From: Leucoraja ocellata
Lineage: Eukaryota
DNA: 64,000 bases
Reading direction: 5' to 3'
Assembly: GCA_036785375.1 (NCBI GenBank)
Contig: JAWMAR010000040.1
Span: forward strand, 6,448,001-6,512,000
Positions within the stretch are counted from its first letter, which is position 1. The number at the start of each line of letters is the position of its first letter. Below are positions 1-64,000 of the stretch, piece by piece. The translations under genes were made by a program, and so were the position numbers. The notes under the pieces were generated by a model. That model searched no databases and was not told the DNA's origin. It was given only the letters and a program-made list of their open reading frames with translations.

Positions 1-129
1 TATTGTACTTTGTATAGTATATTTTTCTAACCCTACAGAAAGATAAACTTTACATTATCAAAAGATCACAAAATAATTAATTCTGTAATGTAGAAGGAAA
101 GATAAAGCAAAACATTTATTTTTGTGAAA

Positions 130-338
130 ATAAGGAACTGCAGATGCTAGTTTACAAAAAGACACAAAGTGCTGAGTAACTCAGCAAGTCAGGCAGCATC
201 TGTGGAGAACATTGATAGGTGATGTTTCGGGTCAGGACCCTTCTCCAGTCTGATTGTAGTGGGGATCAGTCTGAAGATGTATCCGACCCGAAACATCACC
301 TATCCATGTTCTCCAGAGATGCTGCCTGACCCGCTGAA
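130..338. mobile_element. Head-to-head pair of Penelope-terminus-derived mini-elements
   Basis: ...gcagcatctgtggagaacattgataggtgatgtttcgggtc is mirrored by gacccgaaacatcacctatccatgttctccagagatgctgc; same family as the tail of the Penelope element near 22690-22815. Confidence 0.7.
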
Positions 339-2225
339 TTGTCAGTGTTGGGGATCACATATTTCATGTATGTTTCAATTTGCTGCATATCCTCCAATAT
401 TACATTAAGCAGATATTAAAATGAGATTTTGTACACAGAAAATACAAATCACATCTTGCCTCATGTTTGAATGTATGAATAATTAACCTCGGATTTTAAA
501 GGAATGATAGGTGTACAAAGATAAGAGAGTGCAAGGGAGTGTGGAATAGATATGCAAAAGAATGCGAAGGTTATAGAATGCAGGAAAGTTTAGTTTAGTG
601 TCACATGTACCGAGGTACAGTGAAAAGGTTTTGTTGCGTGCTAAACAGTCTGTGGAAAGACCATACATGATTACAATCGAGTCGTCCAATGTGCAGATAC
701 ATGATAAAGGGGATAATGTTTAGTGCAAGATAAAGATAATGGAAGAAACAGATGGATAGTATTTGTCTTGGCAGCAATGTGGATTGGTGCAGTTGTCCAC
801 TGACAGCTTATATTAACCACCTATTGATTTTTACACCATCACCTGAACAAACCTGAATAAAGCAAGTGATTGAAGCAGAAGCTACAACAAGAATTTCAAA
901 AGGTTTCCAATACCAGCTAAAGCTAGTTTAGGCAGCAGTTTATTTTTAGTTTAATATGTGAGACCGCAGAGGAAAAGCTTAGCAGCATGAGAGGGAGAGA
1001 GTATCGCTGCCTTTTTAAGTTAATGGGCATCCAGCCATGACACTGGTTTATACAGCTATCTTTTGTTTATGTCCACTTGCGGCAGATAAAGAAAAAATAA
1101 TTTGAAGACAAAAAGCCTTGCCTTAATCTCTTTAATGACAGTTTTTACTAATGTAGTTCATGATGCATACAATATGCAGATTAGTACCTTGATTTATAAT
1201 AGCATAGATCAAGCTTTAGTTTCCTCCAGATTAGTTTAGTTTGTTGTCACGTGTACCGAGGTACAGTGAAAAGCTTTTTTGTTACATGCTGACGTGTCAG
1301 GGGAAAGACTATACATGATTACAATCGCGCAGTCCACAGTGTAAAGATACAGGATGAAGAGAATTACATTTAGTTGATCTCAGACTTAGTCATAGTCATA
1401 CAGTGGGAAACAGGCCCTTCGCCTCAACTCGTCCATGGCTACCACCAGTCCACATCTATGCTAGTCCCATCTGCTCACATTTGAACCCGGGTCTCTGGAG
1501 GTGTGAGACAGCAACTTTACCGTTGGTGCCACTGTGCTGCCTTGTCCAAATGTCTTTTAAATTTGTTTGCGACAAATGAACCAGCCACATTGATAAACAT
1601 TGCCACAATCCTGTGGATCCAGTTACATGAGTAAAATAGATTAGTGGTTGGCTTGCAATTTTAAAATATTACACCGCATAAACACGACGCTAATGAATTG
1701 TGAATGTTTTGTGGGGCATGCAGAGTAGAATTACAACTACATGTCTTCCCAATCAAAAATAATTAAAGCTAGGATCAAGGCACATCCCGCTCTCCTGGAA
1801 CAGGCTCATAACCGGTTGTAAATAAACCAGCACAAGCAAACGAGGTTGGAGACCATTTAAAGAATGCATGCTTCAGATCTTTTTTCCCCACTTCTCTTCT
1901 CCCCTTGATCATGTGTGCCTTCTCTGTGTTTCCTCTAACACTCCAAAGACGTATAGGTTTGTAGGTTAATTAGCTTCTATAAATTATAATAGTCCTTGTT
2001 GAGTAGGATAGTGTTAGTTTATGGGGTGATCGCTGGTCGGCGCGGACCCGGTAGGCCAAAGGGCCTGTTTCTGTGCTGTATCTCTGATGCTGGCCAAGTG
2101 AGTATCTCACACAGGGAGAGTGTAATTGACTTCTAATATTAGGAATTCCTGGAAATCTTTCAGTGACTTCTGTTGGAAACTGCGTATGCACTGACATCAG
2201 ATAGGCTTAGCAGTGATAAATGTAA

Positions 2226-2520
2226 GGCGGCACAGTGTCGCAGTTGGTAGTGCTGCTGCTTCACAGCACCAGAGACCCGGGTCCGATCCTGACGTTGCAC
2301 ATTCTCCCAGTGACCATGTGAAATTCCTCCTGGTGCTCCAGTTTCCTCCCACGTCGCAAAGACGTGCGGGTTTGTCGGTTAATTTACCTCTGTAATTTAC
2401 CTAGTGTATAGGGAGTGGATGAGAAAGTGGGATAACATAGAACTAGCGTGAATGGGGGATCATTGGTCATCGTGGAGGAAGGGATGAAGGGTCTGTTTCA
2501 ACGCTGTGTCTTTTAATCAA
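2226..2520 (+). mobile_element. tRNA-derived SINE, HE1/V-SINE-like. Related copies near 6967-7190, 25665-25945, 35777-36065, 37790-38070, 40490-40805 (-), 50845-51145 (-), 63273-63580
   Basis: tRNA-like head with A-box (ggcacag..gcag..ggtag) and B-box (gggtccgatcc), then the conserved core ccagtttcctcccac..caaagacgtgc. Confidence 0.75.
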
Positions 2521-3567
2521 TTCAAAACAATTGTGGTCAAAATTTACTGATGCTCTTTATACTAATGCTTATGGCTGTAGGAACTAGTATCCATAATATC
2601 AATAGCCAGAGCGTTCATTGACCTTGCAAATTATTCAACGTTTAATACATTTAATTTAGTTGAGATACAGCAAAAACCTACGAGAGACAAAGGTTGGATA
2701 GACAGGCAGAATCTTTTGCCCAGGGTGGGAATGTGAAAGGCTGGAGGGTATGGCTTTATGGTGGAGAGCAAGTTTTTAAACATAGAGTGGTGGGTGCCTA
2801 GAACAGCTGCCAGCATGGTGGTGGAGACAGATATTATGGTATTTAAGAGGCTTTTAGAGAGGCACATGAATATGCAGGGAGTAGAGGGATACAGTTCATG
2901 TGCAGGCAGAGAGTAGTTTAACTTGGCACCATGTCAGGCACAAATTCTGTGCTGTACTGTTCTATGTTCTAATTTACCTCCCTTGCCGTACACACCTTGG
3001 TGCGGGAATTGCAAGCCTCTATGTACAATTACAATAAACCCAGACTAATGTAAACAGTATAATATCTGCAATGCAAAATATTAGTCAGATTATTGGGTTT
3101 TTTTATAATTAATTGCAAGGAATTTTTGCCCTGAAGTCCAAAACAATGGCAATAATTAGCTTTTTTTGGAAAGTCAGGAGCGCAAATATTCCTTTCCACA
3201 TTATGCCGAAGGAAAAGAAATACTAAATGTTTAAAAATAAAGATTATCAATCTCCACCACCATTCTGGCAGTGCGTTCCAGGCATCCACCACTCTGAGTT
3301 TAAAAACCTGCCCCACATATCTCTTTTAAACTGTCCTTCGCACTATAAATCTTTGCCCTCCGGTCTTTGATACTTCCACCCTGGGCAAACGGTTCTGACT
3401 GTCTACCCTACCTATGTCTCTAGTAATTTTGTGCTGCATCTCTGAACTAAACAAAATTAAAAATCAAATGTACTCAACATTGTTGAGTAGTTTGCCAGGT
3501 CAATGAACATTAAGTTTATTATATTACCTCAGTCATGAATAATGATTCCGACTTTTTTCATATCTGA

Positions 3568-3771
<204 letters not shown>

Positions 3772-4352
3772 TGAAACAGTTTTAGGATTTGCACGGGCAA
3801 GCACTGAAACTGCAAAGTGTGTTCCCATCATCAGCGAGGAGCAAACAACTCCATGCAAATTTTCCAAGATCAGTTTACCATCTGTGGTAAGGGATACAAT
3901 TGTCATACATCTATATAAAACAAAGTAGTTTGGTGTAACCAATATATATTTCAAGGATGTTTTCAGAAAATTCTTGAGATGCAGATGCTGAATTTGAATC
4001 ACTTCTGTTCACTATCTTTATTATTTACACATACAACTACATTGAGTGGAGGGGAACCAGACGACAAGGTTTACAATGACAGGGGATGGATTGAATAGGG
4101 GTAACTTTTTCACTCATATGGTGTGGGTATATGCAACAAGCAGCCCTAGGAGGTAGTTGATGTTGGTACTATAAACATCTTTTAGAAGACATCTGGTCAA
4201 GAACATGAATACAAAAGGTTTAGAGGTATATATGAGCCAAATGCAAGCATGTGGGACCAGCTTAGATAAGACATTTTGGTCAGCACAGACGAGTTGGGCC
4301 ATTGGACCTGTTTCTGTGCTGAATGACTCTAAATGATACTGCTCTTTTGCAG

Positions 4353-4415
4353 GAAAATATTTTACAGAAAGTTGTGATGACAGCCTTTGCAGATCGAACA
4401 GTGGTGACCATTGCT
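4353..4415 (+). CDS. ABCC8: SUR1 penultimate coding exon
   Basis: ttttgcag|GAAAAT...ATTGCT|gtaagt, 63 nt, phase 0. Encodes ENILQKVVMTAFADRTVVTIA, matching the mammalian SUR sequence as recalled. Confidence 0.95.
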
Positions 4416-5619
4416 GTAAGTAACATCAGCCTTTACTAGTTTAGAATCCACCAAGATGGGATTCCAGTTTCATAGGTGTTACTGACTGTGGATAAATCAA
4501 GAGTTTTAAAGGATGATATTGTCAACAAATTTCATTTATGATCAATTCATCTGAGAGGCATCAACCAAGAGAAAAGTGATACGGGTTTAGGATTTGCATT
4601 GATAAGCCCTGAAACTGCAAAGTGTGTTCCCATCACACACCCATAATTGGGGAGGAACAAACAACCCCAAGCAAATATAATGAGTCTGAAGGAGGGTCCT
4701 GACCTGAAACATCACCTATCAATTTTCTCCAGAGATGTTGCCCAACCCGTCGATTTACTCCAGCGCTTTGCATCCATCTTAAATACAATTAGAACAGTTT
4801 AACATCTGTGGTTAGGGATCCTGAGTTGCAAGCACATTGATTGGAATAAAGACTCTTAAAGATCAAATTTGGGAATTGGATATCAAAGACAGGCACTCAT
4901 GTTTCATCCATGTATAGATACCTTGGAAATATGGATGTTGGGCTGTGTGTTGAGACCACTGATTAGGAATGGGGCCACAATAAATGCTTTCCTTTAATTA
5001 ATTAATTGGGACAGTGCTGAATCTTCCATATAAACCTGACTTTGCTGCAATTCAAAAGGAGCAAAGGATTTTATGCTAGAAAACCAAAAGGTATTAATAA
5101 ACAAGTGACATAAACAATTATAATTTTGGTGATATTTATTCTTTTAAAACAATAAATTCTAATGGGACGGATATTAGACTTCAACTCTTATGGATTGTTC
5201 AACTCTGGATTACTGATTTAGTAAAACCAGAACCCTAAAACATCTAGTGGGTCAAAATTCCTTCAACCCACCAAGACCACGCTGATCATCAATAACCCAT
5301 TCACACTAGGTCTGTTATCTCACTTTATCTTCCACTCCATACACACGCAGGCCATTTAACCTAAAAATCTGCATATCTTAGGGATGTAGGAACAGTCTTA
5401 TGCATGCCGAGGAATCCCATGCAGCCAGTGAGAACATGTAAACTGATAGTATCCGAAGTCAGGGTCGAAACTGGATCTCAATAATATGGCAATGGAATGG
5501 AGAGCAAGACCAGTTCAATCCAACCAAAGTAGTAACTATCATGGGAACTTTATGACTTGCTCATCGTTACGATTTTTTTGTGAACCTGTGTGAAAGATTT
5601 TCCCCCTTTCCTTTTATAG

Positions 5620-5754
5620 CATCGGGTTTCGCTAATTTTGGACGCAGATCAGATTGTAGTCCTGTTTGAGGGCACAGTAGCGGAGAACGATTCTGTATCT
5701 AATTTGATGAGCAAAGACAGCAAATTTGCCTCTTTAGTGAAGTCCAAAAAATAA
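5620..5754 (+). CDS. ABCC8: Alternative terminal coding exon, SUR2A-like ('A' exon)
   Basis: Strong acceptor tttccccctttccttttatag|CAT in phase 0. Encodes HRVSLILDADQIVVLFEGTVAENDSVSNLMSKDSKFASLVKSKK*. AATAAA at 5750-5755 overlaps the stop; candidate donor AAG|gtgact at 5770/5771. Confidence 0.8.
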   Translation, partial: HRVSLILDADQIVVLFEGTVAENDSVSNLMSKDSKFASLVKSKK

Positions 5755-5955
5755 AGATGCAGGCACAAAGGTGACTTGCTGGGTTTGTATGGGAATGGTG
5801 TGTAATTGTTGCAAAAACAGATGTATTCCGCTTCCAAAACTAACCCGGGCTGTGTTTTGCTTTCCAGCGATGAGTGGCTAACCAAGATTCATATTTTTCA
5901 AACTAATATCTGGCCTTGAAAACAAATCATGCTAATAATTATTTTGGTTTTCCAG

Positions 5956-6093
5956 CATCGTGTGCACACCATTTTGAATGCAGACCTGGTGATTGTGATG
6001 AAGAGAGGAATTATCTTGGAATACGACACTCCCAGCATACTCTTGGAACAAAGAGATGGAACCTTTGCCTCTTTTGTACAGGCAGATAAATGA
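5956..6093 (+). CDS. ABCC8: Canonical terminal exon, SUR1/SUR2B-like ('B' exon)
   Basis: ggttttccag|CAT, phase 0. Encodes [45 protein letters not shown]; mammalian SUR1 ends ...FASFVRADK. Confidence 0.95.
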
Positions 6094-6134
6094 TACATAG
6101 CAATAGATGCATTTGTAATTTCATTTGTTCTGTA

Positions 6135-6140
6135 AATAAA
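6135..6140 (+). terminator. Candidate poly(A) signal of ABCC8
   Basis: AATAAA about 40 nt after the B-exon stop. Confidence 0.55.
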
Positions 6141-7729
6141 ATTGGCACATTTCTTACCGATGCAGTGTAGTGGCCAAAGTTTTTCCCTGGTTCGGATGTA
6201 AACTATTTACCATGTACCTGTCGAATCCCTTTTAAACGTGTTTATAGACCTAATTCTCAGTTTCTGTTTTCGAAGATAGCAATAATTTTGTGTTTTACTG
6301 TCCATTATTGTTGTCAGCAATCTTCACCGTTCATTCTCCTGCTCCCAGAGCCAATAAGTTATATTAGTCCTACATGCCTTCCTATTTTCACGCCAGTCTG
6401 TTTCGCCCAGAAAGGTTAGTTCTGCCTTTAGGCATCCATATTTGCGAGTCTTTGTAAGTTTGCATCCCTCGATACAATGACAACAACCAGGTAGGATGGG
6501 AGAGACGCTCTATATGCAGCACTCTTTCAGTGAATCGCAGGGGCCGCACAAGGGTAATGTTGTGTTCAGTGACCTAGAGAGCTTTGTTTATCTGGGCTAC
6601 AAAATAGGCTGACACATCCTTAAACTGCAATGTGAGTCAGTGTCTGTTGTTCAACATATCCTGCTATACTTCAAACCACAAGTACGGAAAACACCTGGGA
6701 TTTTCATCAAAGGGAAATGGTAAATAATTCAGGAGGCAAGACTGATGTCACTTCCAAAATAACATGTCAGGAATAGCACAAAGCAAGATTCTATATTATA
6801 CATTTTCAAGAAACGATTGTTTGATTGCGCTATTTATGCTGATTGACAGAAATGTGTGATTAACCAGAAGATTAAAACAATTTCCTTTGGTGGCAGACAT
6901 CAGGACAAAGGAATATAATTAAAATTAGGGCCAAGTTGTTTTGGGTCAGAAAGATGACATAAAAGGATGGCACAGCTAGTACAGCTGCTGCCTCAGTGCC
7001 AGAGATCCAGGTTCGATCCTCGGGTGCTGTTTGCAACGGAGTTTGCATGTTCTCCCTGTTACCATGAGGGTTTCCTCTGGGTGTTCCAGGTTCCTCCCAC
7101 ATCCTGAAAATGTGCAGGTTTGTAGATTAATTGGACTGTGAAATGCCCCCAGTGTGTTGGGGGCAGATGAGAAAGTGGGTTAACATAGTTTCTCCAGCAC
7201 TTTGTGTTTTGCTCGAGATTCCAGAATCTACAGTTAATTATCTCCATTTTACCAGAATGATGTCCGAATTAGAGATTCAGCTGCAAGCAGACGTTGCATT
7301 GTTTTCTCTGGAATATCAGAGGTTGAAAAAGAGACCTGATTGAAGTAGATTCCACAGTGAGAGGCACAGATAGGTTAAGCAGTCAATCTTTTTCACCCGG
7401 GGGGGGGGGGGGGGGGGGGGAGATATGTTAAATACTAGGAGATACAAGGGACTGCAGATGCTGGAATCTTGATTAAAACACAAAGTGCTGGAGTAACACA
7501 GCATCTGTTAACAGGAAATGGACATGCTGCAGCTGAGATGCAGCCTGACCCACTGACTTACTCCAGCACTTTGTGTTTAACTCAGCATTCTGGCATTGGA
7601 GTCCATCAGCTTCCCCTATCTGGTTACAGGCATGATTGGCAGCAACAGCTGGCGTGCCCTCCCCTTGCCTCCTCCTTCAACATACAACCTAGGCTTTGAA
7701 GCTCTGTAGTCTATGTCTCTATGTGTCGA

Positions 7730-8890
7730 TCTCCCAGTATTTGAAGACTGGCTGCTTGCTCTCTTCTGCCAGTGTTTGCAGGTTGGTTCTCCTCTCTTTG
7801 TCTCTGTGATTGAAGTGGACTGTTCCCTCCCTCCCCCCCCTCCCCAGTGCTTGAAGGTTGATTACCTGTCTCTCTATCCCTGCGCCTTTCTCTCCCCCAG
7901 TGCTTGAAGGTTGAATACCTCTCTCTCTCCATCTCTCTCCCCATGTTTGAAAGTTGGTTGCTCCTGTTCCCCTCTCTCTCTCTCTCTCTCTTACTGTCAT
8001 TTAAGTGGAATGCTCCTCTCTCTACCAGTGTTAGAAGCAGGACTACTACTACTCCCTCCCACTCTTTGACGCTTGATTGCTCCTCTCTATCTCAGTTTTT
8101 CACTGTCTGTCATTGAAATGGACTATTCCTATCTCTCTCAACCAGTGTTTGCATCGACTGCTCCTTTCTCCTTCTCTCATGCCCCCCCCCCCCCCCAGGT
8201 TTAATGCCGGACCATTTTTCTCTGTCCCCGAGGCAGACTGCTCCTCTCTGCATGTGTCTTTATCCCACTAGACTGCTGTTCTGTCTCTCTCCCAGTTTGA
8301 AGGTTATCTCTCTGTCATTAATGTGGACTGCTCTTCTTTCTCCCCGTTTTTGAAGATTGGTTGTTCTCCGCTCTTCTTTCCTCTATTTGAAGCCAGCCTG
8401 CTTCTCCCCCTGTCGTTGGTGGAATGCTCCTAATCTGCTTGAAAGCACACAATTCTCTGTCACTGAAGTAAACTGCTCCTCTCTGTCGTCCTCTATCTTT
8501 TAAACGCTGCTCCTCACTCCGTCACTGAAGTAGACTGCTCCTCTGTTCGAAACACTGCCCCTCTCTGACATTGAAGTTGTCTACTTCTCTCCGTCTCTCT
8601 CTCTATTTGAAACACTGGCCCACTGTCACTGAAGTAGCCTGCTCCTCTCCCTGTTTGAAACAACACTGCTCCTCTCTCTGTCACTGAAATAGACTGCCCC
8701 TCTCTGACTGTTTGAAAGAACACTCCTGCACTGAAGTGGGCTGTACCTCTCTCCTAGTGTTTGAAACCAGACTGCTCCTCTCTGCCATTATTGCAGTGAG
8801 ACTCTCCGTCTCACTCTCTCCCCTCCAGTTTTTGAAGCCAATCTGCTCCTCTCTCCCAGTTTGAAGGTTGGTTGTTTTTCTCTGCCCGTT
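7730..8890. repeat. Degenerate CT-rich minisatellite upstream of KCNJ11
   Basis: Recurrent ~27-30 nt units such as GTCACTGAAGTAGACTGCTCCTCT (about 8459, 8521, 8625, 8680), alternating with TTTGAA-containing units. Confidence 0.8.
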
Positions 8891-8967
8891 TCTCTCCCTC
8901 TCCAGTGAGCTGAGCTGAACCGAGCCCGGCCGGCGGGTGAGGGCACTCGCCCTGCGATGGGCCCACC

Positions 8968-10212
8968 ATGCTGTCGGCCAGGAAAGAGCTGGTGGCCGAG
9001 GAGTACGTGCTGCGGCTGCAGGAGGAGGTGGTGGCACGTCCCCGCTGCCGGGAGAGGCCACGTCGGGCTCGCTTCGTCGACAAGCACGGCGCCTGCAATG
9101 TGGCGCACACCAACATCCGAGAGCAAGGCCGCTTCCTGCAGGACGTCTTCACCACGCTGGTCGACCTGAAGTGGCGGCACACGCTGCTCATCTTCACCAT
9201 GAGCTTCTTGTGCAGCTGGCTGCTGTTCGCCATGATCTGGTGGCTGTTGGCATTCGCTCACGGCGACCTGGACGACGGAGTAGGTGGAGGGGGGCCATCT
9301 CCCCCGGCCGTGCCCTGCATCACCAGCCTCCACTCCTTCACCTCGGCTTTCCTCTTCTCGGTCGAGGTGCAGGTGACCATCGGCTTCGGCGGGCGGATGA
9401 TCACCGAGGAGTGCCCGTTCGCCATCGCCGTGCTGCTGGCGCAGAACATCGTTGGGCTGGTGGTGAACGCCATCATGATGGGCTGCATCTTCATGAAGAC
9501 GTCGCAGGCGCGGCGGCGGGCCGAGACGCTCATCTTCAGTCGCTCGGCGGTGGTGGCGCCGCGGGACGGCCGCCTGTGCCTCATGTTCCGTGTGGGCGAC
9601 CTGCGCACCTCCATGATCATCGGCGCCACCGTGCGCGCGCAGCTGGTGGGGCGGGCGCGCACGGCCGAGGGGGAGGTGCAGCCGCTGCGGCAGCTCGACG
9701 TCTCATTGGACGGGCCGGCAGGGAGCGGCAGTTCCATCTTCCTGGTCTCGCCCCTCATCGTGGCGCACGTCATCGACGGCTCGAGCCCGCTCTACCGGCT
9801 AACGGCCGCCGGCCTGACGCGCGCCCGCTTCGAGCTGGTCGTCGTGCTCGAGGGCGTGGTGGAGACCACCGGCATCACCACGCAGGCGCGCACCTCCTAC
9901 CTCTCCACCGAGATCCTGTGGGGGCACCGCTTCGTCCCCGTCGTCTGCGAGGAGGACGGACGCTACTCGGTCGACTACTCCAAGTTCGGCAACACTGTCA
10001 AAGTGTCCACGCCGCCGCTCGGCGCCCGGCAGCTGGAGATGGAGCAGGCCGAGGCGAGGCACCGGCCCCAGGTCAGCCTGGGGGGCGACGAGATGGAAGA
10101 GGCGGAGGAGGAGGGGGTGGAGATAGAGGGGGAGGGAAAGGTGGTCAACTTCGATATCTCGCCCGGCGTTAGGAGGAGAAAGAGCTCGGTGTTTCAGAGC
10201 GACTGTTTGTGA
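8968..10212 (+). CDS. KCNJ11: ATP-sensitive inward rectifier K+ channel Kir6.2, 414 aa, single coding exon
   Basis: ccaccATG start; TIGFGGR Kir6 filter; [49 protein letters not shown] and FDISP. The intronless CDS and DVFTT/EDGRY residues favour Kir6.2 over Kir6.1. Confidence 0.93.
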
Positions 10213-10269
10213 TCCGCAACCCACCTTCCCTTTTTCCCCAGGGTGAGGGGAGGAGAGAAGATCTCTTCA

Positions 10270-10800
10270 CACCTCTGTACACGTCCCTTCCCAAGTACAC
10301 ACCCCTTCCCAAGTACGCACCCCTTCCCAAGTGTACACACCTCCAAACATGTACACGCCCCCTCTCATGTACACACACCTCTCCAGACTCCCTCCCATCT
10401 ACACACCTCTACGGACCCCTCCCATGTATACACCTCAACAGGCCCCATCCCGTGTACACATTCGCCATACACGTCTGCACAAACTACTATCCTATATACA
10501 CTTGTCTAGATCCCTTTCGTGTGCCTCTATGAACTACAGACACCCCCATATGCTCATCTGTACAGACCCCATCCCCAAGTACGTACCTGACTGGAATTGA
10601 CAAACAGTATTCATTACAGCCTACCTTCACCAGAATAATGGGCAGATTGGGGGGGGGGGGGTAAGGAGATCTATGTACACACACAAACACCTGTCTGGAT
10701 GCCTTCCCACCACACACATCTCTTCCCCCTCAATGCTTGCACACCTATCTTGATTCCTCCACATACACATGCCTGAGCCCCCTCACACCAGATGCACACA
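10270..10800. repeat. ~18-nt minisatellite downstream of the KCNJ11 stop
   Basis: GTACACACCCCTTCCCAA / GTACGCACCCCTTCCCAA units that decay towards 3'. Confidence 0.8.
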
Positions 10801-11434
10801 TCATCCATCATTCACGATATCACCTCCCTTCCCCTTCAGCAGAGGTGCTGAAGTTAACAGTTCCCTATACTTAACCTGCAGCCACTGACTTATCACAAAG
10901 CACCAAGAATCTCTTGAGCAAAATGCTGGCTCCAGTGAGGGCTTAAAGGAACATTCACATCACAGAGCCATGAAATCTCAAATTCTGTTGATATGCAAAC
11001 CATGAGCCCTAGTAGCAATGAACAGACACTCATTACACTATTTTTCTGTTGCTTTTAATACTACCACAAGACAATCACACAAATGTTCTGATCAGAAACA
11101 CATTTGTCAAAATGCAAATACGCACATCGCCTGTCTGGACCTCCAGATATATATAATCTGATAATCACTCCTGTATAGAATCACCCAGCCTTTCATTTTA
11201 AAATATATCTGAAACAAATGTATTAGTTAGAGCACGTTTCTTGGCTATTGGTTTTGACAGGAATATTTAACAATAATTCCAACAGCAAATGTCAGGATTC
11301 TTCATCGTGCACTAATAATTTAACCAAGCTAGCCATGTCCTCGTGGGATTGAGGATAACTGGGTCCAGCTGAAGTTCTATGGTCAGTAGTAGTTGATGAT
11401 GGCCACGTTGGAATTCCTAGCACGAGATTGGAAA

Positions 11435-11822
11435 GACGGGTTGTATTCACTGGAATTTAGAAGGATGAGATGGGATCTTAGATGCAGGAAAAATGTTCCA
11501 AATGTTGGGGGAGTCCAGAACCAGGGGCCACAGTCTAAGAATAAAGGGGAGACCATTTAAAACTGAGATAAGAAAAAAAACATTTTCACCCAGAGAGTTG
11601 TGAATTTGTGGAATTCTCTGCCACAGAAGGCAGTGGAGGCCAATTCATTGGATTAATTTAAAAGAGAGCTAGAGCTCTTGGGGCTAGCGGAATCAAGGGG
11701 TATGGGGAGAAGGTAGGCACTGGTTACTGATTGTGGATGATCAGCTATGATCACAATGAATGGTGGTACTGTCTCATAGGGCCGAATGGCCTCCGCCTGC
11801 ACTTATTTTCTATGTTTCTATG
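11435..11822 (+). mobile_element. CR1-type LINE 3' fragment
   Basis: Same family as 45200-45930; ends in a TTTCTATG tandem tail. Confidence 0.8.
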
Positions 11823-11829
11823 AGGACAA

Positions 11830-12400
11830 GAAAATTAGTAGTTTTGTAAATGCTGTGCCCCTTCTTCCATTTGCAGTGTGCTCCAATCAATTGACTTGAA
11901 GTTCATAAATACCGTTTGGCATTGTAAGTTGCAACGAGCCAGGGATTCACAGGAGTATTGTTGACATTTTTTAATCATCTCCTTTTCCCCTTGTAATTTA
12001 TTGTCTTAATGAAGTTTGGAGTAGCGTGTTTGATTCTGATTCATGGATTGTCCCTTGGAGCTGACGGTGCAGTTAGGTCCCCAATGCTGAGGATATTGGC
12101 CAGGGAGAGATTATTGATTGACATTGGTCCGCTATGTAAGCGTAGTGGCAGGTGGGATATTTGCCACGTGGTAAACCATGGCCTATGTTCCTGTGCAGGT
12201 GGTAGTAAATGTCATGCTCAGTGTATGCCTCCGTAGACAGGTAGCTACTGTTGCTCGTGAAGTTCTCCCCATTTATAATGGCCTTTATTGTCAGGAGGCA
12301 GTTTTGTAGAGTGAAGCAGCTTGGAAGAGGACTTTACTTTTATAGATGTTTAATATAAGGCCATGCTTTAGTGAACAAGTCAGCCATAATTTGGAGCCAA
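11830..12400 (-). mobile_element. Old, degraded RTE-like LINE fragment
   Basis: Minus-strand remnant HGLILNIYKSKVLFQ resembles RT domain text GLxINxxKTKVLxQ; many stops and frameshifts. Confidence 0.4.
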
Positions 12401-15400
12401 GCCTCTGAACATAAAGAGACTGAAGAGACAAGGTATAGCAGATGCTGGTTTACCAAAAAAATGCAGGTCTGGAAAAACTCAGGGGGTCAGAGAGTATCTC
12501 ATAGATAGGTGACGTTTAGTAGGGGGGGAGAAAGCTGGAAAAGACGTGGAGGCAGGACAGAGGCTGGGAAGTGATAGTTAGACTGAGAAACCATTTGCAT
12601 ACTGTAGCTCAACAATGGTTCGGGGTAGTTGGTCTAAAGTAGAGCCGTTACAAGTTTAAGTTTCCTATTCATCCTGTAGATTAATTCAACTCCCATGGAT
12701 AGCTTGTGCTAGATAAATGCAAGTTTAAGTAAACTGTTCAAGTATTGACATAACCTTGTGTTACTAACTTAATACATTTATTAGATCAACATAGAACAGT
12801 ACAGCATAAGAACAGGCTCTTCAGCCCACAATATCCATGTTCAATATGATGCCAAATAATTTCCTACACCTGCACATGATCCATATCCCTCCATTATTTA
12901 TATAACCATGTGCTTGTCCAAAAGCCTCTTAAATAGTATGACTGTATCTGCCTCCACCACCACACCTGACAGTGCGTTCCAGGCACACACTACCCTCTGT
13001 ATAAAATAACTTTGCTCCTCTCACCGTAAAGCTATCCCATCAAATCTTTGACATTTCCACCCTGGGGGAAAAAGGTTCTGACTTCCTATCGAATATTGTA
13101 CGTGCATACTACTGCAGTACATGCAGGATCTATACTTTCATTTTTATTCATACCACTTTGTTGTTTAGCTGGCAAATGGCACTTCTTCCCAAAATTGTAT
13201 ACATGCTGACTAATTGTGGAAAATGTTTGGTTCAGAAAAATTTCATGACTTAAGAAAGGCTGGTAAAACACAGAATGGCATTTTAGGACAGTATATTACA
13301 ATGCAGAGGATGGCATGCTATTCATTACAGCCAAAAATAACTTTATAAATTAATGGCAAGTATCTAAGCTTGTCCGGCACTATGGTGATAAATTGTATAT
13401 TGCGGACTTATTGTACATTTATTATGTTATCCTTAAATTGATGTTTGTTACCATGCCCCATTTTCAAAGTATGAACAATTAAATCCAAAAAATTGAGTGA
13501 AGCAATAATTCAACCTGTAAATGTTGAAACTATACTTGAATGATTGAAAATAAACTAGTTGACTACTGTTATAATTCTTATAACGGCCAAGAATGAAAAA
13601 GCCACCCAGGGATGTATCCAGGAATATGATGAAATAAAAGTTTTTGTAAACATTATATATTTATTAATCTTCTGTATTTTTAATACAATATGTATTGAAC
13701 TTTTCAGATGCAAATATGTGCATTCTTAAAGTATGATCAGTTTCAAATGAATGTTCGAAGTTTTATTTTGGAATGGGAAGAATAATAGTGATACATGCTA
13801 AAGCAGAGACTTATTTAAAAGGATTTTCCTCTATTCCAGGGGAATTAGGTTTTTATATTACTTATTGGTAAGAATTTGGAAAATAATAATGTTAATGTAT
13901 TTTGGCAATAAGATTGATATTTGGAATGAACTGCCAGAGCAGATTGTTGAGGCAGGTACTATAACAGCATTTCTAAGACTCTTGGACATGTACATAGATA
14001 GGAAACGTTTAGAGGGATGTGGGCAAAACATGAGCAAATTAGACTAGTTTAGATGGGGCATCTTTGTCGGCATGGACGTATTTGGCCAAAGGGCCTGTTT
14101 GGTGCTCCAATGACACTGATTCTAATGTCCTTTTCAGATTCCCATATAAGCCTTCTCTTTAAATTATTTACAATGGCTCTACTCAGAATCTACACATATA
14201 TAGATATTGCATCAATATATTTAAAGAAAATTATTGGTTATTGATTGCTGAATCAAGTAGTCAATGATTACTAAAATCATGTAGTTGGAGTGCAAGGGAG
14301 AAATGGCAAGTTGGAGTTGCCAGGATGGTGCTTGTATCCTATGGTTAGAATAATGATTTCTTGGTTTGCAATCAAAGATTACAAACATTTTGAACCAGGT
14401 GATCTAACCTGCATCAGGAGCATGTACAGCAGCACCATGTTCCCATATCGGGAGGGGGGGGAGAGGGCGCAATTCCACAAAAGGAAGGCGAGTGAATTAT
14501 TGTGCACACTTCATTAATTATACAAGGATATTTTCAGGTGAAATGTTAATACAGGTAGTAAATTAAATAAATGCCAACATATCTAGCATCAATTAACCTC
14601 AAATTGTCAACGTTTTCATAGGGAAATGGACAAAATTAAAATCCAAACTTCTACAAAGAAAACTAAAATAACCTTAAATTAAGTGGCTGATATTGCATGA
14701 TCTAATGGTGCTAAATTAAGATCCGTGACAATACACTGAAGTAAATCATAATTTACAACATTTTTATGCTGTACATCTTCTGCATTAAGTAATATTGAGG
14801 TGTCAGCAGGACCACAAGAAAGAAAAAAACCTCTTTAAATTGAAAATGGAATAGATAATAAAAGTTTCATTAAGATAATCTTGTCTTTCATACAGGGACA
14901 ATCACATCATCAATATTGTTTAATGTAGCTTTCCACCTGCTAATTCACATATTAAACTTTATGGCAAGGGTTAGTTTTGTACTTGAAAACCTGATCATTT
15001 TTTAAATGTTTCATTTTTAAGATCAGATAGTCCTGCTTCCAAAAAGAAAACAATGAATCTAACATTTCAAGTGACATTACCCATGACAATTGTATTTTTA
15101 TTCTAATCTTAATTAGTTCTGAATCTGCTACATATTCAGAACTATAACAATGTACCCTCATTTTATTATTCAATGTAATATTGGTGAATTATGACATATC
15201 TTTCACAGAACACAGCTAGGTTAATTTTAGTTATGTTACCATACCACAGTTAAATTATATTGCTGCAGGTTAATCAGTCTCTTTTTCTTTTCATGAGGTT
15301 ATATTAGTGCCTTCCATTTGTCAACCCTGAACTCGCATAGCCAATTTATAATTCACTAAAATATCACAATGCTTAAATTCCTATTTGGGTGTTTCCATAA

Positions 15401-18400
15401 AACAAAGATCATAGAGCTCTGCTCTTATGATCCTTGCCATAAATAAGGGTACAGAGGTTTTAAAAATAAAGTATTAAGCAAACCAACATAATGAGAACTC
15501 AGAAAATCTGACCTCTACCGACGAACTGCTGTAATTACAGCTTAAATACCTGCCAGTTTTGCAATTGACAATTTGAGGTTAGCAAAGGCAGTTACATTCT
15601 AGTTACAGTGTCAGTGTACAGTGTACAATAGTTAGAAAAATGAGTAAAGTTTCACAGGTTGTTAGCTTTTCTTTATTATCTGTTCTTTATTGTTCAGAAA
15701 TGTAATTTTCATAACTGCAAGGGAACATTATCAGCTTTGTGACTCGCCATTTTAAATTCTCTGCCTGTGTATCCTTACACATTATAATAAAAGAGTTTCA
15801 CAATATCTGAATTATTGACTTTATTCAACTGACTACAACTTGGATTATCTGCTGATGCGTTCGTAGTGGAGGTTGCGGGACCCCCCTGTAGCCAAGTAAG
15901 CTGACCCCCCCCCCATACACTGTTTCCTCCCACACTCCAAAGACATGCTAGTGAGTTGGTAAATTAGAATTATCCCATTTGTATGTGGGAAGGGAGGAGA
16001 TGGACATGTCAGGAAGAAAAGGTCACAGGGAAATAAGTGGAGGAATGGGATTGAGAGCTTCCATTCATTCATTGGGTTCATAAGGAAATAAAACAATACT
16101 TGCAGACATGGTACTAATTATTTTCCGATATGAATTTATGCTTAAAAAATATTCAAGTTAACTCCCAGACATTAACTTTAAAGCTCTTTCAGCAGATTTC
16201 TCATTTACGTTTGACAATGTGGAGAATGGGTTAAATGCTTGATTTCCATAAAATATTAATCTTTTACAATACAGCCCTTTTACCATACCTTTTGCATGTT
16301 GTGCATAACTATACACATTTGAATGTCATATTCACCACTGCAATTCATAAAATAACCATGTATCATTTACACTTTGAAATTGTCACATTATTTCATTTCA
16401 GAATTCTGTAAATTATAATACATATTTTGATATTGTTTTAAAATTATTGATACTAAGAACACAAAGATGGGATATGTGAAGACCAGATCTAGCGCAATGT
16501 GCATAGAAAATTCTAGTATATTGATCTCCAAGTAGCTTGCAGTCACAGCTAGGATGTCAAAGATATCTCTCTCTTACCCTCTATTAAATACCCCAAACTT
16601 CTAAATTAAAATTCAAACTTCTAAATTCATATATGGCACCCTAATTAACTCACTGTGAATCATCCTACCCAATGATTAAAATATTGTGGCTGAGCATGCT
16701 CATGTTTAATAACAGAAGCATGGAGTATAAATGAGCGTAGACAGAAAATGCAGGAGTAACTCACGGGGACAGGCAACATCTCTGGTTAGAAGGAATGGGT
16801 GGTGTTTTGGGTCGAGTCTTCTTCAGACTCCAGCATTTTGTGTCTACCTTCGATTTAAACCAGCATCTGCAGTTCTTCCTTACCCAGAGAATAAATGAGC
16901 ATTGAGCCACACTGTTCAATGGTGCTAGCAAGAGCCCTCATAAGATGAGAAATCTGCAATGTTTGTTTTGTAATAGAGGCAACAAGCACAGGTACTGCGA
17001 TGCAGTACATTTTCCTTTGGGGCTGAAAGAAAACTGATTTTTCTCCTAAGAAACTATTTAACAATTTGGGGCTCTTATGGAAGACGAGTTTCTCATGAGA
17101 ATATAGCTCCAAGGTAGAAATCAGTCAAACACTGCCATATCCTGAAGGGTGAAAAGTTTGAGCCTCTCTTAATCCGCCACTCAGAAGCCCGCAAGGGCTG
17201 TATAGTGATTTTCAAAGGCCAATTTTCTCAGTGTGGCAAAGGAGACAGATTGACAACAACGCTGTTCTATGATCACATCAGGTAAAGTCTGTCCTCTTGC
17301 ATTGAGCAATATTCTCTGAAGAAAAATCTGAATCTTGCCAATTTGTCAATATGTTTGACTCTAATATCTATAATTAATATCTAGGGTATGGGTGACAACA
17401 TTTAGATCCCATTTCTTCTCTCTTACACCATTTGATTTATATTATTGATTGATTGGACCCAAATACTGATTCTACATTCAAAATTGCTCCAGCAACACAT
17501 TATAAAACATTGTCATTTCAAAATGGACTGCAACCAGTACTCGGGAATTCTGGAAACGGTAAAATATAAAGATAGTAATCGCCTATTTCATCTGGTTTTA
17601 AACGGGCAAGCTCTTATTTTGAGGTGGTGACCTGCATTTGATTCCTCCCACTTCTTTGACTCTATCTATACTTCTTGTTGCCTTAGAAAAGCAGCCAAAA
17701 TAATCAAAGACGTCCCACCCTGGTCATTCTTCCTTCTCCCTGCTCCTGTCCGGCAGAAGATACAGAAGATTGAAAGCTGTACCTCTGTACAGATGACAAT
17801 AATAAACCCAAACTTTAAAAAAAATCTGGATTTCTCAGGAACCTGTGCATTGCATTTGGTAAAGAGTATGTTTTGAATTATTTTTATTATCTTGCAATTT
17901 GATTATTAAAGTGTTTTATTATTTCAGATACTTCTAATATATTTTAACGGTTCAAGTTTTTTGACGGAAATTCTGAGGACATAATTTGAAGGACTGTATG
18001 CAGTTCTGATCATCCAGTTGCAAGAAGAACTTCATTGTTGGAAAGAGTGCTTAGAAGATTCACCAGGATGTTACCTGGGCATGCAGGCGTGAGTTATAGA
18101 GAGGTTGGATAGGCTGGGACCTTTTTCTTTGGAGAATGGGAGGCTAAGGATGTACAAGATCATGAGGGGCATGAATATAATTAATGTTCTCAGTCTTTTT
18201 CCCAAGGTAGCGGATTCTAAAACTGAAAGACATTCTCGTAAGTTGAGAGGGGTGAAATTGAAGACGAACCTCAGGCAAACCTTTCACTCAGGGTGATCCA
18301 CATCTGGAGTGAGCTGCCAGAGAAAATATGTTTTGACAGATACATGGATAGAAAGAGTTTAGAGGGCTATGGGCCAAATAGTAATAGACCAGTATTCCAA

Positions 18401-19251
18401 CTTTATCAGCATGGGCAAGGTGGGCTGAAGGGCTGTTTCCATGCAAAATGTTAAAATAATGCAATCTAATGAAAAATAGCTTCGCAATTTATGAATTTTC
18501 ACTTAACAAAATTCAGGAATGGGACATTTTAGTAAATCAAATCAAAAAAATAAGTAAAACAAAAGTAAAATAAAGTTTTAAAGAAGTAAAACTTGAATTC
18601 AAATTTTAAATTGTATGAACATGCGTGTTTTGTTACATCTCATAATTTACAGACAGTACCAGTTTTTTTTTTTAGCTATCATTGCTCAAAGAGTCTGCAG
18701 TATGCCTGTCAATTTCAAAAGTAACTTTAAAGTGATTCCCAAGTTGCCCATTGAAATCACATTATAACCAATTCAGCCCACACAATGCAAGTAATGTCCC
18801 CAACTTCATTAATTGCGTTATATTTAATCTGTGATAATGGAAATGCACATTATAGCAGAACAACTGTACTACAAAAGGTTTGTCAACCATTAATGCATCA
18901 AGCTGTAGGTTTAGTTTAAATGAACAGATTACTTCAATTCCCATTTCAGTTCATCAGATCTGTCCTGTCAGCAAATAGTGAACATACTTTACATATCATA
19001 TTATTGTATATATTGTTGCCAGCTACAAGGATTTGAATTTGTTCCTTCACGCCTAGAATAACTACTAACATTTAAAAAAACATTTAAACATCAAACAATT
19101 ATAATTGTAAGCAATATGGCCACATTTGATTTATATGGACACACCTGGTTCAATAACTGAAGTATATGCAGAGGGATAAATTAATAAATGTACAAGTTTG
19201 GCAATAAAGTTTAAGTGCATAAAATCAGTGTTTACCACCTATGGCTTGCAA

Positions 19252-19725
19252 ACCATATAACCATATAACAATTACAGCACGGAAACAGGCCACCTCGACC
19301 CTTCTAATCCGTGCCAAACACATAATCTCCCCTAGTCCCATATACCTGCGCTCAGACCATAACCCTCCATTCCCTTCCCGTCCATATAACTATCCAATTT
19401 ATTTTTAAATGATAAAAACGAACCTGCCTCCACCACCTTCACTGGAAGCTCATTCCACACAGCTACCACTCTCTGAGTAAAGAAGTTCCCCCTCATGTTA
19501 CCCCTAAACTTCAGTCCCTTAATTCTCAAGTCATGTCCCCTTGTTTGAATCTTCCCTACTCTCAGTGGGAAAAGCTTTTCCACATCAACTCTGTCTATCC
19601 CTCTCATCATTTTAAAAACCTCTATCAAGTCCCCCCTTAACCTTCTGCGCTCCAAAGAATAAAGCCCTAACTTGTTCAACCTTTCTCTGTAACTTAGTTG
19701 CTGAAACCCAGGCAACATTCTAGTA
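19252..19725 (-). mobile_element. CR1-type LINE 3' fragment
   Basis: ORF 19332-19718 LSYRERLNKLGLYSLERRRLRGDLIEVFK...FFTQRVVAVWNELP is the CR1 ORF2 C-terminus; TTATATGG tandem tail. Confidence 0.9.
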
Positions 19726-20199
19726 AATTATATTATATTAGCGTACTGTTTTAACATGATCATAATCAACAGGGGAGGTATTCTGCCTTCTGTACTTGGT
19801 GTGTGCGAGATGTAACTCTAGACCTTCCATTGTGGTTAATTTTTAAGAGTCCCCTGAAATCACCACCAAGCTATTTGACAATTAGGGATGGGTAAGAGAT
19901 GCTAAGCTTGTCAAGTGATTAAAAAAAGGAATAGAAGATTTATAAATCAGGTGAACATTGGTCCACCTAGTCCAATGACCGGCAGTGTCAGTGAACAAAT
20001 GTCTTTTAAATTTGGTGGGTCAGGAGATACACATTGCAGCCAATGGCCGATCAGGCCTCAGATCTCTGTACTGTTTGTTTTAATCAATTAATGCGGTAAT
20101 GATGCTCCCAGCTTTCTCACTGATGATATGTTAGCATAAAAGCATGTTCCGTATACATGAATAACATGCTCTCCGTGTTGCCAACGTAACTAAGTTACC

Positions 20200-22815
20200 T
20201 TTGTGGAGCCAAAGGAAGTAATGGTCTTCCATTGTTCCACTGGGTCTTCCCCTTCCCCCTCAAACCAGGTGACCCCAGCTATTCCCCACCCGCACTACAG
20301 TCCTCATACCCCCCTCCTCCCTGACCATCTACCACCCCCCTACCAGACATCGCCTCGGCCTCCGTCCACTCACCTGCCTTCCTCTGGCCCCAACCCCATC
20401 CTTGCCGTGTGTTCACCATCCCCCCTGACCTCCCCCTCTCGGATACCGAACGGTCTGTCCTCAGCAGAGGCCTCACCTTTGTTCCCCCCCCATCCCCACC
20501 TCAATGAGTTCTGCATCCGCCAAGATGTGGAGCTCTTCTTCCGTCGCCTCCCCATCAAAGCGTTTTCCATGGAAAGGAGTCCTCGCCCCTAGTGATGACC
20601 CCTTCTCCCATCTCCAACGGACCCCCTCCTCTTGGAGTCTTTCTCATGGCCATCTACCGGCTTTAGACCTTTTTATTTTAAACTGCCGGCGGGACATCAA
20701 TCGCCTCAACTTCTCCACTCCCCTTTCTCACTATAACCTCTCGCCCCCTGAACGTACTGCCCACCGCTCACTCTGCAACAACCTAGACTTGGTGATCAAA
20801 CCTGCCGACAAGGGAGGTGCCGTGGTAGTCTGGCGTGCTGATGTCTACAAGGCTGAGGCCACGAGCCAACTCTCAGACATCTCCTATTTATCCTTGGACC
20901 ATGACCCCACAGACGAGCACCAGACCACAATCTCTAACACTATCACTGGCTTCATCACTTCCGGCTCCCTACCCTCCCAAGCCTCCAACCTCATCGTTCC
21001 CCAGCCCCGCACAGCCCGATTTTACATTCTCCCCAAAATCCACAAACCTGGCTGTCCTGGCAGACCCATTGTTTCTGCCTGTTTGTGCCCCACCAAACTT
21101 ATTTCTACATACCTCGACTCCATCCTATCCCCCTAGTTAAATCCCTCCCTACCCATGTTCAACACACCTCACACACTCTTCGTCTCCTCCATGACTTCTG
21201 TTTTCTAGGCCCCCATTCCCTCATCTTCACCATGGATGTCCAGTCACTCTACACCTCAATCCCCCAACAGGAGGGTCTTAAAGCCCTCCTTTTCTTCCTC
21301 GACCGCAGAACCAACCAATCCCCGTCTACTGATACTCTCCTCTGCCTAGCAGAGCTGGTCCTTACCCTTAACAACTTTCCATTTGACTCCTCCCATTTCC
21401 TCCAAATCCAAGGCGTAGCTATAGGCACGCGCATGGGCCCAAGCTATGCCTGCCTCTTTGTAGGGTACATCGAACAATCCTGGTTCAAGGCATACCATGG
21501 CCCTATCCTGAAACTCTACCTCCGCTACATTGACGACTGCATTGGTGCTACCTCCTGCACCCATACAGAACTTCATCCATTTCACCACTAACTTCCATTC
21601 GGTACTCAAATACACCTGGACCATTTTCGGCATCTCCCTACCGTTTCTAGACCTCACGATCTCCATCGCAGGTGACAGACTACTGATCGACATCTACTAT
21701 AAAACCATTGACTCCCATGGCTATCTGGACTACACCTCTTCCCACCCTGCTTCCTGTAAGGACTCCACCCCCTACACCCAATTCCTCCATGTACGCCCAA
21801 TATGCACCCAGGACGAGGTGTTCCACACCAGGGCATCGGAGATGTCTTCATTCTTCAGGGAATGTGGGTTCCCATTTCTACTATAGATGAGGCTCTCCCC
21901 AGGGTCTCTTCTGTACCCCGTAACTCTGCTCTCACTCTCCATCCCCCCCACTCGTAACAAGGGCAGAGTCCCCATTGTACTTACCTTCCACCTTACCAGC
22001 CATCACATACAACAAATAATCCTCCGCCATTTTCGACACCTAGAACGGGATCCCACCACTGGCCACATCTTCCCATCTCCTCCCCTTCGGCTTTCCGCAG
22101 AGACTGCTCCCTCTGTAACTCCCTGGTCAATTTGTCCCTTCCCACTCAAACCACCCCCTCTCCTGGCACTTTCCCTTGCAACCGCAGGAAATGTTACACT
22201 TGTCGCTTTACCTCCCCCCTTGACTCCATCCAAAGACCCAAGCAGTCCTTCCAGGTGCGGAAGAATTTCACTTGCACCTTCTCCAACCTCATCTACTGCA
22301 CCCGCTGCTCTAGGTGTCAGCTGCTCTACATCGGTGAGACCAAGCGTAGGCTTGGCGATCGCTTCGCCCAACACCTCCACTCAGTTTGCAATAACGAACC
22401 TGATCTCCCGGTGGCTCAGCACTTCAACTCCCCTTCCCATTCCGAATCTGACCTTTCTGTCCTGGGCCTCCTCCATGACCAGAATGAGGCCCATCGTAAA
22501 TTGGAGGAACAGCACCTCATATTTCGCTTGGGTATTTTACACCCCAGCGGTATGAACATTGACTTCTCCAATTTCAGGTGGTCCCTGCTTTCTCCTTCTT
22601 TCCCCTCTCCTTCCCAGCTCTCCCACTGCCCACTGTCTCCGGCTCTTCCTTTCTTCTTCCCGCCCCCCCCCCCCCCCATCCACATATCAGTTTGAAGAAG
22701 GGTCGCGATCCGAAACGTCGCCTATTTCCTTCGCTCCATAGATACTGCCTCATCCGCTGAGTTTCTCCAGTATTTTTGTCTTCCTTCGACTTTCCAGCAT
22801 CTGCAGTTTCTTCTT
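20200..22815 (+). mobile_element. Penelope-like retroelement (RT + GIY-YIG endonuclease, Neptune-like), inactivated
   Basis: Frameshifted ORFs: IKPADKGGAVVV, LPKIHKP..GRPIVS, MDVQSLYTSIP, QIQGVAIGTRMGPSYA, YLRYIDDC; Cys linker CNRRKCYTC; GIY-YIG NLIYCTRC...LYIGETKRRLGDRFAQH...GMN. In-frame stop at 21134-21136. Confidence 0.92.
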
Positions 22816-22822
22816 AAACTAA

Positions 22823-23364
22823 AGGGGCTGTCCTGCTTGGGCAACTTAATCCGCGAGTTCTGGCGAGTTTGCCCTCGACTCATACTCGCAGCATGGTCGA
22901 CATGAGGTCCTAGGAGGTCTTTGTAACTATCCTTCATGCTCGAGAGTAGTCCCCGTGTACCCGAGGCCTCAGCTAGGTCGTGGCATATTTTTGGAAAAAT
23001 GCCTGCGAGTAAAAAAAGCTCGCCATGGAAAAAAAAAAAAAAAAAAAAAATCGGTACTTTTTTTACTCGGTTTAGTCGTAGTAGGTCGGCATGTTAGTCG
23101 TAGGTAACCGAGGGTAGTCAAAGGTAATCAAAGGTAGTCAAAGGTAATCGTAGATAGGCTGATAATCGAAGGGAGGTCAAAGGGAGGTCAAAAGAGATCA
23201 TCTTCACTCTCCACTATTCGGTGTCCAATTTTCCCGAAGTTATTCGTAGCTAGTCATAGCTAGTCGAAGCTAGTCTTCAACATAGTCGAAGGAGATCTTC
23301 AACACGACATTTTTTCAAACTCTCCTAAACTCACCAATTAGGTCGCCCAAGTGGGACTGCCCCA
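22823..23364. mobile_element. PIF/Harbinger-like MITE
   Basis: Imperfect TIRs AGGGGCTGTCCTGCTTGGGCAAC ... GTCGCCCAAGTGGGACTGCCCCA, flanked by TAA (22820-22822 and 23365-23367); short internal tandem repeats. Confidence 0.75.
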
Positions 23365-24174
23365 TAATGGTAGACAAAAGTGCTGGAGAAACTCAGCGGG
23401 TGCAGCAGCATCTATGGAGCAAAGGAAATATGCAACTTTTCAGGCCGAAACCCTTCTTCAGACCCTTCTGCCCCTTAATGGTCTTCCTAGATCTTCTATA
23501 ACATCATCAAGGATTTGTTCCACCTCGCTCAATCTTTCTTCTCCCTGTTCCCGTCAGGCAAAAGGTACAGACATTTGAAAATGTGCTCCATCAGACTCAG
23601 GAACAGCATCTTCCCCTCTGTTCTCAAGTTTCCATATGCAAGGGTGCTGTCCGATTAAAAAAAAAATGTGGATGCATATATGGATAGCAGGTGTTATTTA
23701 GAGGGCTTCGGGCCAATTGCAGGCATTTTTTATTAACCCAATATGACAACTTGGTCAAGGTGGGCCGAATGACCTATGCTATACAGCTCTATGACACAAC
23801 ATTCAGGTTGACTTTAAATTGCCATTGAGGCAGGCCTACCAAGTTACCAACACTCTTTTCAAATTTCATAATTTTAAATGGAAATGAATTTTCCTCAGAA
23901 TATGGGCAATATCAAGTTCTCCCTGAAAGCTATTACAGTAAGTAATGTTACTTTGTGTAAATTAAGTAATATGCACCTGTTATTTATGGTAACTTTACAC
24001 TGGAGAAAATTTGTAAATGGTATAAAGCCCACAAAGGCCAACTCTTATATTGAGATTTTAAACAGAATATACTTCCATGCAGATTCCAATATAAATTCTC
24101 AGAGTCCTGTAATGCCACATTATTTGTTGGAATAATTCTGCACAGGCTGGTGTGATTAAAGATATAAGGTAAAT

Positions 24175-24485
24175 TTAAACCCGCAGTTTGAATGACTTCT
24201 CAATAATTTCATTGGTCTTATCATGTCGAACTTCACAAACATAATTTACCGAATTTTTTTCCATGAGAATTGGCAGCTTTGTGATTGTCGAGTACAGTCC
24301 ATTTTTGTCTATTTCGGGCTTTCCCATAATTTGATAATCCGTGCAATCGTTCGATGTCTTGTACCAAACAACTTCTATATCCTTTGGGCAAAAATGTTCA
24401 ATCCTGCAACCAAGAGTATATTTTCCACCTATTTTGAGTCGATCATTGTCACAGTTGGTAAAACTTGATACTTTAGGAGCCACAG
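24175..24485 (-). CDS. NCR3LG1: B7-H6-like gene exon 10: terminal IgC1 domain (6th after the TM) with stop
   Basis: tttttccacag|CT acceptor, phase 1. AVAPKV...LGCRIEHFCPKDIEVVWY...NGLYSTITKL...YVCEVRH...FKLRV*. Confidence 0.85.
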
Positions 24486-25990
24486 CTGTGGAAAAATTGA
24501 AATCACAAATATCAAATACAAGTTAAAGTCATGCTTACTTTATGTTCCAAAGTGACCTGGGCAAACAAAATAATGTTATTCCGCTTGGTTAGCTTACAAC
24601 CCAATGGTGATGAACAGTGGAGACTTCAATTTTTGGTATTTAACCTTACAAACACCCCTTGCCCTTTTTACTGCCCTCACCTTTTTTTTTAAACCCTCTC
24701 TACCCTGTGCCCCACCTGGATGCACACCCGATTCTTCCTTTCCCCTTCTCTTTGCCCTCATCCACCCACACTACTTCCTCTGGCTTCAAATTTCATGCCT
24801 CTTCTATCCTCTTTTGAAACTTTTTTTTTTGTTGCATTTCTGGCCTTTGTCCAACCATCTGACAATCAAAAACCTCACCTATATCGATCTATCACATGCC
24901 AGGCTTTGTCCTACCCCCACCTCGCTTCTGGCTTTCCCCCGCCCCCCATGGTGCCACCCTTTTTTGCAGTGAAATCCTATTTCTATAGTCGGTGCCAATA
25001 ATATCAACACACAAGGCCCAAATTCAAACTAACTACCCATTACCAAACACAGAGCTGCTGCCTCAGCACCAGAAACCCAGGCTTGATCCTGACCTCAGGT
25101 GCTGTGTGTGTGTGTGGAGTTTGCACAGTACCCACGAGACTGTGTGGATTTCCTCCAGGTGCTCCCGTTTTCTCCCATACCCCAAAGAAGTGTCGGGCCC
25201 CACCTTTGATTAGACCATAGAACAGTACAGCATAGAGACAGGCCGTTCGACCTACAATGTTTGTGCTGAACATTATGCAAAATGAACATAATTTCCTCTG
25301 CCTGCATGTTATCCATATCCCTCCATTCCCTGTATATCCATGTGCCTATCGAATAGTCTCTGAAAGGCCACTAACATATCTGCCTCCACCACCACTCCAG
25401 GCAGCATATTCAAGGCACCCTCTACTCATTGTGTAAAAAACCTTGCCTCGCACATTAAACTTTGCCCCTCTCACTTTAAAGCTATGTATGCTCGTCTTTA
25501 ACTGTCGAACTTATCTTTGCCTCTCATAATTTTATACACCGGCATTTCTCACAGGTCTCCCTGCAATTTCCAGTTCCAAAGAAAACACTAGGGTTACCCA
25601 ACCTCGCTTGACAGCTACTACCCACTAATCCAGGCATCATTCTGGTAAGCCTCTTCTAGACACCTGGTAGCAGTGCTGCCTTACAGTGCCAGAGACCTGG
25701 GTCTGATCCTGACTCTAGGTGCTGTCTGTACGGAGTTTGCTCGTTCTCCCCGTTATTGCATGGGTTTTCTCCGGGTGCTCCGATTTCCACCCGCATTCCA
25801 AAGACGTACAGATTTGTAGGTTACTTGGCTTTGGCAAGAATTGTAAATTGTCCCTAGTGTGTATGATAATGTTAGTGTACGAGGTGATCATTGGTCGGCC
25901 GGATCCTGTGGGCTGTTTCTGCGCTGTATCTCTAAACTAAACTAGACTAATCACCCAAAAATAAGAGGTTTCGACTATAAATCTGTGTAA

Positions 25991-26190
25991 AGGGCCTGTC
26001 CCACTTGGGTGTTATTTCCGCGTTATTTATGCAACATCATTTATGCGTCACGACGCAACATCATTTACGTGTCACGTCCGTGTCGTGACGCTCGCATGGC
26101 ATGCATTACGGGCGCATTGCGCGATGGTGAGACGTGGTGGCGTAGGCAGTGAAGCTCGTGACGCCCCAGGATTTTGGGATTCACTTAAGG
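25991..26190. mobile_element. Truncated Harbinger-like MITE (left end only)
   Basis: TAA|AGGGCCTGTCCCACTTGGG, the same terminus type as 22823; CpG-rich internal repeats; no right TIR seen. Confidence 0.55.
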
Positions 26191-27060
26191 CGATGAACAA
26201 CAAAAGCTAAACAAAAATACAAAGTGCTGGAGTAACAGCGTGTCAGGCTGCATCTCTGGAAGACATGGATAAACAATGTTTTAGTTTGGGACCCTTCTTC
26301 ATACTGACTTTAGCAGGGGTAGTGAAAGCTAGACAAGTGAGAGTGGGACAAAGCCTTGCAAATGATAGGTAGATTCAGGTGAGAGTTTTTCATTGGCAGA
26401 TGTGTGGACAAAGGCCAGAGATGGAAAGTAGATAAAAGGGTGTTTGTGTCAACAACAAAAGCCATTCTCCTGCACGCATTGTAAAACCTTTACTGTCTTC
26501 AATGTTGGTTATATACAAATTTAGAATAGGCGGGCGGCCCAGGATTTTAACACCACGGGGCCTGGTGTCCGAGTTCGCCAATGTCAGCGGTCCGGCCAGC
26601 GCGGCCTGAGAACTTTGGACATTGCAGTCTTCAGGGAGGAAGTGGCCGCTTCAGTCCAGGCCGCTGAAGAATGTTCACCCGACGCCGATGATCCAGCTTC
26701 GCGGCAGAGGGCCTGAGAAAATCGAGTTGGCTGAGGAGGCCACATATAGACCCCGACCTCGGGTGGACTATGAGGGGGAGAGCTGGATATTTTTAGTGCC
26801 TTCCCTCACAGTGAATTCTGCTGTGGGGGGACGTTTCATGTTGATTTCTATAGTGTACTGTTCTGTGTCTTTTTTTCTTTTTCTCTTTTTTGTTTTTGTA
26901 TATATTGACATTTGGTCTGTTCTATTAATTTAATCAAACTCTGTAAAGCACTTTGGTTCAAATACTGGTTTTGTTGAAAAGTGCTATATAAATAAAGATT
27001 ATTATTATTATTATTATTATTAAAATATAGTTAAACAAATCATTTTCACAACACACTCAC

Positions 27061-27372
27061 CTTTTAGGGGCAGTTGAATACGCCTTTTGAATGCTTCATT
27101 ATTATAACGATCTTTACACAGAAAGATTAACTCTCTTTCAAAGTCTTCCGCGGTTACTAAAAATTTAAGGCAACTCTCTACTTTGTAATTGTTGTCACCG
27201 GTACTCACAAAACCTGAATTAGTTACTCCACTTTTCACAGGCTCAGATCCTCTATACCATTCAAAAATGAAATCCTTTCTTAAGAGGCCATGTACAGAAC
27301 AAGATAGGGATAAATGTTCACCAAACCATGGGATCTCTGGCACCATTTTGAAGTCTGAAATTGTTGGTGAGC
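27061..27372 (-). CDS. NCR3LG1: B7-H6-like gene exon 9: divergent IgC1 (5th after the TM)
   Basis: cattatag|GC ... AAAG|gtgagt, 312 nt, phase 1-1. LSLSCSVHG..FEWYR..DNNYKVESCLKF..ELIFLCKD. Confidence 0.85.
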
Positions 27373-29230
27373 CTATAATGAAAAGAAAATGTATTTAAAA
27401 CATAGAATAGTACAGCACAGGAACAGGCCCTTCGGCCAACCAATGTCTGTGCCAATCATGATACCAAGCCCAATTCTTATCTGCCTGCACGTGATCCTTC
27501 CATTCCCTGTATATCCATGTGACTATTTAAAAGCCTCTTAAACACCATTATTTCCACTGCCCACCATCACCCCCGGCGCCCCCACTGCATTCCAGGCACC
27601 CAGGTTAGGCTTAAAGGGATGACAATTTTATTTCACTCAGAGGGTTGACCGTATCTGGAATGAGCTGCCAGAGGAAGCTATAGAAGCGGATGTAATTATA
27701 ACTTTTAAAAGATATTGGATAGATGTATGGAGAGGAAAATTTTTCAGAGGGCTATGAACCAAATGCAGGAAAATGGGATTTTCCCAGACTGCCAAATTAG
27801 TCAGCATGGACAAGGCAGGCCGAAGGGCCTGTTTCTATTCTTGCCAACTCTACGACTCTGACTAAACGGTGGATGCGTGACAAGATAGGTCTGATCCACT
27901 TTGTATTTCATCCTCAGGTTTGCTAGAAAAACTAACGTCAATGACTGTCCCATTCAATCCAGTGGAAATAGGTAAATTCAGCATTTTAATTTTAGTGTTA
28001 ATTATTTGTTAGAGTTTTAATGTGTTAATATTTGTTTACGCATATATTTAAAGTCTTTTTATAACCGTTACATATTTCAGACAAATTTAAAGGTACTCTA
28101 CATCCACCGAGCTGTCACTAGCTGCCAAGATGTCCTGGGAGGCTCGAGTGCATCGTGGATAGGGCTGATGATATCGTAATCTGATGGTCAGTGTTACAAT
28201 GACGCAATACTTTGTAAACTGTGAATATATAATAAAAGCTCCTTGTTGAAGGGGAAACATTGTTTCCTGGATCCAAGAAATCAGGAAGCAATGCGGAGAT
28301 CTGTAACAGTACAAGATGACGAGGGGGCATGGATAAAGTGGATTCACAGTCATTTTACAAAGTTGTCACTCCTCCACCATTTAATCATAGTCAAAGTGCT
28401 GTACAGCATGGAAACAGGCCCTTCGGCTAGTCCTGTTTGCCCGCATTTCTCTACGTACAGCATGGCCTACCAGCTCCTCTAAAGAGTTAAAAACTACATT
28501 TTAACATTTTAATATTACAAAAAAATTACAAATGTTAAAAGAATCAAATTAATATCATTAGTCGGTCAGGCTCTTAATCAGCATATAGGACGATAATCTG
28601 CTTTCGACACCAAAAGCAAGAAGCAATATGTGTACCAGAACCCTTTTGTATCTAAAAAAGCATTGGTGAGACCTATGTGCAGAATGAAACACACTGCCCT
28701 CTCTGCACAACCAAGAAAAAGGGGCACCCATACAAAATCGACAGTCACAGAGAACCTGCAAACTCCACACGCAGCCAGTACCCGAGGTCAGGATTAAAGC
28801 TGGGTCTCTGGCCCTGTGAGGCAGCAGCTCTAGCAGCTATGCCACTGTACTGCCCAAAAATTGAATTATTCCTTTTCAAAACAATAGATATTTTAAAAAT
28901 ACAATATTAGAAAATTACAGCAAAGTCCCACGTTACAGCCTTTTGTGTGAATTCTGTAATTCACCTTTACAAAATTCATAAATCACTACCCAAAATCGTT
29001 AAAATGAAATAAAATTTGCTCTCATGCAATTTATGAGGAAAGAAAAACAAAATCTATTATGGGAAAACACCATAAGGGCCGTTTTCTGTGTTACCAGTAT
29101 GATGTTATTGCACTCAAATAACTCTCAATTAACTTTTTCAGGTCTTAGAATCTGCTCTTGCTGATTATGATTTCCAAATAACAGCTGGAATTCATTTTAC
29201 CACAGCTTGATAAAGAGAACCTTAACTCAC

Positions 29231-29557
29231 CTTTAAGAAGTAACCGGAAGCATTGCTTCTGAGGTTTGGTGGAAGATTTTGAATGATAAACTTCAACCAT
29301 GTATTGATGTTGATGATCATCAGTGCTTGGACTCAAGGTTAATTTGGTGACTTTGCTGCAGAGACTGCGTTCATTCATCAATTCTTCGTTAGCGATTCCA
29401 TATTTTGCATCTTCATTTATTCTCACTTCATCCCTAAACCAGTCAATTTGAATACTCGCTGGATAAAAGTCCATTATTTCACAGGACAAAGTCAATGTCT
29501 TCCCGACTTCAGGGTTCGGAGGATCACAAGTAATCTTTTTTACTTTGGGAGAAGATA
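29231..29557 (-). CDS. NCR3LG1: B7-H6-like gene exon 8: IgC1 (4th after the TM), F-strand Cys absent
   Basis: ttcttacag|TA ... AAAG|gtgagt, 327 nt, phase 1-1. LTLSCEIMDFYPASIQIDWFR...QYMVEVYH. Confidence 0.87.
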
Positions 29558-30886
29558 CTGTAAGAAAGAGGAATAAGAAAAGCTGAAATGCATCTTAAAA
29601 CATTGTTTTAGGTAATGTTCCAGAAAAGGTTTTGTACAATGAGGATGTAATCGGTGTTTGTAAGTTGACTAGAAATAACAATTGGAAAGCTGGAAAGGGT
29701 GCGGAGAAGATTTACGAAGAGTATATACGAAGAAGATTATAGCCTAGGACACGAGGGCCTGAGCTATAGAGAGAGGTTGGGCAGGCTAGGACTTTATTCC
29801 TTGGAGTACATGAGGTTGACGGGTGATCTTATAGAGGTGTATAAGATCATGAGAGGAATAGATAGGGTAAATGCACAGTCGTCTAGCTAGGGTAGGGGAA
29901 TCAAGATCCACAGGACATAGGTCTGTGAGCGGGGGCAAAATGGGTGCTCCATTTCCTCACACTATCCAAAGACGTACAGGTTTGCACGTTAAATGTCTTC
30001 TGTAAATTGTAAATTGTCCCCTGTGTGTAGGATAGTGTTAGTTTATGGGGGTGATCGCTGGTTGGCGCGGACTTGGTGGGCCAAAGGGCCTGTTTCCATG
30101 CTGTACCTTTAAAGACTAAACGTTTGGCACTGACATTGTGGGCCGAAGGTCCTGTTGCTGTGCTGAACTGTTCTAAAGCAATAACTCAGCAGATCAGGAT
30201 CTCTGGAGAAAATGAATAGGTGACGTTCCGGGTCGGAACTCTTCGTCGGACCTGAAACGTCACCTATTCTTTTTCTTCAGTGATGCTGCTTGATCTGCTA
30301 AGTTATTCCAACATTTTGTGCCTATCTTCGTTATAAACCAGCATCTGCAGTTCCTTCCTACACACTATACTGCTCTATATTGAATGTATGGAACTGTGTC
30401 CCCTCCCCATACACACACCCACATCTAACCCCCTCCCCCCCCCCCCCCAGCTAGTCACCTGTCAGGGTGAAGCCACTGAACAGCACTTTAAATTGTTCCT
30501 ATGTTTGGGATCGATGGTTCTGTCTGAATGTTTGTTTTAGTTCTATTTTAGAGATGATAATTTTTAAACTTGTAAGTATTTATTTCTGTTTTTATTAATT
30601 GCACTGATGACAAAACTGATGAGAAACAATTTTTTGTTTCTTCTGTGTATGCAAGTACTCAGTGAAATGACAATAAAGTGAATACTGAATACTGTTCTAA
30701 GTTCTCCAGCATGAGGAATTACAACATTTAAACTCAATGTTTTTGCCAACTAGAAGTAAATGTACAGGTAAAGGTTATGATATGACGGAAAGCTGACAAG
30801 ATAACACAATGAAATTAGAACACAATTTAATAATGTCCTTATTGTCTAAATAGCAGAAACAATCTTTGAAAGGAGAGGAAGCATAC

Positions 30887-31195
30887 CTAAATTCTCGGGA
30901 ACATATTCCGCAAACTTTTGCTTGGGAAGGCTCTCATGTGTGACCAAGCAAAGATATTTACTCTTTTTGTCTGATAACGTTGGAATTGTGGTGCAAGTCG
31001 TGGTGATTTCATACAACTTCTCCGGATTCTCGATCAATTCAGATGTGTCATTCCCTTTTATGGCTTTCTCATCTTTGAACCATAAGACAGAAATCTCTTT
31101 AGGATAAAACGAGTGCACTTTGCAGGAGAGAGTCATTTCTTTGTCAATTTCTGGATTCACTGGTTCGCTCCGGATGGTATCAAGTGTAGGAAATG
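30887..31195 (-). CDS. NCR3LG1: B7-H6-like gene exon 7: IgC1 (3rd after the TM)
   Basis: atttgcag|CA ... TTAG|gtatgc, 309 nt, phase 1-1. LSCKVHSFYPKEISVLWFK...YLCLVTHESL. Confidence 0.88.
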
Positions 31196-31650
31196 CTGCA
31201 AATCAGAAAATAGAATTTTACTACATTTGTAAACACAAAATATAGTCATGATGTTAAAACATTGGTGCTGCTGACTGAGAAGTGGTCACCGAGGACTGGG
31301 GGAGGTGGAGAAAGGCCCTCGAGGTGTGTATGAAGCAGAGGACATAGGTTTAAGGTGAGAGGGGAAAGATTTAATGGGAAGCTGAGGGATGACATTTCCA
31401 CACTGAGGGTGGTGGGTATAAAGTCATAGGAGCAGAATTGGGCCATTTGGCCCATCGAGTCTACTCCACCATTCAATCATGGCTGATCTGTTTTTCCCTC
31501 TCAACTCCATTCTCCTGCCTTCTACCCCATGAATGGTGGAAGGCCATTTTAATGCCTCCGACTGAAATATATCATAATAATGTCAACAAAGCTACGACAA
31601 TTACACGTTTGATGGTGAATGCGCAATCAAAGACTTTAAGTTTGAGTTAC

Positions 31651-32013
31651 CTTTCACTTCCAGCTTAACCCGTTTCTCGGCTTGGTGTGTCAAGCTAACG
31701 TGATTCACTTCACATAAATATTCTTTTCCATCATTTTCTTGAATTGATGCAATGAAAGTGAGCATGCTGTAGACGCTGTAAGTGTGGTCTGGATAGGTAA
31801 ACTCACGCAGACAATGGGAATACCGGCCCACCGTGTTTTTTGCCTCATTTTCCTCGGTGTGGTCCAGCAAAAGAGATTTTACCCCATTTATTCTTTCATA
31901 CCAACTGATTGTTAACAGACGTGGCGTGAAAAAGCTTATTGGACAAGTCAGCATCACTGAAGTGTTGTGACGCACAACAGGAGGTGCGATTATGTTCCCC
32001 AACTTAGGAGCAA
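31651..32013 (-). CDS. NCR3LG1: B7-H6-like gene exon 6: IgC1 (2nd after the TM)
   Basis: ttctccttag|TT ... AAAG|gtaact, 363 nt, phase 1-1. LTCPISFFTPRLLTISWY...DHTYSVYSML...YLCEVNHVSL. Confidence 0.88.
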
Positions 32014-33946
32014 CTAAGGAGAAAAACACAAAGTAAAATCAGCTTAACATTTGCAATCTTAAGGAAAAGATGCTGTGTGTCTATCGCATAGCAGTGACAA
32101 AATGCAATGGTCATTTACAATTCAGAAATAAACTTGCGCATATTAGGCTTGTAACATTTTAATTTCTGTAGCTGCAGCCCAGTCCATCACACAAACCAGA
32201 TTACCCACCAGTGTCTCCATCTGCACTTCATGCTGACTCAGGAAAGCAGCTGACATAATCAAAGACTTGTCCCATGCAGGTCATTCCTTCTTCTCAAGGT
32301 ACAGAAGCTTGAAAGCACACACCACCAGACTCAGGAACAGCTTCTACCCCTCTGTTATCAGGCTTCAGAATGGTTCTTCCACAAGTTAGGATACTGTCCG
32401 ATTCACCTCTATTCCATAACGGACATTGGACTTTGTCTATGGAACAGATGCGCTACAATGCAGAGAACTATATTCTGCACTCTGTATCATCCCCTTTGCT
32501 CTACCTATTGTACTTGAGTTTGAATTGATTGTATTTATGTGCAGTATTATATGAACTGATTGGACAGCATGCAAAACAAAGCTTTTCACTGTACCTCGGT
32601 ACACCTGACAATAAGCCTAAACCTATCTACTCCCTATCTCATTTTCTTCCGATACTCATGCTGTATCCTTAATTTCTCATTCACTTGCAGTAATTTTCAG
32701 ACTCGATAGTGCTGTTTCAAAGCAAATTTAGAGAAGGATAATCTTATCAAAGGCAGTCGGGAATTTGGGCATAAGATCCGCCATTCAGCAAACAAGGAAA
32801 TCCCAACATTAACCAGTTTTTGGATTTAATTATATCTTATCTCCATTAATGTACCTTCTTGCCATAAACTGTTTCCAACTTTATAACTATATCTCAAAAG
32901 TTTTTCCCTGCCTGTAAAATGCTGTGGAGTTTCCCAAAAATTGTAAAAGATGCCATCCATGTAAATATCCTAACACAAATATATTAATCTCAGTGTTTAA
33001 CAGTTTCAAACTGATCTTGTCCCAACAACAATTTTTCATGGGGATTCCCAGTCCACAAATCCTTTCCAGTACACTGCTACAATTCCTCCCCAGTCCTCCA
33101 GACACTACAGAAGTGATCCCAGGTGCATTTTTAAATACTGAAGTATTTAAACTGAAGGTGCCTTCTGTTTTTCTTTGTCACATCTTTTAGTCCCACATCT
33201 TTGAATCCATACCAGTAACTATTCACTACAATTGCCCCTAAAGAAAGCTTTTAAATAAATTATCTTATTGCAGTGGATATACTTAAAACCAAACCATCTA
33301 TAAGACGAAGGCAAATAATGTAGAACTATTACATAACTCAACGATGCATCACTTTAACTGTGAAAGTAGCATTTTCCAAATGTTTTTTGCATAGTTTGCT
33401 GTTCACAGTGAATAATCACAAACTCTGTGAAAAGTAAAGGACCTCCGTTCTATAAATTTAAAGACTGTAAATTCTAGGACATACTATCAGAAATTAATGA
33501 ATCAAGAAACCATATGGGTGATCCACAACTTGGATAAATTGAAGAAGAATACTGTAGTCTCCCGACACTGACTTAAAACAAACGGAGACAAAGTGCTGGA
33601 ATAACTCAGCGGGCCAGGCAGCATCTTTGGAGAACATGGATAAATAATATTTCGGGACGGATCCCCTCTTCAGCCAAGTATAGGTGTTGTTTCAGGATGG
33701 AACCCTTCCAACCTTTCTGGTCGGGACCCTTTTACCAAAATGGGTAGGACACGTTTCAGATCGGAACACTTCTTCATTTGTTTTGGGTCAGAAAGTTTCC
33801 TGATGGAAGAAGGGTCCATACTCTAAACATCAGAAATACTGCCCAGCCCGCTGAGTTAGTCTAGTACTTTATGTCATTCTTTTTTGTAACCAGCAATTGC
33901 AGTTTCTTGTTTCTACGCAATTACTTAATATCTGTAAAATGCTTAC

Positions 33947-34357
33947 TTGCATCAACTTGTAAACAGGTGCGTTTCTCCTGAGTTCCATTTGGATACGACA
34001 CTCTACATATGATTACTGCTTTATTGTCCATTAAGTCAGGATAAATCTCAAGAGTGCTGGACAAGCTCTGTGTTCCATCATCATGTACGACAAAACTACT
34101 TTGTCTGACTTTCCAATTAACGTCAGTTGCATTCTCCTTTCCTATTTCTGTTATCTCCTTTGCTTTGCTAAACCTTATAATCTCCTGGTTCCTTTTGCTT
34201 TCACCAATGAAGGACTCTTTAGCATCATTCCTTCTCCTCAAATACCAGCCAACAGAAATGACATCAGGTCGAAATCCAGACACGTGGCATGTAATCTCTG
34301 CAGGTTGTTGATGGATAAATCGAGCAGGCATCTGAAGATCGCATACATTGGGTGGAA
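33947..34357 (-). CDS. NCR3LG1: B7-H6-like gene exon 5: IgC1 with a long insertion (1st after the TM)
   Basis: ttattctcag|TT ... GCAA|gtaagc, 411 nt, phase 1-1. VPPNV..ITCHVSGFRPDVISVGWY...DGTQSLSSTL...IICRVSY. Confidence 0.87.
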
Positions 34358-36151
34358 CTGAGAATAAATGAAGGAAAATTAGAAATTTAAAGATGGATTA
34401 TTCTAAATATGGAGTCATAGTCAGCGTGGAAACCGGCGCTTCGGCCCAACTTGCCCACGCCAATCAACATGCCCCATCTACACTAGTCCCACCTGCCTGC
34501 TTTTTGCCCATATCCTTCTAAACCTATCCATGTACCTCTCTAAATGTTTCTTAAACATTGTCGTAATACCTGCTTCAACTACCTTCTCCAGCAGCTCTTT
34601 TTGTCCCTCAGGTCCCTATTAAATCTTTCCCCCCTCACCTTAATACTATGTCCTCTTGTTTCTCAATTCCCCTACTCTGGGCCAAAGACTCAGTGCATTT
34701 GTGCAAATTAGCTTTGTCTTTTCCTGAAAATTCCTTGCGGTACCACACTAGTCACTGCCTGTCATTCTGAAGTTAGAAGACAATGTTTAATGAATACAAA
34801 CATTTGTATCAAACTGCACCTACAATTTCATGGCACTAAGTGCATGGAGGATATTAATTCTTATATAAGAGGTATCAGCATTTCTGACTGATGAATATCA
34901 AATTAAACCAATACATAGTCATAGAACAGCATAGCACAGGAACAGGCCTTTGACCCACAAAGTCTGTGCCCATCATAATGTTGTTAAACTAATCTCCTCT
35001 GCTTGCACATGATCCATATCCTTCCATTCACTGCATGTCTATGTGCCTATCTAAAAATCTCTAAAATTAAAATGATCGGTTCTGCCTCCACCACCATCCC
35101 TGGCAGCGGGTTCCAGGTACCCATAATAAACTGTGTAAAATAAACTGGCCCCGCATATATATTTAAAACTTTGCCCCTTTCACCTTAAATCTCTGCCCTC
35201 TAGTCTTTGACATTTCCATCCAGGGAAAAAGGTTCCAACTGTCTCTCCTTTCTATAATTTTTTATACCTCTATCCGGTCTCCCGTATCTTCTGGTGATTC
35301 TAGAGAAAACAATCCAAGTCTATCCCATCTCTCCTTGCAGCTAAAACCCTCTAATCCAGGCATTTTTTTGGTGAACCTTTTCTGCACCCTTGCCTAAGCC
35401 TCCACATCCTTCCTGTAATGGGCAATCAGAATCACATGCAATGCTCTAAATGTGGCCTAACCAAAGTCCTATAAATCCTGACTCTTATACGCCATGCCCC
35501 GACCAGTGAAGGCAAGCATTTCCTATGCCTTTGTTACCACTCCATCTACTTGTGTTACCACTTTCACAGAGCAATGGACTTGAAATGGAATAAGAACATC
35601 AATTTAAATAATCATTAACAAATATCTGCGAAATACGGTATGTGGGACCAAACTTAACCAACAATATCATTGATCATTTATAGTTAGTAGACTAATCATT
35701 TACAGTATAGTTGGCAATGCCAAAATTGTCACAAGTTTGTACAGCACAGGTTAACTAGAAAATTATACAATTAGGTTGGCACAGTGGTGCAGTGTGTAGA
35801 GCTGTTGCCTCACAGCGCCAGAACCCCGGGGTTGATCCTAACCTCGGGGCTGTCTGTGTGGAGTTTACACGGTCTCTCTGCGACAGCGTGGGTTTTCTCC
35901 AGGTCCTGCGGTTTCCTCCCACATCCCAAAGGCGTGCGGGTTTTTGGGTTATTTGTCCTCTTAAAATTGGCTCTAGCGTGTAGGGAGTGATTGAGAAAGT
36001 GGGATAACATAGAACTAGTGTGAACAGATGATCGATGGTTGGCATGAACTCGGTGGGCTGAAGGCAAAAAGATTTAATTGTACCCCAGCCAAATAACTTA
36101 TGATTCTTTGAATTGTTTTCTATAAATTAATCCACAGTAGATAAGCATTAC

Positions 36152-36268
36152 CTTTATAAATGTACCGCATGTACAGGTAAATTCCAGCTGCTAACAGCAT
36201 TACAGAAAAAATTACACTTCCAATGATGCTTCCAACTATTGAGCTTTTGGACAGATGAATTTCTGCTT
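36152..36268 (-). CDS. NCR3LG1: B7-H6-like gene exon 4: transmembrane helix
   Basis: gtattacag|AA ... AAAG|gtaatg, 117 nt, phase 1-1. EAEIHLSKSSIVGSIIGSVIFSVMLLAAGIYLYMRYIYK: hydrophobic span followed by basic residues. Confidence 0.85.
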
Positions 36269-38078
36269 CTGTAATACAAAAGTGCAAAAAAAATGACAAG
36301 ATTACAAGACGTACCTTTAGAAAAGAGATGAGGAGGAATTTATTTAGACAGAGGGTGGTAAATCTATGGAATTCATTGCCACAGATGGCAGTGTAGGCCA
36401 AGTCATTGGGTATTTTTAGTGGAGATTGACAGGTTCTTGATTAGTAAAGACATTAAAGGTTATGGAGAGAAGGCAGTTGAATGGGGTTGAGGTGGAATGG
36501 GGTTGAGAGGTTCAGCGCTAGCTCAGTCATGATTGATTGAATGGCAGAGTAGACTCAACGGGCAGAATGGCGTAATTCTGCTCCTATAACTTATGAACTG
36601 ATGAAGATGGTACAGAACGAACCGCTCACATCTACTTTTAAAAGCCTGAACATGTTTGGGAAAAGACTCGGAAGTGACCAAGAGGAAATTTTTTTCCACA
36701 TGGGAGAATTTAAAAGCCATTGATAAAAGGTAACAAGAAATAAAGAGAAGAGAAGAAAATTATTTACTTAGGATGTGAAACTTACAGTTTATAAAAGTAA
36801 AAGTACAATTAGCCCTTAAGAGATGCAATTATCAAAAAAGTTATTGAAGTTATAAATACTCAACACTTTGAGAAGATAATTATAGTTACAGATGTATTTA
36901 GCAGAAAAAGGTTCATGGACAGATTTAACAGAAAGAAGTTTGGGTTAGCATAATTGTTTTATAAAAATACTCAGTTTAAAAAGCCTTTATCAAACTATTT
37001 AAAAAAAAAAAAAAAATCATACTTGTTTTATCTTCAGCTTATAGCGGTGTAGAAAATCCCGAGGCTAATTGAAAGGGTGAATGTTCAGAGTCTTTTACCC
37101 AGGGTAGGAAATCAAGAACCAGTGCACACCATAGTTTAAGGTGAGAGGGAAAGATTTAATAGGATCCTGAGGGGCAACTTTTTTATTCATAGGGTGGTGG
37201 CTGTATGGAATGAGCTGTACGAGGAGGTAGCTGATGCAGATATAATAACATTTAACAGATCTTTGGACAAATACTTGCATGGGAAAGGGTCAGAGAGATA
37301 AGGACCAAATGTGGGCCAATGGGACAAACTTGATGGGGATTTTGATGGTATAGACTTTGGGCCGAATGGCCCGTTTCCTTGCTGTACAACTCTATGACTA
37401 CCCCACGTTACAACTTTCCACCCATCCCAAAAGTCACTTCTGATCCCAAGTTTAAGGTGAGGGGGGAAAGATTTAATTAAAACCCGATTACCTTTTTTTA
37501 CACAGTGGTGGGTATATGGAACGAGTTGCAGGAGGAGGTAGTTGAGGCAGGTACTATCACAACATTTAAGAGACATTTGGATATGTACGTGGAGAGGAAA
37601 GGGTTAGAGTGGTATATGCCAAACGCGGGCAAATGGCTTTGCTGAGATGGGGCATCTTAGTCGGCACGAATGAATTGGGCTGAAGGGCCTGTTTTCGTGC
37701 TGGATTACTCCGTGACTACCCCTCAACATGAACGTAACCAAAAGTTTGAAATTTCAACTTTTCATTAAAAAATAGAAAGAACACTACAGCGCAGCGGTAG
37801 AGTTGCTGTCTTACACCGTCTGTGTCCCAGGTTCGATCCTGACTACAGGTGCTGTCTGTACAGAGTTTGTACGTTCTCCCCGTGACAGCGTGGGTTTCCT
37901 CCGGGTTCTCCGGTTTTGTCCCACATTCCAGACATGTGAGTTTGTAAGTTAATTGGCCTCTTTAAATTGCCCCTAATATGTAGGATAGAATTAGTGTATG
38001 GGAAATAGTTGGTCAGCACAGACTCATTGGGCCGAAGGGCCTGTTTCCACACTATCTCCAAAACTAAAACTAACTGAC

Positions 38079-38405
38079 CTTTCAAAGTCACTGCAGCTTT
38101 CGCAGTGTATGGCTCTGGAAATGCCTTGTGTGTCACCCGGCATTCAAAACTGCTGCCAATATCTTCTACACGAGGTTCCAGTCGAACTTCAGTAGTCACG
38201 TTACATGTCCCATCAGGATTTTTGATTGGAGGGGCGATGCAGATATCAGTTAACAGCTTTGTTTTCTTTTGTGACGGGTTTGACTGAAACCAATCCGTTT
38301 TGCATTCGCAAGGATAATATCCATTTAACTGACAACCTAAGATCATCTCTCCTCCAGTGCCAACCTCCACAAGCTTCTCAGAAACAATAGTTACTGTGGG
38401 TCGTG
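38079..38405 (-). CDS. NCR3LG1: B7-H6-like gene exon 3: extracellular IgC1
   Basis: tttttatag|CA ... AAAG|gtcagt, 327 nt. GCQLNGYYP..PPIKNPDGTCNVTTEVRL..EDIGSSFECRVTH resembles recalled human B7-H6 GPTIKNMDGTFNVTS..EDPGTVYQCVVRH. Confidence 0.88.
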
Positions 38406-39713
38406 CTATAAAAAAAATATATATATTAATGTCTCAACGGCTATACTTAACATAGAAAACATACTGTTGGGTCACATAAAGACTTGGTTTGGGAACAGCT
38501 CTTGCATGAGCCCAGTTTAGCTTAGTTTAGTAATACAGCGTGGATGCTCCCATGCAACGCAATCAACCTATAACATTTGATATCTTTCAGTTCATAGTTT
38601 CTACCTGATATGAGAGTTTCCAATAACATTTGTTCTTCCATCAAATATCCAATAGATGTAGAATTTTGCTTTCATACTAAGGCGTTATACTAGCATGATG
38701 GAATTTGCATTAGAAGAAGGGTCTCCACCCTAAAGGTCACCCATGAAGAAGGGTCTTGACCCGAAATGTCGCCCATTCCTTCTCTTCAGAGATGCTGCCT
38801 GTCCCGCTGAGTTACTCCAGCATTTTGTGTCTTACCATGGAATTTGCAAAACTATTTTCTCTGAAATACAAACTTGTACCCATAATCATTTGGTCTACAT
38901 CCTCTAAGAAACTACCATTAAGCTGGAAAGAGTGCAGAGAAGACGAAGGAGGATTTTGCCAGGGCTCAAGGGCCTGAGCTAGAGGGAGCATTTGGGCAGG
39001 CTAGGACTTTATTTCTTGGAGCGCAGAAGGCTGAGAGGTGATCTAATAGTCGTGTATAAGATCATGAGGGGAATACATAGGGTGAAAGCACAGAGTATTT
39101 TATCCAGAATAGGGGAATCAAGAGCCAGAGGACATAGTTTTAACGTGGGAAGGGAAAGATTTAAATGACAAAAACTTTCACACAGAGGGTGGTAGGTATA
39201 TGGAATGAGCTGCCAGAGGAGGTAGTTGAGGTAGGTACTACAACAAAATTTAAAAGCATTTGGACAGGTACATGGATAGGAAACGTTAAGACTGATATGT
39301 GCCAAATATGGGCAGATAGGACATATTGATCAGCATGGACCATTTGGACTGAATGGCCTGTTTCCGTGCTATATGACTATGAATAAAGTCCTAGCCTGCC
39401 CAACCTCTCCTGGTAGCTCAAATCCTCGAGTCCTGACAACATGCTTCTAAATCTTCTCGCCAGCTTAATGGCTTCCTTCCTACAGTAAGAAGACTGAAAA
39501 AGTTTGGATATAAGTTTGTATATCGGAGAAAATAATTTTGCAAACTCCATCAAGCCAGAATAAAGCTTTGGTTTGACAGCAAGTGGGGCATATTGGTCGG
39601 CAGCAACGAGTTGGACCAAAAGGCCTGTTTCCGCACTGAATGACTACTGCTCTATATATATTATTTTATCGCAATATTAAATATTTACAGTGAAGTGCAA
39701 GAAATCTCCTTAC

Positions 39714-40064
39714 CTAAAACTTCAAGCTTTACCGTCAGAGAAGCTTTGTCATTTGGTGGAATAACAACTTCACAGCGATATTCCCCCAAATGTTTTAACG
39801 TAACATGTCTCAGGAAAAGTGACATGTTTCCATCTAAAATTGAGTTTTTAGACAGCTCTGCTTCCTCCCACAGATTTGTTATCTGTCCGTTAGAATACAT
39901 AAAGATATTGAATTCTTCAGTTCCACCGGTAAAAACCCATAAAACACCTAAATTATTTGGGTTCAAAGTAATCGCACTGAGATTAGCAATCTCACACTCG
40001 AGAAGTCCATTTTCGTACAGGATGAGTTCCGCTGGACTTTTGCTTGCTTTCAACGTCAACTGTC
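39714..40064 (-). CDS. NCR3LG1: B7-H6-like gene exon 2: IgV domain
   Basis: aatttacag|GA ... TTAG|gtaagg, 351 nt. LECEI..LGVLW..GNMSLFLRHV..LGEYRCEVVIPP..VKLEV resembles recalled human B7-H6 GDASLRL..AGEYRCEVVVTP..VQLEV. Convergent with KCNJ11 as in human. Confidence 0.88.
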
Positions 40065-40889
40065 CTGTAAATTGGAAAAAAAAGTACATATTAGAATATT
40101 AAAAATATTTTAAATACATTGAAATATGTATATATTTTTTACAAATATACATATTAAAATATGTTAAAATATTTGCATGTTAGAATGCACCCTAGAAAAA
40201 TGATCTAAACGAGGATGGGTGGGACTAGCTTAGATGGGGTACGTTGGTCAGCATGGACAAGGTGGGTCGACAGGCCTGATTCCATGCTGTGCGGCTCTAT
40301 GACTGACTCCTTACTTTGTAGCCATATCCCCTTGATCATGCCTCTCCCACCAGAGAAAACATCTCAAGTACTATCTTGTCAAAGACACCCCCCACCAAGG
40401 ATCTTAAATAGTACAGTACAAGATCGTGCCACCCATTCTACATAAAACAGTATAGCAGAGAAATAGGCCCTTCAGCCCACAATGTCTATGCTGAGTTTAG
40501 AGGCTTTAAACTTTAGAGATACAATGCAGAAATAGGCTCTTTGGCCCACCGAGTCAGTGCAGACCAGCTATAATCCCGTACACAAGCACTATCCTACTCA
40601 CTAGGAACAATTTTGGCAGAAAGTTAGTTAACCTACAAACTTGTACTTTGAGTGTGGGGGGAAACCGGAATATCCGGGGAAACCCACGCAGTCACAGGGA
40701 GAACGTACAACCTCCTTGTAGGCAGCACCCGATGTCAGGAACAAACCACGATCTCTGGCGCTGTAAGGCAGCAAGTCAACTCTACCATTGCGCCATTGCG
40801 CCGCCCTGACAATTACACATAAAACAGCACAGTGGAGGAACAGAGCTGTCAGCCCGTAATATTTGTGCTATTATACATAAAACAGTATA

Positions 40890-41567
40890 GGGTGATTTCA
40901 CTAAAGGTCACTGGAGCGTAGATCCGCACCCACGTGACCAAAAATCTCAAGTGGAGGACATGCTAGACTTCCGGTACATGTTAGTGGATGGGAAAACACG
41001 CACTTTCCCACCAGTTAAAAACATAGAAAACGGCCAGGTTTTGATCTGCAATTTATTGTGCCAGTCGGGGTGACCGTGAGGCACAGCTACCTAGATTTAC
41101 AGGAAAAAAAGATAGAAACTAAGGTAAATTAAAGAGGGAGCTGAAGGTACCAATCCAGCGGAAGTGAACAGCGGACATTTGCCGTGGAGATTTAAAGGTC
41201 CAAAATATCGGGAATTATCGCGTTTGCTCGCTGAATTTCATCAAAAGTAAGGCATTATTGACTTACTTTTGATGAAATTCAGCGAGCAAACGCGATAATT
41301 CACGATATTTTGGACTTTTAAACCTTTAAATCTTAGTTTCTATCTTTTTTTTTTCTGTAACTCTAGCTAGCTGTGCCTCACGGTAACCCCGACTGGCACA
41401 ATAAATTGCAGATCAAAACCTGGCCGTTTTTTATGTTTTTAACGGGTGGGAAAGTGCGTGTTTTCCCATCCACTAACATGTACTGGAAGTCTAGCATGTC
41501 CTCCACTTGATATTTTTGGTCACGTGGGTGCGGATCTACGCTCCAGTGACCTTTAGTGAAATCACCC
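40890..41567. mobile_element. Foldback (palindromic) non-autonomous DNA element in intron 1 of the B7-H6-like gene
   Basis: GGGTGATTTCACTAAAGGTCACTGGAGCG ... CGCTCCAGTGACCTTTAGTGAAATCACCC. The arms pair up to a ~10-nt central loop near 41252-41261. TATA on both flanks. Confidence 0.92.
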
Positions 41568-41833
41568 TATAGCCCAGGATCAGGCCCTTTGGCCCACAAT
41601 ATCATAGGAACACGCCTTTCGGCCTACCAGAATCACGTTAATCAGCAGAGGAACATGCCCTTCGGCCCACAATGTCCGTGCCGACCATGATGCCAGGCTA
41701 AACCCCCCGAGGCAGCGACCAGCCCCCGGGAAAGGTAGGTCGCGCACCCCGGCACCAGGCTCCCCATTCTGCGACCCGAGCGGCCTCTCGGCCCGCGTAC
41801 CCTAGCCCAGCGCAGCACAGCCACGGCTCTGAC

Positions 41834-41900
41834 CTGAATGTGGCGTCAACATCACCAACAGGAGCAGGAGTGGCCGCAGTGGGTTCCCCAGCCACCCCAT
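41834..41900 (-). CDS. NCR3LG1: B7-H6-like gene exon 1: signal peptide
   Basis: gaccATGG Kozak context in a CpG-rich region. MGWLGNPLRPLLLLLVMLTPHS-G|gtcaga, 67 nt, phase 1, joins exon 2 in frame. Not in the ORF track. Confidence 0.85.
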
Positions 41901-42189
41901 GGTCCTCGCTGTCCAGCCTGCCCCGAGCTGCCGCTCCCCGCACCCCTCTCGCCGCCAGCCGCCGCCTTGGTTTTAGGTTTCACTTTTGCCAGTGTTGGGC
42001 GGGGAGAGGAACCTCTTGCCTCTAGGATCTTTGCTCTTGCCTCTCTCTGTCTCCCTCTGTGGGACACAGCGCAGCACAAAGATTCCGCTCCATAATCTTT
42101 GGCGCAGTCTGCTCGGGGAGGAGTGTTTCCTTAGACAGCGGGACATCTGAAATAGAGAGCAGACCTGAGAGGTAGAGATTATATTTCCA

Positions 42190-42570
42190 CAGAGAGAGTG
42201 ATCAGACAGATCCCAGGCGGAGAGATTACAGATCGAAAGTGGATCTCTCCATCTCAGAATGAAAGAGAGATCACAGACAGATGTCACAGGTGGAGAGGGA
42301 GATCACAGACAGAGATCACAGGCAGAGAGAGGTCGCAGATGAAGAGAGACTGTAGACAGAGATCACAGACAGGGATCGCAGACAGAGAGATTCCAGACAC
42401 AGAGAGGTCGTAGATGAAGAGAGACTGCTGTCACAGAAATCAGAGATATCACACACAGGGATCGCAGACAGAGAGAGATCACAGATCGAGAGATCACAGG
42501 GAGAGATCGCAGACATAGAGAGATTTCAGATGCAGATATTACAGACAGAGACGGACACAGAGATCACAGA
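42190..42570. repeat. Purine-rich minisatellite upstream of the B7-H6-like start
   Basis: Repeated AGAGATCACAGAC / GGATCGCAGACAG units. Confidence 0.85.
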
Positions 42571-43989
42571 TAACAGTTTTTCATCAACAGAAATAGACAT
42601 TGGGGAGAATATCTGATAGCAGACTTGATACTTATGGATAACATGCAGGCAGAAGAGATTAGTTTGTCTTAGCATCATGTTTGACACAGACATTGTGGGC
42701 CGAATGGCCAGTTCCTGTGCAGTACTGTTCCATGTTCCGGGTTCATTATATGCTATGGGTTAGATATTCCACAGGAAACACTTTAACGTTCAAGTAAATC
42801 TCAAAGATACCCCATGATCTTGTCCAACTTTCCAAAATCAAATTGCTCTAAATATAATTCTGCTGTGGAGTCTCTCTCAAATGGGGAGACCTATAAATCT
42901 TACTGTTGCTTCTGCAGAAGATAAAATTGCAATTTTGACATAGAGATATACATTTTAAATAGTGGCTTCACTTGAGAATACTATGCCAGAGATACCATTC
43001 GGGCAGAAAAATAATTAGCTTTTTGTAAGGACGGCACGGTAGCGCAGCGGCAGAGTTGCTGCCTCACAGCGCCAGAGACCTGGGTTTGATGTAACGATGA
43101 TAATGGAAACAATACTGACCCATCTGTCATGGACCTCTTCCACTGTCAGAGTGAGGTCCAAAGTAAATTGGAGGAACAGCACCTCATATTTCACTTGGGC
43201 AGCTTACAACCCAGCGGCATATTGACTTCTCAAATCCTTGTTTTCCATCTCTCTCCATCCCTCTCCGATCCTAGTTCTCCAACCACTGACTATTCTCCCA
43301 TTATTAAAAATGTTATATTTGTATGCTTCGTTGTCACCTTCTCCTCACTAACAATTATCTATTCAACATTGATTGAAACGTTGCCGTTGCCGTAAATCAT
43401 AAGCCCATATTGGCAGGCAAGACAAGGCTGATTAGTATGGGGCCTAAATAACATTTTCGCATCATAAGATTAAAATAAAGTCACACGGAAAAGCAAAATA
43501 ATATGTTAAAAAAATGAAATACCTTTTGTTTTGTCCTGCACGTGCGATCCGTAATGTTGAAGGCGGTGGAGGCTTTTCTAGTCGCGTTTAAGTTCAATAC
43601 AGCGGCGCAATGGTACAGCAATTTTTTTTTTAAACCCGCGAACGGAAGCGCGAACGATTTTTCTTCTTCAGCTAGCAGCCCGAAGAAATCCCTCTCCGAC
43701 AATCAATACAAACCTGCATTTTAATCCCGCCCCCCACCCCCAAAGCATCCGGAATCACACACACTGGCAGTAGCAGATTTGTAGTGCCACTGATGATAGG
43801 TTTTGTAGCATCGCTACTTTGATGTCTCATTTTCATACCTTACCCTTCCTTATCTCTGTGTCTCCCTCTCCCCTGACTCTCAGTCTGAAGAAGGGTCATA
43901 ACCCGAAATGTCATAAGGTCATTAATAGGAGCACAATTAGGCCATTCGGCCCATCGAGTCTACTCCGCTATTCAATCATGGCTGATCTA

Positions 43990-45075
43990 TCTCTCCCTCC
44001 CACAATCCTGTTTATATCAATGGGGCGATGGTGGAGAGGGTCAACTTCGAATTCCTGGGCGTGGATATATCAGAAGATCTTTCCTGGACCCAGCACACTG
44101 ATGCAATTGTAAATAAGGCACATCAGCGACTCTACATCCTGAGAAGATTACAGAGATTCGGCATGTCGAAGAGGATTCTCCTAAACGTTTACAGGTGCAC
44201 GGTAGAGAGCATTCGGACAGATTACATCATGGCCTGGTTCAGCAACTTAAACATCCAGGAGTGAAAAAGACTACAAAATGTTGTGACCACTGCCCAGTCC
44301 ATCACCGAATTTGACCTCCCCACCGTCAAAGGGATCTATCGTAGTCGCTGCCTCAAAAAGGCAGCCAAAATCATCACAGACCCACACCATCCTGGCCACA
44401 CCCTTATCTCACCACTGCCATCAGGAAGAAGGTACAGGCAGAGCCGGATTTATTGATAAGCTTAACAAGCTTAAGCTTAGGGCCTCGAGATCTTGGGGAG
44501 TCTCGCAGAGCCGGATTTACTACTAAGCTTCATAGGCTGAAGCCTAGGGTTTCGAGATCTAGGGGGCCTCCGGCCAAGGCAGGACACATGCCATTCAACT
44601 CTGGGCGCCCCCCCCCCCCCTCTCTATTTCTCTCTCTCTCTCTCTGTCGCTCTCCGTCTCCGCCTGCCATCCGTGTCCGGGCCGCCGGGTCTCCGCTCGC
44701 TCCTCATCCGCCGGCACGGCAGGCCGCCTTGCACATGCGCACTGCTACGACCGCTGAAAACAAACGCAGAATCAATCCCTGACCCTGGATCTGGAGTAAC
44801 TCCCTGGAGTAACTCTTGCTTCTGGTTTCCTGGTCCTCCATAAATATTCTAAATGAAATTTAAACTGGAGGTGGTGTAGGGTTGAACAATAACAGCCTAT
44901 TGCATTTTATCTGTTTATTTATTGTGTATATATATTGTCTATGGTATATAAACACACTAAACTTTTATCTCCTGGTCTGTATTATGTTTACATATTCTGT
45001 TGTGCTGCAGCAAGCAAGAATTTCATTGTCCTATCTGGGCCACATGACAATAAAACTCTCTTGACTCTTGACTTG
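43990..45075 (+). mobile_element. Rex/Babar- or L2-like LINE 3' fragment, interrupted near 44440-44880
   Basis: FEFLGVDISEDLSWTQHTDAIVNKAHQRLYILRRL..YRCTVES; tail ending gacaataaaactctcttgactcttgacttga. Confidence 0.75.
44439..44800. mobile_element. hAT-like MITE fragment with a duplicated left end
   Basis: CAGAGCCGGATTTA appears twice (about 44439 and 44506), each followed by a similar aagctt...agcttagggcctcgagatct block; inserted into the LINE. Confidence 0.45.
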
Positions 45076-45199
45076 AACTTAAGCAAAAAAAGGTTCTTGG
45101 GGGAAAAAAGAGATACCTTAAATTTAGTTGCATCTGGTTGGGTAACTATGATAGGGTGAAGACTATTCCATGCTTTAATTGTGCGGGGGAACAATAAAA

Positions 45200-45930
45200 A
45201 TGTGGAAGTACAACGGGATCTGGGGGGCCTTGTACATCAGTCTATGAAAGTAAGCATGCAGGTACAGCAGGCAGTGAAGAAAGCAAATGGCATGTTGGCC
45301 TTTATAACAAGAGGAATCGAATATAGGAGCAAAGAGGTCCTTCTGCAGTTGTACAGAGCCCTAGTGAGACCACACCTGGAGTATTGTGTGCAGTTTTGGT
45401 CCCCTAATTTGAGGAAGGACATTCTTGCTATTGAGGGAGCGCAGCGTAGGTTTACAGGGTTAATTCCGGGATGGCGGGACTGTCATATGCTGAGAGAATG
45501 GAGCAGCTGGGCTTGTACACTCTGGAGTTTAGAAGGATGAGAGGGAATCTCTTTGAAACATATAAGATTGTTAAGGGTTTGGACACGCTAGAGGCAGGAA
45601 ACATGTTCCCGATGTTGGGGGAGTCCAGAACCAGGGGCCACAGTTTAAGAATAAGGAGTAAGCCATTTAGAACGGAGACGAGGAAACACTTTTTCTCACA
45701 GAGAGTGGTGAGTCTGTGGAATTCTCTGCCTCAGAGGGCGGTGGAGGCAGGTTCTCTGGATACTTTCAAGAGAGAGCTAGATAGGGCTCTTAAAAATAGC
45801 AGAGTCAGGGGATATGGGGAGAACGCAGGAACAGGGTACTGACTGGGGATGATCAGCCATGATCACATTGAATGGCGGTGCTGGTTCGAAGGGCCGAATG
45901 GCCTACTCCTGCACCTATTGTCTATTGTCC
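45200..45930 (+). mobile_element. CR1-type LINE 3' fragment
   Basis: QRDLG..VKKANGMLAFI..LYRALVRPHLEYCVQFWSP.. and FFSQRVVSLWNSLP; one frameshift; CTATTGT tandem tail. Confidence 0.9.
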
Positions 45931-46139
45931 TGTCTTCTCCCCATAACCCCTGAGACCTGTACTAATCAAGAATCTATCTATCTCTGCTTTTAAAAAAATC
46001 CATTGATATTCACCCATCCATTCTTTCCAAAGATGCATGTCCTGCTGAGTTGTGGTGTCTATTTGACCTGAGGTGAAGCTCCAACCCCCTGACCCACAAA
46101 GGCTGAGAATGCTCCGCCCCGGAGACTGAATAGTGGAGA

Positions 46140-46232
46140 TGTGTGACGGCGCATGCGCTGCGTAACGCGCGGTGCGTGAGGGATAAAAGCGCGCGCGCCG
46201 TGGCCATTGCTCCTCTTACGTCACGGCCCAAG
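46140..46232 (+). promoter_or_regulatory. RPL27A promoter and 5' TOP
   Basis: CpG island; NRF1 consensus GCGCATGCGC 46149-46158; TATA-like GATAAAA 46182-46188; pyrimidine tract CTCCTCTT 46210-46217; YY1-like CAAGATGG over the ATG. Confidence 0.75.
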
Positions 46233-46235
46233 ATG
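46233..46235 (+). CDS. RPL27A: RPL27A exon 1 coding part (ATG only)
   Basis: aagATG|gtaggt; gives a 447-nt, 148-aa CDS with exons 2-5. Confidence 0.85.
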
Positions 46236-47433
46236 GTAGGTCTAGCCGGCTGATCTGCGCCCTCCTCCGCGCACTGAATCCGCCGCCATCCGCCGCCCAG
46301 CGACACCATCACGGGCTTTAACGTGTAGGCATCGATGCGGCGTCTCCTGCCCGTAAAGCGGGTGGTGATTTCGCTATGGGGTTGTATGTGATTTGGCGAA
46401 ATTCACCCAGTTTTCGCCGGCCTATATTTGCGGCCTAGCGAGGAGAAGCTGAGCGCGGTGCGGCGATGCGCTGCTGACCGGCCGGCTTCCCGCTCCCTGG
46501 TTGCTGCAGAATTCTCTGTTAGCCGGGCGATGCAGGTTGAAGCAAAAATACTGAAGTAACTCAACGGGATAACTGGAGAGAAGGAATAGGTGACGTTTCA
46601 GGTCGAGACTCTTCAGGCTAGGAATCAGGGGAGGGAGACTAGAGGTATAAAAAAGTGTAGGACTCGAGTGCCTGAGCTAGAGGAGAACATTGGGGTTGAG
46701 TTGTGTACTGACGGCGTTTCAGGTTTGTTTTGCAGAGTTCTACCAGCATTTTTTTTAAAGTATGATTCTAGCATCTGCATTCTCTTGTGTGCAAATTCAT
46801 CCAGTGCCTTAGGCAAGCTCTCATTCAAATGTGTTTATTGAGAGTTTTAATCTAGGTGAGAATAGAAGGAAGCAAAACCAGAAATTGTCAATAATTAGAG
46901 TGTTTGAGTTCATTAATGACGGTTAATGTTCTCTCGTCGGCACTCTAGTTGGTGATGGGATGATTCAGTTCCTGATAACAGCTTGGAAGAAACTGTCCCT
47001 GAATCTCGAGGTGTGTTTTGCCAGAGGGGAGAAGAGGGAGTGTGACTCGTACTTAATTATCCATGCCAAGGCAGCGTGAAGTGTAGATGGAGTCAATGGA
47101 AGGGAGGTTGGTTTGTATGATGGTCTGGGCTACGTCCACACCTGTCTGCACTTCCTCCAGTCAGACAGGAGCTACTCCCAAACCATGTTGTGATAAAATG
47201 TTTTCAATGGCGCATCTAGAAATTGGTGAGAGTTTATTCAACTGCAAAGTTAAAATAAAAGACTGCAAAAACAAGACACTGGTTCAAAACAAGAAATTTT
47301 ACAATAAAATATAGTAAACTCCATGGACATGATTTTTTTATATTTGTGCATTAGTTAAAATAGTGTACATCACAGGACTGCAAACAATGTTGTTGGATTG
47401 TCAAAATGACCTGACATTTTAAACTTATTTTAG

Positions 47434-47497
47434 CCCACCAGATTTAGAAAAACCAGGAAGTTGAGAGGGCACGTTAGCCATGGTCATGGCCGTATTG
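47434..47497 (+). CDS. RPL27A: RPL27A exon 2
   Basis: tttag|CCC...ATTG|gtgagt; [22 protein letters not shown]. Confidence 0.97.
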
Positions 47498-47558
47498 GTG
47501 AGTCAAAAATGCAAAATTGTTTTTTTTTTGTGTGTGTGTTTTTTTAAACACTAGATGA

Positions 47559-47659
<101 letters not shown>

Positions 47660-48440
47660 GTATGTTTTTGTACAAATAAGTGTTTCAATCCTTGAGTGTG
47701 ATCACAGTGGGGGGTATCTCCAGTAAACTCTTTTTATAACGGACCCCTTTATACGGATTTCATTTATAGCGGACGGATGTTCCAAAGTTGCCTGGTCACA
47801 AGATGCACCAGTGAACTCTTCGCGCATAGGGCGATCCCGTTAGCGAAGCTGTTATTATCGTATAGTGTTTAAGAGGTTTTAGATGGGCTCATGGGAATGC
47901 GAGGGATAGAGGAATATGGTTGTGCAGGAAGAAACTTCAGAAGCTGATTTACCCTGAAGATAGACACAAAATGCTGGAGTAACTATGGGGACAGGCAGCA
48001 ACTCGGGATAGGAGTGGATGACATTTCGAGTCGAGACTCTTCTTCAGTCTAGTCCATAAAGTCCATTCCTTCTATCCAGAGATGCTGCCTGTCCTGCTGA
48101 GTTACTCCAGCTGTTTCTTTATATAGAGGGATATGGATCTTGTACAGGCAGGTGAGTTCAGTTTTACTGCATCATGTTCGGCACAAACATTGTGGTGTAC
48201 TGTGGTCCTGTGCTGGACTGTTCCGTGCAGCGGGGATGAAGATTCTTAATTTTCACCTGACTTTAAAAGTGTTAGTAGGTTTGATCAAACTAGTGGGGTT
48301 TTTTTAAGTATCATTTAAGGAATAACTCCTTAAATGATACTTTAAAAAAAATGCTTGTTTGATTTGGTTGAATTTTGTATGGAAAATGTATGGTTTATTA
48401 ATGCTGACAAGATTTGATTTTACCACCCATTATTTTTCAG

Positions 48441-48615
48441 TCATCCTGGTTATTTCGGAAAAGTTGGTATGAGACATTTCCATTTAAAGAAGTGCCAGTT
48501 ATTCTGTCCTACCATAAATCTGGATAAATTGTGGACACTGGTTAGTGAACAAACCAGATTAAACTATGCTAAAAAGCCTGAAGGACCAGCACCCGTTATT
48601 GATGTTGTACATGCA
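48441..48615 (+). CDS. RPL27A: RPL27A exon 4
   Basis: ttcag|T...GCA|gtaagt; [58 protein letters not shown]. Confidence 0.97.
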
Positions 48616-50034
48616 GTAAGTAGTGCCACATGTTGGTTTCAAATTTTTCCAATCATTTGCAGGTGAGGGTTTCTTGATTAGTACAGATGTCATACGTTAT
48701 GAGAAGGCAGGAGAATGGGTTTAAGAGGGAGGGATAGATCAGCCATGATTGACTTGATGGGCTGAATGGCCTAATTCTGCTCCTAACGTGATCTTATGAT
48801 GGGACTTTTTTGAAACGTAGAAGGCTGTGTGGTGACATTGTGAGGAATGGGTAAACTGAGCAGTCACATTTTCCCAGTGTATGGGGCATACGCCTAGGGT
48901 GAGGGGAGAGAGATTTTAAAGGCGCATTGGGCAACTATTTCATGCTGAGGATAGTCTGTCTCTGGAATTGGCTGCCAGAGGAACATGTAGAAGTGGATAC
49001 TGTGACTTGTAAATGGATTAGAAGGTTTTAGAGGGCAATGGACCAAATGCAGGCATATTGGGCTCAGCTGGTATGCGAACTTGGTCGGCATGGGCAATGT
49101 ATGCCAAAGGGCCTATTTCAGTGCTGTTTGACTATGACAAGCTTTTTCTCTGGTTTGTATGGAAATTTTTTTATCTATTTTATGTAAAGCACTTTGGTGT
49201 TAATGCGAGTTGACTTAAAACGTGCTATATAAATAAAAATTACTTACTTAAGCTATCCTGCTGGCCTCAAAAGTTGTTTCTTGTATATGGCTGTGCATAG
49301 GTCTGGTGTTTGTAAGTTTGGGGGATCTGAAGTATGCTTGCCCTCACTTTGAACTGAGTGCCATCCACCTTCCATTTCTCTGCCACTATTCTTAGTCTTG
49401 CCGTTAAGAAAATATTTGTCATCCAAAGTATGCTACTGTTCCCTATTGCACTTGATTGTCATTCACATTTTTATCCTTTCATAATTTGTCTTCATTCGTG
49501 ACCTAATGTGCTTCTTGATAACTTGATCAAACAATCATAGTGGCTTCCTGCTGCACTAGTTATTGTGACTGCCTCAGTTCCAGGGATCCTTGTAGAGTTT
49601 GCACATTCTCCCTTAGACTGGGAGAATTTCTACCTAAAGCTCTTGTTTCTTCCCACATCGTAAAGATGTGCTTACATTAATTGGTTAGAGAAAGACAGAT
49701 TTTGCTGCCTGTGTTTAGTGGCATTTGATTTTGCAATGTAAGGTGTAAATAGCACTAAAACAAATTAATGTGTATATGTAGGAAGGAGCTGATGCTGGTT
49801 TATACCAAAGATGGACACAAATTGCTAGAGTAACTCCAAGGGTAAGACAGCATCTCGAGAAAAAGAATAGGTGCCATTTCGGGAGATCACATTGGCCAAG
49901 GCAGACTGGGCGTATGAAGTGTATGCACAGAAATTAAATGCTGTCTGACCAATCGGTGATCATGCAGAGCTAGTTTTCAATGTGGAGCATGAAGCTTTGG
50001 TTAAATAACAGAATTAGTACTCAATTCTCAGGGA

Positions 50035-50163
50035 TTCGAGGCTAGAGTCACGCCCTTACATTTCCGTTGTTTTGGTGTGCTAGAGCTTTCGTAGAGTAAT
50101 CACTGATATTATTCACTGGCTGTGACTTTTGTAGCCCAGTCAGCCACAAAATTAGTGACATCA
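50035..50163 (+). ncRNA. SNORA3: H/ACA snoRNA, SNORA3 (ACA3/SNORA45) family, in RPL27A intron 4
   Basis: TCGAGGCTAGAGTCACGC...GTGTGCTAGAG, H box AGAGTA 50093-50098, TTATTCACTGGCTGTG...CAGTCAG, ACA at 50158-50160. RPL27A is the known vertebrate host of this family. Confidence 0.88.
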
Positions 50164-52004
50164 TCACTGTAAAATAGTGAATGGACCCCTTTTTTATCTG
50201 CGTCCACCACCCCCGGCAGCACATTCGAGGCACTTGCCACACTATATAAACCTGCCCCATGCGTCTTTAAACTTTGCCCTCTCACCTTGAATCTGTGCCC
50301 CCTCGTATTTGGTATATTCATAGTTTGAAAAAGGTTCTGACTATTGTATCTGTGCCTCATTTTATATGCTTCTATTGGGTCTCCCCTCAACCTCTGGCCT
50401 TCTAGAGAAAATAAGCAGCCTGTCCAACCTCCTGTGGTAGATAATATCCTCTAATCCAGTCTTCATTCTGGTGAATCTCCTCTACATACCATAGCCTCCA
50501 TAATCTTCCTGTATGGGGTGACCAGAATTGCACGCAATACTAATCGGGCAACAACAAGGTCCTTTTTGGACTGAATCCCATGTCCCTTTGTTCAAACTAT
50601 TCAATACCTGTGTTGCCTGTTTGTATAGTTCTCTCCTGGAGATTTTGTGCTTTTCATCCTGTGCTCTAACAAATAAAGTCCAAGCTTGCTCAACCTCTAC
50701 CTATAGCTCAGGCCTTCTTTCCTGGCAACATCCTTGTAAATCTTTTCTTCACCCTTTTCAGCGTAATATTTTTCCCATAGCAGGGTGACCAAAACTGAGC
50801 ACAATATGCCCTCGCCAAAGTCTCGTACCAGTGGCCAAGCCGTTTAGTTTAGATGCAGCACGGAAACAGGTTCTTCGACCCACTGAGTCCGTGTCAGCCA
50901 GTGGTCCCTGTACATTAACACTATCCTACACACGCATTAGGGACAATCTTGACACTTGTACTAAGCCAATTAACCTACAAACCTGTAGACCTTTAGAATG
51001 TGGGAGGAAACCAAAGATCTCTGACCCATCTAGTCATGGGGAGAAAGTACAAACTCCGTACAGACAGCAACCGTACTTGGGATTGAACCCAGGTCTCTGG
51101 CGCTGCAAGTGCAGTAAGGCAGCAGCTACTTGTGCCACTGTGCTGTTCTTTTAGGACCAGAAGCAACAATTTTATTAGCTTTAACGTGGATATGGATAAG
51201 GAAAGGGCTGATCCACACGGTAAATTTCTACATTGAGCGTGGCCAACTTTAATGGCATTAGATGGGAACTTACTAACGTTGATTGGAGTAGGTGGTTTGT
51301 AGGCAAAGGGATGTTTGGGAAGTAGGAAAAAAGTAGAAAATAGAGAAGACAGAAAAAGGGGGGCTAGGTTATCAATAAGTCTGTTCTTTACTGTTGGGAA
51401 AGATATGGTCTCGGGAACCTGGGAATGTAATATGGTTGGTGGCGCTGGATGTGTGAAGTAAATAAATTGAGATGCATGAAGTAGATACATCTCCTGGGTC
51501 TGATCAGATATCCAACACTGGAAAGCTAGAAGATAAATTGCAGAAGTCCTGGTTATATGAAATTCTGAATATATGGATTCTTGTTAGACGCAGGTAAGAC
51601 AGGAGGGTGACTAATGTCCCTCTAAGAAAGGCTGCAAAGAAAAAACTGGGAACTGTCAGTCAGCAAGGCATCTGCAGACACAAGGAACTGTACATGCTGG
51701 AAACATGCATTGACAGTGCTGTAGTAACGTGGGACTTTCTACAATGTCACCTGTCCTCCAGAGATGCTAGTGGCTAGCGCAGTTACACAAGCCCAACCTT
51801 TGTGTTGGGAGGGTTACTGGAGAGGATCCTGACAGATAAGATATACATGCCTTTGGAAATGCTGGTTGGTTTGGGATAGTCAGCATGGTTGTGCGCATGG
51901 AAGACTGTCTAGTGATTTTTTTTTTTTAAGAAGTGGGGTGGCGCAGCGGTAGGGTTGCTGCCTTAGTGCCAGAGACGCGTTCGATCCCGACTACGGGTGC
52001 TGTC

Positions 52005-52955
52005 TGGCTGACGACACCACTGTTGTGGGACGTATCACTGATGGGGATGAGTCCGAGTATAGAAGAGAGATTGAGCAACTGTCCATGTGGTGCCAGCACA
52101 ATAACCTGGCCCTCAACACCAGCAAACCCAAGGAACTGATTGTGGACTTTGGAAGGAGTAGGATGGGGACCCAGTCCCGTTTATATCAACGGGTCAATTG
52201 TTGAATGGCTCAAGAGCTTCAAATTCCTGGGCATGCACATCTCTGAAGATCTTAGGTACACAAAAAAGCTGGAGAAACTCAGCGGGTGCAGCAGCATCTA
52301 TGGAGCGAAGGAAATAGGCAAAGTTTCGGGCCGAAACCCTTCTTCAGACTTCTCTGAAGATCTTTCCTGGTCCGAGAACACTGATGCAATTATCAAGAAA
52401 GCACATCGGCGCCTCTACTTCCTGAGAAGATTACGGAGAGTCGATTTGTCAAGGAGGACTCTCTCTAACTTCTACAGGTGCACAGTAGAGAGCATGCTGA
52501 CCGGTTGCATCGTGTCTTGGTTCGGCAACTTGAGCGCCCTGGAGAGGAAGAGAGTACAAAAAGTAGTAAACACTGCCCAGTCCATCATCGGCTCTGAACT
52601 TCCTTCCATCGAGGGGATTTATCGAAGTCGCTGCCTCAAAGGCTGGCAGTATCATCAAAGACCCACACCATCCTGGCCACACACTCATCTCCCTGCTACC
52701 TTCAGGTAGAATGTACAGGAGCCTGAAGACTGCAACGACCAGGTTCAGGAATAGCTACTTCCCCACAGCCATCAGGCTATTAAACCTGGCTCGGCCAAAA
52801 CTCTGAACATTAATAACCCATTATTTGTTGTTTGCACTTTATCAGTTTATTTATTCGTGTGTTTTGTAGTCAATGCCTATTATGTTCTGCGTGCTGAAGC
52901 AGTGCAATAATTTCATTGTCCTATCAGGGACACACGACAATAAACTTGAACTTGT
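52005..52955 (+). mobile_element. Rex/Babar- or L2-like LINE 3' fragment with a nested insertion
   Basis: FKFLGMHISEDL..IIKKAHRRLYFLRRL..FYRCTVESMLTGCIVSWFG; tail gacaataaacttgaacttg. Confidence 0.8.
52254..52350 (-). mobile_element. 97-bp Penelope-derived mini-element with a hammerhead-like core
   Basis: Perfect 14-bp direct repeat TCTCTGAAGATCTT at 52240-52253 and 52351-52364. Minus strand begins AGT-CTGAAGA-AGGG-TTTCGG-CCC-GAAA. Confidence 0.85.
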
Positions 52956-53097
52956 CTTACGAAGTTTGTATGTTCATCCCGTGATTGGGTTTTCTCCGAG
53001 ATTTTTGTTTTCCTCCTACACTCCAAAGACGTACAGGTTTATGTGTTATTGTGCGGGGATTGCTGGTCGGTGTGGACTTGGTAGGCTAAGTAGCCAA

Positions 53098-53480
53098 GAA
53101 GGTTGACAAAATGCTGAAGTAACTCAGCGGGACAATCAACATCTCTGGAGAGAAGGAATGGGTAATGTTTCGAGTTGAGACCCTCTTCAGACTGATGTCA
53201 GGGGAGTGGGTGGGATAGAGATAGAATGTAGTTAGTGACAATAAGACTGGTGCGACAACTGGGAAGGGGGAGGGGATGGAGAGAGAGCGAAAGCAAATGG
53301 TATTTGAAGTTAGAGAAGTCAATGTTCACACCTTTGGGGTGTAAGCTATCCAAGCGAAATATGAGGTGCTGTTCCTCCAATTTGCACTTGGCCTCACTCT
53401 GATAATGGAAGAGGCCCAGGTCCAAAAGGACAGATTGGGAATGGGAGGGGGAATTAGTGCTGAGCAATCAGGGAGGTTGA
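53098..53480 (-). mobile_element. Penelope-like 3' fragment
   Basis: NSPSHS..CKLEEQHLIFRL.SLHPKGVNIDFSNFK, the same endonuclease tail as 22400-22580. Similar remnants near 43120-43230 and 61890-62375. Confidence 0.8.
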
Positions 53481-55049
53481 TCAGAGAAGAGTCATAGACA
53501 TCGCCAATGTGGACCTCCAAACTTTATGGTTCCACATTGTAGGCTGCTCTGGAAGGTTAGGTTCCATGGGATCCAGTGAGCTAGCTAGCTGGATACAGAA
53601 TTTGCTTCATGGTAGGAAGCAAAGGGTGGTGGTGGAAGGTTGTTTTTCCTCATTGGAGGCCTATGGGCATTGATATGTTTGGGATTTGTGCTAAGTCTAT
53701 TGCTGTTTTTCATCAATATCAATGATTTAGATGAAAATGTACAAGGCAAAAATAGTAAGTTCACAGATGACACAAAAATGGGTGGTATAGACATTGAAGG
53801 TTATTATCAAGAATGACAGTGGAGCAAGAAGTCTGAGGAATGGCTAATGGAGGTTATTTGTGTAAGTTGTATTACATTTTGGGAAGTCTCAGTAGGGCAG
53901 AACCTTCACAGTTAAACCATTGGGGCCTGGGTAGTATTGTAGAACAGAGGAATCTAAAATAGTACCTAGTTTCCTGAAAGTGGCGTCACTGGTAGATGGG
54001 ATAGTGAAGAAAGCTTTTGGCATGTTACAGTTGAGGGCTTGAGCTATGGGTTGAGTTTGGGCAGTCTGACTTTATTCCTGACACGGGTGGCTGAAGTGTG
54101 ATATTGTAGAGGTGGCTAAAACCATGAGGTAGGATGAATGTCCCCGTGTCGTCGGCGTGTCCCCCCCCCCCCCCCCCCCGGCAGCAGAATAAAAAATAGA
54201 GAGCCTAGGATTAAGGGGATAGGGAGAAAATATAATTGGAACCTGGTGGGTTTTTTTTTTAAGTGGTGGCTGTATGGAATGAGCTGTCAGAGGAAGTAGC
54301 AGGTACAATTTTTAAAATACATTTAGACGGGCACATGGGTGGTACTGGTTTAGAGGGACATGGGTGAATGTGAACTAACTAACTTTGATGGGGCATCATG
54401 GTCAGCATGAGTAAGTTGGACCAAAAGGGTCTCTATTGGTCATGTTGACCATGTGCCAGATATGGATGCTAAATTAAACTATCCTCTTCAGTCTACGTAT
54501 GAACCATTCTCTGCATATTTGTGTGCCTGTTTAAAAGTCTCAGATGCCACTTTTGCATCTGGTTCCATTGTTCTGCTGTGTGTCTCTTAACAGTACCCTA
54601 TCTATACCCATCATTTTATACACTTTTTTCGGATCCCTTCTATGCCCCACAATGGACCAAGTTTGTCCAATCTCTCTTTATACTAATCCAGACAGCATCC
54701 TGATATCCACTGCATCCTCTCCAAGACTTCTATATCCTATATCTACTTGTAGTCTTGCTGCGTGAAAACAGGCTCTCGTCCAACTTTCCCATACCAACCA
54801 AGATGCTCCATTCAAACTTGTACCATTTGCCTGCAGTTGGCCCATATCCCTTTTTTTGCTATACATTTACATGTCAGTGTCTTTTAAATGTTATACCTGC
54901 CTCATCTACTTACCATGGCAGCTTGTTTCAAATACCCATCCTCTGTGGAAGAAGGTACCTCTCGGATTCCTATTATAGCTTTCCCCTCTCGCCTCTATGC
55001 CTGCTGGGTCTTGATTTCTCTTTAAAATGCATCCTTGGACTGTCAATAA

Positions 55050-55199
<150 letters not shown>

Positions 55200-56119
55200 C
55201 GTTTAACTGTGTAAGAATAAATAAAAAAACTCACTTTTAACTGGTCGCTAATGTTTTCATTTTTTTAAATTGTTATAGATGGTGGAAGAAATTGTTCCTT
55301 CCCTTAGTCACCAAATTTATTTTTCTAAAAAATTTACTTTTTATGTAAGCCAGAGACATTAAATCACTAAAGTGGAACAGAGTTTTTACCTGATGTTGAA
55401 GATTATTACGTTTGCAAATTTAAATGGAGATTAGCAGTCGATTAGTTTGGTCCCTTGATCTCGGCTGACTTCACTTTATTGATTTTGTACATTGCTGTAT
55501 ATTTTAATACATGGGTCAAAGGGAAACTAATTTTAGAAAGGAACAAAAATTATACTTAAGAAAAATTAACTGTCAAGAGCAGGAAGGAAAGTTATATAGC
55601 TGGCAAGTTTTTTTTAATTGGACAAACAGTGAGTCATAGCTCGGATGTCATGAGCCAATGGGCCTGCTCCTGTGCTGCACTATATTCTGACCAATACTTT
55701 GGTGTATGGCTTGCCTCTGGGTTTGATTGTAAATCAGGGAATGATTTGAATGCAGAGATCAATATTGTCCAAGTGAAAATGTATTTTATTTGACTAGAGA
55801 AAATAGAATTTCCCTTCCATCTACCATGCTGACCATCAAACACCCATTTCTGCTCATTTACATAAATTACATTTTATAATTCTACCCACACCATCTCGTC
55901 TCCCAAATTATTTTTCTGGGATTAAGAGATCTTGGGGTCCATAACTCCCCGAAAATAGTAACTCAAGTAGATAATTGTAAATTAGCCTCTTTATTGGCTA
56001 GGGCAATGAGTACACGTCGGGAAGTTACTGAAGAAGGGTCTTGACCCAAAACGTCACCCATTCCTTCTCTCCAGAGATGTTGCTGTCCCGCTGAGTTACT
56101 GCAACATTTTGTGTCTACC

Positions 56120-59100
56120 TTCGGGAAGTTATGATGCAGCCTCATAAGACTTTGGAGCACTGCATGCCGTTCTGATTGTCCCAATTTAGAGAGGATGTTG
56201 AGGCTTTGGAAAGGCATTCAGGAAGATACCACAATGATGCTTTGGCTAGAGGGTATTGGTTACATGGAGAAATTGGACAGACTTTCATTGGTTTCTCTGG
56301 AATGCCAGAAGCTACATAAGAGACCTGATAGAAGTATATTAAATTGAGAGGCAGAGGTAGGGTGGACTGTCAGAACCATTTCCCAGAATGGAAATATCAA
56401 ATACTACAGGATTCGAGGTGAGAGGGGCAAAGTACAAAGATATATAGCGCAAGCTTTTTACATAGTGGTGAATGCCTGGATTGCCCTGCTGGGATGGTAG
56501 TATGATGGCATTCAAGAGACTTGGTTAGGCATATTACAGCAGGATCTTGATCAAGTGGGCTGAGGAACAGCAAGTGGAGTTCAATGCAGATAAGTGTGAG
56601 GTGTTGCATTTGGGGAAGTCAAACCAGAGCATAACCTTTGCAGTGAATGGCAGGATTCTGAGGAGTGGTAGAGCAGAGGGATCTCAGAGTACAGGTCACA
56701 TGAATCCTTGAAAGTGGTATTGCAGGTAGATAGGGTGGTCAATAAGGTTTTTCAGTACATTGGACTTCATCAGTCAGGGTATTGAATGTAGAAGTTGTGA
56801 TGTTATGTTACAGTTGTACAAGATGTTAGTGTGGTCTGCATTGGCTGTATTGTGTTCAGGTTCGGTCACCATGCCAAAGGAAAGATGTTAAGCTGGAAAG
56901 AGTGCAGAGAAGATTTAGGAGCACGTTGCCAGAACTTGATGGTCCAAATTGTAGTGAGGTAGAGCAGGCTAGGACTTTATTCCTTGGAGCATGAGCAGTG
57001 GGTGATCTTATAAAAGTGTGTGTGTGTGTATATAGCGGGCCAGGATACGCCTGGCAACCAGGCCCGACTCGCCTGCCGCAGACTGACCTTGGAGGACTTG
57101 CCCGGTAGCCCTGGCTCGCCTGCCATGATCTCTTAAGCGGGACCAGAAACCTACCCGAAGGTTTGCGATAGACGGGTCCTTGTCTGAAGGCGTGTGGTCA
57201 GCAGCATTGGGAACCTTTCTTAGAGCTGCCAAGTTTTCTGAGAGCATTTCAGTATTCTAGTACAGGTACCTGAAAATCAGTATTATGCTGAGGAAATCAG
57301 TATTTTTACGCAGTGCCATTTTGCTCTCCCTCCTTCCTCTTTCCCTCCCTCCCTCTCCTTTCACTCCCTCCCTCTCTTATTCACTCCCTCTCTTTCTCCC
57401 TCCCCAAACAGTCTGTGGCCATAGCGCTATGTGTAAAGGCAATAGCGCTCCAGCTGGTAGCACTATAATTAGAACCCATAGTGCTGTTCGTTTAAATTCC
57501 CACGCGCTAAACTGACAGCGCTATTTAAACCTGGAGCAGGACAGGCAGATCAAATTTACAAAAATAATCATCCAGATCTTGAAATTAAAAATACTAATAG
57601 GTTTAATCTGCTATAATTTGTAGAGTTACAGTATGTTTTTATTCGTGTTTCTCAGTCTCGTAATGGCTTCTTTGGCACAACTTTGGTCCTCATGTTGATA
57701 AACGGCAATAAAAGAGTAGGTGGCAGAGGGGGGGGGGAGATGTAATTTCTACATATTGAAACCAAATGTATAACATTGGCCTTTAATAAATCTGATAATG
57801 TGCACTTTAGCCACATGTGATTTTTTTTTCTCTATTATAAATCGCAAATTGTGGAGTGCAGAGGCAAATAAATAAATTATGGCTCTTTGTCCCAAACATG
57901 CAGGGCACTGTGTTAGGCTCATTTTTGTCATTTGCTAACATAGATTACAAAGAACAGGTCTCCCGGCAATATTCATTGGCAGAACACAACTTATCACAAA
58001 CCTTGAATCACTACCTTCCATCTTCGGAGGCTCGGCCGTGGGCCCAGTGGACGACAACGTCGGGAGCTCGCAGGTCACAATTTGGTGACCTGTTCTCCGG
58101 AGCTCCCGCAACAGTTTTGTCCGCTGGACTGGAGGGTGGCAGCTTCCACCGCCCTGTTCGCAGAGCTCGGATTCAGTCGTTGGATTTACTTACCATCACC
58201 TGGCGGGGTCACAACATCGGAAGCCTGGATCGACTCAACGAAGAGGGAGAACAAGGAGGGAAGAGACAAGGACTTTAAGACTTTTGCCTTCCATCACAGT
58301 GAGGAGGGCCTGGTAGGCTCACTGTGGTGGATGTTAAATCTGTGTTTATTGTGTGTTGTTATTTTATTCTATGTTATGACTGCAAGGCACAAAATTTCAT
58401 TCGGACTGAAAAGTCTGAATGACAATAAAGGATACTTGATACTTCTATGACTTTTGAATTCAACTTAACAGCTTACTGTGGATCCTGTGTGACTTAATCT
58501 TATTGACCAGTCTACCAAAGGAGGGGCTTTCTCAAATTCCTAACTAAAGTTCATGTAGATAACATTCACAGCCCCATCCTCACCATCTCAAAAAATAAAA
58601 TTAATCAAATGTGTGAGGCAGGACATCCACAGCACAAAGCTGTGCTTACTATCTAATATCCCAAGAATCTTCTCCAATAATTCCCCCATCACTCAAATGA
58701 GGCTTACTGCCCTATAATTTACTGGATTATCCCTGTTGCCCTTTTTAAACAAACGACCAACACTGTCTATTCTGCAGTCTTCTTGGACCTAACTTTTTGA
58801 TAAATAGAATACAAAGATCTCTGTTGTGGTCCTCACAATCTCCTCCATTGCCTCCCACAATATTCTACAATAGATTCCATTAGGCCTGGGGACTTAATCC
58901 TACTTAATTTTTTACCCAACACCACCCCCATAATATTTACATGCCCTAGAAAACAACTATAATGCCAAGGCCTTAGATGGGGTGGAATTTTGCAAGTAGG
59001 TTCAGAGAGTTCTTTCGGGTAATATACAGAGGATTCAACAAGGGAGAGGGCAAAGCTTGACCTACTATTAGGGTATTGGACAGGGCAAGTGACTTAAGTG

Positions 59101-62100
59101 TCAATGTGCAAGCACTTTGGGACCAGCAATGACAGTTTTATTAGCTTTAAGATAGTTATGGATCAGGATCTAAGTTCTAAATTGAGACAAGGTCAACTTT
59201 GATGGTATTGGACAGGAACTTACAAAAGTTTATTAGAGTAGGTTGTGGGCAAAGGGACATTTAGAAAAGGATGCGTGGGTAGAGTGAATGGCAAGGCAGG
59301 TAGGAGTAAGGAACACTGGACAACAGGAGAAACCGAGGCTCTTGGGAAGAAGGAGGTATGGGTCGGGTATAAGCAGATGGGATCAAAATTATCCTTGGAG
59401 GAGTCAGTGGTTTGAAGAGTTTAGTTTATTATCACATGTACTGAGGTACAGCGAAAAGCTTTCGTTTGTGTGCTATCAGTCAAAGAAAAGACTATACATG
59501 AATACATGGGAGTTTAAGGTAAAGGAACGCTTAGGAGGTAGTGACCATAATATATAAAATAGCGGAGAAGATGAAATCAGATGTGTTGGTATTACTGTAG
59601 AGTAAAGGTGACTGTAGAGTAAATGGCTCTGTAGAGGCATGAGGAAGGAGTTGGCTAAAGTTGATTGGAAAGGGACCCTAGCACGAATGATGGTGGAGCA
59701 GCAATGGCTGACAAGGAAAGTCAAACACAGCATAAAACTAAGAGGGAAGGGATATAATACTGCAAAGATTAATGGGAAGCTGGAGCCTTGGGGATTGGTG
59801 CTGGACTCTGCTGTTTGTGGTTTAGATTAACGATTTGGATGAGAATGGACAAAGCATAATTAGTAAACTTGCAGATGACACTAAAGTTGGTGGTATTGTA
59901 GATAGTGAAGATGGTTATCAAAAATTCTGTCAGTTGGGCAAGTGTGCTGAGAATGGTTAATGAAGTTTAATGCAGATAAGTGCGATATGTTGTATTTTGG
60001 GATGTCAAGCCAGTGCAGGACCTTCTCAGTGAATGTCAGGGCCCTAGAGAGTGTTGTAGAGCAGAGGGATCTAGGAGTGCAGGTACACGATTCCCTGAAA
60101 GTGGTGTCACAGGTAGATAGGATAGTTGCAGCAAAGGGTCTATTTTGGTCATGAAGGACTGCCAAATATGGATGCCAAATTAAACTAATCTGCTAGAGGA
60201 GGTCACTGGCAGGTACAATAACAACATTTACAATACATTTGGACAAGTACATGGATGGAAAAAGTTTAGAGGGATATGGGTCAAACACAAGCAGGTGGAC
60301 TGGCCTAGATGGGGCATCTTGGTCGACAAGTTGATCTAAAGGGCGTGTTCCATGCTGTGATACTCTATGACTTCCAGTCTCTCTTCATTATGCATTCGAC
60401 CTTTGATTACTGGCATGCATGATGTAATACTCCCCAACATTATATGCCATTTGCCTGTGTTTTTGCATTCACTCAATCAATCTATATCCTATTGCAGAAT
60501 CACAGGATACTTTTCACATCATTGGCAAATGTGGAAACCTTTGTTAGTGTTACTTCCTCTAGGGCATTAAATAGTGGTCAATAATTATTCCTGTGGTATT
60601 CCACCAATTAAGTCCTTCCTTCCATTATGAAAATGATCCACTTATTCAAACTCTGTTTTCTACGAGTCAGGCAGTATCAATCCAGTCTAATACTCTTCCA
60701 TCAATGCCATGGGCTTCTAATTTACCTTTCAGACCCATGTCACATGCCCTTTGGAAATATAAATGCATGACATCTCTGCTTCCTTTATCAATTCTCACAT
60801 TTATATCTTCAAAAAATTGAAGTAAATTCATCAAACATGATTTGCCTTTTAAAAAATAATGTCAATTACGTTTAATTATGATTAGCTTTCCTAAATGATT
60901 AAGTTTTTCCTCTTTGATTACTGACTCTTACATCTCAGTAATACAGGTCCACCACCGATTTTGCAGCAACTGGAGGTCCGGCACCTTTTCAAAGGAACAA
61001 AATGACAAGAGTACGCTTGAAATATCCCCCTGAAGTCCCCCCCAAAATATGGCGTCTAGGTCAGGTGATGCTGCCGGTCTTGATCTCATCGGGACTACCG
61101 CGGAGATCGTTGGGTCGAATTTACCCCCTGTGACTGTGTTCTGGAACTCCAGACCGGCCAGAGTTGGCAGATCTGTTCCCATTTCCGACTTCAATGACTG
61201 AATTTGTATTCCGGGCCCCCGAGGCTGTGACCTCTGTTGGTCTGGCAAAGTGGATAATCCAGCAAGGCTCTGGAACCAAGTGTGCCGGAATATTGATGGT
61301 GGACCTGCAATAACTGCTAAGTTATTTGACCTGTGAAATTCCCTGACTTCTGCCTTTCTCCTGTTTTGAACAAACATCTATTTAATGGAAAACACAAAAA
61401 CTAAAATGAAACAAGGAAGAGAAAATTGTATAAAAGTTTATAAAGGAAGCACTTACATTTTATATATGACCTTTACAGACTTGGTTAGTTCATTTCAACT
61501 AATAAAGTACTTCTGAAGTGCAATCATTATTGTAGGCTGGCAGATGATGTTCTCCTGGCAATGTGGCATGACCTTGTATCCTATATTGTTGGTCTGAATG
61601 AGTATTTGTCAGAACATTGGAGCTAATGCCCATCCTCGTGGAGATTGTATTATGGGAACTTGAGGTTCTTCCTTAGAGAGAAAATAATGGCCTAAGTTTA
61701 TTGTGTCATCTCAAAGAGACTCTCAATAGTGCATTAAACAAGGGCTTAGATTTTTCTGCTTCAGTTTCTCGAGTGCGAATACAAACTACAACATTCTGAC
61801 TGAAGTTGTAGAGCTATCAATACATTGGGCTCACAAGAGAGTGCACATACTGGCATCTTTCGTAATAAATGTTAGAGATAGGATACAAACTGGAACAGCA
61901 CCTCATATTCTGCTTGGGTAAGCTATAAACCAGTGGGGCTGAACATCGAATTCTCCAATTTCACATAACCCACCCCCTTCTCATCTATCCAGTCCCAACA
62001 CCCACTTTCCTTTCATGCTCCCTGCCCCTGTTAACCAGTTATCTGCACCTCTTCCACCACTCATCTCTCACTCCACTCTACTGCGAGTCTCCCATTTTAC

Positions 62101-64000
62101 TTAACCCTCATCATTCCTTACAACCCATTATTCCTTCAACTGGTTCTATAGTTAATTCTCCATATTCTTTCCTCACATTCTGCACCATTTAGGCGTCTCC
62201 ATTTATCATCTCCAATCTTGGCTTCAATTCTCTCCCCGACCTGACATCTGCCAATCAACCCCTCACCTGTATCTCTCCAATAAACATGCTCTGCCTTGCT
62301 CCCCACCCCTTTCTCCAAAACATCGTCAGTCCATTTCCCATCACAGATGCTGCCTGACCACTGAGTTTCTCCAGCTATCAATACATTTATTTTATAGGAT
62401 GTAGACATCATTGGCCAGACCAACATTTATGTCAATCCCTAAATTCTTTTGATAAGTTTTGGGTGAGCTACATTCCTGAACCTTTGAGGCCTGTTGTGGT
62501 GAAGTTAATTCCATAATGTTATTGGGATAGTGGGTTCCAGAGTTTAGAACCAGTGAAATTGAGGAACTGTGAAATATTTCCAAGTCAGGATTGTGTGCAA
62601 GTTGAGATGGTTTCTCCTTGTACTCTTTCCCTTTGTCCTGCTAAATGGTAGTGCCTACATGCTTGAGATAAGAATTCAAGTCGCTGCAGTGCATCTTAGA
62701 GAGGTGTATAAAATCATGAGAGGATATTGGGTAGAGTGACTTGCCCAGAGTAGGGGAATCGACAACCATAGGACATAGGTTTAAGGTGAAGGGGGAAAGA
62801 TTTTAATACGAATTTGAGGGGTAACCTTTTCACACAAAGAGTGGTGGGAGTATGGAACGAACTGCCAGAGGTGGTAGTTGAGGCAGGGACTGTTGCAACA
62901 TTTAAGAAGCAATTAGATAGGACAGGTTTAGAAGGATATTGGCCAAACGCAGGCAGGTGGGACTAATGTCGATGGGACGTTGATCTGTATGGGCTAGTTG
63001 GAACAAAAGGCCTGTTTCCATGCTGTATGACTGACTATTTTGTAGATGGTACCTATGGCACGCATAATGAGCCAATGATGGAGAGAAATGAGTATTTATC
63101 ACGGTGCCAATCCAATGAGTTTCTTTAACCTGCAAGGTGTCACATCTCTTGTAGATGAAATTTGCTTCATGGGTTTAGTGGATAGTATTTCATAGCCTTG
63201 CATACATTGGGAGGTATTGAGCTAGGAAATGACTAGCAAGAAGAGGTTCAGTGGGATAACTGCGAACTAAGATGGTCACAGTGACACAGTTGGTAGAGCT
63301 GCTGCCTTACAGTGCCAGAGACCCGAGTCCGATTCTGATCTTGAGTGCTGTGTGTGTGGAGTTTGCACTTTCTCCTTGTGATCGTGTGGGTTTCCTCCAA
63401 CATTCCAAATAGATGTAGATTTGTATGTTATTTGGCCTCTGTAAAATTGCTCCTAATAAATAAGGAGTGGCTGTGAATAGGGGATAGCATATAACTAGTG
63501 TGAATAGGTGTGCGATGGTCAGCGTGGGCTGAAGGGCCTACTTCCATGCTGCATCTCTAAGCTCTGAACTAAAACTGAACTGTTCCCATGCTGTACGACT
63601 CTTTGACTCTGTATTTCACAAGTACATTATGGGATAAAGAGTAATTAGAGAGAGAATAAAGCCCCTCAGAAACTAATGCGGTCATCTATGTAAGGTACTA
63701 CACGAGATGAGTATTTCTCCTTTGTGTTTACTGTGAAGAAAGCATAAAATGTGGGGATAGTTAATGAAGATGTCTTGAGGAGAGTCCATATTATTGTCGA
63801 AGAGCTGCATCCTAAGGCGTTTGACAGCTTGCATCCAAATGATATTGCCAGGACTTGAGGGCTAGTGCTGTAAGGAGAGATTGGGCAAGCTAAGACTTTA
63901 TTCCTTCGAGTGTATGCGACAAAGGGGTGATCTTATAGAGGTGCATCAGGGGAATTGATACGGTGAATGCACAGAGTTTTTGTACCCAAGGTCGTGGAAT
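56120..64000. repeat. Mosaic of decayed CR1/LINE, SINE and DNA-transposon fragments; no host gene recognised
   Basis: For example FNADKCDMLYFG..QRDLGVQVHDSLKV (59960-60154), plus repeated CR1 3' ends. Confidence 0.7.
60944..61307. mobile_element. Tc1/mariner (Tigger-like) MITE; ends approximate
   Basis: TA-CAGGTCC...ACCACCGATT on the left and AATATTGATGGTGGACCTG on the right form imperfect TIRs. Confidence 0.55.

What the first reader, a model, noticed from the sequence alone, without database searches (positions are those of the whole stretch)
24175..41900. B7-H6-like receptor with six Ig C1 domains after its transmembrane helix (predicted cytoplasmic Ig array)
Seen: ten minus-strand exons with GT-AG sites, all joined in phase 1, giving one open 2895-nt CDS (964 aa): leader, IgV, IgC1, TM (ending RYIYK), then six IgC1 exons and a stop. 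I found no second TM, leader or stop among them. Known: C1-set domains are typically extracellular (Ig, TCR, MHC, B7, tapasin), and human B7-H6, the NKp30 ligand, has a non-Ig cytoplasmic tail. Inference: type I topology puts about 675 aa of C1 domains in the cytosol, possibly as a scaffold or sensor. All six frames remain open amid decayed repeats, which suggests selection. I cannot tell whether similar predicted amphibian or shark proteins have been described.
Basis: partly seen in the sequence, partly recalled or inferred. Interest (0 to 1): 0.92.

Follow-up and report, generated by a model that had tools for sequence, protein, structure and literature searches.

The report
B7-H6 gene with post-membrane Ig tail
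This skate gene is the counterpart of the human NK-cell ligand B7-H6, but after its membrane anchor it carries six antibody-type (C1) domains that most likely sit inside the cell, a layout shared by many non-mammalian vertebrates.

Summary
Ten minus-strand exons with GT-AG sites, all phase 1, give a 2895-nt frame: leader, IgV, IgC1, one TM helix, six C1-set exons, then a stop.

A spliced contig from a public run joins the TM exon to the next exon exactly at 36152|34357.

The gene lies tail-to-tail with a Kir6.2/KCNJ11 gene. Its V exon's best solved relatives are human NCR3LG1, so it is a B7-H6 orthologue.

The layout is not a local oddity. 71 of 120 representative homologues have one TM at residue 200-360 followed by 2-14 C1-like domains. 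They span chimaera, sharks, rays, bichir, coelacanth, lungfish, amphibians and an alligator; turtles and lizards come from a second search.

Post-TM domains keep the fold's Trp (380/412) but both canonical Cys in only 186/403. The ectodomain C1 keeps them in 70/71, and arrays ahead of a C-terminal TM in 74/74. Glycosylation sequons fall to chance level and the TM flanks follow positive-inside. This favours a cytosolic C1 array.

One caecilian model skips the TM exon, so a secreted isoform is possible. I found no published description; three key papers were not held.

The parts
41834..41900 (-). Leader exon (coding part): ATG at 41900, hydrophobic signal peptide, phase-1 GT donor after 41834
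39714..40064 (-). IgV exon (B7-H6-like V domain)
   Evidence: PF07686; top PDB hits are NCR3LG1. X3 record 11 joins 39714 to 38405.
38079..38405 (-). Ectodomain IgC1 exon
   Evidence: (PF07654)
36152..36268 (-). Connecting peptide plus the single transmembrane helix, ending RYIYK
   Evidence: KD 2.26, the only convincing TM; the contig continues from 36152 into 34357.
33947..34357 (-). Post-TM C1-set exon c1 (136 aa, long charged insert between the C and E strands)
   Evidence: spliced to the TM exon in X1 record 2; 120 homologues.
31651..32013 (-). Post-TM C1-set exon c2
30887..31195 (-). Post-TM C1-set exon c3 (strongest C1-set match, 53 bits)
29231..29557 (-). Post-TM C1-set exon c4; the second canonical Cys is replaced (YMVEV)
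27061..27372 (-). Post-TM C1-set exon c5
24175..24485 (-). Post-TM C1-set exon c6, ending in the stop TAA (24177-24175)
23729..23734 (-). AATAAA 440 nt after the stop; candidate polyadenylation signal (inferred)
8968..10212 (+). Context: intronless Kir6.2/KCNJ11-type gene, tail-to-tail with the B7-H6-like gene (synteny marker)
   Evidence: 99% identical to Leucoraja erinacea KCNJ11-like

Best explanation
This is the skate orthologue of NCR3LG1/B7-H6. It encodes a type I membrane protein: signal peptide, an IgV-IgC1 ectodomain of the NKp30-ligand type, one transmembrane helix, and a C-terminal region of about 675 aa made of six old, mutually divergent C1-set Ig domains. The protein has a cleavable leader and a single stop-transfer helix with a basic C-terminal flank, and nothing hydrophobic follows. 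The six domains therefore lie in the cytosol of the TM-containing isoform. That much is shown at the level of gene structure, RNA splicing and comparative sequence. The rest is inferred. I propose that the tail folds without disulfides, like muscle Ig domains, and acts as a protein-binding scaffold or sensor. It would couple the state of the cell to display, clustering or turnover of the NK-cell ligand, or carry reverse signals, much as the cytosolic B30.2 domain does for the B7-related butyrophilins. Because every exon is phase 1, skipping the TM exon would give a secreted eight-Ig form. That form may exist as a second product.
For: Structure: ten phase-1 exons form one open frame.

RNA: X1 record 2, a 277-nt contig, lies on 36152-36257 with 0 differences and on 34187-34357 with 4 differences, which is the exact TM->c1 splice. 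X3 record 11 shows the V->C1 splice. Other contigs stop at the exon ends 33947, 38079 and 39714. Unique intron bins (35530-35729, 36730-36929) have depth 0-0.6 in all four runs. The c1, C1 and V exon bins have similar low depth (about 1-7).

Topology: there is only one TM in the gene. Of 71 family members, 70 have no second hydrophobic segment. Mean net charge is -0.39 on the N-side flank and +2.76 on the C-side flank, and the C-side is higher in 64 of 71.

Comparative: 71 of 120 representatives share the V-C1-TM-(C1)n layout. They come from chimaera, sharks, rays, bichir/reedfish, coelacanth, lungfish, frogs, salamanders, a caecilian and an alligator. Gharial, turtle and squamate models come from a second search and were not in that count.

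Disulfide: both canonical Cys are kept in 186 of 403 post-TM domains. The membrane-proximal ectodomain C1 keeps them in 70 of 71. Domains of six proteins whose array precedes a C-terminal TM keep them in 74 of 74. The Trp is kept in 380 of 412 post-TM domains.

Glycosylation: the ectodomains hold 254 sequons against 133 expected, the post-TM regions 321 against 286.

Orthology of each domain: tblastn places Pristiophorus, Callorhinchus and Alligator proteins colinearly on the window exons. Post-TM domains are as conserved as V and C1 at depth; for elephant shark, V 29% and C1 29% against c2 35%, c3 37%, c4 38%.

B7-H6 identity. That fits the same chromosome or scaffold, not necessarily adjacency.
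Against: No experiment shows the topology; I had hydropathy and charge only, with no DeepTMHMM or SignalP.

The junction rests on one contig of depth 5.4. Its run is labelled RNA only as a guess, and its organism label differs from that of the best DNA holders. In one search, 529 joints and 10343 pieces were not shown, so TM-exon skipping in this species is not excluded.

A caecilian model (P0128) equals P0129 minus exactly the 37-aa TM exon. One TM-less B7-H6-like representative (P0020) also exists.

In the 25-protein alignment, c3 keeps both Cys in all rows and c2 nearly so. That would suit an oxidising compartment.

The representatives are related to one another, so the Fisher p (3e-16) overstates the independence of the evidence.

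The proposed function has no direct evidence.
Confidence: 0.72

Rival explanations
1. The form that matters for the six C1 domains is a secreted one. The TM exon is skipped, which is frame-neutral because every exon is phase 1. This gives a soluble V-C1-(C1)6 molecule with all Ig domains outside the cell, comparable to a non-rearranging antibody-like protein. In the TM-containing isoform the tail would just come along.
For: Caecilian isoform X3 lacks exactly the TM exon. P0020 has a signal peptide, no TM and a B7-H6-like array. c3 keeps both Cys in 25 of 25 aligned proteins and c2 nearly so. C1-set domains are otherwise known only outside the cell (established knowledge). UrIg and UrIg2 show that V plus many C1 domains exist in elasmobranchs (PMC12227049, passages read).
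Against: The only junction seen in this species includes the TM exon. The TM exon has a strong acceptor and donor and is present in 71 of 120 representatives. Post-TM domains have lost one or both canonical Cys in 217 of 403 cases, against 0 of 74 in truly extracellular arrays run through the same pipeline. Their sequons are at chance level.
Confidence: 0.18
2. The long frame is a gene-model artefact. Exons 5-10 would belong to another transcript or gene, and the real B7-H6 message would end soon after the TM exon.
For: An ATTAAA lies 73 nt into the intron after the TM exon, and read-through would stop after 9 codons. Most homologues are automatic predictions.
Against: A spliced contig joins TM to c1. 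No leader or hydrophobic start lies between 36152 and 34357. c1 depth is similar to V and C1 depth in four runs. The same colinear layout appears in dozens of species. It also appears in Callorhinchus V9K7L7, which I recall is transcript-derived. A 3507-nt Logan contig encodes 778 aa of tail domains without interruption.
Confidence: 0.04
3. The tail is translated but is functionless, decaying baggage left over from an ancestral extracellular array.
For: Canonical Cys are often lost. c1 evolves faster than the ectodomain C1: 45% against 76% identity to Pristiophorus.
Against: Six frames stay open amid repeats. Each domain has a colinear counterpart in Pristiophorus and elephant shark, and four of the six have one in alligator. 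Trp is kept in 380 of 412 domains. Each domain has its own conserved signature in the 25-protein alignment. The only indel seen between the runs and the window in c1 is an in-frame 3-nt insertion.
Confidence: 0.06

Closest known systems
Human NCR3LG1 / B7-H6 (ligand of NKp30)
   Same: Leader, IgV, IgC1, single TM. The V exon's three best solved relatives are B7-H6 chains 6yjp, 3pv6 and 4zso. The C1 exon also hits them. The gene lies beside KCNJ11; in human, NCR3LG1 is a neighbour in the ABCC8/KCNJ11 domain (PMC8065166, passages).
   Different: The human tail is short and non-Ig, with predicted ITIM, SH2 and SH3 motifs (PMC7654602, passages; its gag-like origin is recalled). Here the tail is six C1-set domains, about 675 aa.
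Butyrophilins (B7-related V-C-TM proteins with a cytosolic B30.2 sensor domain)
   Same: A B7-type ectodomain is coupled through one TM to a large folded cytosolic module. This is the analogy behind the proposed inside-out role (recalled knowledge).
   Different: No PRY/SPRY match in any exon. The cytosolic module here is an Ig array, not B30.2.
UrIg / UrIg2 of elasmobranchs
   Same: Non-rearranging V followed by many C1-type domains (nurse shark UrIg2: VJ plus nine C1). UrIg2 chain 9dmx is among the PDB hits of c3 (PMC12227049, abstract and passages).
   Different: In UrIg2 the TM and cytoplasmic part come after all the C domains, and the gene is linked to IgH/TCR-alpha-delta; UrIg is MHC-linked. 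Here the TM sits after the second Ig domain and the gene is beside KCNJ11.
Intracellular Ig-domain proteins (titin, obscurin, MyBP-C, filamin)
   Same: Ig folds that work in the reducing cytosol as scaffolds without disulfides (recalled; obscurin paper seen only in the listing).
   Different: Those are I-set or filamin-type domains in soluble proteins. Here the best Pfam family for all six domains is C1-set; I-set scores 23.1 bits in c4, below its 23.7 cut-off. They are also tethered to a membrane receptor.
SIRP family, Ig heavy chains, MHC class I alpha-3
   Same: These are the nearest solved C1-set relatives of c3: an antibody light chain (7fjs) first, then IgA1 heavy chain, SIRP-gamma, SIRP-alpha and MHC class I.
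   Different: All of these domains are extracellular and disulfide-bonded.

Membership tests
NCR3LG1 / B7-H6 | Leader, V-set, C1-set, single TM, in that order | tested here: met
NCR3LG1 / B7-H6 | V domain closer to B7-H6 than to other IgSF V domains | tested here: met
   the top 3 of 9 PDB hits are NCR3LG1 (E about 3e-5); the next hit is contactin at 1.6e-3. This is a weak absolute score.
NCR3LG1 / B7-H6 | Conserved position next to KCNJ11 and a SUR gene | tested here: met
   The Kir ORF at 8968-10212 matches Kir6.2 (E 2.9e-162) and is named KCNJ11-like. The human gene order and orientation are recalled; that the genes are neighbours is from PMC8065166. The SUR exons score higher with ABCC9 than with ABCC8 structures, which is left open.
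NCR3LG1 / B7-H6 | Binds NKp30 | not testable with these tools
   Needs a binding assay; no NKp30 gene was looked for.
C1-set Ig domain (PF07654) | Profile match above the gathering score for each post-TM exon | tested here: met
   34.8, 36.7, 53.1, 36.0, 30.3 and 38.5 bits against a cut-off of 21.
C1-set Ig domain (PF07654) | Canonical B-F strand Cys pair and C-strand Trp | tested here: inconclusive
   In the window the Trp is present in 6 of 6 and the Cys pair in 5 of 6 (c4 lacks the second). In the family both Cys are kept in 186 of 403 and Trp in 380 of 412.
UrIg / UrIg2 | All C1 domains ahead of the TM; linkage to MHC or to IgH/TCR-alpha-delta | tested here: not met
   The TM lies between Ig domains 2 and 3 and the locus is beside KCNJ11. 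Family features are taken from PMC12227049.
Butyrophilin | Cytosolic PRY/SPRY (B30.2) domain | tested here: not met
   no such Pfam match in any exon.
Cytosolic I-set Ig proteins (titin-like) | I-set profile as the best match | tested here: not met
   C1-set is the best family for all six; I-set appears only in c4 and is below its cut-off.

The most novel reading that the evidence does not exclude
C1-set Ig domains are the hallmark module of antibodies, T-cell receptors and MHC, and are thought to work only outside the cell. In this reading they have had a second, cytosolic career for over 400 million years. The ancestral B7-H6 would be an inside-out device whose disulfide-free C1 array reads or scaffolds something in the cytoplasm (stress, infection, cytoskeleton) and so sets display of the NKp30 ligand. 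No mammal, bird or teleost long form appeared among the 49 clusters whose names I saw (28; 21), so the array may have been replaced there by short tails; that loss is not shown. On this view the cytosolic tail is the conserved core of the gene and the ectodomain its output.
Probability: 0.3. Interest if true: 0.92.

Novelty: new variant of a known kind. Interest (0 to 1): 0.78.

Why it matters
B7-H6 is a drug target and the best-defined ligand of the NK receptor NKp30, yet what its tail does is unclear. If the ancestral tail is a folded six-domain Ig array in the cytosol, two things follow.

- C1-set domains are not confined to the extracellular world, which bears on how the Ig/MHC/B7 domain toolkit arose.
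- B7-H6 may have begun as a sensor-coupled ligand, like the butyrophilins, which gives a concrete hypothesis for how cells decide to show it.

The idea can be tested directly in skate, Xenopus or reptile cells. The models sit in public databases as 'uncharacterized protein' or 'NCR3LG1 isoform X1'. I found no paper discussing the layout, but the two most likely sources could not be read.

Tried and rejected
1. The search for homologous proteins with exon c1 alone gave nothing. The tool only sees proteins of 75-238 aa for this query, so the blank says nothing.

2. I looked for a second TM or a TM exon downstream of c6, which would make the array extracellular. Nothing convincing turned up in 10200-24175, and c6 ends in a stop with no phase-1 donor.

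3. I looked for the extra terminal Ig domain seen in elephant shark, alligator and squamates. tblastn found no match for it in the window at E <= 1e-3.

4. UrIg/UrIg2 membership was rejected on TM position and locus.

5. Recent tandem duplication of one exon was rejected. The seven C1 domains are 16-28% identical to the first in the alignment, and each has its own orthologue.

6. Literature searches covered B7H6/NCR3LG1 together with shark, Xenopus, cytoplasmic, C1-set, coelacanth, lungfish and alligator, plus phrases for cytoplasmic or intracellular Ig, IgSF or C1 domains. No description of post-TM Ig domains in B7-H6 was found. Flajnik et al. 2012 (PMC3709836), Ohta and Flajnik 2015 (PMC4594805) and the UrIg 2023 paper (PMC10530332) are not held, so prior description there cannot be excluded. 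Supplements were not consulted.

8. dN/dS was not computed because no nucleotide sequence of a close relative was available.

Full report
**What is in the sequence.**
On the minus strand between 41900 and 24175 there are ten exons. Each has a pyrimidine tract and AG in front and GT behind.
- Leader: 41900-41834, an ATG followed by a hydrophobic signal peptide.
- V: 40064-39714.
- C1: 38405-38079.
- TM: 36268-36152.
- Six further exons: c1 34357-33947, c2 32013-31651, c3 31195-30887, c4 29557-29231, c5 27372-27061, c6 24485-24175.

Every internal exon begins with two bases and ends with one base of a split codon. All introns are therefore phase 1. None of the nine exon translations holds a stop, and c6 ends in TAA.

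Pfam calls the second exon V-set and the third C1-set. Each of c1-c6 is C1-set at 30-53 bits against a cut-off of 21. The fourth exon encodes the only convincing hydrophobic helix found in the three minus frames between 10200 and 42500.

Every search was done exon by exon, and the joined step is left out.

**Is the TM exon really spliced to the C1 exons?**
- One contig of run X1 (record 2, 277 nt, depth 5.4) lies on 36152-36257 without a difference. It continues directly on 34187-34357 with four differences.
- A contig of X3 joins 39714 to 38405, the V-to-C1 junction.
- Other contigs stop at the exon ends 33947, 38079 and 39714.
- The two repeat-free intron bins have depth 0-0.6 in all four runs.
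- The c1, C1 and V exon bins have similar low depth (about 1-7). The material therefore behaves as spliced RNA, and c1 is not a rare inclusion.

Limits apply. X1 and X3 are labelled RNA only as a guess. The runs carry a different coded organism label from the best DNA holders, although the exons match at 98-100%. In addition, 529 joints and 10343 pieces were not displayed, so I cannot say that TM skipping is absent.

The reads also show an in-frame 3-nt insertion in c1 at 34026 (X1 depth 5.4 of 5.4; 6 of 7 reads in X21; 4 of 4 in X22).

**What gene is it?**
- The V exon's three best solved relatives are all NCR3LG1/B7-H6 (E about 3e-5). The next hit is 50-fold weaker. The C1 exon also finds B7-H6.
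- Downstream, tail-to-tail, lies an intronless 414-aa ORF (8968-10212, plus strand). It matches Kir6.2/KCNJ11 at E 2.9e-162.
- That ORF is 99% identical to the KCNJ11-like protein of the little skate Leucoraja erinacea. The genome is therefore a skate's.
- SUR-type ABCC exons precede it.
- In human, NCR3LG1 is a neighbour in the ABCC8/KCNJ11 domain (PMC8065166, passages). The exact human order and orientation are recalled, not checked.
This fits the same chromosome or scaffold, not necessarily adjacency.
- NCBI names the reptile and Rhinophrynus proteins NCR3LG1.

**The layout is a family trait.**
A full HMMER scan with exon c1 found 120 representative proteins. Of these, 71 have exactly one hydrophobic helix at residue 200-360 with at least 250 residues after it. 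They carry 2-14 C1-like domains behind the helix.

The other 49 were left out of the counts. They comprise:
- N-terminally truncated models with the same helix-then-array order;
- six proteins with the array ahead of a C-terminal TM;
- five with a signal peptide and no TM;
- fragments.

Cluster members P0121-P0131 were also excluded, to avoid redundancy.

Named members come from Callorhinchus, Pristiophorus, Heterodontus, Pristis, Narcine, Hemitrygon, Polypterus, Erpetoichthys, Latimeria, Protopterus, several frogs, two salamanders, a caecilian and an alligator. A second search adds gharial, turtles, squamates and Xenopus tropicalis.

Further points:
- The Callorhinchus entry V9K7L7 has the TM followed by the C1 domains. 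I recall that it is transcript-derived.
- A 3507-nt Logan contig encodes 778 uninterrupted residues of tail domains.
- tblastn of the Pristiophorus protein on the window is colinear exon by exon: V 57%, C1 76%, TM 58%, c1 45%, c2 48%, c3 58%, c4 57%, c5 60%, c6 53%.
- Against elephant shark the tail domains (22-38%) are as conserved as V and C1 (29% each).
- The seven C1 domains are only 16-28% identical to the first in the alignment.

The array is therefore old, and each domain has its own lineage.

**Inside or outside?**
Direct evidence is lacking, so I asked what the sequences say.
1. Only one of the 71 members has a second hydrophobic segment. The 12 residues before the helix carry a mean net charge of -0.39 and the 12 after it +2.76. 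The C-side is the more positive in 64 of 71. This is the positive-inside pattern of a type I anchor.
2. I used one profile built from these domains and read the two canonical Cys columns.
   - Membrane-proximal ectodomain C1: both Cys kept in 70 of 71.
   - All pre-TM hits: 84 of 93.
   - Post-TM domains: 186 of 403 keep both, 110 keep one and 107 keep none.
   - The fold's Trp is kept in 380 of 412 post-TM domains.
3. As a control in the same pipeline, six representatives whose C1 array precedes a C-terminal TM keep both Cys in 74 of 74 domains.
4. N-x-S/T sequons number 254 in the ectodomains against 133 expected from shuffling. In the post-TM regions they number 321 against 286 expected. 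The extracellular control arrays have 112 against 79.
5. In the window itself, c4 lacks the second Cys and four of the six tail exons have an odd number of Cys. Sequons number 3 in the 224 ectodomain residues against 4 in the 671 tail residues.

Together these points indicate a folded Ig array that has lived without a need for disulfides or glycans, which means in the cytosol. The representatives are related, so the Fisher p of 3e-16 is not a true probability.

**What speaks against.**
- One caecilian model (P0128) is identical to P0129 minus the 37-residue TM exon.
- P0020 is a TM-less B7-H6-like protein.
- c3 keeps both Cys in all 25 aligned full-length proteins, and c2 nearly so.

A secreted eight-Ig isoform is therefore plausible as a second product. 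I give 0.18 to the view that it is the form under selection. The artefact and relic readings are weak, for the reasons listed under the rival explanations.

**How it most likely works.**
- Shown: gene structure, the splice, orthology, and a conserved layout.
- Strongly suggested: cytosolic placement of the six C1 domains in the TM isoform.
- Inferred: the tail acts as a disulfide-free scaffold or sensor that couples cell state to display or signalling of an NKp30-type ligand. This is analogous to the butyrophilin B30.2 domain and to cytosolic Ig scaffolds in muscle.

**Known or new?**
The gene family is known, and B7H6 has been reported from sharks to mammals (Flajnik et al. 2012; I know only the title from a reference list and recall the abstract). 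The long models are public, mostly as 'uncharacterized protein'.

Six full-text searches found no description of Ig domains behind the TM of B7-H6, or of cytosolic C1-set domains. The 2012 paper, the 2015 review and the UrIg 2023 paper are not held, and supplements were closed.

I therefore rate it a new variant of a known kind, with high interest. The caveat is that a specialist paper I could not read may already mention it.

As a result there is no structural model of the tail and no direct view of neighbouring genes in other species.

Noticed in passing
window 3568-3771, 5638-5754 and 5929-6093 (+): Exons of the SUR-type ABC gene upstream of the Kir gene. The two exons tested score higher with ABCC9/SUR2 structures (3.4e-27 and 5.2e-19) than with ABCC8/SUR1 (2e-23 and 1.2e-16). 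A second possible last exon lies at 5638-5754.
   Followed up: partly
window 8968-10212 (+): The Kir6.2-type ORF is 99% identical to Leucoraja erinacea KCNJ11-like isoform X1 and 92% to Rhinoraja longicauda, so the genome is a skate's. Several elasmobranchs have two KCNJ11-like entries.
   Followed up: partly
window 34026: Reads and contigs of the coded 'organism A' carry an in-frame 3-nt insertion in exon c1 relative to the window. c1 shows about 1.7% differences against about 0.3% in the V and C1 exons (table 8).
   Followed up: no
window 36078 (minus strand), 73 nt into the intron after the TM exon: An ATTAAA lies here. Read-through from the TM exon would stop after 9 codons, so a short-tailed membrane isoform by intronic polyadenylation is conceivable.
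   Followed up: no
P0138 (Callorhinchus), P0122 (Alligator), P0164 (Rhineura), P0168 (Logan contig): These orthologues carry, after the sixth tail domain, a linker (acidic in Callorhinchus) and one more Ig domain with a shared signature. tblastn finds no match for it in the window, and the Pristiophorus and Pristis proteins also end at c6.
   Followed up: partly
P0001 (Dendropsophus, 2158 aa), P0010 (Anomaloglossus, 1566 aa): Frog members are greatly expanded. Family members carry up to 14 post-TM C1-like domains, and several loci occur per genome.
   Followed up: no
window 20200-22700 (+) and the introns of the gene (for example 38730-38929, 34330-34529): Reverse-transcriptase-like ORFs lie between the Kir gene and the B7-H6-like gene. 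The introns hold interspersed repeats with very high depth in the RNA runs (52238 in one bin of X1), unrelated to the gene's own expression.
   Followed up: no
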